Shown here: positions 1 through 64,000 of the stretch, one piece after another
Layout: each line of letters opens with the position of its first letter
How positions within the stretch are numbered: position 1 is the first letter of the stretch
NCBI RefSeq assembly: GCF_000143415.4
Contig: NW_003314262.1
Location: 1,991,046-2,055,045, forward strand
DNA: 64,000 nt
Direction: 5' to 3'
Source of the DNA: Selaginella moellendorffii
Taxonomy: Eukaryota; Plantae; Lycopodiophyta
Translations under genes and position numbers: made by a program
Notes under the pieces: generated by a model
Databases searched by the model: none
The model's input: only the letters and a program-made list of their open reading frames with translations
Told to the model about the DNA's origin: nothing

Positions 1-2480
1 GATTGGCCTTGTCGAACGAAGCTAGGAAGTCACTCCAGTCCCACTCTGCTGCAGGACCAATAACAAGGGCGAGTGTGAAGATGCGGACATTCGTTGGTAT
101 CTTCTTCTTAGCCATTATCCCATGGATCTCCCGCATCTCCTTGCCTTTCAACCGAGCCTTCACCTCGTTCAAGGCCTTCTAGAACTTGTGATAGGATTCG
201 GAGTCGTAGATCATACAGTGGACTGAAGATTCCACCTCTGCAAGTCCCACCATTAAGTTAATGATGGAGCTGACTTCGTTTGCATGAGTGATCTCCTCGT
301 TTGTGAAGTACATCACACAAAAGATGTTCTTGACCTGCTCATCTCCGCAGGAAACGATGCTCCTCCACCTTTGATCCTCATCCGAATTCAAGTATACCCG
401 GTAAGGTTCTCGATAGGCCTCTGCTGCGGGGTCGAGCTGTTTCTGAAGCTGGCGGTCGACATCACTCTTAATGAAATTTGGATACTGATCCAACTTCTCA
501 GCTTTACTTTTCGTGGCATCCCGCAGCAGATCGATGAACTTGGGGGCCCCCTTCACGTACTCGTCGATGTCTTCATTTGACAAATCCAGCGCTTCCATCA
601 TCTCTTGCATGGTGTCGATGCTCACCCTCTCCACGGCCACTTGCTCGAAGATCCAATCCTTCAATAGCGCACGAGCTCTCAGAGTCGTGCACAAGTCCTC
701 GTATGTCACAATATGGCCGGGAGTCATTTTGGTCTTGTTGAAGACTACCTCACCACGTAGAAGAGCATTAGCCACTATCAGAAGGTCGTTGTCGTCTAGA
801 GACCGCGAGAAACGCAAGGCGTTGAGCTTCAAATCATTGGGCTTCCGGCCGTCCTCCACACCCATTGAGTTTGGCAACTCCCCGTCATGGTACCTCCTCA
901 GCACATCTACCCATTTGTCATAAACAACTTTTGTCGCGAGTAGAATGTTATGGATGCTGAGTGTGTCATTGACCCCCAGTGTTTTTGAGAGAAGACTCGA
1001 GAATTCCTACAATGGAAATGGCGTGAGGCCACATGCTATGCCACATGCAACGAGGCTTACCTGCCAGGCGCTAGTTGCTAGTGCACGTCCTTGTCCTGGT
1101 TTTTGTGGCTTCTTCAGTTGAACCCAGAGCTTCCGTGTTCGTCCCAATGTCTTGTGCAGACCCGATTTGTAACACATTTCTTGCTTGACATTCTGCGTGT
1201 GGGAGATGTATATGATAGATCGGAGGGGCGAGTTGCCTTTTATCAGGCGGACAACTCTTGTCTTGAAGACTTTCTTCACCTCCTCACCCACCATAATATC
1301 CACAACTATCTCTTGCATCGCCAAGCTAGAATGCTGCCCGGAGACGGCATAGAACCGGATGTTCTGATCGTCCAACACCTTCCTATTGATCAAGTCTGGA
1401 AACCTCGTCTCGCCCTTCATTGTTCGGTAGTAGGGGATCACGTCTGCGATGTCGGGTGTTACTGGACTTGCCAGCATCTTCTGCTTCAGTTTCTCCACCC
1501 ACTCATCAGATACTAGCCTGTGGTTGTATTTGCTTTGGATGTCGATACGGCTCACGTCGATTGTATATACTTTGTTGGAATAGTAACAAGTACTATTATC
1601 TGTGACGATTTTTGCTGCCTCTTCTTGCTCTTTCTGCTCTTTGCGGCTCTTCTTTTTGGTGGGTGTAGTGTTCGAACCCGAGGCAATGGCATCACCGAGT
1701 AGCTTCTTTTTTGGAGGAGAGTCGGACGTCGGCTTGAGTTTGACCACCCTTTTCTGCTTCGGGGTAGTTTCCAGATTGACCCCCTTCCCCTTCGCTTCGC
1801 GAACTGGAGGCACTCTCAACGGCTCAATGTTGGAATATAGTTTTTGAACATCGCCGTAGGTGAGGTCTGTGGATTCCATGTGATCTTCATAGACCCGCAG
1901 CGTCTTTGAAATTGTGGGCTTCCTGGAAAACCTCTCCCTAGCTTCCTCTAGGAATTCCTCATAGCCGCTGCCCCCCTCCTAGAAGCCGCTAGGATGTGCA
2001 AGGTGGATCTTGAAGGCAGACGCTGTCTCTACCACAAGTGCCAGTCCATATTCTTGCATGGAACTGCATGGAGTGTCTATCACTTGGATGAGGATCCCCA
2101 TGCATTCTTTTCTCCCACCATCTGTGTTGTACAACCTCAGATCCTCGCCTTCCATCCCGAAAGTCCAACTGGTGAGCTCCTCCCCCTTCTCTGCATCCAC
2201 ATTAACAGTGGCTGGAAGAAGAACACAATTCCTCGCCTGTTCAGAAATGCACAACAATTAGAGCTGACAGATGAAAAGCTAGCAGTTGGAAATAACGTGA
2301 GGCCACACGCTATTCACCACTGCATCAGATGTCTTGAGGCTGCATCCTAAGATGGCGTGAGGCTACACGCCATCTGTAACCGGACTGCACTCGAGAGCCC
2401 AATCGGTGCATGCCAATGTTGCTACTGAATGGCATGTGGCCTCATGCCATTTTCTATTTGGCCTAAAAGACTTACCATTT
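1..2480 (-). pseudogene. Cargo gene of copy 1 (ParB-like + methyltransferase-like), 5' part, disrupted
   Basis: ORFs 1979-2257, 1007-1879 and 179-904 match the copy-2 cargo protein. TCG>TAG at 1979-1981 and TGG>TAG at 179-181 truncate it. Confidence 0.85.
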
Positions 2481-3677
2481 GAAGCCGAATGGAGGCGTGA
2501 CAACCGAACTCGCTAGCAAATGTGCACTGTGTGTGCAGCGGATCGTAGCAGCAAGGCTACTCTGCCACTTACAGTTGGAGAGTGGCGCTGAAATCTCCCA
2601 GGACGCCAAGTGGGCTGCGTGTGGGTGGCGGAGTGGGTGGCAGAGTTGGCGGCGAAGTTACAAATTGGGTGTGTCTTGAAGTGGACGCCGATGCACACGA
2701 GCGCGATGCGAGCGCGAGTGGACGCCGATGCACACGAGAAACCTGTAGAGAAGTGGGAGTGCGAGTGGGAGCGCGATGCGAGCGCGAGTACGAAGCAAAA
2801 TGCAAAACCTAACCTCACACGCGCGAAATGTCACGACGGTTGGTAATCCTGCCACGTCATCATTCCTCGGACTTGGGCGCCACCATTAATTTCTGGATCG
2901 CCGCGCGCATGCGTGAAATCCAAAAGAAATCCGCAACGTCATCATTCCTCGGACTGCATGCACGCGAAATCCAAAAGAAAGATCATGATTGGGATATCAT
3001 TTAATACCCTCGCTATATTTATACCATGCATGATTGGATATTCCAAAGCATTTTGTATTTCCAAAAATGCCAGATATTCAGCTAAATAAATTGTCAGAGG
3101 ATTTGATGTGACGTTCAAGCGTGTGGGCTCATGCAATTTTGATCCCAAAAAATGCTCGGCGTCATCTGGCGTTATCTCTTGAATGGCGTGGGGCCGCATG
3201 CCATTTTCAGGAGCACATAGGAGTATATTCCTAGAATATTCTAACACGCGCGAGATTGTTTTGAGTTTCCTGGAGATCCAACCGTTAGATCGCAACTAGA
3301 TTTTACAGAATGGTATACAATATCCTTCTTGATGACCCTGCAAAGAAGCATCTCGATCGGACACCACATGAGACCACACGAGCCTTACAATGTTTCAAGG
3401 GCATTTGCCATAGATCCGACCGTTATTTTGCTCCAAGATTCTACAGTTTGGTGTGCATTGACCTTTCCATCGACACTGCAAAGGGACATCACAATCAAAT
3501 GCGGGATCACAAGAAACCAACTTCACTAACTTTGGTTTCACCAAGATCTACGTAAGGAGTTATAAAATTAAAGGACCCTTTCTATTGAAATGTGTTTATG
3601 GTCTTAGGGGCATTGTGACATATCAAAGGATTTTGCATCAAGTTCTGTATTTGCATGTTTATCAAGCTACTGAATTG

Positions 3678-3702
3678 CTAAACCCTAAACCCTAACCCTA
3701 AA
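3678..3702 (-). repeat. Short plant telomere-type repeat (CCCTAAA)n / telo-box cluster inside the transposon intergenic region
   Basis: ctaaaccctaaaccctaaccctaaa; same tract at 32916-32947 and 33793-33818 in copy 2. Confidence 0.85.
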
Positions 3703-4988
3703 CATGTGGCAAATGCTGCGTGAAGAAAGATGCCCTTTCTGGGCAAATGCTGTAAGAGGCAAATGCCGAGCAGATGTATCTCAGGCTAGCGAAGGGGACA
3801 AACGAAAGCTAGCTATAAACATGATGGGATGCAAATAGATTACTAGGCTGGTCCTGCGAAAATCAAAAACCATAATTGAAAACATTGAAAATGCAAAAAG
3901 AAAGGTTTATAATATTTTTGAATTTTAAGCAACCAAAGGAATGTAAGTAGGGCATGTGTTTGTAAGTTTAAAAATGCCTCAACCACTTAAATTCCCAAGT
4001 AAATAAAGCTGTTTCTATTTTTGGTACAGGTAAACTTTATAGCGTGTAGGCTCATGCAATTTTGAACCCAAAAATGCACCAAAAAATGCTCAACTAGCAT
4101 TATTCTTTGAATGGCGTGTGGCCTTATATTGCCATAAATGGACGTACACACACAGCATAATTATTCCTTTACACGGCGAATAATCTTGGCGCGGATCGCT
4201 GACATGGCATGGCAAAGTTCGAATCACTGACATAGCACAGCTAGATCGAGGCAAGGACATGATGTGACAAAGTTCAACCTCCGATAGCAAAGTCTAGAAG
4301 CTACTCAGTTTGAAATTTGTCAGAGGAATCATAAGATCTGGTTTGTCAGAGGATTTGATGTGACGTTCAAGCGTGTGTTATTTTTGAATTCTCGAACTCA
4401 TTCCTAGGTCTATCATTTTTGTGCGCCATGTTCTTGGTTCCGCTGAGCGCAGTGAGCGCTGCTTGTGTAAGCGGCGTTGTGAGCTGTGGTTTATGCGTCT
4501 ACAAGCGGCTGCGACATTGCGAGCGCCATTGCAAGCGGCAGTTTATGCGAGTGGCAGTTTGTGCGAGCGGCGCTACGAGCAGTTGCGGTATTGCGAGCGG
4601 CGCTACGAGTAGTTGCGGTGTTGCAAGCGGCACTGTCTTTGGTGTGGCTACCATTTCCTCTTGATATTCGGCACTTGTGCTTCTTGGTATGTTCACCATG
4701 GAATGGTTTAGGACCACATTTAGAAATGGCATGAGGCCACATGCCATCTTGGGCCCTTGCAATTTCATGGCTAGCGTATTGTCATGTATGTTTTTACTTG
4801 CCTGCAGCTGTGTGTATATCAAGATGGCATGAGGCTTCATGCCAATTTTGTGAATGCGAAATTTCACGTGGGTGTCAATAGCATGTTTGAATAATGGCAT
4901 GTGGCCTCATGCTATTTGGTATGTTATGATTTAGGCCATTCTCCAATCATTTTTTGTATGGTCTTAACTTCTTTTTTGCACTTTCAGA

Positions 4989-7900
4989 ATAGCCTTCAGG
5001 GTTGGGGAAAAGGTTTACATTTTGAATGGTGGGAAGAGAGTTGCAAAAGGGACCCTTGTGTCTATGGATCGGAACTTTGTNNNNNNNNNNNNNNNNNNNN
5101 NNNNNNNNNNNNNNNNNNNNNNNNNNNNNNNNNNNNNNNNNNNNNNNNNNNNNNNNNNNNNNNNNNNNNNNNNNNNNNNNNNNNNNNNNNNNNNNNNNNN
5201 NNNNNNNNNNNNNNNNNNNNNNNNNNNNNNNNNNNNNNNNNNNNNNNNNNNNNNNNNNNNNNNNNNNNNNNNNNNNNNNNNNNNNNNNNNNNNNNNNNNN
5301 NNNNNNNNNNNNNNNNNNNNNNNNNNNNNNNNNNNNNNNNNNNNNNNNNNNNNNNNNNNNNATCCAAGAGATGCGGTTGCTAATCAAGAATTGGGCTGGG
5401 ATGATATTGGAGTTGCGATTTTAGAGGTTGTTGACACAGAAGAAAACAGTCTGACTATTGGAAGCATTGTGCGGTGGAAATTGAGGCATTTAGTGTTTGA
5501 GAATGTGAAGGATTCACAATCAAACACCACTACAACTGATGACAGAACATCTCTTCATGGGAAAAGAAAGTACACCTTCCTACAGTGCAGCCAAAGGGAT
5601 CTGAGCAACGAACTGAAAAGGCAGAAAATGGCGATGGAGGTTCGAATGGTCTCGACAGTTGCTTGTTGCAAGAGGAGGTGCTATCAACATGCTGATTGGG
5701 ATGCTATTGAAGAGGAGAGAGCAAGATATAAGACATTGTCCTGGAAGGCAGCTCTCAATTTTGTGTATGAGGCATTACGGTCATCTGTTGATGCTTTAGA
5801 ACATCAGGTGGGGGGCATGGTCTTCCAGAGGGGTTTGGTCTGCATGAAGGTATGGAGAATCATTTATGGAGTCCCTCGAAGCACATTCTACAGAATCAAA
5901 ATTGAGTTCAAGGAACAAAGGGTTCAACAGGCAGTCCATGGGAACGACGGTACGCACAAAACCAGGGGTCATGTTGTATATGGAGAGGCAATCTTCAAGA
6001 GGTTTGTCGAGACATGTAGTGAGTAGCAACCACATAAAACCCGCCTCTTGGAAGATGGAACACGAGACACCCAACGAGTTCTCCCTTCCATGTATACCAA
6101 GGGGGCCATATTGGAAGATGTGAATCGGGAACTCTAGAGTAATGGCTACAGGAAGCTGAGCCAATCTAGATTTAGTAGATTGTGGAGCAACAGGTTCAGA
6201 GATGTGAGTATAGGAAAGTACTCCAGCTTTTCAAAGTGTGACGAGTGCACTGCTATCAAAATGGCTTTGTCAAAGAATTCTTGCAGCGCTCAAGAGCGAG
6301 AGACGTTGGTTAGAAGGCTGCTCGACCACAACATCGAGCAGAGAAGCTGCAGGACTGCATATTATTATAACAGAATTCTCTCCATGGAGAGACCTGACTC
6401 TTACCTCTGCATCATCCACGACAAAATGGACCAGAAAAAGACGTGCTTACCTCGACTCAATCCTGCCCCCAAGGCAATCTCTTCATCCATGCAACTACCT
6501 GTGTCTCTGTTTGGCATAATCGCTCATGGGCATGGTGCCCAGAACTATGGGAACTTCTTTGTACCTCTATGGGGTGGCGAGGGTGCAAACATGATGATTG
6601 CGTCCCTAGCAAAACACTTAAGGTCTCTGCAAAGTGCGCAGACTGAGCTGAACGGCCAACCCTTGCATAAGGCCCTTGTCGATCGAACCCCATACAGGGT
6701 TCAGTTGGAGGAGGAGCAAAGGCTTGCAGTATCGCGTGGGGCCCCATGCCATCCCAGTGAATATGTTGGCCGTCAGATTGTAGGGTTATCACGTGAGGCC
6801 TTATGCCATTCCGACGAGGCTGGTCGCCCGATGAATGCACAGCCTCATCCAAACGAAGCAGAATCTCAAGGAAGTTCTTGCGGCCAATGTGGCCTTCCAC
6901 CCCATCTTCTGCTCCAAACAGACAATGCTGGTAGTGAGAACAAAAACATGTACGTCTTCGCGTACTTGGCGATGCTTGTTGCCAAAGGCATATTTGAAAC
7001 GGTTACACTTGGCTTTCTCATGGTTGGGCACACTCATGAAGACGTCGATGCCATGTTCAGTCACCTGGCAGAGTCCCTCCGGCGATCCAATGTCCTCACC
7101 CTCCCACAACTCTACGATGAATTCTAAAATTGCATCAAAGGCACTGTTGAAGCTGCACTTGTGACAGAGGTTCCAGACTTTAAGGGGTTTGTAAGAGGCT
7201 ACATCAGGGACGGATCCGAAACGCTGATTGGCCACTCCAAGCCTCTTCAGTTTCATTTCAGCATGCGTGACGGTGCTCCAGTGATGAGGTACAAGATGAG
7301 AGAATGGGACACAGTGTGGCTGCTAGTGGATGGCATTGAACTCTTCCAGAGAGATCCCATAACTGAGGAACCTATGATTCCTCAGGGTTCCCCACGGCCG
7401 ATGCACCCGGATGGACTCAAAGACCAGGAAAGTATAGTGGCCGGGATTAGACAGCATATTGCTTTCTGGAAGAGGGGGTTGGTGTTTGGTGAAGAATCCT
7501 ATTTTAAGAGGTGCAAGCCTTTGCTCGAATACTGGGAGAAGATTATATCTGCTATCCAAAATGGGCCGGTTGTATATGAAGAATTGGAAGAGTCCTTTTG
7601 GCCAGAACCCAGAGCACCAGATAGTAGCGGAACAATGTCCTCTGGAAATGCAGTGACAGATAACGATGTTGAGGATCACTATTGTGGGCCGAGGAACAAG
7701 AAGCCGGATTCAGCATTCAATCCAGTACAGGTCTGCAAAGGAATGGTCATGCTTGTCAGACCCAGTAATAAAAAACAAATGATATGGGTGGGGCGCTGCA
7801 TCACTGATGCAGAGGAAGACGCAGAAACTAACTCCTTCAATGTAACTGTGGAGTGGTTCAAGCCAAGTTCCGGATATACGAAGGATTGCCTAGAAAAGAG

Positions 7901-8057
7901 ATGGGTGCTGAATCCAAGGGATCCCAACATGAACATATCGGTGGATAATGTTGTGCATGGTTGGATGCGGAAGCAGAGTGCCACTATCACCTTGCCAGAC
8001 CATGCAAGAGATGCAGCAAGAGCATTCATAACCCGGGTTCAAGGTGAGATTCATTAA
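4989..8057 (+). pseudogene. Sola-like transposase, disrupted
   Basis: Collinear with 28354-31422. Start ATG>ATA (4989-4991) and stops at 6024-6026, 6135-6137 and 7125-7127. N gap at 5081-5360. Confidence 0.9.
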
Positions 8058-8856
8058 TATTCCTTTACTAAGTTTCTAATGTATTTTATTTCAAGGTGAA
8101 CAATCCGAATCTGAATCAGAGGAGGCGTGATGGCATGGCGTGATGGCATGAGGCGTGAGGCGTGACACCAAAAAGAAGGTGTCCACTAGCGCTTAGGCTT
8201 ATAATGGCGTGTGCCCTCATGCCATTTACTTGATCACCAAATACCTTTTTCCCTTTGCACTAGTATATCTTAATACCGGTCTGAGAAATAGAATGGCATG
8301 TGCCCTCAGGCCTTTTACTAAATCACCTTTGAAAGAAATGCAAGCCTCTATGTCGTAAAAAAAAGGTACTAGAGAAATTCCTTAATAATATGAATGTTAT
8401 TTAGTTTCATGAAAATACACTAAGGGTCAAATGAGTTAAATGACTTCTCCAGACTAGCAATGCCTCTTGCTACACCTTCACAATTAGATTCGTTAGAAAA
8501 AGATAACATTGAATAATATCTAAATGTTCTCACCATTAAGTTATATGTCTGGTTAATAGGAATGACGTTCATCTTGGAAAGCTCACCACACGCTCAATGA
8601 ACAAACAAATAGTGTGTGCGCGCATGCCATCGCTCTTCTTTAGCTTCAGATTCGGCTTGTTCACTTTGACAATGAGATTTATTATACAACCAGATGGACT
8701 CAGTCTGGACACAAAGTCACTGCGCTAGTCACCATGCCCCAGATATGTCTAGCCCCTGGACAAAAAACATATAATTTCACGTCATTTTCAAATACTTGAA
8801 AATTTGTACCTAGTCCCATTTTACTGAATAAATCCCACTTTAACGAAATAGAGTTT

Positions 8857-11800
8857 CTATGTGGAGTTGTTAGTAGGAGGAAGTTGGTTGAGTCTTGAAA
8901 GTTTGCAATTCTGGATTGAGAGTCATTCTTTCTCTAGGATGGAAAATTTTCCACAAATTTTCTTAGACTTTTCCAATGGCTGATTTATTGATCACTGTGC
9001 TCGAAAACCATTCCGTTTTCGTAAGCCGATACAAACTAGTAAAGGGGTTAAAGTTGACTTCAGTTAGCTTAGACCTTGGTAGATAGTTTGTATGATGCGA
9101 CCCGAAAAGGATGCTAACTTTTGGGGCTAAAGCAATTGAGTTGGATGGAGTCTGGAGTTGGTGTAGAAAAGTGGCTGTTGCGCTTTTCTAAGAAAGGTGA
9201 CCCTTGTGCCTTTCTTTTGTAGCGTTGTGCTTGGTGGCAGGTTGCACCTTGCATTACGTTAGACTCTACGAAAGTAGTGAGCTCTCACTGATCTTGACTT
9301 AGTCTTGGTGGCCCTGTGCCTTGGCTGAGGATGGTGATGTCCAATTTAGTTGTTTGAGGTTGCGATGTTGGTACCCGTACTATAGCTTTGTCTATGAGGA
9401 GGTTGTGTACCAATATGAGTCCATCTCATGGTCTTCACTTTAGTTTTGACTGAGTGTTGATCATGCATAGCTAGCCTCTTCAAGGCATGCTTAGAGCTAT
9501 TGACTAGGTGTGTTGGTGAGCTTATCGCAGTTGAGTTGGATTTGAGTGGTCATTTAGTTTGTGCTTGTCTATGAACTTTTATCTCATACCTGGGGTATTA
9601 TGTTTATGTTGGATAAGTATGTGACTTGATGACAAGAGTTGGTGTTTGGGTCTTGTGAACGCAAGTTGAGGATTGTTAGTTGCTTTGCGACTAGTGATTA
9701 CTTGTAGACTTCATCAAGGACCATTGACACTTGCTTTGCTCGATGATGATTTAGCAGTGATGGGCTTGCTTTACCAGATGGTATTGCGGAGGATCGTGTC
9801 ATTAGGCTGGCATGGTTTTTTTTTTCCATGTTGGCATATCAATTCCTTTGTCGATATCATTTGGTTACGTTTGGTCTATAGTGTTGGATTTCATTGAGTC
9901 TTGGATGTGGTGATTCACTCCTTGATGATGTGTTATCTGTCACTGAGTTTTGCTAAAGGATTGGTCTCGGATACTAAGTATAGTATCTTCGACTTTGGTT
10001 AGCTTGGTTGCTGGAAAGCTCTGAGTGGTGATTCACTCTTGCTTTCTTCTAGCTTTGTCCTGATGTTGATGGCATTGAAGTGATGCCTTGTCATTGATAT
10101 TGTTGATATTGAGACTTGAGTGAAATGAAATGTCTTTCCTTAGGATTGATATTGAGTTTCATTAGTCTTGATGAAAAGTGTTAATGATTTGGCTTTAGCT
10201 TTGTGTTGTTGGCATTCATGCATTTGCTAGTTAGCAACTGTGTTGACGTTCATATGAACTGAGTGGCAAGTTGAGTTAGTTGTGTTCTCAATGAGTTTGT
10301 TTAGTAAGGGTTGAGCTTTAAGCTTGTCCTTGAAAAGTGATTCAGTCGTGGACTATGCTAACTCTACAAGCGAAAGAGTTAGTGATCAATATTGGAAAGT
10401 TTGAATCCTTATTGGGTTTGAATTGGAATATATTGATCATTGATGATTCCCCTTGTGCTTGTTACGATGTGAGCTACGTCTTGCTATAGATGGATTTATA
10501 GAGGATCGATTAGATTATCACTTGTTGAGCATAACTTCGTTATACTTGGCTTTTGGATTGATGCAGACATGCTCTTCATTAACTTTCACATTATGAAGTT
10601 TAGCTTATGGATGTATTGAAGCGGATATTGTGGTTCTACCATGATTTCTTCTTTAGCATTGAAGTTAGTTCGTGCGAGACTTGTGATCATTGTTAGGCAA
10701 GACTTGGCTATAGGCTTCTTCAAACTTTTGGTCCTTTGAGTTTATTATGCTCATTGTTTCATTTGTTATAAGTTGTTGGGGGGGAAGGCATTTTTTGCTC
10801 TTTAGCTTCGATGTACAAGTTAGTATTTGCATTTAGCAATCATTGGTGATGATTGACTATCATCTAGGATAATTGATTATCCTTATACGAGGTTTTGCTT
10901 GATTATCGTTGATCTAGATTGATTTGCTATTCTTCGGGATGGTGGATTCTTTCTAAGACGATGATTCTGCATATCTCTTATTGATGGGATGATTAATGAT
11001 CTTTCATGATGGTTAGTTGTTCTCTTTGATAGCTTATGGCTTTTTGCAATACCACAAGTTGTTTGTGGTTTGCTTTGGATTGGTCTCTTAGGTTTGAGAC
11101 ATTAGTAGGATGTTGCTGACACTTGCTTAGGCAACTTAAGTTCCTTAGTGTTGTTGGCTGGGATCTATTCGAATTGGCTAGTGCAATGGTTAATATGAAC
11201 AAGCGTTTGTTTGCTTTGCAACATTCATTTTGTTCTGTTGATTATTGCTCGAGTTAGTTCTCATAGATTAACATGTTATTTCCTTCGGGTGATACATTCG
11301 CGAGCATTGTGCTTGTTAGTCAATGATACTTTGTGTTCTTTGAGTTGTGTTTTGTGAGTTGTTTGGCATGCTATCTGCCATTTTCGGTAGTTCAGTTTTA
11401 TCATTGAGTTTCCTTGATAATCTACTTGCTATTGAATTTTGTTGGATGGTGATTCCTATGTTTACCAATTATAATGATCTTGGTGGTTCCTATACTATAA
11501 TACTAGTTTATCGGATGATAACTTATTTGGAATACATTTGTGTTCTCATCTAAGCTTTATTCACTGATAATTACTCTAAGATATCATTGTTTATGACTTT
11601 GGTATAATCCCTATATATTGATATTTGAGTTTGGGCCAGTATAGGCAGATTGGCTTCGGCACTTTGTGTGCATGTTGAAATCTCTAGTCATGGGGTAGCT
11701 ACTGTCGACTGGTCACATCACCCGCCTCTCTGTCGATGTTCCTTATTTTGGTGAAAGGGCATGATCGTGTAAACAACTCTAAACTGCCTGTTGACAGTAG

Positions 11801-12157
11801 TCTATCTAAACCTTACCGACGGGTTTGGTTTCTTTGCTCAGGAGGGTTAGGGCCTCTGGCTTCTCTCTCTATATCTCTGTGAGCAGGGGCGTATCACATG
11901 TTTGTAGCTGGGTGACACCCAGAGCAGCAAGGGTGGCTGACTCCATTGGTCATTTCCTTGTCGGCGACGGCCGGAAGGTGTCTGAGCTGGTAGCGCATCC
12001 GCGTTAGACAAAGAGGTTGCCCCTTAACTCATTTAAGTTGGTGCATTTCTCACATAGTGTGAGTACCGTGAACTTTTTCTGGAGTTGTTTCCTTGGCGGT
12101 ATTCTAGACTCAAGTATGCATCGACGAGGACGTCGATCTTCCCCAAGGGGGGGAGAG
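8857..12157 (+). mobile_element. Degenerate internal region of an LTR retroelement family (no intact ORF)
   Basis: Homologous to ~40520-42430 (+), ~25800-26290 (+) and 43734-48146 (-). Ends in PPT aagggggggagag (12145-12157) directly before an LTR. Confidence 0.7.
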
Positions 12158-13280
12158 TGTCGCAAATGTGACTTCAGGTATCGAAAGTTATCTGTCGGCC
12201 AGTCCTTACGGACACTCTTACCTTACTGCCACGATGGCAGGAGGTCGGTATTGCTGGACCCTTTATTAGTCCCTCTTGTTCAAGTGTTAGTCAACGGGGC
12301 TTAGCATCTGTACTTGGCTGGATGAGCATAAGGAAGGAATTCCTAAGTGTCTATTTAGCTGAGCATACTCGGCCCGGCTTTTTAGTTCTCTTTTGCTCTG
12401 TCTTGCACTGGCTTGACAAGAACCCTCGCGTATTGAGATTGGTCCCTCAATATCGCTGGATGATAGCTTACCGTGTCTGCCAAACACCCTCGCTATCATG
12501 CCCTTTGTGTTAGTCTCATTTTGGTCCCAAATGCTATTTATGGAAAGTGTCCAGATTTGCTCATTTGGCATATCTACGGAATGTAAAGATCGGCCTGAAC
12601 ACAATGGTGTTCGTCCCGTGTCCAAATTTGCAATCTAAGGACATTATTTAGTAAGTTTCGAGCTTGTCCCAGAGACTAACTCTTAATACTAAAGGAGGCT
12701 TGGGGTGAAAGCCCAAAGCGTGTGTTCCTCAAGGAGGGGGGGGGTGCTGTGGGGGGTTCCGTAGGGATAGTGGGTAGGTCGGGCATGGCCGACCAACCTG
12801 AGGCATAGTCTAGCTCCCGCTTGCGTGCCTGTCCTTGTTCTGCGTCCGGCTTGGGTCTAAGCCCAAGTTCCATTCCATGCTAGTTGGTGGAGTACCTATA
12901 TCTTCGCGTTAGGCCACCGGTATGCCGAAATAGTGCCAGACTCCGTTTGGCTCTGTTTTGCGTGCTAGTCTTGGCATTGGGATGCTGGTTGCTCCAGGAC
13001 TGTTCCAAGTCGCCCCGGGCCCCTGTCCCTTCGCTCCTTGGGCTATATGCTCGAGAGTTGCTTTGTGGTTCGGTTCCATCACTCCTTGGCTCACGCTTGG
13101 GAGTTTGGCACCGTTCGTTCATTTAGTGGCCCAAGGCCCTGAACCTCAGGTTCTTATGGACACGTGGCATGTGACACGTGGCATCTGTCACGTGGCACAA
13201 AGAGGGTTTAGGTTCCGCTTCGTGGTGTTATCCTATGGTAAATCACCATAGGATAAAGGGTCAAAACCACGTGCGCTACA
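12158..13280 (+). repeat. Composite LTR (TGTCGC...GCTACA, ~1.1 kb) with an internal poly-G PPT-like tract at ~12731-12744
   Basis: TG...CA termini and an upstream PPT. Homologs at 42604-43733 (-), 53081-54001 (-, followed by a PBS), 48147-48675 (+, partial) and 61168-61895 (-, partial). Confidence 0.8.
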
Positions 13281-14378
13281 GTTGGACCACAAGTTTATGA
13301 GGTTCGGCATGACGTTTAGCAGGTTGATCCTTCAGAGATTGTGCATGTGCAGCAGTTGAAACACTTCATACAAAGGGATCAAGAGTGGTTAATACCATCT
13401 ACAGATCCGCCGATGCCTCCTCTTGATGTTCCTCCAGATCCCGGCCCGTCTACAAGAGAACCCTGATGGTCTTCCATTATTCCGAGAGGAGGGGATGATG
13501 TGAGGGCCAAGTGTACGGTTATGATGCCGTATATTAATATTAGCATAGTGGTTTAGGGTTTAGGGTTTAGGGTTGTGGGGGGGTTCCGTAGGGATAGTGG
13601 GTAGGTCGGGTATGGCCGACCAACCTGAGGCATAGTCTAGCTCCTGCTTGCGTGCCTGTCCTTGTTCTGCGTCCGGCTTGGGTCTAAGCCCAAGTTCCAT
13701 TCCATGCTAGTTGGTGGAGTACCTATATCTTCGCGTTAGGCCACCGGTATGCCGAAATAGCGCCAGACTCCGTTTGGCTCTGTTTTGCGTGCTAGTCTTG
13801 GCATTGGGATGCTGGTTGCTCCAGGACTATTCCAAGTCGCCCCGGGCCCCTGTCCCTTCGCTCCTTGGGCTATATGCTCGAGAGTTGCTTTGTGGTTCGG
13901 TTCCATCACTCCTTGGCTCACGCTTGGGAGTTTGGCACCGTTCGTTCATTTAGTGGCCCAAGGCCCTGAACCTCAGGTTCTTATGGACACGTGGCATGTG
14001 ACACGTGGCATCTGTCACGTGGCACAAAGAGGGTTTAGGTTCCGCTTCGTGGTGTTATCCTATGGTAAATCACCATAGGATAAAGGGTCAAAACCACGTG
14101 CGCTACAATTGGACTACAAGTTTATGAGGTTCGGCATGACGTTTAGCAGGTTGATCCTTCAGAGATTGTGCATGTGCAGCAGTTGAAACACTTCATACAA
14201 AGGGATCAAGAGCGGTTAATACCATCTACAGATCCGCCGATGCCTCCTCTTGATGTTCCTCCAGATCCCGGCCCGTCTACAAGAGAACCCTGATGGTCTT
14301 CCATTATTCCGAGAGGAGGGGATGATGTGAGGGCCAAGTGTACGGTTATGATGCCGTATATTAATATTAGCATAGTGG
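12748..14378 (+). repeat. Tandem duplication (12748-13551 / 13574-14378) joined by (TTTAGGG)3
   Basis: Nearly identical ~800-bp units with duplicated spurious ORFs (12884 vs 13711). Telomere-repeat filler at 13552-13572. Confidence 0.9.
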
Positions 14379-14500
14379 GATTTTGGTAGCCGTCGGATTA
14401 GTTTCAATCTGGACCACTTGCTCCTGTATATAAGCTAGGGTTTTTGGGCTAATTGATATGCACATTTCTGTATTCCCTTTCCATATTCCATGCACTCACA
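14326..14500 (+). repeat. Short (175 bp) 3' LTR with upstream PPT and TATA box
   Basis: TGTGAG...CTCACA inverted termini, PPT gagaggaggggatga (14311-14325), TATATAAG near 14427. Diverged homolog at 60108-60283 (-). Confidence 0.75.
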
Positions 14501-16395
14501 AAGTTATAATATATGATTTTTAATAAGTTTTTCATTACTATTTTATGTCATAAATATTATTTATTATCCATTTTTCATATACACTATATTAAATATAAAA
14601 TTTAAAATATAATAATTTTATTATTTTATATAAACTATATAAACCTACAAATGATGAAACGAGTTGCACTACTTGCTGAGATTACAACAGGAACATTTTT
14701 GGTTCTTTGGTAGAATAAATATAATTTATAAAGTGTAATTTTCATATTTGGTATAATAAAACATTTGAAGTAATAATTAAAAAATTTATTTTCTTAAAAA
14801 TTATATATGTAAATTCTATATATACATATATGTATAGACTGTATTTATATCAATAGTCATAGAGGAAGATTACTTTAGAAAATTTGAGGATCAACACAAC
14901 TATTTAGTTAAAGGTGGCAACATGTGATAAAAATTTGATATGTTAAAATTGATATTTAGTAATTTAGTTTAATCATATGATATGTTGAAATTGATATTTG
15001 GTGATTTAGTTTTCTCTTGCTAGGCTTAACTTGAAAGGTAAGGTGTCAAAAGAGTGGGGTCTCAAGAGATTGTGGCTCTTATCTTGGGCATGAATTACAA
15101 GGAAATTTAGTGGATTATAAGTAAAGGAAACAGCTCGACAATAGTATATAGGGGTTTAAAAATAAATAGAAAAATACAATGAATAAGATTAAATTTTAAT
15201 GAATGATAAGCTCCTTTTCATTAAAATCAGATTTTCCCATCATAGTAAGACATAATAATATATGTCCATATGCTATGTCTTAATTCACTTCAATATTTTC
15301 CTTTTATCTTTTTTATTTTTTTATTTTTGTAACATTGGTTTACCATAAGATAATCACAGAACCCTTGGACATGTACACCATGGACAGCAAAGCCAAACCT
15401 GAATTTTAGGGCCTTAGGCCTTTAAATAAAAGTACAAAGCCAAACTCCCAAGTTACAACCAAGGAACAAAAAAATTGGGGCATGAAACAACTCTTGAGTA
15501 TATAGCCCAGAAATGAAGGGATAAGAGTACAGAATGACATTTGGGTAATCCTAAAGCATCTAAAATCCTAACACCAAGACTAGCATATAAAACAGAAATT
15601 ACAAAGTTTAACACTATTTTAACTACTAGTGGCTTAATGCAAGGATATAGGTATTCCATCACTAACATAGTATGGAACTTAAGCCAAATGCAAAATAAGG
15701 ACAAGCACACAAGCAGAGAGTTAAATTATACTATGTACATATGGTTTTCACCTTTTACCCTATAATGGTTTAAAAGAAGCATCTAGTGACATCCTAAAAA
15801 GTCTAAACTAATGATTTTACAAATATTTAGAATAAATTTGGAAGTGTTTAAGAAAGTTTATAAATTATAAACATTAATGTAAATGGTAGATTATATTAGA
15901 ATATCCAGGTATATTCTTGATATATCCATTACCCATTAGCACTCATAAACAAAAATGCTAATTAATTAGTGTATAAAATTTCAAATATTTTATTTAGAAT
16001 TTTCTAAACACTCCACTTATAATAGTTTTACCTAATGGCAAACTAAAAATCATTTTATAAAAAATACTGTTATATTTTCTAAGTTCCCATCTAATAACCT
16101 TTCTAATAAGTGTTAGTAGAAGGAATATAGTCATTGGCTAATCCATTAAATATTTGTCCATTTGGTATTTATTAAAAGATAAAAATTACAAAAAAAAAAT
16201 AAATTTTAATTATAAAATTTTATTGTTATGTGTTATTTTTGTTAAAACCAAATTATGGATGTACTTTATAAGAAATATTCGTTATAAATATTTTATAATA
16301 ATGATCATATATATTTATTGTGCTAGACATATTGAATATTATAAGCATAGAATTTACACAGCTTTACTATCTATATTCTTCTTATACTTATTGTA

Positions 16396-16830
16396 ATGAA
16401 AATATTTTTCACAACTACTATATTATTGGTGCATAGTTTTCTGATACTAGTTAGAACCAGTTTTTCACAACCTTGTGAGGATATTACTCCAGGATATTTT
16501 AGATCTAATAATGAAATAGCCCCTGAAGGGTTTCGAGATCAATTAACTGGTGTTTATAGACAAATATATTCTAAGGATGCCATTTCAAAAACACTCAATT
16601 ACAAGTCACCAACAGAAATATATGGAACATCTCGTTGTAATATAAGTTCAAATGCTAAAGATTGCTTATATTGCTTAGCTGTTATAATAGCTTTCAATGA
16701 TCAACAAATTATGTTATCAACTGGATTTGCCATGTGTTCTGCAGATAATAATTGCTACTTACGGTATGAAACATATAATTATTTTAAAAAACAAGTTTAT
16801 ACCAATATAAATCCTTTCAGAAACACTTAG
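16396..16830 (+). CDS. Secreted cysteine-rich Gnk2/DUF26 (ginkbilobin-2-like) protein, 144 aa
   Basis: Hydrophobic signal peptide, YGTSRC-X8-C-X2-C motif (RCNISSNAKDCLYC) and terminal CYLRYETYNY, typical of DUF26. Intronless, in an AT-rich island. Confidence 0.85.
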   Translation: MKIFFTTTILLVHSFLILVRTSFSQPCEDITPGYFRSNNEIAPEGFRDQLTGVYRQIYSKDAISKTLNYKSPTEIYGTSRCNISSNAKDCLYCLAVIIAFNDQQIMLSTGFAMCSADNNCYLRYETYNYFKKQVYTNINPFRNT

Positions 16831-17119
16831 AAATAAAATTTATCTTTGATTTTGGTTGCAAACTTACTAAATTTTTCATTCTTAAATTGTGTCATAATAT
16901 ACAATTGTTAACTAAAATTATGATTAATTTGTTCTTTTAAATATATTATTTACTGTTTCTATATTTAATAGTAACTATATATTTCTTTATTTCAAATAGT
17001 TCATAAATACAATATATATTATTTACAATTAATATTACTTCCTAATTCATTTATATTTTACGTAATTAAATACTTATATAAAAACTATAAACCAAAACTG
17101 TGTTATTTGTATAAATAAG

Positions 17120-18550
17120 TTTAGTTGAGTAGGTTAGGCATGATTAACTAACTTGAGGTATAATCTTACTCCCACTTGTATGTCTATCCTTGTTTTGCAT
17201 TTGACTTGGGTTTAAACTCAAGTTTTATATGCTAGTTGATGGAACACATATATCTTCGTGTTAAGCCATTTGTAGTGCACTTTATTTCTCTCCCCTTAAA
17301 CCAATTGGAAAAGAGGCATTTGACTTGGGTTTAAGCTCAAGTTTTATATACTAGTTGATGGAACACCTATATCTTCGTGTTAGGCCATTTGTAGCACATT
17401 TTATTTCTCTCCCCTTAAGCCAATTGGAAAAGAGGCAATTACTTGATGAGAGAGCCCTTAATGGCTATTTTATCCCCATTTATCCCCTAAAGTTCCAAGG
17501 ATTCACGGTGATAGTATATTTAAATCTCATCCCTTTAAGCCAATTGGAAAAGAGGCAATTACTTGATAAGAGAGCCCTTAGTGGCTATTTTATCCCCATT
17601 TATCCCCCAAGGTTCCAAGGATTCACGGTGATAGTATACCTAAATCTCATCCCATGATCATATGCGCTACATTCACCCCCTTTTCAGAGATGTTAATGTC
17701 TTCATTGACTATTGACTAACAACCTTTACTAAGCCAAAGGGTACCAGCACCTCCATTTCGGCACTAAATCTATCAATCCTTCCATTGTGTAAACTAGCTA
17801 TTCCATGTGAAACAACTAGTCATCCACCCATACTGCAGTCCCACGGTGGATACCTTTGTCCGTGTATACTCCACACAAAAGGAAATACGTACGCATGGAT
17901 GCCCAATACATACAATTTCAAATTTAGGGGTAGGAATATACCTTGCTCAAGGGTATATTATATTTTTAAGTAGCCACTAATCAATGGGAATCGAACCTAT
18001 GCCATTTGCTCCGATACCAACTGTAGCACACCTTATCTTTCTCCCCTTAAGCCAACTGGAAAAGGGGCAATTGCTTGATGAGAGAGCCCTTAGTGGCTAT
18101 TTTATCCCCATTTATCCCCCAAGGTTCCAAGGATCCATAGTGACAGTATATCTAAATCTTATCCCATGATCACATGCACTACACCATTGATATGCTGAAA
18201 TAACGTTAAACTTCATTTGGCTCTGTTTTGTGTGTTGATCCTGGCATTGGAATGTTGGATGTTCTAGGATTATTTCAAGTCGTTCCCTCTTTACTCTTTG
18301 GGTTGTACACTCGAGAGTCACTTTATACTCCAGTTCATTTGCTCTTTGGCTCCATGCTTGAGATTTTGGCTTCGTTCCTTCATTCAGTGGCTTAAAACTT
18401 TAAAACTCGGGTTCTACTTCACTGTCCTTGGACACGTGGCATATGGCACATGGCATATGATATGTGGCACATGGAGGGTTTAGGTTCTACTTTGTGGTTA
18501 TTTTATGGTAAATCACCATAGGATAAATGATGAAATCCATGTGTATTACA
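17120..18550 (+). repeat. Degenerate LTR (12748-13280 family) interrupted by a TRIM, followed by a PBS-like TTTGGTATTTGAG
   Basis: Homology to 12760-13280 on both sides of the TRIM. Ends ...TATTACA at 18550 with PBS-like 18551-18563. Confidence 0.65.
17390..18183 (-). mobile_element. TRIM (terminal-repeat retrotransposon in miniature)
   Basis: LTRs 18022-18183 and 17390-17671 (the latter internally duplicated), TGTAG...CTACA ends. tRNA-Met PBS TGGTATCGGAGCA (18007-18019, -), PPT 17672-17684, TSD CCATT at 17385-17389 and 18184-18188. About 350 bp non-coding interior. Confidence 0.88.
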
Positions 18551-19242
18551 TTTGGTATTTGAGTATATGTCTCAACGAGTACTATCTAATAAGATCGGGC
18601 AATTAATCTCATTGCATATGCATAGATGAAAGAAATAATCCAAATAAGTACACATTTGGGTGCTAAGACTTCATATTTGTTCCTTGGGTATGTATTTTGG
18701 TTACCTTTTTGTACCATATTTTATGAGCTTGCTCTTGGGCTCATAAGTTGGACTAAAATGTTCTATTTGCATGAGTTTGTGCTTGGGCTTATGAGTGAGG
18801 CACATTAGCAACTTAAGATTATAATTTGATGTGGCAGAATTAATGTTAGTCTATTGATAGTTACCATGAGTTGAACTATGTACCATGGGTGAAAGTAAAC
18901 CTCCTCTAGGTTTGCTATAAGTGGCAAATAGGTTGGTCCATAACTGTTTAGCATGGCACTAGTGGATCCTTCTTAGGCATGATTATAAATGGATAAATTA
19001 AGACTATAGGGATAAGTCTATTAATTCAAGTAGTTTTTGCCGTGCTCTCTCATAAACTTTTCTTGGATTGGACTGAAGGCAGGGCAAATGTAAACTTCAG
19101 GTTTGGTTAAAGATGAGACTGAAAAGAGAATCCTTAAGGACAAAGGATCAAACACATAAATCATTTTCTCTTTTGGGAAAGATGATTTACAACAAGATGT
19201 TAACTTATTACTCGTATTCATATCATACAATCAAGAGTCTCT

Positions 19243-22200
19243 TATGAGACAGAAAATCCCTAGGCCCCAAAGTGGAGCCGGAAAGGGTGCCACGTGGTAG
19301 TGGCCGAAGCGAAAGCCAAATGAGCGTAACACGTTTAGACTAAAAGCTCCAACTTGGAAGGTCGAGAGCGGGAGTGGAACTCCCAACAAAGTACTCAAGG
19401 AACAAGCACGAAGCGAGCAATAAGCGAGGCTCCAAAAAGGGACCCAAAAAGGACCAACACATGATACGTGGAAGTGTCCGACATGGACCCGAGTTGGAGT
19501 CCGAAGTGGAGTCTAAAGTGGAGTCCGAGATGGACCCGAGTTGGAGTCCGAGATGGAGTCCGAGATGGACCCGAGATGGAGTCCGAGATGGAGTTCGAGA
19601 TGGAGTCCGAGACAGACCCAAGAAGGAGTCCGAGATGGAGTCCGAGATGGACCCGAGATGGAGCCCGAGATGGACCGAGACGGAGTCTAAGATGGAGTCC
19701 GAGGTGGACCTGAGACAGAGTCCAATATGGACCTGAGATGGAATCCGAGATGGAGTCCGAGAAGGACCCAAGATGGAGTCCGAGGTCAAGACCGAGACCA
19801 GGACCGAGACCGGGACCGAGACCGAGACCGAGACTGAGACCGAGATCGGGACCGAGACTGAGGCCGAGGTTGAGACCCAGTCCGAGTCCGAGTCCGAGTC
19901 CGAGTCCTAGTCCGAGTCCAAGTCCGAGTTCGAGTCGGAGAGGGTGAAAGCCCAAAGCGTTCGTCTCCCAGACCCTGGGTGGTTTAGTGAGCTCCAAAAG
20001 TATAGTAAGGGGGAGGACTGCAGTGGAGCCAGTTTGGCCAGGAAAGGCCAGTTTGGCCCAAGAAGGCTGTACTCAGTGTTGGGTGATGAGCTGCCCACTG
20101 GGAAGTCCAAGATTAGAGTGAATACAGACCGACAAGTGGGGTAGCTTGGTGAAGTGTTCAAGAGCCGGCTCTAGTTCCCCCGGGAGATCGACTGACTGAT
20201 GCTCCCAGTCCAAGTGTAGGTGGCACTACCTACTTGGATACCAGGCGTGGCTCAACGGAACCTTGCTCTAAGCCCATGGCTAGAGCACCCAAAAGCGAAA
20301 GGCGGGGAGAGTACCCACGAGGCTTGCGTAAGGAATAGAGTCAAGGAATAATCTTGAGGAAAGCATTTGGACTGAGGTGTGTGATGCCCCATGAAGGATG
20401 GGGAGGATCTTGAGATCCAAGTATGAGAGCAGTATGTATCTTATTGATGGCAAAAGGTGCCATGCTAAAGTCATGGGAAAGAGTTTCCCGGAAGAAAACA
20501 ACTTTAACACAAAGCTGTGTATGAACTCTATGGTGCAGTGCTAATGGATAGTTAGCATGAGGAACAACTATATTAGTCTTGGCAAAGAACTAGACACTAA
20601 TAAGTAGTGTCATAAGGATAGGCTCATGGGGCCAATGGTGTGGAGACACCAAATGCCCCAAGGTGTGATACCTTGAGGTTATGTTGGTGGGTTCATAAAA
20701 ACCCCTTGCCAAGGGAATCCCAACGGAAATGGGAATGGCATAGCCTAAGCTGAAAGGCATGTGGTAAAGTATGGTGACCAAAACAATGATAGAAGTGTAA
20801 AAGCACTAGCAATGAGTTGTAGGACTTGACAACTATGAGGCAACTAAGCAAAAGGTGCAAGATAATTGGTTAAACTGGTAGAAGGTAATTACCCAAGACT
20901 TCTTAATGGCATAACAAAGTTAAATATACCCTTATGGGGGATAAATTATTTATGTTGTGATATAGTAAGTCAATGTCATAAAAAGGAATGCTCATTGTCA
21001 AAGAGGCCATCATTTGGGACATCCAAACGCTCTAGAACACCAGGAGGTGGTGTTTGATGTCGCGAGGGCAATAGATAAGGCCCAAGGGACTAAGTTCCTA
21101 GCGAATGATGGATGGGAGATGCCATCCAAATGTCCAAGGTTGCAGAGACGGGAGAAGACTGTCTACCCGAATTGGACAAAGCCAAAAATGGAATTTTGGC
21201 AAGGCTAGTGATGGACAGGTAAGGGCCCATAAGTAACAACGTTAATCCTGGTGTGTGAGATTATAAGGTGAGCATACATGGATTGAGGAACCACTCTCTA
21301 GGCTATCGGGTCGGTTCATCCCTAAGAATACTTGCTAAGGCATAATAAAAAGTGCAAAGCTATCCTCCTAGTCTAGAGGGGAATGATCGAAGGAAAGGTG
21401 TGAAGCTAAAAGCAAGTAGTAAGGGGATAGAACCAAACCATAGGAATTGAAGGGCATAACCAATAGTGGTTATGTCAGTTGGGAGTGGAAAATCAAGTGG
21501 GGGCTTGAGGGTGTTGTTGCTAGCAACCGTGATATCATAGAGAGTCTAAAATATGGAATTGTCCATGTTAGACTATATGGCAACTAGAAATCTTGCGAAA
21601 AGGGAGGCCTTAGCAAACTAAGGGACAGAGTTCCTTCAAAGTTCCCAAAGACAATTCTAGGTAGCTTAGTACCTAGGAAGCCAAGCGTAAATGGTTCCTA
21701 GAACGTGCAAAATCAGAGTGGCGCAACAAAAGTGTGGTTTTGAAGCTGGCCATGAGGCGAAGCTATCAAGGTTGGGGAAGTGGTTCTTGAGTGTTCAAAG
21801 AGAGGGCTTTGAATGAAAGTCAATGGTTAAAGACTTTCACGCTTATGCATGAACCATGTTACGGTGGCCGAATGACTTACTAAATGAGATTGGCAAGTTA
21901 GGGGGACAAATCCCCTAGTTGAAGGTGCTAACTTCAAAAGGGGTGGCCTATGGGGCCGAGCATGGAGGAGTCCATACATGATCCCAAACTTGTCAAGTGA
22001 GAGGACTTGGCAGTGCGGAAGAACTAGGTTCCTAAGTTGTGATCTATAGCGCGCTTTGACTATAAGTTAGTACACCGGCGTGGGGAGTCATGCCAGGCAT
22101 CTTGGATAATGCCTTCTGTAGATGCATATACGGAGGTTGGGTTTGAGTCCCGATCCTCTAGTGCTTGGGTTCGAGTCCCAAATCACTAGGGCGTGGTGAT

Positions 22201-24313
22201 GGTTTGGAATATGAAGACACTCATTTTTCGGTGGTCATAGACTCTCAGTGAGGAGACTAGTTTGGGCACACTGCCAAGCGAGGGATGCTTCGGAGTCATG
22301 ATGTACAGTTAAATTGCTTAGTGTAAAAGTTCGGCATATCTAACTTGAAAACTTTGGTGCAAGTGGCACCAAGGACGTGGTGAATGAGATGGGACACCCA
22401 GTCTCAATAGCTATGGACCCTTGGTCAGATGGGCTAGCTTGGGTGCACCGCCAAGCGTGGGGGATGCCCCTGGGGTCATGGTCAACAAGTTAAAGGTCTG
22501 GAAGACCTAGTTTCTATTGGTAGACCTATTAAAGGGTCAAGATGAGATCACTAGGTGATTTTGTGGCTAAACAAGGATAAAGTCTTTATTTGGGTTAAAG
22601 AATATGATTCCTAATTCAAAGTGTTGATTTGAACTATTGATAATGGTGTGGCATGGTCAAGGTGACCAAGTGGGAAGAACACCTAAAGGAAATGAGCTAT
22701 GTCAATGCTGTGGCATAGTAAGTTCAAGGAAAGTAGTCTCTATAAGAGATCCAAGGGACGGTCTCAAAAGTTGGGCCGTGGATAAAGTCCACAACAGAAG
22801 ATGTTAGAGAGACGTACTAGGGGTGAACACCTCTGGACTTAGCAAAAGCAAACTGTTTGCTATGGAACTGAAAGGAAACCTCGAAAATGGACGTAGCGAT
22901 CCTATGTTGCTGGGTGCGACAATCAAGGATAGGAGCAAAAGACTAGTGGCTAAGAAAAGAGCCATGGGAATCATGGGAAAGAATCCAAATGGCAAAGTTA
23001 GGCCGAGAACACTAATGTGTTGGGTGCTAACGGATTGTGGGAAAGGCAATGTTTCACTAAGATGGATTCTCAACCACTCCGATTTGGTGAAAGTGGATGC
23101 TCCAAAGGGGGGAGCAGTAAAGTAGCCAAATAATAGGGCCGTGGGCAGCCCTAGCACCAATTATGATAACTGGAACTTAGTGCTAAAGGTGGCACGATAT
23201 TGGAGAGAGGATGATGGTACCCTCAAGTAAAGAACTTCCTAGGATAAGGAAGTGGAGTTGCACCATGTGCAACGTAAAGTGTCGGAGACACCTAAGAAAT
23301 TGACTTTGAGAAGTCAAAATTAAAAGTTACAAAGTGCAAAGGTTATGTCAATGGAATCTGAGGCTACTCGAGAATGAGTAGTGGAATTGAGTTAGAGAGT
23401 GTGTCTCTAACGTGTTTAGTGAGAACTAAATAATAAAAGGGAGTAAACCACCCCAAATGGTCGAGTGAGTCTCTAAGTTGGAGAGACTATGTTCCTTAGA
23501 GGATGGACAAGGCATGGTGAGCCTTTGGTGTCAAACCATAGACAAACTTTGGTTGGGTGCCAAAGATGGAAATGGTAATACATGCGGGTGTTACTTTATA
23601 AAAGGGGTTTACCGTTCGATAAGGACATCAAACTTCTTCTATGAGTGGTGGAGTTGTGAGACACAAAATCCCTAGGCCCCAAAGTGGAGCTGGAAAGGGT
23701 GCCACCTAGTAGTGGCCGAAGCGAAAGCCAAACGAGTGTAATATGTTTGGACTAAAAGCTCCAACTTGGAAGGTCGAGAGCGGGAGTGGAACTCCCAACA
23801 AAGTGCTCGAGGAACAAGCACAAAGCGAGCAATAAGCGAGGCTCCAAAAGGGACCCAAAAAGGACCAACACATGACACGTGGAAGTGTCTGACATGGACC
23901 CGAGTTGGAGTCCGAAGTGGAGTCCAAAGTGGAGTCCGAGATGGACTCGAGATGGAGTCCGAGGTGGAGTCCAAGATGGACCGGAGATGGACCTGAGTTG
24001 GAGTCCGAGGTGGAGTCCGAGATGGACCCGAGATGGAGTCCGAGATGGAGTCCGAGATGGAGTTCGAGGTGGAGTTCAAGGTAGACCTGAGATGGACCCG
24101 AGATGGATCCAAGATTGAGTCCGAGACAGACCCGAGAAGGAGTCCGAGATGGAGTCCAAGATGGACCCGAGATGGAGCCCGAGATGGACGGAGATGGAGT
24201 CCGAGGTGGACCCGAGGCAGAGTCCGAGATGGACCTGAGATGGAATCCGAGATGGACCTGAGATGGAATCCGAGATGGAGTCCGAGGTCAAGACCGAGAC
24301 CAAGACCGAGACT

Positions 24314-24365
<52 letters not shown>

Positions 24366-25432
24366 TCGGGACCGAGATGGAGGCCGAGGTCGAGACCGAG
24401 TCCGAGTCCAAGTCCGAGTCCGAGTTCGAGTCTGAGACGGTGAAAGCCCAAAGCATTTGTCTCCCAGACCCTGGGGGGTTTGATGAGCTCCAAAAGTATA
24501 GTAAGGAGGAGGACTGCAGTGGAGCCAGTTTGGCCAGGAAAGGCTAGTTTGGCCTAGGAAGGCTGTACCCAGTGTTGGGTGATGAGCTGCCCACTGGGAA
24601 GTCCAAGACTAGAGTGAACACAAACTGACAAGCGGGGTAGCTTGGTGAAGTGTTCAAGAGCCGACTCTAGTTCCCCTGGGAGATTGACTGTCTAATGCTC
24701 CCAGTCCAAGTGTGGGTGGCACTACCTACTTGGATACCAAGCGTGGCTCAACGGAATCTCGCTCTAAGCCCATGGCTAGAGCACCCAAAGGCGGAAGGCG
24801 GGGAGAGTACCCACGAGGCATATGTAAGGCCACAGTGTTTTGAAATGTTATCCCAAAGGCCTAGACTGTGGAAAGGAAGAGGAGTACTCCTCTAGTGTAG
24901 TGACCAAGGATATAGTTGGGTGGTGAGGAAGTCCTAGAGGACCGTGGGACTTAGTGGTCGGGCCCGTGGGCCTTGATCCAGTGGCAGTGTTGGCAAACAC
25001 GGCCAAGGACGGAATGGGACTTGGTGGGGATTGGAAAGGGGATATTGGGGAAGGCTATTCCCCATGTCTAGGGGCATCCTAAGGATGCTAAGGAGTAGAT
25101 CTGGGAAGATCACTCATGGACAGATGGCCTAGTCTTTGAGAGACGAGACTGTGAGGTAGGTGGTGTCAGACCACTGATGTGACCAAGGTGAATGGGCATG
25201 GCCTTAGCGTAATGGGCTGATATAACGGTGGTACCTTGGGGTGTCGGTCATGGGACCGAACACGTGGAGCACTTGGACCAAGTGTAAAGGTTGAATGGCA
25301 TGGATACCATTCTCGGGGCTAGCAAGCCCAAATCCTGAGTGGGACTTATGGAGGTTGTGAATGAGACTCCTCCAAATAGTCGGAGATGCGGTTAAGTGAC
25401 CAAAGTAGAATGGAAAAATTTAGTTGCTTACA
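19243..25432 (+). mobile_element. Decayed Gypsy-type LTR retrotransposon with satellite-containing LTRs
   Basis: TSD TCTCT at 19238-19242 and 25433-25437. 3' LTR 23655-25432 preceded by a purine tract; 5' LTR 19243-~20330 truncated by internal deletion. Interior lacks intact ORFs. Confidence 0.85.
19490..19935 (+). repeat. Hexamer-based tandem array (GAGTCC/GAGATG/GAGACC) within LTR
   Basis: Visible in sequence. Also at ~23895-24435, ~46300-46800 (-), ~49490-49745 (-) and ~60920-61020. Confidence 0.9.
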
Positions 25433-26703
25433 TCTCTATCTTGGTGCATGTTGGAAATGATAATTTTACAAATGATAAGTTGTGGAATGGATAATGGTGA
25501 AGTGCTAAACTATTTAATTTAGATTTGCTATTGAAGACTTGAGTTGCTCAATTCTTTTATGGGAAACCTTACTATTGCTCCTTGAATAGCTTGGTGTTAG
25601 ATTAGTTTTGAGTTTGGTCAGAAGGAGAGTATCATAACCTTGTCTGAGTTGTGAACAAAAGTTGGTAATGTTTGGTGTTGTAAATCTCTATAAGTGGGGT
25701 GTGGCATTTATGTTGCATTTTGTCAAATCAAATTGGCACTTGATATTCACATAAACCTTTGAAGTAATGATCTTTGAAATTGCAAAAAGTTGACATGTTA
25801 GTACTTGTATTATAGTTTTGTCTATGAGGAAGTTGTGTACCAATATGAGTCCATCTCATGGTCTTCACTTTAGTTTCAACTGAGTGTTGATCATGCATAG
25901 CTAGCCTCTTCAAGGCATGTTTAGAGCTATTGGCTAGATATTTTAGTGCGCTTATTGTAGTTTGATTGGATTTGAGTGGTCATTTAGTTCGTACTTGTTC
26001 ATGAGCCTTTATCTCATACCTAGGGTATTATGTTCATGTTGGATAAGTATATGATTCGATGACATGAGTTTAGTGTTTAGGTCTTATGAAGGCAAGTTGA
26101 AGAGTGATTGTTGGTTATTTTGCAACTAATGATTACTAATAAACTTCATCGAAGACCATTAACACTTGCTTCACTCGATAATGATTTAACAATGATAGAC
26201 TTGCTTTACTATATGGTGTTCTGGAGGATCATATTATGGCTTGCATGGTTTTCCAATGGTGGTATATCAATTCCTTTATTGATATAATTTCTGTCTTTTA
26301 AGTCATTCTCTTTAGTTGTTTATAATCCATCATACTTTCCTACAAGTTCACACCCTTGTGAACAGAAGTTGAGAGCTACAGCTCTCTCAAGAATCCGCTC
26401 TCTTGACACCCTACATCTCAGGTCAAGCCTAGCCAAAGGCAAACTAAACCTACCAAATGTTAATTTCAACATTTGGTGTGATTCCCCTATGCAACCAATA
26501 GAGTCAAACCCAAGACCCACTTTGATACCAAATTATAAACCACAATTTATTAGCTTACCTCTTTTATTTGACCATCAGTGCCTTAGCCTTGATTAAGTTC
26601 ACTTGCCAAGGTTATTGACTATTGTAATAACTCTTACTTAGTCCTACTTGGTTTTAACTACTTATTGCACAAGAAAGCAGTTCCACTCCCACTCTCGACT
26701 TTT

Positions 26704-27300
26704 TGTAGCACACGTGGTTTTTACCCTTTATCTTATGGTGATTTACCATAGGATAACACCACAAAGAGGAACCTAAACCCTCCATGTGCCACATGTCATA
26801 TGCCACATGTCCATAGAATAGTGGTGTGGAACCTGAGGTTCAGGGCCTTGGGCCACTGAACGAAGGAATGGTACCAAACTCCCAAGCATGGAGCCAAAGA
26901 GTGATAGAACCGGACTATGGAGCAACTCTCGAATATATAGCCCAAGGAGCGAAGGGACAGGAGTTGTAGCACACGTGGTTTTGACCGGTGAAAGCGTAAA
27001 GCATATATTCCTCAATGGGGGGGGGGAGTTGTGAAGGGTTCCAAATATATAGTAGGGATAGGGGTTAGAATGTATGTTCGACCATCTGAGATATTAGTTT
27101 GGCTCTTGCTAGGATATGTCACTCCTTGTTTTGTGTCTAGTTTGGGTCTAAGCCCAAACTCCATGTTGCTTTAGTCGGTGGGGTACCTTCCTTCATGTGT
27201 TAGGCTACTAGTATGCCAAAATTGTGCTAGACACCATTTTGTGTGCAAGTGTTGAATGCAGGGAGCTGGTGCTCGTGGGATTGTACCGGACCCTCATTTT
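26704..27300. repeat. Rearranged LTR fragments of the 12748-13280 / 53081-53408 families, in both orientations
   Basis: 26704-26965 matches the LTR 3' part on the minus strand. 27030-27300 follows a poly-G tract and matches the LTR 5' part on the plus strand. Confidence 0.65.
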
Positions 27301-27665
27301 GTAGCACAACGGGCTTAGAGTTTAGCTCCATTGGTGATCAAGGCATTTTAATTTTTATATTATATCCGTATGATCATGAGCAATGTGTTTATAAAGTTAG
27401 TTGGTCAAATAACAATTAACACCAAAGTGGTTGATGATAGTCTACTTACAAGTAGTAGCATTGTATAAGCTTTAACTATATTCTCAAAAGTGATCTATTA
27501 TATTAAGTTGGTGAGAGTACCTTATTTCCTTAAGAGTTTGCCTATTGAGGTTTTGGAAAAATTATAACATTCGTTTACTATAGCTTGTTAGTGGATCTAT
27601 TATCATTTGGAGTAAATTTTTAAATGAAAAAAGTGTGCATTGGTATTGCTAGCATTTGTGTTAGT

Positions 27666-27689
27666 AAGCTCTATTTCGTTAAAGTGGGA
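27666..27689 (+). repeat. Left terminal inverted repeat
   Basis: Exact reverse complement of 40217-40240. Confidence 0.95.
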
Positions 27690-28353
27690 TTTATTCAGTA
27701 AAATGGGACTAGGTACAAATTTTCAAGTATTTGAAAATGACGTGAAATTATATGTTTTTTGTCCAGGGGCTAGTCATATCTGGGGCATGGTGACTAGCGC
27801 GGTGACTTTGTGTCCAGACTGAGTCCATCTGGTTGTATAATAAATCTCATTGTCAAGGTGAACAAGCCGAATCTGAAGCTAAAGAAGAGCGATGGCATGC
27901 GCGCACACACTATTTGTTTGTTCATTGAGCGTGTGGTGAGCTTTCCAAGATGAACGTCATTCCTATTAGCCAGACATATAACTTAATGGTGAGAACATTT
28001 AGATATTATTCAATGTTATCTTTTTCTAACAAATCTAATTGTGAAGGTGTAGCAAGAGGCATTGCTAGTCTGGAGAAGTCATTTAACTCATTTGACCCTT
28101 AGTGTATTTTCATGAAACTAAATAACATTCATATTATTAAGGAATTTCTCTAGTACCTTTTTTTTACGACATAGAGGCTTGCATTTCTTTCAAAGGTGAT
28201 TTAGTAAAAGGCCTGAGGGCACATGCCATTCTATTTCTCAGACCGGTATTAAGATATACTAGTGCAAAGGGCCACATGCCATCACGCCTCCTCTGATTCA
28301 GATTCGGATTGTTCACCTTGAAATAAAATACATTAGAAACTTATAAAAAAATA

Positions 28354-31300
28354 TTAATGAATCTCACCTTGAACCCGGGTTATGAATGCTCTTGCTGCAT
28401 CTCTTGCATGGTCTGGCAAGGTGATGGTGGCACTCTGCTTCCGCATCCAACCATGCACAACATTATCCACCGATATGCTCATGCTGGGATCCCTTGGATT
28501 CAGCACCCATCTCTTTTCTAGGCAATCCTTCGTATATCCGGAACTTGGCTTGAACCACTCCACAGTTACATTGAAGGAGTTAGTTTCCGCGTCCTCCTCT
28601 GCATCAGTGATGCAACGCCCCACCCATATCATTTGTTTTTTATTACTGGGTCTGACAAGCACGACCATTCCTTTGCAGACTTGTACTGGATTGAATGCTG
28701 AATCCGGCTTCTTGTTCCTCGGCCCACAATAGTGATCCTCAACATCGTTATCTGTCACTGCATTTCCAGAGGACATTGTTCCGCTACTATCTGGTGCTCT
28801 GGGTTCTGGCCAAAAGGACTCTTCCAATTCTTCATATACAACCGGCCCATTTTGGATAGCAGATATAATCTTCTCCCAGTATTCGAGCAAAGGCTTGCAC
28901 CTCTTAAAATAGGATTCTCCACCAAACACCAACCCCCTCTTCCAGAAGGCAATATGCTGTCTAATCCCGGCCACTATACTTTCCTGGTCTTTGAGTCCAT
29001 CCGGGTGCATCGGCCGTGGGGAACCCTGAGGAATCATAGGTTCCCCAGTTATGGGATCTCTTTTGAAGAGTTCAATGCCGTCCACTGGCAGCCACACTGT
29101 GTCCCATTCTCTCATCTTGTACCTCATCACTGGAGCACCATCACGCATGCTGAAATGAAACTGAAGAGGCTTGGAGTGGCCAATCAGCGTTTCGGATCCG
29201 TCCCTGATGTAGCCTCTTACAAACCCCTTAAAGTCTGGAACCTCTGTCACAAGTGCAGCTTCAACAGTGCCTTTGATGCAATTTTGGAATTCATCGTAGA
29301 GTTGTGGGAGGGTGAGGGCATTGGATCGCCGGAGGGACTCTGCCAGGTGACTGAACATGGCATCGACGTCTTCATGAGTGTGCCCAACCATGAGAAAGCC
29401 AAGTGTAACCGTTTCAAATATGCCTTTGGCAACAAGCATCGCCAAGTACGCGAAGACGTACATGTTTTTGTTCTCACTGCCAGCATTGTCTGTTTGGAGC
29501 AGAAGATGGGGTGGAAGGCCACATCGGCCGCAAGAACTTCCTTGAGATTCTGCTTCGTTTGGATGAGGCTGTGCATTCACCGGGCGACCAGCCTCGTCAG
29601 AATGGCATGAGGCCTCACGTGATAACCCTACAATCTGACGGCCAACATATTCACTGGGATGGCATGGGGCCCCACGCGATACTGCAAGCCTTTGCTCCTC
29701 CTCCAACTGAACCCTGTATGGGGTTCGATCGACAAGGGCCTTATGCAAGGGTTGGCCGTTCAGCTCAGTCTGCGCACTTTGCAGAGACCTTAAGTGTTTT
29801 GCTAGGGACGCAATCATCATGTTTGCACCCCCGCCACCCCATAGAGGTACAAAGAAGTTCCCATAGTTCTGGGCACCATGCCCATGAGCGATTATGCCAA
29901 ACAGAGACACAGGCAGCTGCATGGATGAAGAGATTGCCTTGGGGGCAGGATTGAGTCGAGGTAAGCACGTCTTTTTCTGGTCCATTTTGTCATGGATGAT
30001 GCAGAGGTAAGAGTCAGGTCTCTCCATGGAGAGAATCTTGTTATGATAATATGCAGTCCTGCAGCTTCTCTGCTCGATGTTGTGGTCGAGCCGCCTTCTA
30101 ACCAACGTCTCTCGCTCTTGAGCGCTGCAAGAATTCTTCGACAAAGCCATTTTGATAGCAGTGCACTCGTCACACTTTGAAAAGCTGGAGTACTTTCCTA
30201 TACTCACATCCCTGAACCTGTTGCTCCACAATCTACTAAATCTAGATTGGCTCAGCTTCCTGTAGCCATTACTCTGGAGTTCCCGATTCACATCTTCCAA
30301 TATGGCCCCCTTGGTATACATGGAAGGGAGAACTTGTTGGGTGTCTCGTGTTCCATCTTCCAAGAGGCGGGTTTTATGTGGTTGCTGCTCGCTACATGTC
30401 TCGACAAACCTCTTGAAGATTGCCTCTCCATATACAACATGACCCCTGGTTTTGTGCGTACCGTCGTTCCCATGGACTGCCTGTTGAACCCTTTGTTCCT
30501 CGAACTCAGTTTTGATTCTGTAGAATGTGGTTCGAGGGACTCCATAAATGATTCTCCATGCCTTCATGCAGACCAAACCCCTCTGGAAGACCATGCCCCC
30601 CACCTGATGTTCTGAAGCATCAACAGATGACCGTAATGCCTCATACACAAAATTGCGAGCTGCCTTCCAGGACAATGTCTTGTATCTTGCTCTCTCCTCT
30701 TCAATAGCATCCCAATCAGCATGTTGACAGCACCTCCTCTTGCAACAAGCAACTGTCGAGACCATTCGAACCTCCATCGCCATTTTCTGCCTTTTCGGTT
30801 CGTTGCTCAGATCCCTTTGGCTGCGCTGTAGGAAGGTGTACTTTCTTTTCCCATGAAGAGATGTTCTGTCATCAGTTGTAGTGGTGTTTGATTGTGAATC
30901 CTTCACATTCTCAAACACTAAATGCCTCAATTTCCACCGCACAATGCTTCCAATAGTCAGACTGTTTTCTTCTGTGTCAACAACCTCTAAAATTGCAACT
31001 CCAATATCATCCCAGCCCAATTCTTGATTAGCAACCGCATCTCTTGGATCGACAACTGTGGCTAAGCCCTCAGCTACCACCTCCCCCTCGGGGTTGTTTA
31101 GAAACACCTTTGCCTGAATCCATGTAGCACGGTTCTTAAGATCCACGGAGGGAACATGCGTCGCACTTGCGCTGTCCCCAACATCTGCTTTCTTCTGCAG
31201 ATTTTTCAAGGCAACAACAACATTTACCCCGACGACCATCTCTCCTCGTTCAATAGCGACCACATTCCCATCGAAGACAGTCTCTACTGATACAGCAGCA

Positions 31301-31422
31301 TTGCCTTCCCCAAGCCTTTGACAGTGTATAACAAAGTTCCGATCCATAGACACAAGGGTCCCTTTTGCAACTCTCTTCCCACCATTCAAAATGTAAACCT
31401 TTTCCCCAACCCTGAAGGCCAT
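28354..31422 (-). CDS. Sola-like DDD transposase, 1022 aa (possible extra terminal exon 28282-28316 via intron 28317-28367)
   Basis: Motifs IHDKMDQ, LLQTDNAGSENKN and FLMVGHTHEDVDAMFS (acidic triad with GH..D, Sola-type). Cys/His clusters (CCKRRCC, KCDECT..H). Uninterrupted ORF inside TIRs. Confidence 0.88.
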   Translation of the reverse strand: MAFRVGEKVYILNGGKRVAKGTLVSMDRNFVIHCQRLGEGNAAVSVETVFDGNVVAIERGEMVVGVNVVVALKNLQKKADVGDSASATHVPSVDLKNRATWIQAKVFLNNPEGEVVAEGLATVVDPRDAVANQELGWDDIGVAILEVVDTEENSLTIGSIVRWKLRHLVFENVKDSQSNTTTTDDRTSLHGKRKYTFLQRSQRDLSNEPKRQKMAMEVRMVSTVACCKRRCCQHADWDAIEEERARYKTLSWKAARNFVYEALRSSVDASEHQVGGMVFQRGLVCMKAWRIIYGVPRTTFYRIKTEFEEQRVQQAVHGNDGTHKTRGHVVYGEAIFKRFVETCSEQQPHKTRLLEDGTRDTQQVLPSMYTKGAILEDVNRELQSNGYRKLSQSRFSRLWSNRFRDVSIGKYSSFSKCDECTAIKMALSKNSCSAQERETLVRRRLDHNIEQRSCRTAYYHNKILSMERPDSYLCIIHDKMDQKKTCLPRLNPAPKAISSSMQLPVSLFGIIAHGHGAQNYGNFFVPLWGGGGANMMIASLAKHLRSLQSAQTELNGQPLHKALVDRTPYRVQLEEEQRLAVSRGAPCHPSEYVGRQIVGLSREASCHSDEAGRPVNAQPHPNEAESQGSSCGRCGLPPHLLLQTDNAGSENKNMYVFAYLAMLVAKGIFETVTLGFLMVGHTHEDVDAMFSHLAESLRRSNALTLPQLYDEFQNCIKGTVEAALVTEVPDFKGFVRGYIRDGSETLIGHSKPLQFHFSMRDGAPVMRYKMREWDTVWLPVDGIELFKRDPITGEPMIPQGSPRPMHPDGLKDQESIVAGIRQHIAFWKRGLVFGGESYFKRCKPLLEYWEKIISAIQNGPVVYEELEESFWPEPRAPDSSGTMSSGNAVTDNDVEDHYCGPRNKKPDSAFNPVQVCKGMVVLVRPSNKKQMIWVGRCITDAEEDAETNSFNVTVEWFKPSSGYTKDCLEKRWVLNPRDPSMSISVDNVVHGWMRKQSATITLPDHARDAARAFITRVQGEIH

Positions 31423-31576
31423 TCTGAAAGTGCAGAAAAGAAGTTAAGACCATACAAAAAATGATTGGAGAATGGCCTAAATCATAACATACCAAATAGC
31501 ATGAGGCCACATGCCATTATTCAAACATGCTATTGACACCCACGTGAAATTTCGCATTCACAAAATTGGCATGAGC

Positions 31577-31612
31577 CCTCATGCCATTAGTGGTACCACT
31601 AATGGCATGAGG
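31577..31612. repeat. Perfect 36-bp palindrome bridging two 22-bp motif copies upstream of the transposase
   Basis: CCTCATGCCATTAGTGGT|ACCACTAATGGCATGAGG; checked base by base. Confidence 0.9.
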
Positions 31613-32430
31613 CGTCACGCTATCTTTGGCCCCTGCTAGCCTGTTGCTGCAAGGGCCCAAGATTGTTGCAACTGTATATATTTTTGTGTGCGTGACTAGT
31701 CACCCATACAAAAATATATACAGTTGCAGCAAGGCAAAAGGAATATGGCAATAGGTTAGCAGGGGCCCAAAGATGGTATGAGGCCTCATGCCATCTTGAT
31801 ATACACACAGCTGCAGGCAAGTAAAAACATACATGACAATACGCTAGCCATGAAATTGCAAGGGCCCAAGATGGCATGTGGCCTCATGCCATTTCTAAAT
31901 GTGGTCCTAAACCATTCCATGGTGAACATACCAGGAAGCACAAGTGCCGAATATCAAGAGGAAGCGGTAGCCACACCAAAGACAGTGCCGCTCGCAACAC
32001 CGCAACTTCTCGTAGCGCCGCTCGCAACACCGCAGCTGCTCGTAGCGCCGCTCGCACAAACTGCCACTCGCATAAACTGCCGCTCGCAATGGCGCTCGCA
32101 ATGCCGCAACCGCTTGTAGACGCATAAACCACAGCTCACAACGCCGCTTACACAAGCAGCGCTCACTGCGCTTAGCGGAACCAAGAACACGGCGCACAAA
32201 AATGATAGACCTAGGAATGAGTTCGAGAATTCAAAAATAACACACGCTTGAATGTCACATCAAATCCTCTGACAAACCAGATCTTATGATTCCTCTGACA
32301 AATTTCAAACTGAGTAGCTTCTAGACTTTGCTGTCGGAGGTTGAACTTTGTCACATCATGTCCTTGCCTCGATCCAGCTGTGCCATGTCAGTGATTCGAA
32401 CTTTGCCATGCCATGTCAGCGATCCGCGCC

Positions 32431-34286
32431 AAGATTATTCGCCGTGTAAAGGAATAATTATGCTGTGTGTGTACGTCCATTTATGGCAATATAAGGCCAC
32501 ATGCCATTCAAAGAATAATGCTAGTCGAACATCTTTTGGTGCATTTTTGGGTTCAAAATTGCATGAGCCCACACGCTATAAAGTTTACCTGTACCAAAAA
32601 TAGAAACAGCTTTATTTACTTGGGAATTTAAGTGGTTGAGGCATTTTTAAACTTACAAACACATGCCCTACTTACATTCCTTTGGTTGCTTAAAATTCAA
32701 AAATATTATAAACCTTTCTTTTTGCATTTTCAATGTTTTCAATTATGGTTTTTGATTTTCGCAGGACCAGCCTAGTAATTTATTTGCATCCCATCATGTT
32801 TATAGCTAGCTTTCGTTTGTCCCCTTCGCTAGCCTGAGATACATCTGCTCGGCATCTGCCTCTTACAGCATTTGCCCAGAAAGGGCATCTTTCTTCACGC
32901 AGCATTTGCCACATGTTTAGGGTTAGGGTTTAGGGTTTAGGGTTTAGCAATTCAGTAGCTTGATAAACATGCAAATACAGAACTTGATGCAAAATCCTTT
33001 GATATGTCACAATGCCCTTAGGACCATAAACACATTTCAATAGAGAGGGTCCTTTCATTTCATAACTCCTTACGTAGATCTTGGTGAAACCAGAGTTAGT
33101 GAAGTTGGTTTCTTGTGATTCCGCATCTGATTGTGATGTCCCTTTGCAGTGTCGATGGAAAGGTCAATGCACACCAAACTGTAGAATCTTGGAGCAAAAT
33201 AACGGTCGGATCTATGGCAAATGCCCCTGAAACATTGTAAGGCTCGTGTGGTCTCATGTGGTGTCCGATCGAGATGCTTCTTTGCAGAGTCATCAAGAAG
33301 GACATTGTATACCATTCTATAAAATCTGGTTGCGATCTAACGGTTGGATCTCCAGGAAACTCAAAACAATCTCGCGCGTGTCAGAATATTCTAGGAATAT
33401 ACTCCTATGTGCTCCAAGATTATTCGCCGTGTAAAGGAATAATTATGCTGTGTCATTTATGGCAATATAAGGCCACACGCCATTCAAAGAATAATGCTAG
33501 TTGAGCATTTTTTGGTGCATTTTTGGGTTCAAAATTGCATGAGCCCACACGCTATAAAGTTTACCTGTACCAAAAATAGAAACACCTTTATTTACTTGGG
33601 AATTTAAGTGGTTGAGGCATTTTTAAACTTACAAACACATGCCCTACTTACATTCCTTTGGTTGCTTACATTCCTTCGGTTGCTAGCTTTCGTTTGTCCC
33701 CTTCACTAGCCTGAGATACATCTGCTCGACATCTGCCTCTTACAGCATTTGCCCAGAAAGGGCATCTTTCTTCACGCAACATTTGCCACATGTTTAGGGT
33801 TTAGGGTTTAGGGTTTAGCAATTCAGTAGCTTGATAAACATGCAAATACAGAACTTGATGCAAAATCCTTGGATATGTCACAATGCCCCTAGGACCATAA
33901 ACACATTTCAATAGAGAGGGTCCTTTCATTTCATAACTCCTTACGTAGATCTTGGTGAAACCAGAGTTAGTGAAGTTGGTTTCTTGTGATCCCGCATTTG
34001 ATTGTGATGTCCCTTTGCAGTGTCGATGGAAAGGTCAATGCACACCAAACTGTAGAATCTTGGAGCAAAATAACGGTCGGATCTATGGCAAATGCCCCTG
34101 AAACATTGTAAGGCTCGTGTGGTCTCATGTGGTGTCCGATCGAGATGCTTCTTTGCAGAGTCATCAAGAAGGACATTGTATACCATTCTGTAAAATCTGG
34201 TTGCGATCTAACGGTTGGATCTCCAGGAAACTCAAAACAATCTCGCGCGTGTCAGAATATTCTAGGAATATACTCCTATGTGCTCC
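32431..34286 (+). repeat. Tandem duplication within the transposon intergenic region (32431-33415 / 33416-34286)
   Basis: Two near-identical units, each with a telomere-type tract, joined at a CC microhomology. Copy 1 has a single unit (~3213-4190). Confidence 0.88.
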
Positions 34287-34539
34287 TGAAAATGGCATGC
34301 GGCCCCACGCCATTCAAGAGATAACGCCAGATGACGCCGAGCATTTTTTGGTGCATTTTTTGGGATCAAAATTGCATGAGCCCACATGCTTGAACGTCAT
34401 CCTCTGACAATTTATTTAGCTGAACATCTGGCATTTTTGGAAATACAAGATGCTTTGGAATATCCAATCATGCATGGTATAAATATAGCGAGGGTATTAA
34501 ATGATATCCCAATCATGATCTTTCTTTTGGATTTCGCGT

Positions 34540-35040
34540 GCATGTAGTCCGAGGAATGATGACGTTGCGGATTTCTTTTGGATTTCACGCATGCGCGCGC
34601 CGATCCAGAAATTAATGGTGGCGCCCAAGTCCGAGAAATGATGACGTGGCGGGATTACCAACCGTCGTGACATTTCGCGCGTGTGAGGTTAGGTTTTGCA
34701 TTTTGCTTCGTACTCGCGCTCGCACACTCGCGCTCGCATCGCGCTCCCACTTCTCTACAGGTTTCTCGTGTGCATCGGCGTCCACTCGCGCTTGCATCAC
34801 ACTCGCGCTCGCATCGCGCTCGTGTGCATTGGCGTCCACTTCAAGACACACCCAGTTTGTAACTTCGCCGCCAACTCCGCCGCCCACTCCGCCACCCACA
34901 CGCAGCCCACTTGGCGTCCCGGGAGATTTCAGCGCCACTCTCCAACTGTAAGTGGTAGAGTAGCCTTGCTGCTACGATCTGCTGCACACACAGTGCACAT
35001 TCGCCAGCGAGTCCGGTTGTCACGCCTCCATTCGGCTTCA
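34540..35040 (+). promoter_or_regulatory. CpG-rich putative promoter / 5' UTR of the cargo gene
   Basis: Direct repeats AGTCCGAGRAATGATGACGT (34546-34565, 34628-34647) with TGACG cores and CGCGCTCGCA repeats, followed by ATG|GTAAGT at 35042-35050. Confidence 0.45.
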
Positions 35041-35283
35041 AATGGTAAGTCTTTTAGGCCAAGTAGAAAATGGCATGAGGCCACATGCCATTCAGTAGCA
35101 ACATTGGCATGCACCGATTAGGCTCTCGAGTGCAGTCCGGTTACAGATGGCGTGTAGCCTCACGCCATCTTAGGATGCAGCCTCAAGACATCTGATGCAG
35201 TGGTGAATGGCGTGTGGCCTCACGTTATTTCCAGCTACTAGCTTTTCATCTGTCAGCTCTAATTGTTGTGCATTTCTGAACAG

Positions 35284-38200
35284 GCGAGGAATTGCGTTCT
35301 TCTTCTAGCCACTGTCAATGTGGATGTAGAGAAGGGGGAGGAGCTCACCAGTTGGACTTTCGGGATGGAAGGCGAGGATCTGAGGCTGTACAACACAGAT
35401 GGTGGGAGAAAAGAATGCATGGGGATCCTCATCCAAGTGACAGACACTCCATGCAGTTCCATGCAAGAATATGGACTGGCACTTGTGGTAGAGACAGCGT
35501 CTGCCTTCAAGATCCACCTTGCACATCGTAGCGGCTTCTCGGAGGGGGGCAGCGGCTATGAGGAATTCCTAGAGGGAGCTAGGGAGAGGTTGTCCAGGAG
35601 GCCCACAATTTCAAAGACGCTGCGGGTCTATGAAGATCACATGGAATCCACGGACCTCACCTACGGCGATGTTCAAAAACTATATTCCAACATTGAGCCG
35701 TTGAGAGTGACTCCAGTTCGCGAAGCAAAGGGGAAGGGGGTCGATCTGGAAACTACCTCGAAGCAGAAAAGGGTGGTCAAGCTCAAGCCGACGTCTGACT
35801 CTCCTGCTCCAAAAAAGAAGCTACTCAGTGATGCCATTGCCTCGGGTTCGAACACTACACCCACCAAAAAGAAGAGCCGCAAAGAGCAGAAAGAGCAAGA
35901 AGAGGCAGCAAAAATCGTCGCAGATAATAGTACTTATTACTATTCCAACAAAGTATATACAATCGACGTGAGCCGTATCGACATCCAAAGCAAATACAAC
36001 CACAGGCTAGTATCTGATGAGTGGGTGGAGAAATTGAAGCAGAAGATGCTGGCAAGTCCAGTAACACCCGACATTGTAGACGTGATCCCCTACTACCAAA
36101 AAATGAAGGGCGAGATGAGGTTTCCAGACTTGATCAATAGGAAGGTGTTGGACGATCAGAACATCCGGTTCTATGCCGTCTCCGGGCAGCATTCTAGCTT
36201 GGCGATGCAAGAGATAGTTGTGGATATTATGGTGGGCGAGGAGGTGAAGAAAGTCTTCAAGACAAGAGTTGTCCGCCTGATAAAAGGCAACTCGCCCCTC
36301 CGATCTATCATATACATCTCCCACACGCAGAATGTCAAGCAAGAAATGTGTTACAAATCGGGTCTGCACAAGACATTGGGACGAACACGGAAGCTCTGGG
36401 TTCAACTGAAGAAGCCACAAAAACCAGGACAAGGACGTGCACTAGCAACTAGCGCCTGGCAGGTAAGCCTCGTTGCATGTGGCATAGCATGTGGCCTCAC
36501 GCCATTTCCATTGTAGGAATTCTCGAGTCTTCTCTCAAAAACACTGGGGGTCAATGACACACTCAGCATCCATAACATTCTACTCGCGACAAAAGTTGTT
36601 TATGACAAATGGGTAGATGTGCTGAGGAGGTACCATGACGGGGAGTTGCCAAACTCAATGGGTGTGGAGGACGGCCGGAAGCCCAATGATTTGAAGCTCA
36701 ACGCCTTGCGTTTCTCGCGGTCTCTAGACGACGACGACCTTCTGACAGTGGCTAATGCTCTTCTACGTGGTGAGGTTGTCTTCAACAAGACCAAAATGAC
36801 TCCCGGCCATATTGTGACATACGAGGACTTGTGCACGACTCTGAGAGCTCGTGCGCTATTGAAGGATTGGATCTTCGAGCAAGTGGCCGTGGAGAGGGTG
36901 AGCATCGACACCACGCAAGAGATGATGGAAGCGCTGGAGTTGTCAAATGAAGACATCGACGAGTACGTGAAGGGGGCCCCCAAGTTCATCGATCTGCTGC
37001 GAGATGCCACGAAAAGTAAAGCTGAGAAGTTGGATCAGTATCCAAATTTCATTAAGATTGATGTCGACCGCCGGCTTCAGAAACAGCTCGACCCCGCAGC
37101 AGAGGCCTATCGAGAACCTTACCGGGTATACTTGAATTCGGATGAGGATCAAAGGTGGAGGAGCATCGTTTCCCGCGGAGATGAGCAGGTCAAGAACATC
37201 TTTTGTGTGATGGACTTCACAAACGAGGAGATCACTCATGCAGACGAAGTCAGCTCCATCATTGACTTAATGGTGGGACTTGCGGAGGTGGAATCTTCAG
37301 TCCACTATATGATCTACGACTCCGAATCCTATCACAAGTTTTGGAAGGCCTTGAACGAGGTGAAGGCTCGGTTGAAAGGCAAGGAGATGCGGGAGATCCA
37401 TGGGATAATGGCTAAGAAGAAGATACCGACGAATGTCCGCATCTTCACACTCGCCCTTGTTATTGGTCCTGCAGCAGAGTGGGACTGGAGTGACTTCCCA
37501 GCTTCGTTCGACAAGGCCAATCGAATTGATCTGAGGGAGGTCAATTTACCCGTGCCTGAGGAACTGAAGACGGCTATGGAGCTTTCGAATCCAAAGAAAG
37601 CTCCAGGTGCAGCATGGGAAATGCTCAGCTGGGTCTTCAACGCAATAGCGGGTGGGTCACCTGCTTCCGACTCCAAGGGCAAATGCGTTATCGAGTACAA
37701 CAGCGGCGGACTATTCTTTCGAGCCGCACTACTCAAGGGTGTCCCGTGTGTTGCGGTGACAAACTCCATTGAAGAGGGGACTTCAATGGAGCATATAATT
37801 ACAGTTGCCAAAGAAAAACAGTATCTTCTCTGCGAACCTGGTGAGTACGCACTTTAAGTTTAAATGTTATCTCACAAGCTCTGTATGCAGGAGCGTGGCC
37901 ACCCCCAGATGCTGAAACGGCGTTAACAGCTACTGTTGAAGATACTCATGTTGGGCCGAGCTCACAACCTGCACAAGGTAAGGTCACGTGAGGCCTCACG
38001 CCATTTTGATTATAGATCGTTGTGAATATTCAGACACGAGGACTGAAAAGCGCACTGGTGGCGCATCGAAGAAGGACAAACAGAAAAGCAATAGGAAAAA
38101 AGGAGGTACAAATTATATTTGCAATGGCGTGTGGTCTCATGCCATTCCTTGCAGGAGAAACTTCTTCAAAGGCAAAACAGGCAAGCACCAGCCAAGCTCA

Positions 38201-39869
38201 AACTGACAGTGGTCATAAAAAGCGAAAGCACGTTGGACAGTCGTCGAGATCAGAGGCGTTTGATTCGAAAAGGAAGAAGGGCAACGAAAAGATGATAGGT
38301 AATGCCTCGCGGTTATGGCGTGTGTGCTCATGCCATTCATTGCAGATCAAGGGCTGAGTGAAAGCAGGCAGTCACCACCTCATGACTCAGATTCCTATGG
38401 CGGACTCCCCTTCCCCAATCTCAATGGAGAGGTACAATGGATGAGGGAAGCTTTTCAAGGCAGGGCCACGTTTTTCTCATCTCGTCGTCTTCGAAGGGTG
38501 CAAGAACGTGCAGAAACCATGTTAAGACAGTCGGGTGAGGATACGGTCCTAGGTCACGCACTAAAACAGGCTATGGATGTCTTGTATTTTGAGATGGAGA
38601 CTCGGCCAGATGATTTTCCCAAGATGGTCCTGGAAGAACAAGCCATCCAGCCTGAGCAGCCTATGGAAGAAATGCAGGAGGGGGATGAGGAGCCAGAGAA
38701 AGATAATGAGCAGGAAGAGCAGAAGGACGAAGAGGAGGACAAAGAAGAGGAGGACGAAGAAGAGGAGGACGAAGAGGACTTGGATGGTCCTCACAATGGT
38801 GACGATCACAATAACAACGACGACGATGATGACGACGATGGCCAGCCTGAGGTGGCCAAAGAGCGGCGGAGGAAGGTCATACAAGACAAACCATCAGGTA
38901 AATAATAATACATCCATTCCTAACCTTTTACCATTTCTAACATTGTCCATGTAGGTCGCAGAGCAAATGGTAAGTAGAGATTATTCAGTTGAATTTACAA
39001 ACTCTAGCCTTTAGTGTCGAGGAAGGATAGTGCCAAGCAAGGGTCGAAACGTATGTCCAATCCTTCAGAATCAACAGTGCGCTCAAGTGATATCGGTCCT
39101 AGTTCCTCAATAGCAGTTGATGGTAAATACAGTATAGTCGATTCAATGTGCTAATAAGTTTGTTTTTAGTAGCACGAGAGGATACCATCTCAATCGAAGG
39201 GAGATATTTGGACATGCATATGGATCCGCCAGTGGACTCTACTTGGCTGCAAGAGTCATCAGAGCTGGTGGAGGCTACTATCCATATCAACGCCAAGCAA
39301 GCTGACCACGCTCCACTTGATGCTGCCCATACCACTGAGTCAATCTTGTCCACGTATCCAACTGACGGTGACCAGGCGCCATTGGACCCACATGAGGCCG
39401 CCCCAGCCGCCGAGCCGGTCGTATCCTCATTTCCAACGGACTCAACGTGTGCCCAATCGTCTGACTACGCGCCGTTGGAACCTCCCTACACCGCCCCTGC
39501 TACCTGTTCGGTCATGTCCACTTTGCCAACGGAGGCACCAGCTGAAATGGCGTGTGATCACACGCCATCGGAACCACCCCATGCCACTGTTGAGCCAGTT
39601 GTACCAGAGTCTACAGCTGAAATGGCATGTGCCCACACGCCATCGGATGCGATTGACCCCACATTGCAGAGGAGAGTATTTCCGCCCTTCACGTTTCCTC
39701 GACCAAAACCCTCTCAACGACCATCGGGAGCAACATTCGCTAATATTGTAGATGGTAAAATTGACTTGTACCATTTTTTATGCTGACGCATTTCATTTCA
39801 GAGTCATGGCGAAGGTACTGTATCGTTTTTGATCTGAACGGTGTCCTTTTCTCCCATGAGCGTGGCTGA
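35284..39869 (+). CDS. Multi-exon cargo protein: ParB/Srx-like domain + degenerate beta-class N4/N6 DNA-methyltransferase-like domain + disordered acidic/Pro-rich tail + truncated HAD(NIF/FCP1-like) motif
   Basis: One reading frame is kept across GT-AG introns 36463-36516, 37841-37890, 37978-38033, 38106-38154, 38299-38345, 38898-38954, 38970-39014, 39123-39169 and 39754-39801, to TGA 39867-39869. 5' exons (from ~35042) are unresolved. Domain calls from motifs IDVSRI..YNHRLV..WVEKL..FYAVSGQHS, NPKK..MLSWVF..KCVIEYNSGGLFFRAALLKGVPCVAV and CIVFDLNGVL. Confidence 0.75.
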
Positions 39870-40216
39870 ACGGTGTCCTTTGAGAGGATTTGCATTATAC
39901 TAGAAGTGTTACAGCATGTTATTGGAAGTCTACGAAGTTGTTTTATTAATAATGGGAAAGTAAAGATTGAATGGGGACTTGGGCTCCACCTAGACTCGGA
40001 GCAACTGAGCCAATATTAAAAGGATGGAAAGAAATTGGACGACGATGACAAGGAGAAGAGAGAGGTGAAGCAGTGGCAGGGGGAGGAGAAGTGATTGAGT
40101 AGACATTTCCTTGTTTAAAATAAAATGGCATGTGCCTCAATGCAGTTGAATTTTGTTATATTTATATACTATATAAAGGTTTGGAAACCTTATTTTACAA
40201 GTGGGATAATGACAAT

Positions 40217-40240
40217 TCCCACTTTAACGAAATAGAGCTT
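40217..40240 (-). repeat. Right terminal inverted repeat
   Basis: TCCCACTTTAACGAAATAGAGCTT followed by TSD TAGT. Confidence 0.95.
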
Positions 40241-40244
40241 TAGT

Positions 40245-42603
40245 GGAAGTAACATAGCTATATCAAGTGATAGGGAGTTCATCTTAGAGTTTGATTTTTC
40301 ATATTATTTTTTTGTTAATGTTTTGGTTTTATACTGAATCTTGAAAATGATTGAAGAGTGTTAGTGTGATATAAATATTTGAAGATATGGTATTTGTGAT
40401 AAAGTCTTGGGTATTTATTAACATTTGTAACAATCAACATTGGATATCGGATATATAGATATGATGTTCATCATTTATGTATACTAATGGGTCATGGGAA
40501 TTTGTATTGAGATGAACTTATATGAAGTTATAAATAGAAAGAAGTTGGTTGAGTCTTGAGAATTTACATTCATAGATTAAAAGTTATTCTTTCTCTAGAA
40601 TGAAAAATTTTCCATAAAATTTCTTAGGCTTTTCCAATGACTAATCTATTGATCATTTTGCTCAAAAACCATTTTGTTTTTATGAACCATTACAAATTGG
40701 TGAAAGGGTTAGTATTTACTTTAGTTAACTTAAACCTTAGTAAATAGTTTGTGTGATGTGACTTCAAGGGATGTTAATTTTTAGATCTAAAGCAATTGAG
40801 TTAGATAAAGTCTAAAATTAGAGTAAAAAAGTCATTGTTGCACTTTTTTAGAAAGATGACCTTATGTGTTTTTTTTTTCTGAGCACTTTATATTTGGTTA
40901 AACTCTATAAGAATAGTGAGTTCTCCTTGATCTTGACTTAGTCTTAATAACATGCCTTAACTAAGGATAGTGATGTTTAACTTAGTTATTCTAATAGTCC
41001 TTACTTTAGTTTTGGCTAAGCATTGATCATTCATAACTAGCTCTTTAATTATACTTAAAGTTATTAGCTAAACATATTGATAGGCTTATCATTGTAAGAT
41101 TGAATTTGAGTAGTTATTTTATCTATACTTATTCGTGATCCTTATGTTGTATCTAGAGTATTTTCTTATATGACTCATTTATATGAGTTTAGTGTTTGGG
41201 GTCTGATGTAGATAACTTGAAAGGTAATTGTTAGTTACTTGCAACTAGTGATTGCTTGTAGACTTTATTAATTACTGTTGACACTTTACTTAGACATGGT
41301 GATTCACATTTTGATGATGTGTTATTTATAGTTAAATATTATTAAAATATTGGTCTTAAATATTAAATAAGGTATCTTTGATTTTGGTTAAATTGGTTGT
41401 TAAAGAGTTTAAGTGGTGGTTCACTTTTGCTTTGTTTTTGTGTTGATGGCATTGAAGTGATGCTTTGACATTGATATTAAAGTGAGATGAAATATTTCTT
41501 TAAAGACATATTGAGGATGTTAAATTTTTCATCTATAGTGATTCAAATGGTTGATGATTATTTGGGTTTATTAGAGATTGATATTTTGTTTTACTAATTT
41601 TGTAAGATGGTGTTGATTATTTAGCCATATCTTTGTATCATTAGCATTCATGCATCTTGCTAGTTAACAACTATATTAGTGTTCAAATAAACTGAATGGT
41701 AAATTGGGTTAACTATGTTCTAGATGAGATTGCTTAGTAGAGGTTTAAGCTTTGGTTTTTCCTTGAAAGAATTATTTAATTATGAACTATACTTAAAAAG
41801 TGTTCATCAAATTGATCCTCTATAAATCCATTTGCTAACAAGCATAATAAGGATTATCAATGATTGATAATGTCAACTCAAGTTTAACAATGATCTAACA
41901 ACTCCATTACTAACTCTTCCTTTTGCAAAACTAATATAGCTTTGTTATGTTTAACTTTTGGATAAATGCAAATATGTTTTTTATTAGCTTTTGCATTATA
42001 AAGCTTTAGATGTGCTGGAAACATGTTGTGGGGTTACATTATGAATTCTTTTTTAGCATTAAAGTTAGTTAATGCAAAATTTATGATCATTATTATCCAA
42101 GATTTAGCTATAGACTTATTTTGAGTTTTGGTTATTTGAGTTTTCATACATATTATTTCATTTATTAAGAGTTGTCAGAGAAGGTATTTTGGCTCATTAT
42201 CTTTGATGTTCAAATTAACTTCTACATCTTGCATTCATTGGTAATGATTGATTTCTATTTGGGATAGCTGATTATTTTTGTTAGAGGTCTTGCCTAATTA
42301 TCATTGATATTTGATGATTTTGCCATTCTTTAAGATGGTTAATTATTTTTTGAACTGAATGTGGAGTTGTTTCCTTAGTAGTGGTTTAAACTAAAGTATG
42401 CATCTATGAGGATATTGATGTTTTTAAAGAGGGGAGCATGTCACAAATGTAATTGTGGGTATTAAAAGTTATCAATCAGCAAGTTTTTTCAAATATTCTT
42501 TTTTTACTACTATGACGGTAAAAGATCAATATTGGTAAGCCTTTTAACAATCCTTCTTCTATAATTAAATTTTAATGGGTATTTTGAGTGCATTTAGATT
42601 GGG
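40245..42603 (+). mobile_element. Strongly decayed copy of the 8857-12157 retroelement interior plus the start of its LTR (~42438)
   Basis: Shared blocks (gaagttggttgagtcttga, aaagcaattgagtt, gttgatggcattgaagtgatgc). Purine tract followed by tgtcacaaatgt at ~42426-42450. Confidence 0.7.
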
Positions 42604-45600
42604 TGTAGCGCACATAGTTTTTACCCTTTATTCTATGGTGATTTATCATAAGATAACAACGGAAGCGAAACTTAAACCCTCTATGTGCCACATGTCACAT
42701 GCCATGTGTCCAAAGGACAATGGTGTGGAACCCGAGGTTTAGGGCTTTGGGCCACTGAACGAAGGAATAGTGCCAAACTCCCAAGCGTGGAGCTAAGGAG
42801 TGATGGAACCGGACCATGGAGCAACTCCCAAGCATAATGCCTAAAGAGGAAAGCGATAGAAGCCTAGAGCGACTTGGAACAGTCCTAGGACAACTAGCAT
42901 CCCAATGCCAGGACCAGCACGCAAAACGAAGCCAAACGGAGTTTGGCACTATTTTAGCATACCGATGGCCTAACGCGAAGATATGGGTACTCTATCAACT
43001 AGCATGGTATGGAACTTAGGCTTACACCCAAGCCGGACACAGAACAAAGACAGGCACACAAGTAGAAGCTAAACTATGCCTTGGGTTGGTCAGCCATGCC
43101 TGACCTACCCACTATCCCTACTACATTTGGAACCCCCTATAGCTCCCCCCCCTTCCTTGAGGAACACACATTTTGGGCTTTCACCCCAAGCCTCCCTTAG
43201 TACCAGGAGTTAGTATCTGGGACAAGCTCGAAACTTACTAAATATGGAATGTTCTTAGATTGCGAATTTGGACACGAGACGAACACCATTGTGTTCAGGC
43301 TGACCTCTACATTCTGTAGATATGCCAAATAAACAAATCTGGACACTTCCCATAAATAGCATTTGGGACCGGAATGAAACTAACATAAAGAGTTTGATAG
43401 TGAGGGTGTTTGGCAGAAACGGTAAGCTATCATCCAGCAATATTCAGGGACCAATTTCAATATATGAGGGCTTTTGTCAAGTTAGTGCAAGACAGAGCAA
43501 AAAAAAACTAAGAGCCAAGCCGAGTATGCTCAGCTAGAAACATATAGGAGTTCCTACTTTATGTCCATCTGGCTAAGTACAGGTGCTAAGCCCAATTTAC
43601 TAACACTTGAACAAGAGGGGTTGATAAAGGGAATCAGCAATACCGACCTCCTGCCATCGTGGCAGTAAGGAAAAAGTGTCCATAAGGACTGGCCGACAAA
43701 TAACTTTTGATACCTGAAGTCATATTCACGACACTCTCCCCCCCTAGGGAAGATCGACGTTCTCGTCGATGCATACTCAAGTCTAGAATACCACCAAAGA
43801 AACAATTCTAGAAAAAGTTCACGGTATTCACACTATGTGAGAAATGCACCAACTTAAATGAGTTAAGAGGCAACCTCTTTGTCTAACGTGGATGCGCTAC
43901 CAACTCAGACACCTTCTGGCCATCATCGACAAGGAAATGACCAATAGAGCCAGCTACCCTTGCTACTCTAGGTGTCACCTAGCTTACAAAAGTGTGATAC
44001 GCCTCTGCCCATAGGGACATAGAGAGAGAAGCCAGAGGCCCTAACCCTCATGAGCAAAAAAACCAAACTCGTCAATAAGGTTTATATAGACTATTGTAAA
44101 TAGGCAGTTAGAGTTGTTTACACGGTTAAACTCTTTTAACAGAATAAGGAACATTGACAGAGAGGTGGGTGATGTGACCAGTCGACAGCTACCCATGATT
44201 AAAGATTTCACCATGCATACGAAGTGCCGAAGCCAGTCTCTCTATGCTGGCCCAAATTCAAAAATCAATAAATGGACGATATCAAAGTCATAGACAATGA
44301 TATCTTAGAGTCTTAAGTATCAATGAATAATGCTTAGATTAGAACACAAAATTATTCCAAGTAAATTATCATCTGATAAACTAGTATTATAGTATAGGAA
44401 CCACTAAGATCACTATCATTGGAAAACATACGATTCAGCATCCAAAAAAATTTAATAGCAAGTATATCATCAAAGAAACTCAATGATGAAATTTAACTAT
44501 CGAAGATGGCAGACAGTATACCAAACAACTTACAAAAGATAACTCAAATAACACAAAGTATCATTGACTAGTAATCACAATGCTCGCGAATATATCACCC
44601 AAAGAAACTAACATCCTAATCTATTAGAACTAACTCAAGCAATGATCAATAGAACAAAATGAATGTTGCAGGACCAATAAACATAGCATTCATGCTAACC
44701 ATCGCACTAACCAATCTAAATAGATCCCTGTCAACAATATAAAGGAACTTAAATTGCTTAAGCAAGTGTCAGCAACATCTTACTGATGTCTCAAACCCAA
44801 TAGACCAATCCAGAGCAAATCACAAAGAACATGTGGTATTAAAAAAAGGCATAAGCCATCAAAGAGAACAACTAACTATCATAAAAGAATATCAATCATC
44901 CCACGAATGAAGAGATGCATAATCATCATCGAAGAAAGAATCTACCATCCTGAAGAACGGCAAATCATTCTATACCAACAATAATCAAGCAAAATCTTTT
45001 GACAAGGACAATCAACCATTCTAGATGATAGTCAATCATCATTAATGATTGCTAAATGCAAAAGTTAACTTCAACATTGAAGCGAATAAGCCAAAATGCC
45101 TTCCCTAATAACTTCTAGCAAATGGTCCACAAGCATGAAAACTTAAGGAACCAAAAGCTCGAAGAAGCCCATAGCTAAGTCTTGTATAACAATGATCACA
45201 AAGCTTGTATGGACTAACTTCAATGCTAAAGAAGAAATCATGGTGCAACCCACAATATCTTCCTTAATACATCCATAAGTCAAACATCATAATGCCAAAG
45301 TGTAAGCGACTAATTTTTCCATTCTACTTTAGTCACTTAACCACACCTCCGACCACTTGGAGGAGTCTCATTCACAACCTCCATAAGTCCCATTCAGGAC
45401 TTGGGGCTTGCTAGCCCCGAGAATGGCATCCATGCCACTCAACCTTTGCACTTGGTCCAAATGCTCCACGTGTCTGATCCCATGACCGACACCCAAAGGT
45501 ACCACTGACATCTCGGCCCGTTATGCTAAGGCCATGCCCATTCACCTTTGCTGCACTAGTGGTCCAATACCACTTGCATCACCATCCCGTCTCTCCAAGA

Positions 45601-48146
45601 CTGGGCCATCTGTCCACGAGGGGTCATCCTAGATCCACTCCTTAGCATCCTTAGGATGCCCACAGACCTGGGGAATCGCCTTCCCCAAAGTCCCTTTGTC
45701 AGTTCCTACCAAGTCCCTTTCTGCCCCTGGCCGTGTTTGCCAACATTGCCACTGGATCGAGGCCCACAGGCCCGACCACTAAGTCCCACGGTCCTCTGGG
45801 ACTTCCTCACCACACGACTGTGTCCTTGGTCACTACCCCAGAGGACTGCTCCTCTTCCTTTCCACAGTCTGGGCCTTTGGGACGACATTTCGGAACACCG
45901 TGGCCTTATGCGAGCCACCTGGGTACTCTCCCCACCTATCGCCTTTAGGTGCTCTAGCCATGGGCTTAGAGCGAGGTTCCGTTGAGCCACGCCTGGTATC
46001 CAAGTAGGTAGTGCCACCCACACTTGGACTGGGAGCATCGGCCAATCGATCTCCCAGGGGAACTAGAGCCGGCTCTTGAACACTTCACCAAGCTACCCCG
46101 CTTGTCGGTCCGTATTCACTCTAGTCTTGGATTTCCCAGTGGTCAGTTCATCACCCAACACTGGGTCTGGCCTTCCTGGGCCAAACTGGCCTTTCCTGGC
46201 CAAACTGGCTCCACTGCAGTCCTCCCCCTTACTATACTTTTGGAGCTCACCAAACCCCCCTAGGGTCTGGGAGACAAACGCTTTGGGCTTTCACCCTCTC
46301 AGACTCGAACTCGGACTCCAACTCGGACTCGGACTCGGACTCGGACTCGGACTCGGACTCGGACTCGGACTCGGGCTCGGTCTAGGCCTCCACCTCGGTC
46401 TCGGTCTCGGTCCCGGTCTTGGTCTCGGTCTCGGTCCCGGTCTCAGTCTCGGTCTCGGTCTCGGTCCCGGTCTCAGTCTCGACCTCGGACTCCATCTCGG
46501 GTCCTTCTCGGACTCCATCTTGGATTCCATCTCGGGTCCATCTCGGACTCTGTCTCGGTCCATCTCGGACTCCATCTCGGACTCCACTTCGGACTCCATC
46601 TCGGACTCCATCTCGGACTCCACCTCGGACTCCATCTCAGACTCCATCTCGGTCCATCTCGGACTCCATCTCAGACTCCGTCTCGGTCCATCTCGGACTC
46701 CATCTCGGACTCCACTTCGGACTCCATCTCGGACTCCACTTCGGACTCCATCTCGGACTCCATCTCGGACTCCGTCTTGGTCCATCTCGGACCCATCTCG
46801 AACACTTCCACGTGTCATGTGTTGGTCCTTTTGGGTCCCTTTTTGGAGCCTCGCTTATTGCTCGCTTTGTGCTTGTTCCTCAAGCACTTTGTTGGGAGTT
46901 CCACTCCCGCTCTCGACCTTCTAAGTCAGAGCTTTTAGTCCAAATGGGTCACGCTCGTTTGGCTTTCGCTTCAGCCACTACCACGTGGCACCCTTTCCAG
47001 CTCCACTTTGGGGCCTAGGGATTTTGTGTCTCACACAAAGCTAATGAAGAGCATATCTGCATCAATCCAAAAGCCAAGCACAATGAAGTTTTGCTTAACA
47101 AGTGATCATCAAACTGATCCTCCATAAATTCATCTATAGCAAGATGTAACTCACTTCATAACAAGTACAAGAAGAATCACTAATGATTAATATATCCTAA
47201 CTCAAATCTTATAAGGATTCAAACGTTTCAATATTGATCACTAACTCTTCGTCTCATAAAGTTAGCATAGTTTATGACTGAATCACTTTTCAAGTAAAAG
47301 CCAAAACTCAGCCTATACTAAACAATCTCATCTAGAACATAACTAACTCAAACTTGCTACTCAGTTCATTTGAAAATCAATATAGTTGCTATCTAGCAAT
47401 TGTACAAATGCCAATAACACAAAGCCATAGCCAAATCATCAACACGATCTTCATCGAGACTAATGAAACTCAACATCAATCTTTCGGAGAGATATCTCAT
47501 TTCACTCAAATCTCAACATCAACAATGTCAATGACATAACATTACTTCAATGCTATCGGTACCAGAACAAAGCTAGAAGAAAACAACAGTGAATCACCAC
47601 TCAAAACTCTCGTACAACCAAGCTAACCAAAGTCAAAGATACTATACTTAGTATCTAAGACTAGTTCTTCAACAATACTCAGCTACAGATAACACTTTAT
47701 CAAGGAGTGAATCACCACATCCAAGACTTAATGAAATTCAACACCACGGATTAAATGTAACCAAAAGATATCGACAAAAGAATCGACATGCCAACCTATG
47801 TAAGTCTAATGACACGATCCTCTGCAACACCATTCGGTAAAGCAAGTCCATCATTGCTAAATCATCATCTAGCAAAGCAAGTGTCAACAATCCTCAATGA
47901 TGTCTACAAACAATCACTAGTCGCAAAGTAACTAACAATCACTCTTCAACTTGCCTTCACAAGACCTAAACACTAAGCTCGCGCTATCAAGTTATATACT
48001 TGACCAACATGAACGTAATACTCCAAATATGAGATAAAAGTTTATGGACAAGCATAAACTAAATGACCACTTAAATCCAACTCAACTATTATAAACTCAC
48101 TAATGCATTTAGCCAATAGCTTCGAGCATGCCTTGAAGAGGCTAGC
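42604..48146 (-). mobile_element. LTR retroelement remnant: composite 3' LTR 42604-43733, PPT 43734-43745 and decayed interior, interrupted by a solo LTR
   Basis: Reverse-complement homolog of ~9470-13280. Confidence 0.8.
45301..47035 (-). repeat. Solo LTR (1735 bp) of the 19243-25432 family
   Basis: TGTGAGA...CTTACA termini, TSD CAAAG at 45296-45300 and 47036-47040, collinear with 23655-25432. Confidence 0.92.
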
Positions 48147-50167
48147 TGTCGTGAATGTGACTTCGGGTATCGAAAGTTATCTGTCGACTAGTCCTTACGG
48201 ACACTCTTACTTTACTGCCACGATGGCAAGAGGTCGGTATTGCTGGACCCGTTATTAGTCTCCGCCTAAGCTAGTTGAGAAACTGGTCATCACATGTGCA
48301 CTTAGACCAGAAGGGCACTAAGGAAGGAAATCCTAAGTTGTCATTTAGTCCAGTAGACTTGACACGGTGATGAGAAACTCATGATGTTAGCTTGCACTTG
48401 CTAGTGTTAGGAACCCCCGCGATATTGAGCTTGGTCCCTCAATATCGCTAGATGATAGTTTACCGTGTCTGCCAAACACCCTTGCTATCATGCCCTTTGT
48501 GTTAGTCTCATTTCGGTCCTAAATGCTATTTATGGAAAGTGTCTAGATTTGCTCATTTGGCATGTCTATGGAATGTAGAGGTCGGCCTGAACACAATGGT
48601 GTTCGTCCCGTGTCCAAATTCGCAATCTAAGGACATTCCATATTTAGTAAGTTTCGAGCTTGTCCCAAAGACTAATGTAAGCCACAAATTTTTCCTTTCC
48701 AATTTGCCAGCTTACCTCGACTATCTGACCAACTCTACCTTGGCTTGTGCTAAGTTCCCTCGCCAAGGTTCTCGCCTATGGTACCAGCTCCTACTTGGTC
48801 CTACTTGGTTTCAGCTACTCACTGCACGAGCAACGGAGTGTTAGCCATCCATCCACGGATTCCCAAATCTCTCTCAATCCCCCTCCCCGGGTTAGACTGG
48901 ACTTAAGGTTCAGCTACACTCCCCGCAGGCACAAGCAGCCAAGCACACCAAGCCTCCAGATTCCTAACACCCCTTGGTACCACAAGACTTGATCATGGGA
49001 CCCTCTAAATCCCAANNNNNNNNNNNNNNNNNNNNNNNNNNNNNNNNNNNNNNNNNNNNNNNNNNNNNNNNNNNNNNNNNNNNNNNNNNNNNNNNNNNNN
49101 NNNNNNNNNNNNNNNAGGGAAGGCCCAAGCCCCCGGAAGGGCGAGGACCAATGTGCCACAAGGTACTCAAGTGGGGCACCACTCCACCTGAGCCGGGAGC
49201 ACCGCAGTCGGTTTCCCTTTCGGGAGTGGGAGCTGCTCTTGAGCACTTCCTTGGATGGCCCCTCCGGCACCAGCCAAGTCCATGCTCACTCCCACCCAAG
49301 GCCCCTCGGTCCCAGTCTCAACCTCAAGTCGGTTTGGAAGCCCAACTGGAGAGTCCCTTCAAAACTGGTTCCTGGACCTCACTATCCCTACTATACTTTT
49401 GGAACCCCCTGCAGCCCCCCCCCCCCCCCCCCTGGGAGATGCATGCTTTGGGCTTTCACCCCTTGACCCGTATTAGTATTTGGACTTAGTCTCTGGCTCG
49501 ATCTCGGACCCGATTTCGGATCCGACTTCGGCTTCGGTCTCGGACTCGATCTTGGACTCGATCTTGGACCCGATCTCGGACTCGACCTCGGACTCGGTCT
49601 CGGACCCGATTTCGGATCTCGGACTCCGTCTCGAACTCGGTCTCGAACTCGGACTCGAACTCGGTCCCCGAGTTGGTCTCGGACTCGATTCCGGACTCTA
49701 TCTCGAACTCGGTCCTAGAGTCGGTCTTGGACTCGATCCTCAACTTGGTCCCATCCGATGAACTCTTTGTCATTTCGGTCAAGCTTTTGGGGATTCTTTA
49801 GCCTATGACATCTCGGGGAGTCGGTTCCTTACAACTCCACCACCCATAGAAGAAGTTCGATGCCCACATCGAACGTCTCGTTTTATCCTACGACTTGTTG
49901 ACCATGTCTCCGGGGGCATCCCCCCACTTAGCGGTGTGCCTAAGTTAGCCTCCCCAGCCAAGAGCCCATGACAACGGAATATAGGTGTCCCTATACTCCT
50001 CACCTCACCACGCCCTAGTATGGGGTCGGGACTTGAACCCAACCTTGCTTTACTAGGGGGTTGGGACTCGAACCCAACCTCCGTAGAATACGTCTACGGA
50101 TTTGACATCCCCGCGGGGAGTCGGGCGTAGTGCCCTACGCCTGGTCAACCTATCCAACCCATGCTAA

Positions 50168-51563
50168 TTAGCTTACACGCAAATGTCCAAAAGCACATTT
50201 ACTTTCCTTAGCATACAATTGGTGTTCACGCAATTTCTGAAACACCAGCTCCAAGTGTTTCAAATGATCCTCCAATGTTTCATTGAAGACTAGAACATCA
50301 TCAATATATAGGACAACAAATGCATCTAAATAATTTCCGAATATTTTATTCATCATAGTGTTGAACATTGCCGGAGCATTGCATAACCCAAATAGCATGA
50401 CTAGGAACAATTAAGATCCATACCAAGTCTTAAAGGTTGTCTTCTCCACATCCTGATCTGCCACCCGTATCTGATGATACCGGAACCACAAATCAAGTCG
50501 CGTAAAACACTTAGCCTTTAAGAGTTGGTCAAACAAGTCATCAATGCGAAGCAAAGGATAACTGTTTTTGACCATGATTTTGTTGAATGCCCAATAGTCG
50601 ATACACATCCTCATGGTTCCATCCTTTTTCATAACAAAAAGGACTAACTCTCCATAAGGTGATTTACTTGGTTAGATATAACATTTGTCAAAAAGCTTCA
50701 TGAGTTGCTTCTTGAGTTCAGCCATCTCCTTGATGTTTAAATGATACAGAGCTTTTGTAGGTGGTTTAGAACCCAGAATAACCTTAATCTAATGATCAAC
50801 CTCACGGCTAAGAGGTAGCCCTAGTGGCAAATCCTTTGGGAAGATATCCTGATTTTGTGCCAACAACTCCAATATCTATATAACCTTTGTCAAGAAGCTT
50901 CGTGAGTTGTTTCTTGAGTTCTGCCATCTCCTTGATGTTTAATTGATATAGAGCCTTCGTAGGTGGTTTAAAACCCAGAATAACCTCAATCTGATGATCA
51001 ACCTCACGGCTAGGAGGTAGCCTTGGCAGTAAATCCTTCGGGAAAATATCCTGATTCCTCGCCAACAACTCCAATATCTTCTTTGGTACAGGATCAACCC
51101 CCTCGCCGATTCGAATTGAGTCACCAACACCCTCAACTTCCATCATTTAAACCCAAAAGGTTTGACATCCCCTCTTAGTTGCTTTTTGAGCAGCCCTCGC
51201 CGTCAGGAACTTTGCATCCCAATCCTATGAGGAACACTTTTGCAACTGGAAGGACACATTGGGTCGTCCTTCTAACTTCAATATGATACAACTTTGTCCA
51301 GCACCATAAATCCCTTTAATATATTTGTTGAAGAAATCTATACCAAACACCATCTGAAAATCTAGTATCTTCAACACTACCAAGTCCACTTTTTCTTTCC
51401 ACTTAGATATCTTTATTGGAATATCACTCACAAACTTTCTAGCTACTTGTCCACCTTCCGTAAACCAGAAGTGCATAGGTGACATTTGCTCAGCATTCAA
51501 TCCTAACAACTTAACTAAGTCTTCGGATATCACGCTATGCGTAGCTCCCGTGTCAATCATCAC
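50168..51563 (-). pseudogene. pol: Gypsy pol fragments: aspartic protease and reverse transcriptase; RNase H and integrase missing
   Basis: MIDTGATHSVIS, KKDGTMRMCIDY, FGLCNAPAMF and YIDDVLVF. About 200-bp internal tandem duplication (50677-50877 / 50878-51077). Confidence 0.9.
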
Positions 51564-51569
51564 TCGGAT

Positions 51570-52900
51570 TTAGTGTCCACAAACAAAACCTACCAAATAC
51601 ATCAACGGATCAGTGTTTGCATTGACTATGAGAAAAGCTTGAGGAAAGCAACGAAAGTAACTCACCTCCTCTTCCTCATAGTCTACATTGACCAACTCGT
51701 CAACCCCTTCAACTTCACCACCACCATCTTCCCTCATAACATTAACACAAGACCTTGTCTTATGCTTGTTGGGATATTCCGAGGACCTATGTTCTGACTC
51801 TCCACAATGGAAGCAATGACCCACACTACCCGTTCCGCTAGGAGTAGGTTTTGCAAGTTGTTGTAACTTGTACCCACCAGAAGGAGGAACAAAGGGCCTA
51901 GGACTAGAAGAAGCTGCTGGTGGTCTCCAACCACCACCACCACCTTTGTTAACCGTTGCTTGTGAACCCTCAGAGTTAAACCTGCCTTCCACCCTCCATT
52001 TCCGATCACCTTGTTTATTCCCAGAATTCTTATTCTTGTCCGAGGTACCAACATACGGCTGCTGATATTGTTCCATGAGTGAATGGCTAAAGGCAACTTG
52101 CTGTGTTGCCTCCTTACACTCCAGGTACGTCTTCAGCTTAAACTTCAAAATCTCATTACGAGAAAGTGAACTTAAACCCTCCAGGAAATAACTCCGAGCA
52201 TCTTCATCACTCATATTTGCAATTATAATATACTTATGAGCAAACGCATTAATGTAATGCATGAGGTCCCCTCACTGCTTTAACCGCCACAGCTCCGCGT
52301 GAAGTCTCAGACCACGATCATCCGGCAAGTATTCCTTACGGATACAAGACCGCATCTTGGTCCAACTTCTAGTCTACCCTTTTTCAGCACACACGTGGCG
52401 CCACCAAGTTTTGGTATGATTGGTGAGAAAGGATTGCACACACACAACTTTTGTACAATCATCTACATCTGCCGCTATGAAATAGTTTTCCATATCGTAG
52501 ACCCAGTCCTTCAAAATTTGATAGTCCCGCATGCCTCTAAAGTTGGGTGGTTTCGGAGGCTTGAACTTTGAAACTCGTGCAACTAGGGGTGGTTGCAGAA
52601 CTTCATCGTCCTCAGAACTTGAAGAGGAATCCAATTTCTTAGGTTTATTTGTTTTAGCTGCCTCAGCTTCTTTCTTCCTCTTCTTGTTCTTCTTCTTCAA
52701 TTTGCGAATCTCCTTTCGCAAATTCTCGATCTCAACTTCTTGAGCCGTATGCTACAGCGCCATAGCATCTGGCTCTTCCTCTTCCGACTCAGCCTCTACC
52801 TCTTCCCCAGCATCTCTAATAGGAGTGCCCTCCTCTCAATTCGCCCATCTAGAGGTTTCAGCATCATCAGCACAGTTCCTTTTCACCATCCCACTAGCTG
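51570..52900 (-). pseudogene. gag: Gypsy gag (capsid + CCHC knuckle remnant)
   Basis: PKPPNFRGMRDYQILKDWVYDMENYF..TWWR and CFHCGESEHRSSEYP, split by stops/frameshifts. Confidence 0.85.
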
Positions 52901-54001
52901 CATACATGTCTCTATTAGTAACTGAACATGCTTACAATGTTCTTACCAAATAGTGTAATCCAACTAATCCTACACAGGTTGCTTCAGATCTACTAGAAAA
53001 GTCTTTGAGTATGCAACTTGAGTCAGAAAATCTGACAAAAGTTGGATAGGAATCCTTGAGACAATTTCTCTGATACCAAATGTAGTGCACTTGAATTTGG
53101 AGCTGAACTCCAAGCCTGTTGTGTTACGAAATGAGGGTCTGGTACAATCCCACGAGCACCAGCTCCCCGTATCCAACACCTGCATACAAAATGGTGTCAA
53201 ATGGAGTCTGGCACAATTTTGGCATACCGATGGCCTAATGCGAGGAGGAGGGTACCCCACTGACTAGAGTAGTGTGGATCTTGGGCTTAGACCTAAGCCA
53301 GACGCAGAATAAGGAGCAACACAGCCCAACAAGAGCCAAACTAATGTCTCAAGTGGTCGGACATACAATCCAACCACTATCCCTACTAACAATTTGGAAC
53401 CCCTCACAGCCCCCCCCCCCCCCCCCCCCCCCTTGAGGGACACACGCTTTGGGCTTTCACCCCAAGCCTCCTTAGTACTAGGAGTTAGTCTCTAGGACAA
53501 GTCCAAAACTTACTAAATATGGAATGTCCCTAAATTGCAAATTTGGACATAGGACGAACACCAAGCCAATCTCTACATTCCATAGATATGCCAAATGAGA
53601 AAATCTAGACACTTTCTATAAATAGCATTTAGGACTGAAATGAGACTAACACAAAGAGCATGATAGCAAGGGTGTTTGGCAGACACGGTAAACTATCATC
53701 TAGCGAATATTGAGGGATTAGTCTCAATATTACGGGGTTTCTTGATACTAGTAAGTGCAAGACAATGATAGGAGTTTCTCAAACCAGGCCGAGTATGCTT
53801 AACAAGAAACACATAAGGTTCTTACCTTATGTTTATCCGATTTAAGTACACAGTCATTGACCAGTTTCTCAACTAACTCAAGTAGTAACAATAAAGGGAA
53901 CTAACTGTACTGACCTTCTGCCATCATGGTAGTAAGGAAAGAGTGTCCGTAAGGATTGGCCGACAAGTATCTTTCGATACCCAAAGTCCACATTCGCGAC
54001 A

Positions 54002-57000
54002 CTTAGAAATCATATTTGATTTGTACATTTCTTTGAAGAGAAGCTTTAACTCCTACAAAAATACTTAAACAATGCACCTCTCCCTATAACTACACCTTTT
54101 ACTGAAACATATCAAACTGGTAGAATCATGTTTGCCTTGTTACTTGCATTTGAGCTTGAATTTAGTATTCTTATAGTTAAAGCCCTATTTTTATGTTGTT
54201 TACTTTGTGCATAGTTCAAACTTTCCTAATGCAAGAACAATATTAGATTTCAACAATCCCCTTAAAAACATTTTGGATGTGTTAAATAGTTGAAGCCACA
54301 ATCTAGACATACCATATAGTGTAAATCATTCTCATCCATATATATGGTTTCATGTGGTTTTGACAGCATGTAATGTTTTGAAGACAGCTTGGGCATTATA
54401 GTGGCAATTTAAAGCTTTGGCTTGGATAAAAAATTCTTGATATTGTTCCCATATAGTTAACTTTAAAATTTCTTTAAACGATTTAAGAGATTCATGAATC
54501 ATCTTGCCTTGTCATGAAACTTTACCTCTTTAATGCCTCAAATCTTCCCAGCATATGCTTTCAACTCTTACTCAGATTTTAAGCATGTAATCAACTTGCA
54601 CGTTGTCGCCAATGCCACTATAGGAAAAACATATATAAAACATATGGTTAAACTTTTTTATGAATCTATTAATGATGTTCTTTATCCTTACCCCCAATAG
54701 CAATGATCATCAATATCTTATAAATATGTTTCTGGTGTCTTTACACTATTATAGAAGCAAACATAAAAAGGATAGACTGTAAGTAAGCCGAGTCCTTGTA
54801 AGAGCTTGTTTAAAGGTTTAGATGTAAGTGATATTTCTAAATTTTTCACTTGACTGGTCCAATATAACACTAAAACCCCTACCATGGATTCGAAAGCTTG
54901 AAAAATCCCTGTTTGTGTTGCCTCAAAAACATGTTCTTGATCAAAGAGTGAACATACCTTTAGTAGTGATCATAAAACTCTATCTTCCCACATCCATTAG
55001 GATTGAATCATCAATATCTTCTATAGACACAATCTCCTCATAGATTTCTTCTTTAGCTAACTCATTTTAACCAATTCTAACTCTTGCTACTACAAGATCA
55101 ATGTTGTTGCAACTACCCAGCTAATTTATACACAAAAAACATTATCAAGCTCCTCTCTCTCAATGACAATCATGGTTTTGAGATGTGTATAATATCCAGA
55201 CTTGCTGAAGAAATGTGTATGCAAAGGGCTAAGTTAAACTTTTAGAGTTGCGACTCAAACAAGAGGAAATAGAGGCCCATTAAGAAGGATTTTGGGAAGT
55301 TTCAATGGCTTTCAGATCCACACACTCTAGCTAGTTTAATAGGGGCAATTTCCTTGGGCCTTTGGTAGGAATTCATAGCATTCTAGAATGTGCTAAAGGA
55401 TTAGCATCTATCTGTCTTCAGCTTCACTAATATTTGTCTCATTTAAGGGGATTATTAAAGACTTAAGGGATACAAAGTAGACTAGCACTTGGGTTTTCAT
55501 AGGCAAAATATATACCATTAGAGGCCCTTTCTTACCATCCCACTTGGAAATATTTATAGACATAAGAAAAAGCTATCCTTTGTTCATTTTAGTGGACCAA
55601 ATTCCAACAATTCATTTCTACTCAACTTATTCAAGGGAGAATTCCAGTCTACCAAATTTTATGTTTACCACTCAAACAACAAGCATGGTATTTTACTTTT
55701 TGGTTTTGGGGGATTCCACAAATACCTTCTTCAATGTTTTTGTGGCATCCCTCTTGGTCACTGGTGGTGTTCCATTAGTGGTTCCTCCTAGATATTTGGG
55801 TTGTTTGCTAGGGTGGAGCCTAAAGTCGAATCATTAGTTATATAGAAGGTATATAAGGGAAAATGTCAGGATAGTGCTACAAGAATGGATATATCATTTT
55901 GATTAGTATTTCACAATCATGGAGGTCCCAAAGTGTAAATGAGTCCCTTTTGCATCTATCTACTTGAAGGGCTTGGATTCAGACTGACACTATCCTATAT
56001 ATATATAAAGCAATATAAAGTGACCCAATCATGGGAAGATTTCAAAAAATTTCTTGCAGAAGAGTTTGTTTTGACAATGGTGGTGAATCTCCTTTTAATA
56101 AGCTTTGCACACTTTGCTATGTGCAAGCAAGCTAAAAAAAAATAGCTAAGTTTGACATGTAGATAGAAGATAAAAGATGGATAATAAAAATTGAGATGAT
56201 TGAGGGAAAACAGCTTTATTCACTATAAGAATTTAATGAAGCATGGTTGAAATTGAAGTTTGATGTTCACAAAGTGCCAAAGGACACTCTCATACAGTAT
56301 TATATTTTTTTTTTGCCTACTAGCATAGGGTTGGACATTGCTATCATGCTATACAGGTTGCCTTAAACATAGATATCAAATATTAATATGTGGAGACTCA
56401 ATTATCTTTATGGAATGATCTGTCATGTCAGAGTCATGTCAATGGAACAATAGACCACCAATAGCAGCTGCTCAAAGGACTCCTTTATGCCTGTTTCTTT
56501 TGTGCTTCCTACATTGATAGAATGAATAAGGAAAGTAAGGAAAGGGCTTTGATTATGGATGTTTCTAGTTCCAAGAACATTTGGGAAGTGTGTCTGTCAA
56601 GGTATTAAGATTACCAATCAAAGGAAAAGTGGCTCTAATTCACTTGCAAGAAGACGAGGAAGGTATATTATTTCTATATTCTATTGAGTAGTTGGATATT
56701 CAATGGAGCATCTTCGTTTTGGAGGCTAAAACACCACTTAGTGAAGAGGTGGAGGAGGATCATAATAGGTACGGGGACAAAACTGCATTTGTGGGGAAAT
56801 TTCATGCATTGTACCTATGTGTTAAAGTCAAGGTAGGATTCAAAGAGGCATCCAGAGCATCATACATGTTCATCAATTATTGTTCACTTCATAAATTCAA
56901 CTTTAACCTAGTGAACTCCTTTGGCCATTAGCCACCTCCACAAGTATTGACTTAGAGGGTGGAGCTGTAATAGGGTAGAATATAGTCAGTCAGTAGGTTT

Positions 57001-58500
57001 TTATATTCTTAAGGGTATGTTTTATATTTTAATAGGTATACTTAGGGGTAAATAAAACCCTTTTAAACATAGAAGTTTATTGTCATTTACATAGAGTGAA
57101 CTCCCTAGGGTTGATAGGGGAATTGCAAAATAGAAGTTTAATGTGCTTTGCAAGTGGGAGGATACCAAATAAAGGGAATTTTCATGTCCTTGACATAGGA
57201 GCTATAGACATCATTCTTGATGTTAACTTCTTTGAAATATTGGAAAACATCATGGTTAACTTTGACAACTAATGGAATTCTTTTTCCTGGCTAGGTTATT
57301 AGCACATGAATGAGCATTAGGTTTTCTCTCAATAGTATGCTCTATATGTGATGGCTGGATTAGTTGAAGATGACATGATGGGATGGTTGAGGCTTATATA
57401 AATATTACTACCAAGGATGAAATGAGACTATGGAAAAAATAGCAAAGTTAACAAGTGGGTTGACTTAGCAAGTCAATGTTCACACATAGTATCTAATTTA
57501 TAATTTATCACCACTTAATGGGATTTCATAAAGGGCATAATGTGTAATTTGAACTATTAATCTAGCATTTGAAAATTCCAATTAGCACATTTTTGAGTGC
57601 TAATTGGGACTTTCAAATGCCAAATTGGCTGTTCAAATTACACACTAGAAGGGGAGATCCAATCCAACTTATAAAGAATAAACTTTAAATGGAAAGGAGA
57701 CTTGAGAAGAATGCAATGGGCAATCATGGACCCAAGGAGAAGAAAGTAGGAGAGGACTTGAAGACAATAGTAAAAATGAAAGTAGGAAGAAGTAGTGAAG
57801 AAAATAGTTGTGTCATCAACTTGGATAAATAGAAAGTTTTTGCTATAGTGAATGACTGTAATGAATGACTGTAAACCAAATGCTTTCCACAATACCTTCT
57901 ACCACTAAAGCTTTCATTTGGCTAGATCAAGAAGAGTGTTAACATATTGATGAGATGGTAGAAGACAGTTTTGCCTATTATTGTGGGTTTGATGCTAATC
58001 ATTCCATAGAATATTTAGACTAAGTTTTGTTAACATCATATCCACAATTTTCAAAGTTTTTGGCAAAAGCATTAGAGGTGGTCTTATAATACATAGTATA
58101 GCTCATCATCAAGTTATTAATAAGGTGATCTAGTGTTAGTGAAGTTTCTTCACCTTCTATTGCCTTGGTGGATTGGACTATATTGAGTAGAAAATTAACT
58201 GATTGAGATGCGTACCAATTGGTGGATGGACTATACCATTTTTACATATGGTGTATTTCTCTAAGATTTACCCATTCCAATAAATTATACTTGAGGGGGT
58301 ACTAGTTTGAGGTCACTATATAGTATATGTATATATCATAGAGATACAGGATAAAATTAGCTTGGCTAATTTGGGTTAACTCATCAATGCAATCTGAACC
58401 ACCACTTGTTTGTATAAGTATGAGACTCTAGTAATCTAAAGATAGGTTACTCAACTAGATTATCATATCCAGTTAGTGCATGATTTCCTAATTAGATTTT
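54002..58500. other. Highly decayed retroelement-derived sequence
   Basis: No long ORF and CpG-depleted. Only faint pol-like traces, e.g. a D-x-G-A-like stretch near 57190. Confidence 0.3.
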
Positions 58501-59009
58501 ATAATTTTAAATGGTTATGGAAAGATAAATCGGAAATATAAAATAGTAATTAAAATATATTATAATTATTTTAAAATATAATATGTAAGTAAATAAAAAT
58601 ATTTAAATTAATTTCTAATATTTAAACATAGTTTATATTTCAGATTTTATACAAAAATATAAAATAGTAAAATATAATATGTCTTTATAAATAATATAAA
58701 CTAAATTTATCTGTATTTACTTAACTATTTTTTTCTTAATACAAAACTCTTATATATAAATTCTTATTGAAAAACAACTGTTATAGATAATATAATATAT
58801 AAATAAAATAAGATAATTTATTAATAAATTTAAAATAGAATATTTTAATTATTTTTTAAATTAAAATTGGGGAAAATTAATTAAATTTTAAAAATTATAG
58901 TATTTTTATCACATTTTATTTAAAAATATTAGAATATAAAATTTTAATTTTTAAATTAATATATTTTAATATAGTTTTTATTACTAAAATATTTTAGAAA
59001 ATAAACTAA

Positions 59010-59908
59010 CTAGCAAGATGTATATGAATTCCAAACATTTGATTTTTCTGGTTTAGTGCTAAATGTCTTTTGGTTTGAGAAATATAAAGCTAAATTATAA
59101 CTATTTTGTAATACTAAATATGCGTTTTCATAACAATTTTGATATTTACAGTAAGTATTTGAAGCCCAAATAGCTATTTTATTATAAGAATACAAAACTA
59201 AATTTCCATCTTCTTGTAATCTTAATACACATCCAGTGCCTTTATTTGTGGTTTTTGTAGACCATAAGCTTTTATTATATGTATATAACACTAAATTGCA
59301 ATCATAACTTAAATATAAATATGCTTTATGATTTAAATTAAAAAATGTGTTGAGAGTAGATATTGATGTGGCATATTAGTATACCCACTCATTAAGATAC
59401 TTGAAAATGTGTTGCATTCATAATTTAAATTTTCAAGGACAATATTTTGTTGTCGATGAGAAATATAATTTCTAACAAAATAATAGATTATAAAATGGTC
59501 AGTCTTTATTATTAGAAATGAAGCTGCAAAGTTTATAATTTCAACACTAGAACGATGCATAATATAATTTAATGAATCTCTAATGATAGATCCTACATCA
59601 ACACCACCTCCATTTTCTACACTACAAAGTTCTGTAATTGTTTCTAAAATAAAAATTCCATATCCAATATAAGTAGTACCTCTATCTGGATTTGTAATTA
59701 ATAAAGGTCCATGTAAACTTTGACCATGTGGAAGTGCATCATTTGGTATAGAATTGATTGCATTTCGAATAACATTTATTAGAGTATGTGTTACTTCTTC
59801 ACTAAGAACATCATAATCACCAACTTCATAACGAATACTTTGTGTTATAATTACCATTAATATTAATATTAATAAATTAAGAATATACAATATCAAATAA
59901 TTTCTCAT
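59010..59908 (-). pseudogene. Secreted protein with C-terminal bulb-type (B-type, GNA-like) mannose lectin domain; -1 frameshift in an A6 tract
   Basis: Signal peptide in ORF 59333-59908. Lectin repeats LSYDCNLVLY, LQEDGNLVLY..IWASNT and LQNSYNLALY downstream. Adding one base to the A6 at 59340-59345 fuses the two ORFs. Confidence 0.75.
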
Positions 59909-60107
59909 TATATTGAATTCTTCTAGAAATCTGTAGTTTTATAACTGCTAAACTTAATGAATAGTAAAATTTTAAAACTCATTGAGGAAGTTTTTTATTA
60001 GAAAATAATAATCACGTAGTGATTAATCTATAACCAAAACTTTTAACTTCTAAGATACTATAATTTTAAATTTTTTATCTTATTTTAATAATATTTAAAT
60101 TATTATT

Positions 60108-60500
60108 TATAAGTGTTTCATATGTGGAAATGAAATATAAAAATATGCATATCAATAAGCCTAAAAAACCTTAACTTATATATAGAAGTGAATGGTCCAA
60201 ATTAAATCCAATCCAATGGCTATCAAAATCCCACTATGCTAATATTAATATACAACATTATTGTTGTACACTTGGACTTTACATCATCCCCTCCTTTTAG
60301 GATGGAAGGCAATTAAAGTTCTCTAATTGACAGGTTAAAATTTAAAGAAATATTAGGAGGAGATACAGATGGATGTATAGGTGGTTCTAATTGTCCTAAC
60401 CCCTTTATATGAAGTGCTTTAGTTGCTACACATGGATAATTTTTGGATGATTGTCTTATTGAACATCATGCCAAACTTTATAAATTTGTGGTCGAATTTA
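60108..60500 (-). mobile_element. Diverged short LTR (60108-60283) with PPT (60284-60298) and 3' interior, same family as 14108-14500
   Basis: Shared ccactatgctaatattaatata and catcatcccctcct blocks. Confidence 0.7.
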
Positions 60501-60668
60501 CCACAACACTTGATACAATTCTTTCCATTGAGCAAGGAACCCCTTAAATAAACCATGTAATATAAGATTGAAAAAATAGATTAACACCAAGTTATCCACT
60601 TTTTACTTCGTAGGTGGATTATGATGGGAATTGTAATACCATTATTATCCCACTTATATGTGGCTTAA

Positions 60669-61895
60669 TGTGAGACACAAATCCCTAAGCTCTAAAGTGG
60701 AGCCAAAAGTGTGCCACATGGCAATGGTCAATGCAAAAGTCCAATAAGTGTAACACATTTAGACCAAACTATCCTACCTAGAAAGTTGAGAGTAGGAGTG
60801 GAACTCTGAACGAAGTGCTTGAGGAATGAGTACGAAGCAATCGATGAATGAGTCTCTAGAAGGGGACAAAAGAGGTACTAACACATGGCAAGTGTCATGA
60901 CACATGGAAGTGTCGGAACCAAGTCTAAGATGGAGTCCAAAAAGAATTCTGAGATGGAGTCTGAGAAGGAGTGGAGTCCAAGAAGTCCAAGATGGAGTTC
61001 GAGATGGAGATTGAGACTATAGGGGTTGGACTCCATTGGAACCAATTTGGCTAGGAAAGGCCAATGTGATCTAAGAAAGCTATATTTACATAGTGGGTGA
61101 TGATATAACTATTGAAGAGTCCAAAACTAAAATGAACACAAACAAACAAATGGGGAGTCTTGGTGAATGTAGCGCATGTGGTTTTAACCTTTATCTTATA
61201 GTGATTTACCATAGGATAACACCACGAAGCGGAACCTAAACCCTCTTTATGCCACGTGACATATGCCACGTATCCAAAGGACCAAGGGCCACTGAACGAA
61301 GGAACAGTGCCAAACTCCCAAGCATGGAGCCAAGGAGTGATGGAACCGAACCACGGAGCAACTCCCAAACATATAACCCAAGGAGCGAAGGGACAGAAGC
61401 CTAGAGCGACTTGGAACAGTCCTAGAGCAACCAACATCCCAATGCCAGGACTAGCATGCAAAACGGAGCCAAATGGAGTTTGGCGCTATTTTGGCATACC
61501 GGTGGCTTAACGCAAGGATATAGGTACTGCACAAGCCAGAAGCAGAACAAGGACAGACACTCAAGCGGAAGCTAGACTATGCCTCAGGTTAGTCGGCCAT
61601 ACCTAACCTACCCACTATCCCTACTATACATTTGGAACCCCCCAAGACCCCTAAATCCCAGTTCCCCCCCCCCCCCCCCCCCCCTTCCCTTGAAGAACAC
61701 ACGCTTGGGCCTTCACCCCCAGCCTCCCTTAGTATCTGGAGTTAGTCTCTGGGACAAGCCTGAAACTTACTAAATATGGAATGACGCTAGATTGCGAAAT
61801 TGGACACGGGACAAACACCATTGTGTTCAAGCCAATCTCTACATTCCATAGATATGCCAAATGAGCAAATCTGAACACTTTCCATAAATAGCATT
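60669..61895. repeat. Decayed satellite-type LTR fragment (+, 60669-61167) abutting a composite-LTR fragment (-, 61168-61895)
   Basis: tgtgagacacaaatccctaag start matches 23655; the second part matches 42604-43360. Confidence 0.7.
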
Positions 61896-62404
61896 CACCA
61901 TCCAACAAAATTCAATAGTCAGTGTATCATCAAGGAAACTGAATGATGAAACTTAACTATCGAAGATGGCAGATAGTATGCCAAACAACTTACTAAAGAT
62001 TGCAACTATATATCTACTTGTCTTTGCAATGCATCCCATGATTATCTGAAGCTGGATAATTAGAGTATTGTGTCTTCTCTTCCATCTTTTGATTCTAGCT
62101 CAAAACTATGGATCATGCTCAAACTATCATATTAAGACCCAAGAATCAAATCCCAGAGTTGCCCAATATGTTCAGCCCTGTATCCCCAAAGGAAGTTGAG
62201 TTAGTGTCTATTGTCTAAGAATCTGAGACTAAGGTATTTCAACTTTCACTCTTTGTAGTACTAAAATTATCAATGGAACATGAGGCAAAATTAATGTGTT
62301 GGATGAAGTGTGTGCTTATCTAACATCTCCTATGCAGCCAGCCATACATTTCTCTTGATTTCTAAAAGTATAGCATTAAGCATAGTATTTAAGAGTTATT
62401 ATCA

Positions 62405-62690
62405 ATGAGAATGTATGAGTTCATCCCCCAAGAGTCTCAAAGGGCTTTAGGGGCTTTTTGGCATAAGTCTGTTACTTCATGTATTTTGGAACAATTAGGC
62501 TATACCAATGTGTGCAATAAAGTGGAGAAACTATATTCTCATAGTTTGGTTAGGAGTCTCTGGGATTGGGAAGACAACTTTCACTATCATAATGTTGTTG
62601 CAAGCCATGAAGGTGAGGAAGGCAATAGCTTGTCAACTTGAAGGTAGTAACCTCTATCATAGGAACAAATGGTTGGAAAAGCCAACTTAA
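62405..62690 (+). pseudogene. Possible NB-ARC (NLR) P-loop remnant
   Basis: ILIVWLGVSGIGKTTF resembles the NB-ARC GxxGIGKTT loop preceded by a hydrophobic strand. Frames broken. Confidence 0.45.
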
Positions 62691-63779
62691 AAACTGATTG
62701 ATTGTAGATAAGATTATCCAACTTCCAAACCAGGCAATTGGCTTATTTCTTTGGATAAATAATTCATAATGACACCATTTGCTGTTGTAATTTTTAAAAA
62801 CTTTTTTGTCCTTTTATACTTCAGAAACCTAGACTCTATGAAATAACACCTAATAAGTGATTCAAGTACACACAAGACACTTCTAATAGAGAAGATCTCC
62901 ATGTCCAACTCTATCTCATAGTATCCCTTCAACGATATCATCCCTCTCTTCCACTACATATTTCCTAGCATTTAAATGCCTTATAAATGTTTTATAATGA
63001 ACTATCTTTCCATCATATTTCTTGCATTGGCGTGCAACAAACTTTTCTTACAGCTATTAAATAGTTCTATTATATTGGTTTTTTATATAAAATTTAAAAA
63101 AATTATAGAATCATTTTAAACAATATTTTTGTTAGTTTATAGAGATTTATTACTAGAAATTAAATGTAATATAATAAGAATAGAGTAATAGTTAAATTTT
63201 TGCAAGTGAGTATAACATTGAATCATACCTTATTTGTTTTTCTGCCATAATTGTATTCTAATTTACTATGGATGATTACTATAATTATCATCTAGCTTAG
63301 TTTTTCTAGGCATTTTTAAGCAGTATTATAATCTACCTATCCCTACTTTGCCACAACTATTGGCCACACTGTGGATGGTTACCATAGTTGTCATCTATCT
63401 TAGTTTTTCTATTTAGTTTTAAGAAATAATATAACCACTTAGCTCCAACTTAGCCACAACCATTATTATGTTTAATAAATTTATTAATAAATTTTATTTA
63501 TAAAATAAATACCACTATAATACAAAAACCAAATAACAATCTAGTTTCTGAAACCAACTAAATTTCCTAGCATGCTAACCAATGTCAAAAAACTCATTAA
63601 AACAATGCTAAAAACCTCTAAAACACTAAAAACTACTAAACAAATCCCTATCAATTCTAGGCACCTTGTATATCTCTTTTAACTATAGCATACTATTGTA
63701 AATTTGTGGATTAGTTAGGGCTCTAATTATTTCTAGCTGGACTACAACACCATTTTGTGTGATCTGGAGCTTTATTATA

Positions 63780-63960
63780 TTGTTGATGGCAAGCTGCCTT
63801 ACAACACTCTAGAGTTGATCAAATGCAAAGCCTTTACAACCACCATAAAATTGACCAATTGACTTTGTTGGGGGGGAAGAATTGTTAGGTGCCAGCTTAT
63901 AAGAGCTTACAGAAAAAGGATATATGGGCCAAATTATGCTATCAGTTTAAAACATTTTAT
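63780..63960 (+). pseudogene. Gypsy RT N-terminal fragment
   Basis: Trace of IEL..KP..PY...ELTEKGYI, similar to 50808-51146. Confidence 0.4.
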
Positions 63961-64000
63961 ATAACTCTACTTGATTTGGTTCATGTTGGCCTTTTTAAAG

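Follow-up and report, generated by a model that had tools for sequence, protein, structure and literature searches.

What might about 25 copies of one 22-bp palindrome do along a single plant transposon? They are carried, mostly in non-coding gaps and introns, by a 12.6-kb cut-and-paste transposon (copy B, 27666..40240, 12,575 bp) in the window, the whole 64,000-nucleotide stretch of DNA analysed here. Copy B is bounded by a perfect 24-bp terminal inverted repeat (TIR; left, 27666..27689, plus strand; right, 40217..40240, minus strand) and by a 4-bp target-site duplication (TSD; TAGT at 27662..27665 and 40241..40244). An 818-nucleotide contig, in which both flanks are fused without the element, fits this TSD. 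Terminal inverted repeats are a feature of Sola transposons and a 4-bp TSD is a criterion for them; both are present here. The transposase ORF (28354..31422, minus strand, 1022 amino acids) matches DUF7869 (E 1.8e-42), which we take to be the Sola-like transposase, and its acidic motifs (HDKMD, DN and GHTHED stretches) are conserved across 13 aligned proteins. A 5'-UTR intron with GT/AG signals is predicted for it (31424..31931, minus strand). A second predicted gene (gene 2, 35042..39867) lies on the opposite, plus strand, with 11 exons and 10 GT-AG introns, and its reading frame stays open for 1378 codons, as far as a deletion point. A second copy of the element (copy A, 1..8856), inverted and truncated by the window start, was absent from the preliminary description of this DNA.

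Palindromes with up to three mismatches numbered 32 in the window (20 in copy B, 27666-40240, and 12 in copy A, 1-8856); not one of 100 dinucleotide shuffles yielded any, and none was present in the 42 kb outside both element copies. At up to five mismatches there were 38 matches inside the copies (21,150 bases) vs. 0 outside (42,469 bases); exact half-sites numbered 53 and 2 respectively. Enrichment over the flanks and conservation in another family member (copy A) were both found, in agreement with the preliminary description. Eighteen of the 19 starts that it listed as near-consensus were exact, with 0-3 mismatches, but the other one (40125..40146, near the right end) is a half-site with six. 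Its seven degenerate copies are real, but six were shifted by 1-9 nucleotides and two have only three mismatches. The corrected positions are those of a degenerate palindrome near the left end (27892..27913, five mismatches), a half-site at a deletion junction (28261..28282, five), an intergenic half-site (32486..32507, six), an intergenic palindrome (32558..32579, three), a half-site in an internal duplication of about 1 kb (33462..33483, six), the duplicate of the 32558 palindrome (33534..33555, three) and a degenerate intergenic palindrome (34371..34392, five).

The sites are not solely subterminal, because the widest interval between those with up to three mismatches was 1,837 nucleotides, and sequence comparison agrees that the motif bears no relation to the TIR; both points had been made before. 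Sixteen of the 20 sites fell in the 43% non-coding fraction (p=8e-4). One is downstream of the transposase (28208..28229, three mismatches) and a further one is intergenic (34292..34313, two), while the predicted 5' intron of the transposase gene holds five (31496..31517, one; 31566..31587, two; 31602..31623, two, within an inverted segment of 207 nucleotides; 31773..31794, one; 31871..31892, none). Seven of the nine sites of gene 2 are intronic, and introns account for 14% of that gene's length (p=3e-5). They lie in intron 1 (35070..35091, no mismatches; 35147..35168, one; 35207..35228, two), intron 2 (36484..36505, one), intron 4 (37983..38004, three), intron 5 (38124..38145, one) and intron 6 (38315..38336, two). 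The four coding sites are in a variable linker of the transposase (29602..29623, two mismatches; 29659..29680, three) and in the low-complexity exon 10 of gene 2 (39547..39568, two; 39622..39643, one). Such sites might be neutral by-products of local duplication, or might bind a host transcription factor. A few copies were indeed born by duplication (32558/33534, 31566/31602 and 39547/39622), and the 207-nucleotide segment is polymorphic. However, the flanks of the sites are mostly unrelated (median 9/30 identical over 190 pairs), so most copies are not fragments of a larger repeat, and no tandem array was found over the sites. The near absence of half-sites outside the element copies also argues against both ideas, and a palindrome that differs between related groups (see below) is unexpected for a conserved host factor. 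We find these explanations hardly credible.

The preliminary description had proposed either a dimeric protein site or a hairpin. The spacing between the arms is invariably 6 nucleotides in the 20 sites, and G10:C13, which is unable to pair in a hairpin, is retained in 18 of them; the earlier statement that the centre varies was too strong. Non-consensus letters occurred in 17 arm pairs and none of these was compensated, so the compensatory covariation of a structured RNA hairpin is absent, and positions 6 and 17 change independently of each other (A·T 5, A·C 8, G·T 2 and G·C 4; Fisher p=1). No Rfam match at the gathering score was obtained across 27600-40300. The uncompensated arms, the fixed spacing and the conserved centre fit a double-stranded protein site and not a hairpin, which favours the first half of the earlier proposal over the second. 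A different role can be imagined in RNA, where a hairpin would mask the branch point of short introns and gate the splicing of the element's transcripts. In introns 2, 5 and 6 of gene 2, CTCAY of the motif is the sole branch-point-like sequence, at -15 to -17 (CTCAC with the A at -17 in intron 2, CTCAT with the A at -15 in the other two), and motif-free short introns place such a sequence comparably (-14 to -17). The 8-bp stem forms in introns 5 and 6 (-14.5 and -16.2 kcal/mol, values without a shuffle control), but remains incomplete in introns 2 and 4. Among the seven 6/17 pairs in genes that depart from Watson-Crick pairing, five are G·U on the transcribed (sense) strand, which supports the hairpin slightly, but 17 chances brought no compensatory change, the unpairable centre is conserved with its fixed 6-nucleotide spacing, and many sites are intergenic or distant from splice sites. 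A splicing hairpin thus seems improbable to us.

Which protein would read a double-stranded site? Exon 2 of gene 2 encodes a domain (35926..36462, plus strand) with eight homologues at E≤1e-3, and its structure model (pLDDT 76) is predicted to have the ParB/Srx fold. Foldseek aligned the model with a Noc-DNA complex (E 7.6e-5), and 26 of the 27 matches listed were of the ParB/Noc/KorB/Srx type or ParB-like (some of them presumably the latter), the exception being an unnamed Pyrococcus protein. VIA-align paired the model with PadC at Z 9.6 over 100 aligned positions (rmsd 3.1) and with KorB at Z 9.0 over 94 (rmsd 2.7). The fold matched is the nucleotide-binding domain of ParB, not the DNA-reading helix-turn-helix (HTH). 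The exon-3 region is predicted to be helical and its model is unusable (pLDDT 40), which makes an HTH there a candidate only. In ParB, the CTP-binding arginine patch is GxRRxR; gene 2 does not keep it and has GQHS in its place, with G-Q-H invariant in nine of nine aligned sequences. No ParA ATPase family was found in the five ORF stretches scanned, copy B lacking the deleted segments.

Further along, gene 2 encodes an amino-methyltransferase-like region (37120..37780, plus strand, limits approximate), recognised weakly through the Riccia homologue P0043, and the start of a NIF/FCP1 phosphatase-like domain (39802..39867, plus strand), of which about 880 following nucleotides present in other copies are missing here. 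The domain order of P0043 is identical (N6_N4_Mtase, E 5.8e-4, under the cut-off; NIF, E 1.9e-5). Gene 2 might then code for a working N4-C/N6-A methyltransferase whose marks are set on the palindromes, which contain CATG and GGCC cores, in line with the proposal made for algal elements (PMC12477816). Besides this precedent and its weak N6_N4_Mtase match, P0043 aligns weakly to M.RsrI (E 0.032) and has atlas neighbours at 0.88-0.90 in the N6_N4_Mtase family. By contrast, exon 3 of gene 2 in the window had no direct methyltransferase match in Pfam, PHROG or PDB. The canonical motif IV of these enzymes, [DNS]PP[YFW], is absent from the domain in both gene 2 and P0043, and the motif I position of gene 2 reads VIEYNSGG. 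Judged by these motifs the domain is probably dead, and we consider active marking very improbable.

Among related plant elements, at least four groups each have a different private palindrome. Of 80 related loci, 10 held a de novo palindrome in at least eight copies, compared with none of 80 shuffles; private motifs occurred in four of nine sequence groups, with no cross-match among groups or with the present element. The palindromes form arrays in some relatives, and in several they lie within about 1.5 kb of the transposase match (-685 to -62 and +70 to +196 in locus L028; -1462 to -421 in locus L001). No ParB-like gene was found in the 80 loci, which are short or degenerate and were searched with a profile from 15 sequences. 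Docking of the gene 2 product is weakened by this result, because many of these loci carry palindromes, and by the clustering near the transposase match, as transposase sites would show. In the main rival explanation the transposase itself binds the sites, which would be subterminal-type repeats spread inward for end synapsis or self-activation, and gene 2 would be a passenger or otherwise employed. Moreover, one contig with the element's first ~44 bp runs directly into a motif variant (loose end 27709), and the N-terminus of the transposase has a weak match to Transposase_23 of Spm/TNP1 (E 0.0024, under the cut-off). Spm TnpA and the AtMu1 transposase are described as binding family-specific clustered motifs and de-silencing their own families, AtMu1 transposase doing so alone (bioRxiv 10.64898/2026.08.24.746577). 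However, binding and hypomethylation are described there at the termini, while the nine sites inside gene 2 lie as far as 5 kb from the closer end and share nothing with the TIR. The element ends of the relatives are not fixable, so that their palindromes are only putatively subterminal. We regard binding by the transposase as possible, though somewhat unlikely.

The chances seem about even to us that the ParB-fold protein of gene 2 docks on the palindromes and regulates or de-silences its own family, much like VANC. The palindromes would be family-specific fixed DNA sites strewn along a Sola-like plant transposon, and the gene 2 product, not the transposase, would bind each 22-bp site as a dimer on double-stranded DNA with two-fold symmetry. 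Sites would have been gained and then retained wherever coding constraint permits, and in three introns of gene 2 of about 50 nucleotides they may also serve as the branch point. The effect would fall on chromatin or on transcription. Methyl transfer is probably not involved, since the catalytic motif is missing from the methyltransferase-like domain; more speculatively, the NIF phosphatase-like tail could target polymerase or chromatin proteins.

VANDAL is a Mutator-type element. In Arabidopsis, its family-specific short motif is piled up in non-coding regions including introns, and motif binding and demethylation by the element-encoded accessory protein VANC are reported as demonstrated (PMC5735166, PMC10398659). 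The present motif is likewise enriched in non-coding DNA and introns and differs between related families, but VANC motifs are described as 8-9 nucleotides long, in one orientation and in tandem repeats (PMC5735166), whereas here they are 22-bp palindromes outside any tandem array, and proven binding there compares with candidate sites and a predicted ParB-fold protein here. The giant Sola-type element Sola1-1_Ec32 of Ectocarpus has an accessory gene with ParB-like and N4C/N6A methyltransferase domains, for which its authors proposed self-binding and self-modification (PMC12477816). Compared by description, the two share an accessory gene opposite to the transposase strand and a ParB-like domain, after which comes an amino-methyltransferase domain there (PMC12477816) and a weakly recognised, putative one here. 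The main text of that paper does not contain 'palindrom', whereas about 25 sites are mapped here; the present element also differs in the missing catalytic motif, the NIF phosphatase-like domain that follows and the plant-like host. The accessory protein PAG3 of Bostrychia Plavaka resembles the gene 2 product in its ParB-like N-terminus and in inverted repeats within the element that were proposed as its binding sites (bioRxiv 10.1101/2025.02.11.637652). It belongs to the EnSpm/Plavaka superfamily, with a 2OG-oxygenase effector and tandem arrays adjoining the gene, as described there, while the present sites are single and dispersed over introns, spacers and coding linkers. With TnpA and AtMu1 the element shares family-specific motifs and an element-encoded binder (a candidate here), but their binder is the transposase or transposase-derived (bioRxiv 10.64898/2026.08.24.746577). 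ParB/parS, Noc/NBS and KorB/OB likewise combine a ParB/Srx fold (predicted here) with multiple palindromic sites on their own DNA; here, by contrast, no ParA was seen, GQHS replaces the arginine patch, the HTH is only a candidate, and gene 2 is eukaryotic and intron-containing. A segregation role for its product is unlikely.

More broadly, and with considerable doubt, land-plant Sola-like transposons may use self-recognition in the style of parS/ParB. Each family would have evolved a private palindrome and a matching ParB-fold reader (in the present element one joined to a dead methyltransferase and to a phosphatase-like domain) that loads element-wide against silencing; sites co-opted as branch points of the reader gene would possibly close an autoregulatory loop. 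One 2025 source names VANDAL as the sole transposon for which binding and modification of its own sequence are known. A design with ParB accessory genes and inverted repeats was already proposed for algal transposons in 2025, without a defined site. What the present element adds is a candidate site defined precisely as 22 bp, a candidate reader, and relatives whose sites differ, which opens the proposal to direct tests (EMSA, DAP-seq, specificity swaps). If it is true, land plants would possess an anti-silencing system that is independent and bacterial in origin, and orthogonal protein-site pairs could be drawn from it. The element family is highly repeated in its host and may therefore also have shaped genome size.

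Cytosine differences between copies A and B, an indirect proxy, made no local methylation protection visible near the sites, a point against de-silencing through docking, because they were equally frequent near and far from them (12/192 vs. 36/487 for CG; 18/224 vs. 39/471 for CHG). The CpG observed/expected ratio was elevated (0.70 vs. 0.46-0.52), which may merely reflect the youth of the element.

The 22-bp palindrome is a real feature of the DNA transposon at 27666-40240 (copy B). At three or fewer mismatches the window contained 32 sites, compared to 0 in each of 100 shuffles, confirming the preliminary description of a palindrome repeated across the element. Twenty of these sites lay in copy B and 12 in the second copy of the element (copy A, 1-8856); at five or fewer mismatches, 38 sites fell within the element copies vs. 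none in the remaining 42,469 bases of the window. Eighteen of the 19 starts first described as near-consensus were exact and one (40125) proved to be a half-site with 6 mismatches, while six of the seven starts described as degenerate were displaced by 1-9 nt.

The TIR of copy B is perfect over 24 bp, and each end is flanked by a TAGT duplication. An empty-site form was present in public run X1, where an 818-nt contig (treated as a single contig because length and depth were equal in two separate matches) spans 27325-27665 joined to 40240-40400. This contig differs from the left flank of copy B at 15 letters and so might be a paralogous flank rather than an allele. Summed contig depth, which is no measure of copy number, was about 5-9 x 10^5 within the element vs. 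about 190 for the empty-site contig; the element family is clearly highly repeated. Copy A is inverted and ~97-99% identical to copy B; its transposase has stop codons, it carries an N gap at ~5081-5361, and it differs at the third terminal base (AAA in copy A, AAG in copy B). Copy B lacks two stretches present in X2 contigs, one of about 940 nt (at 28271) and one of about 880 nt (at 39867). An X2 contig with a loose end at 27709 has the element's first ~44 bp in common and continues into a palindrome variant; it likely represents a shorter element or a sister, the TIR being the same.

Site flanks were mostly unrelated (median 9/30 identical over 190 pairs), and their comparison indicated that three or four site pairs derive from local duplication. 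Chance was rejected as the source of the motif copies, as were an assembly artefact, in view of the second copy and of public runs, and a MITE or inserted mini-element, because the sites lack common flanks. In the 207-nt segment 31571-31777, which is rich in inverted repeats, one motif is split into two and a third is added; the segment is not in copy A, and contigs of runs X2 and X13 skip over it. This suggests fold-back duplication as one route of site gain. A ~1-kb direct internal duplication (~32420-34290), present in copy B only, duplicates two of the sites as well as a short TTTAGGG tract.

The preliminary description had left open whether the motif acts as a hairpin or as a protein site. 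Among the 20 sites, none of the 17 non-consensus arm pairs was compensated, which argues against a hairpin, and positions 6 and 17 combined freely (5, 8, 2, 4; p=1). T7:A16 and G8:C15 were invariant and G10:C13 was retained in 18/20 sites, while W9:W14 could pair in only 8/20. Two observations count against a protein site: on the sense strand, five of the seven non-Watson-Crick 6/17 pairs within genes are G·U, and the stem can fold in introns 5 and 6. No Rfam match reached gathering score in 27600-40300. The constant spacing and the conserved symmetric centre speak against the hairpin and fit a site for a dimeric protein on double-stranded DNA, as judged from sequence. The R/Y variation at CpG/CpA positions may reflect deamination.

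Two divergent genes occupy copy B. Gene 1 (28354-31422, minus strand) encodes a 1022-aa DUF7869 transposase (E 1.8e-42), which we call Sola-like, the element having a TIR and a 4-bp TSD. Twenty-eight proteins were listed at E<=1e-20, most of them 27-40% identical. Among named sources of homologues Riccia sorocarpa was the closest, and together with the TTTAGGG repeats of the window this gives the host the look of a land plant. Gene 2, predicted from 35042 on the plus strand, has ten GT-AG introns, nine of 45-57 nt, and 1378 stop-free codons up to the deletion point; it is truncated in copy B, as the deletion at 39867 takes away most of its NIF-like domain. Contigs of run X20, guessed to be RNA, pass through the predicted introns and the spacers of the element, so this run may be DNA and uninformative on splicing.

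A search of 1.84 billion representatives with the exon-2 domain of gene 2 gave 8 relatives at E<=1e-3, with GQH invariant. Its AlphaFold model (pLDDT 76, alignment of 15 sequences) retrieved Noc bound to DNA (E 7.6e-5), followed by ParB, Srx, PadC and KorB, in a structure search; VIA-align gave Z 9.6 for PadC (rmsd 3.1, 100 aligned) and Z 9.0 for KorB (rmsd 2.7, 94 aligned). Word-based homologue searches with the ParB region, for which the length windows were unfavourable, returned no match, and PDB sequence searches of exon 2, exon 3 and alignment A4 gave nothing useful. The exon-3 structure model was unusable. P0043, a Riccia homologue of gene 2, has a ParB-like domain followed by N6_N4_Mtase (E 5.8e-4, under the cut-off) and NIF (E 1.9e-5), and aligned weakly with exon 3 in two segments (E 1e-4 and 8e-4). 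In Atlas, its ParB-like part was nearest to fungal DUF3723 clusters (0.95-0.96) and its middle to N6_N4_Mtase (0.88-0.90), the two results counting as one source. The catalytic motif of amino-methyltransferases is [DNS]PP[YFW]. It is absent from the methyltransferase-like domain of both gene 2 and P0043, so this domain is probably inactive.

Sites were concentrated outside coding sequence (16/20, the non-coding part being 43%; p=8e-4) and, within gene 2, in introns (7/9, introns being 14% of the gene; p=3e-5), both tests resting on the predicted gene model. The other four sites, in coding sequence, are found in a low-complexity exon and in a poorly conserved linker of the transposase (residues 580-607). 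In introns 2, 5 and 6, the CTCAY of the motif is the only YTNAY 8-45 nt from the acceptor and places the A at -15 to -17, so that these three sites seem to serve as branch points as well. A branch-point candidate is present at -14 to -17 in each of the five short introns that lack the motif; intron 4 departs from the pattern, with the A at -35.

The palindromes are very probably bound by some protein encoded by the element. The gene-2 protein is the likeliest candidate: it would dock on them as a dimer and, like VANC, the VANDAL-encoded anti-silencing protein of Arabidopsis, sustain the activity of its own family, probably with no transfer of methyl groups. We prefer this reading to the others, at even odds. 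Related loci bear on this choice. The best 80 of 492 loci from a metagenome scan for related transposases were retained; none contained the window's own motif at four or fewer mismatches. Viral contigs yielded no relative. A de novo search revealed at least 8 copies of a palindrome in 10/80 loci vs. 0/80 shuffles, and at least 5 copies in 37 vs. 8. The same search also picked up tandem arrays in the element flanks of the window (23 and 14 copies); a high count by itself is therefore no mark of a transposon site. The loci sorted into 9 nucleotide groups, four of which (62, 8, 2 and 1 loci) had distinct palindromes, with at most a single hit when matched to each other or to the window element; the palindrome of a fifth group (L002) was weaker. 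Group motifs tested against shuffles came from the same loci, making those shuffles favourable, and the shuffles of the de novo search are the fair control. In several of the loci, palindromes are grouped no more than ~1.5 kb from the transposase match, and a ParB-like gene was detected in none of the 80 loci, which are short or decayed. Both observations count against the gene-2 protein and in favour of the transposase itself as binder, the main rival and in our view the less likely of the two.

Pfam analysis of 91 ORFs from 16 loci revealed no ParB or methyltransferase family; a single ORF (L016:4423-5040, minus strand) was NIF phosphatase-like (E 5.2e-6), lying on the opposite strand some 5 kb upstream of the match to the transposase. 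Around it are more than 30 copies of a palindrome centred on GTGGCCAC. No convincing element ends emerged when 38 of the 80 loci were searched for TIRs. In three loci (L028:53-349, L006:8500-9450 and L029:61-945) the private palindrome forms tandem arrays upstream of the transposase, which come closer to the VANDAL pattern.

CpG o/e was 0.70 in the element vs. 0.46-0.52 in the flanks, and CWG o/e 1.03 vs. 0.58-0.63. Copies A and B have mutated in the manner of methylated DNA: they differ at 6-8% of cytosines in CG and CHG context, compared to about 2% in CHH. The rate was equal close to and away from the sites, and no local protection around them was visible in this comparison.

The palindrome set is a variant of a recently proposed design. 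Sola1-1_Ec32 of Ectocarpus has, on the strand opposite the transposase, a ParB-methyltransferase gene whose product is proposed to bind the element that encodes it and to modify it (PMC12477816), PAG3 of Bostrychia has a ParB-like domain with adjacent inverted-repeat arrays (bioRxiv 10.1101/2025.02.11.637652), and chlorophytes and chytrids have methylases fused to ParB-HTH (PMC4738411); further sources describe VANC motifs (PMC5735166, PMC10398659), the self-activators TnpA and AtMu1 (bioRxiv 10.64898/2026.08.24.746577) and Sola subgroups (PMC4455052, PMC5751038). The literature searched, which included few subscription journals, contained no land-plant report of such a design. New here are a sharply defined site dispersed over the whole element with an intron bias, the possible dual use of sites as branch points, and a candidate reader whose methylase is likely dead and which ends in a phosphatase-like tail.

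The intergenic spacer also carries short telomere-like TTTAGGG arrays (32915-32947 and 33792-33818). CG-rich short tandem repeats of CGCTCG type (31987-32107 and 34712-34911) lie one upstream of each divergent gene and are possible promoter or first-exon regions. In the repeats flanking the element, tandem arrays with a 12-bp period (GTCCGAGATGGA type) were present on both strands at 19476-19928, 23900-24438, 46297-46800 and 49497-49738.

Follow-up and report, generated by a model that had tools for sequence, protein, structure and literature searches.

The locus described here raises the question of what use a transposon may have for a protein that would keep the fold of a DNA methyltransferase after losing the residues with which such enzymes act. 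The gene lies in a window of 64,000 nucleotides (the whole stretch of DNA analysed), which is plant-like nuclear DNA, rich in repeats. A sequence-only reading had proposed an apparently degenerate beta-class amino-methyltransferase fold, fused behind a ParB-like domain and pointing to a pseudo-enzyme or an unusual chemistry. The gene is carried by a mobile element whose main features are the following.

27666..40240, no strand: complete Sola-like DNA transposon of 12,575 bp, delimited by terminal inverted repeats, target duplication and empty site
27666..27689, plus strand: left terminal inverted repeat, 24 bp
40217..40240, minus strand: right terminal inverted repeat, 24 bp
28354..31422, minus strand: transposase, one open frame of 1022 aa with DUF7869 (Pfam PF25273, E 1.8e-42)
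1..8856, minus strand: second copy of the element, inverted, cut by the window edge and carrying stops, 95-99% identical

The 24-bp terminal repeats are perfect, the target duplication TAGT is found at 27662-27665 and 40241-40244, and the empty site is provided by one contig of run X1 that joins 27660 to 40240. The transposase domain DUF7869 is one that we take to be linked to Sola, and its candidate catalytic Asp residues, a role inferred from motifs, lie in HDKMDQ (477), QTDNAG (643) and GHTHEDVD (680). The assignment to Sola is made because terminal inverted repeats and a 4-bp target duplication, both present here, fit the definition of that superfamily (PMC10741241); as to the subgroup (Sola1, Sola2 or Sola3), the evidence consists of the DUF7869 match and the three candidate Asp. 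No relatives of the transposase were found in viral contigs. Contigs matching a 12.9-kb stretch with the element amount to 53,912 in run X1 and 145,511 in run X3, and we read these contig numbers as many copies, depth being no copy number. Most of the differences between the two copies in the window are transitions at CG and CHG, which affect 6.8% and 8.1% of these sites compared with 1.9% of CHH sites, and this CG/CHG excess is the footprint of host 5mC.

Several further observations concern the architecture of the element and its surroundings. The main copy lacks about 110 bp that the second copy has past the transposase stop (8251 versus 28271), and a contig of run X2 (record 8) carries about 940 extra letters at 28271, so that the length variants fall on a single spot, which adjoins a palindrome. 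Short telomere-type plant arrays, (GTTTAGG)n, occur at 32915-32947 and 33792-33818, within a duplicated unit of 870-980 bp between the transposase and the second gene. Outside the element, a repeat family made of arrays of 12-base CTCGGA-type units occupies 19242-20333, 23654-25432 and 45301-47035, in inverted orientation on either side of the transposon, and is probably retrotransposon DNA.

The second gene of the element, hereafter the accessory gene, is divergent from the transposase and was modelled by hand and checked by script; all nine predicted introns are GT-AG and the model contains no internal stop. The parts of its product follow each other in the order given below.

35042..39786, plus strand: accessory gene, 10 predicted exons, 1372 aa
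35284-35670, plus strand: N-terminal domain of about 130 aa, globular by composition, followed by a basic linker
35920..36462, plus strand: putative ParB/Srx-like domain
36463..36516, plus strand: phase-0 intron of 54 nt with one palindrome, separating the ParB-like part from the helical domain
36517..37098, plus strand: helical domain of about 195 aa
37110..37840, plus strand: predicted beta-class amino-methyltransferase fold with degenerate motifs
37891..39786, plus strand: exons 4-10, low-complexity acidic tail of about 540 aa, as judged by composition

A Pfam search of the N-terminal domain returned no match, and the long tail is likely disordered, to judge from its composition. As for the methylase-like domain, the residues quoted by the sequence-only reading are all present in the plus-strand frame 36517-37857, namely KNIFCVMDFTN, with its D at 37213, and NPKK..EMLSWVFNAI followed by GKCVIEYNSGGLFFRAALLKGVPCVAVTNS, with its E at 37693. 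An AlphaFold model built from a 9-row alignment reached a mean pLDDT of 63 (below 50 at residues 287-346), compared with only 34 for the single-sequence model. When this model was compared with the PDB by Foldseek, all 14 matches at E<=1e-3 were beta-class or Type III Mod enzymes, PvuII and rotifer N4CMT among them, and in a VIA structure search of 48,161 chains all 11 matches with Z>=8 were beta-class (Z 8.9-10.7), with MT-A70 enzymes ranking next (Z 6.7-7.9). The best of these, CcrM (Z 10.7, rmsd 4.4, 188 aligned residues), aligns colinearly, residues 199-441 of the model on residues 3-259 of the chain, and the predicted model, at its pLDDT of 63, has the permuted Rossmann fold with motif IV ahead of motif I. 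Moreover, an Atlas model of the Selaginella relative described below independently matched PF01555 clusters (TM 0.67-0.70), including ParB_N+MTase fusions. The order of elements proposed in the sequence-only reading is thus borne out in the model, and its claim of a Rossmann methyltransferase fold, which it had exposed in advance to structure and profile searches, holds because the fold searches return beta-class enzymes.

Sequence profiles lend less direct help. The window protein itself gave no match to PF01555 even at E 10, nor to methylase profiles generally in the profile-library searches, so that the profile comparison suggested beforehand gave an answer through a relative only: L001, a metagenomic homologue, matches PF01555 at E 7e-4, its 20 bits lying below the curated cut-off of 26.7. 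The same protein matches four PADLOC type II methylase models, and its best PDB sequence is M.RsrI (E 0.06). When aligned to phage methylases by hhalign, the L001-centred profile reached Prob 86 and E 5e-6; the window-centred one matched weakly (Prob 10-13) with the same register at motif IV. Taken as a structural prediction, 37110..37840 would encode a beta-class DNA amino-methyltransferase fold.

The motifs on which catalysis depends are another matter. Where DPPY is expected at motif IV the window protein reads DFTN (37213-37224), only the Asp of (D/N/S)PP(Y/F) remaining; motif I reads EYNSGG (37693-37710), without the FxGxG of SAM binding and with a glycine loop one residue short; and motif II reads CVAVT in place of FIGFE, the acid being gone. 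These losses, already noticed in the sequence-only reading for this copy, extend well beyond it. Contigs of four runs show no change in the motif IV codons among the 40 differences listed of 46, and an X2 contig over the region, with 16 differences, has none there among the 15 listed; motif I is EYNCGG in the majority, where Ile to Val and Ser to Cys are the only departures from the window at this motif. Since the contig majority keeps the altered motif IV, the loss is a property of the family.

The same holds among divergent relatives. A HMMER scan of 1.84 billion representatives gave five matches, four of them relatives, one from Selaginella moellendorffii; the fifth, P0001, a repeat protein of other architecture, was judged a chance match, as were cytochrome c555 and miniGq among the PDB sequence matches of the alignment. 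A metagenome scan added L001, the one relative among 539 pattern matches. Word-index homologue searches returned nothing for the exon-3 protein, whether at near or at longer lengths, and P0005 only for the alignment. The relatives have open frames with 10-20% identity to the domain of the window (about 20% overall), L001 and P0006 being 40% identical to each other; five divergent lineages are distinguished, in all of which the flanking DNA is too short to show an adjoining transposase. In the hhalign alignments the DLPY of phage enzymes is matched by DFTN in the window, DANS in L001, DSAN in P0006, DLRR in Selaginella and DATT in P0013; PNPK, PRPK and PHVK align to HPTQKP, LDVCTG-G to LDNCMGSG and AICIA to FIGFE. 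The comparison of homologues that had been proposed as a check for DPPY/SPPY hence finds PPY in none of the five lineages, and motif loss is both family-level and common to the distant relatives found.

It could be argued that the motifs were lost by neutral decay of a formerly active cargo gene, and the second copy, in which the motif IV Asp is replaced by Tyr and a stop occurs, would fit such an account, as would a pN/pS of 0.5-0.9 between the two copies, a value derived from too few changes to be informative. The window copy, however, is open over 1372 predicted codons, and the loss is not decay of that copy because the contigs keep the residues and relatives at about 20% identity, with open frames, also lack PPY. 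Neutral decay is thus largely refuted and we regard it as very improbable. Open frames at low identity together with a conserved intron suggest instead long retention of the domain: the position of the intron at 36463..36516 is kept in L001 and, as deduced from an annotated protein, in Selaginella, where P0009 reads WQ before and EF after the same junction.

Two near-identical proteins of 451 aa from S. moellendorffii, P0003 and P0011, contain the helical and the dead methylase domains but lack both the ParB-like part and the long tail. They are possibly one locus in two haplotypes, and this single-locus-like gene may be a domesticated remnant.

Would a protein of this kind still transfer methyl groups? 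In N4CMT and CcrM the target amino group is bound by the first residue of motif IV together with the Pro carbonyl, and the flipped base is stacked by the Tyr (PMC10406627), which makes catalysis without PPY unlikely. An active methyltransferase with a non-standard chemistry or substrate, working through the retained Asp and the shortened glycine loop, could nevertheless be envisaged: the motif IV Asp is kept in 5/5 lineages aligned (D233, the sole invariant column of alignment A4), [DE]xxxGG of motif I in the 4/4 lineages that cover it, and an acid still follows motif II in the Selaginella protein. On the other hand, PPY is replaced differently in each lineage (FTN, ANS, SAN, LRR, ATT) and the motif II acid is missing in the window, L001 and P0006, so that we hold an active enzyme to be unlikely. 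Between the two options left by the sequence-only reading, the best reading of these residues is that 37110..37840 would be a pseudo-enzyme; because the Asp is kept in all five lineages, some room is left for the unusual chemistry.

If the domain is presumably not an enzyme, what lies ahead of it gains in interest. The stretches YNHRLVS, YAVSGQHSSLA and HTQNVKQE of 35920..36462 resemble, by eye, what we take to be the ParB boxes. No profile of Pfam, PHROGs, NCBIfam or the PDB matched this part, and PADLOC gave no ParB match; an hhalign comparison with a ParB profile scored 15.4, and 9 of 60 shuffles scored as high. Neither narrow phage profiles nor a bacterial ParB profile of 11 sequences outperformed shuffles, and these are weak tests since a methylase profile of the same narrow kind failed to pick up the methylase domain. 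A search of 301 bacterial genomes gave 19 weak matches, with no ParB among the seven examined; a match in SSU5 proved to be a primase (E 6). The ParB-like domain is accordingly treated here as a lead, backed by the published architecture of similar cargo proteins. The sequence-only reading was right in placing the methylase-like domain downstream of it; the fusion is less immediate than it supposed, the 54-nt intron and the helical domain standing between the two, and the ParB assignment is the part that no profile matched. Among the relatives conservation is highest in the helical domain, which all of them keep at 22-24% identity and which is modelled with a pLDDT of 60-90. An Atlas search gave no usable fold match for it, and we consider it a candidate site-reading module.

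A possible site is found in the element itself.

27892..40146, no strand: dispersed 22-bp palindrome ATGGCRTGDGGCCHCAYGCCAT, 21 sites at <=4 mismatches and 24 at <=5

At <=4 mismatches ATGGCRTGDGGCCHCAYGCCAT occurs 21 times in the element, 13 times in the second copy and not once in the other 42.6 kb of the window; the palindrome is confined to the element. Shuffled sequences (100) contained 0.01 sites on average, a control that is favourable because the consensus was derived from this element. The 24 sites at <=5 mismatches are distributed as 9 between the genes, 7 in introns, 4 in subterminal positions and 4 in coding DNA, giving a density of 11.2/kb in introns (7 sites in 626 nt) compared with 0.5-0.65/kb in exons. 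Among the 48 half-sites the dinucleotide is CA in 27, CG in 18 and TG in 1, a bias that points to a base-specific constraint.

The occurrence of the palindrome in introns is peculiar in that four predicted introns of 38-54 nt (36463-36516, 37978-38015, 38106-38154 and 38299-38345) contain little beyond the donor, one palindrome and the acceptor. In all four, 9-11 nt separate the end of the palindrome from the AG, and the right arm of the palindrome could thus serve as branch point too, splicing itself being predicted only. The TAG with which the 54-nt intron ends in the window (36514) is CAG in most copies, so that exons 2 and 3 and the intron between them make up a single open frame there without splicing. 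Run X20, whose RNA nature is only guessed, showed no splice joint, and its reads enter intron 2.

These features invite the proposal that it is the transposase that reads the palindromes, or that they serve as RNA hairpins or branch-point elements, the accessory protein acting otherwise. Sites close to either end and upstream of the transposase are in line with it, as is their placement in the four short introns, two of which fold better than most shuffles (z -2.5 and -1.7), and a preprint reports transposases that activate their cognate copies (10.64898/2026.08.24.746577). Yet the other two of these introns fold no better than shuffles, on the plus strand the stem contains an A-C mismatch at 9 of the 24 sites, and 13 of the 24 belong neither to the two coding regions nor to their introns; furthermore, ParB cargo with inverted repeats recurs beside an unrelated EnSpm transposase (bioRxiv 10.1101/2025.02.11.637652). 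We consider this proposal doubtful.

The explanation that we favour, with a probability of about 0.5 and on the strength of sequence features and a predicted model, is that the dead methyltransferase fold in the second gene of this Sola-like element would belong to a non-catalytic self-recognition, that is anti-silencing, factor that binds the element's own palindromes. By way of its ParB-like and helical parts the protein would, as a dimer, recognise the 22-bp palindrome in a parS-like manner, and the methylase fold would have been retained as a dimer and DNA-contact scaffold, a role that we suggest because beta-class enzymes act as dimers (PMC10406627). Occupied promoters, introns and ends could then sustain expression of the element in the face of 5mC silencing by the host, by analogy with VANC. 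A homodimer prediction of the methylase-like domain, run without alignment and without controls, scored 0.00 and speaks neither for nor against a dimer. Against the favoured explanation it must be said that the motif IV Asp and the GG pair are kept in all relatives covering them, a conservation not required of a dead enzyme; that model confidence is moderate (pLDDT 63), with no profile matching the ParB-like domain; and that the palindromes decay between the copies as elsewhere (10 of 371 positions differ, compared with about 2%), no match to ATGGCRTGDGGCCHCAYGCCAT being present in the 2 kb of L001.

The dead fold might alternatively be the inactive half of a heterodimer, like METTL14 or MTA9, that recruits or jams an intact ParB-methylase of other transposon families of the host. 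Beta-class enzymes do split tasks between subunits (PMC10406627) and the motifs of METTL14 are disrupted (PMC4738411), but no active partner is encoded within the 64-kb window and we deem such a partnership improbable. Returning to self-recognition by a non-catalytic factor, it is tempting to speculate, as a tentative extension, that transposons of seed-free plants would use a ParB/parS-like self-addressing, in which each family has its own palindrome, 38-54-nt introns are filled with the tag and the cognate protein shields the element from silencing, an old lineage having dropped methyl transfer and kept the fold.

Algal ParB+methylase cargo proteins have been proposed in published work to put a chemical mark on the transposon that carries them. 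That idea is put to a direct test by an element which is young, intact and high in copy number and whose family is without the catalytic motif, since an element that thrives without catalysis would owe the function to binding; if this is true, binding and not a 4mC/6mA mark would be the core function. Now that the protein and its predicted site are defined together with an intact element, silencing escape outside flowering plants becomes testable, and a sequence-specific epigenome tool might be a by-product.

Our searches retrieved no publication describing a land-plant transposon with a catalytically dead ParB-methylase, subscription papers being mostly outside their reach. ParB+methylase cargo of transposons is known; what is added here is an intact element, the family-level loss of the motifs, the Selaginella relative and the minimal introns filled with palindromes. 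The sequence-only reading had looked to rotifer N4CMT and Marchantia MpDN4MT1 for parallels. CcrM, M.RsrI, M.PvuII, N4CMT (PMC10406627) and DN4MT1 (bioRxiv 10.1101/2021.02.12.428880) indeed share the fold, with motif IV before motif I, but they are active and keep DPPY/SPPY, unlike the window protein, which is transposon cargo without the motif; N4CMT and MpDN4MT1 being host genes with intact SPPY/TSPPY, the ParB+methylase cargo of algal Sola and Plavaka elements is the nearer parallel. The Ectocarpus element Sola1-1_Ec32 has a cargo gene of this kind, for which self-binding was proposed (PMC12477816): it is a Sola element with a 4-bp target duplication whose second gene, on the strand opposite to the transposase, encodes a protein of >1100 aa with ParB-like and N4C/N6A methylase domains. 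The same layout, a divergent second gene with a ParB-like part and then a methylase in an element with terminal inverted repeats, is found here, the ParB half being recognised by eye. The predicted product of the Ectocarpus methylase is 4mC or 6mA, whereas the catalytic motifs are degenerate here, and the string 'palindrom' is absent from its main text (PMC12477816) while a dispersed 22-bp site is defined in the present element, a land-plant-type one of 12.6 kb with 24-bp terminal repeats, likened to it by layout and not by sequence. PAG2 and PAG3 of the Plavaka elements of Bostrychia (bioRxiv 10.1101/2025.02.11.637652) are likewise ParB-like and methylase accessory genes for which inverted repeats were proposed as binding sites; they differ in the EnSpm transposase, in the fusion of ParB to a 2OG oxygenase and of the methylase to SET, and in repeats forming tandem arrays beside the gene where the sites of the window are dispersed. 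The DIRS1 retrotransposons also keep an amino-methylase domain, judged inactive in all copies, but it derives from PCIF1, has a group-2 fold and is part of a retrotransposon polyprotein with neither ParB nor palindromes (PMC4738411). Finally, the anti-silencing system of VANC in the Arabidopsis VANDAL elements, on which the functional model above is patterned, combines an accessory gene with a short family-specific motif enriched in introns and non-coding parts, in Mutator-like elements whose 8-9-base non-palindromic motifs are spread by tandem repeats (PMC5735166); the likeness lies in the distribution of the motif only (here 11.2 sites/kb in introns and 0.5/kb in exons) and implies no homology.
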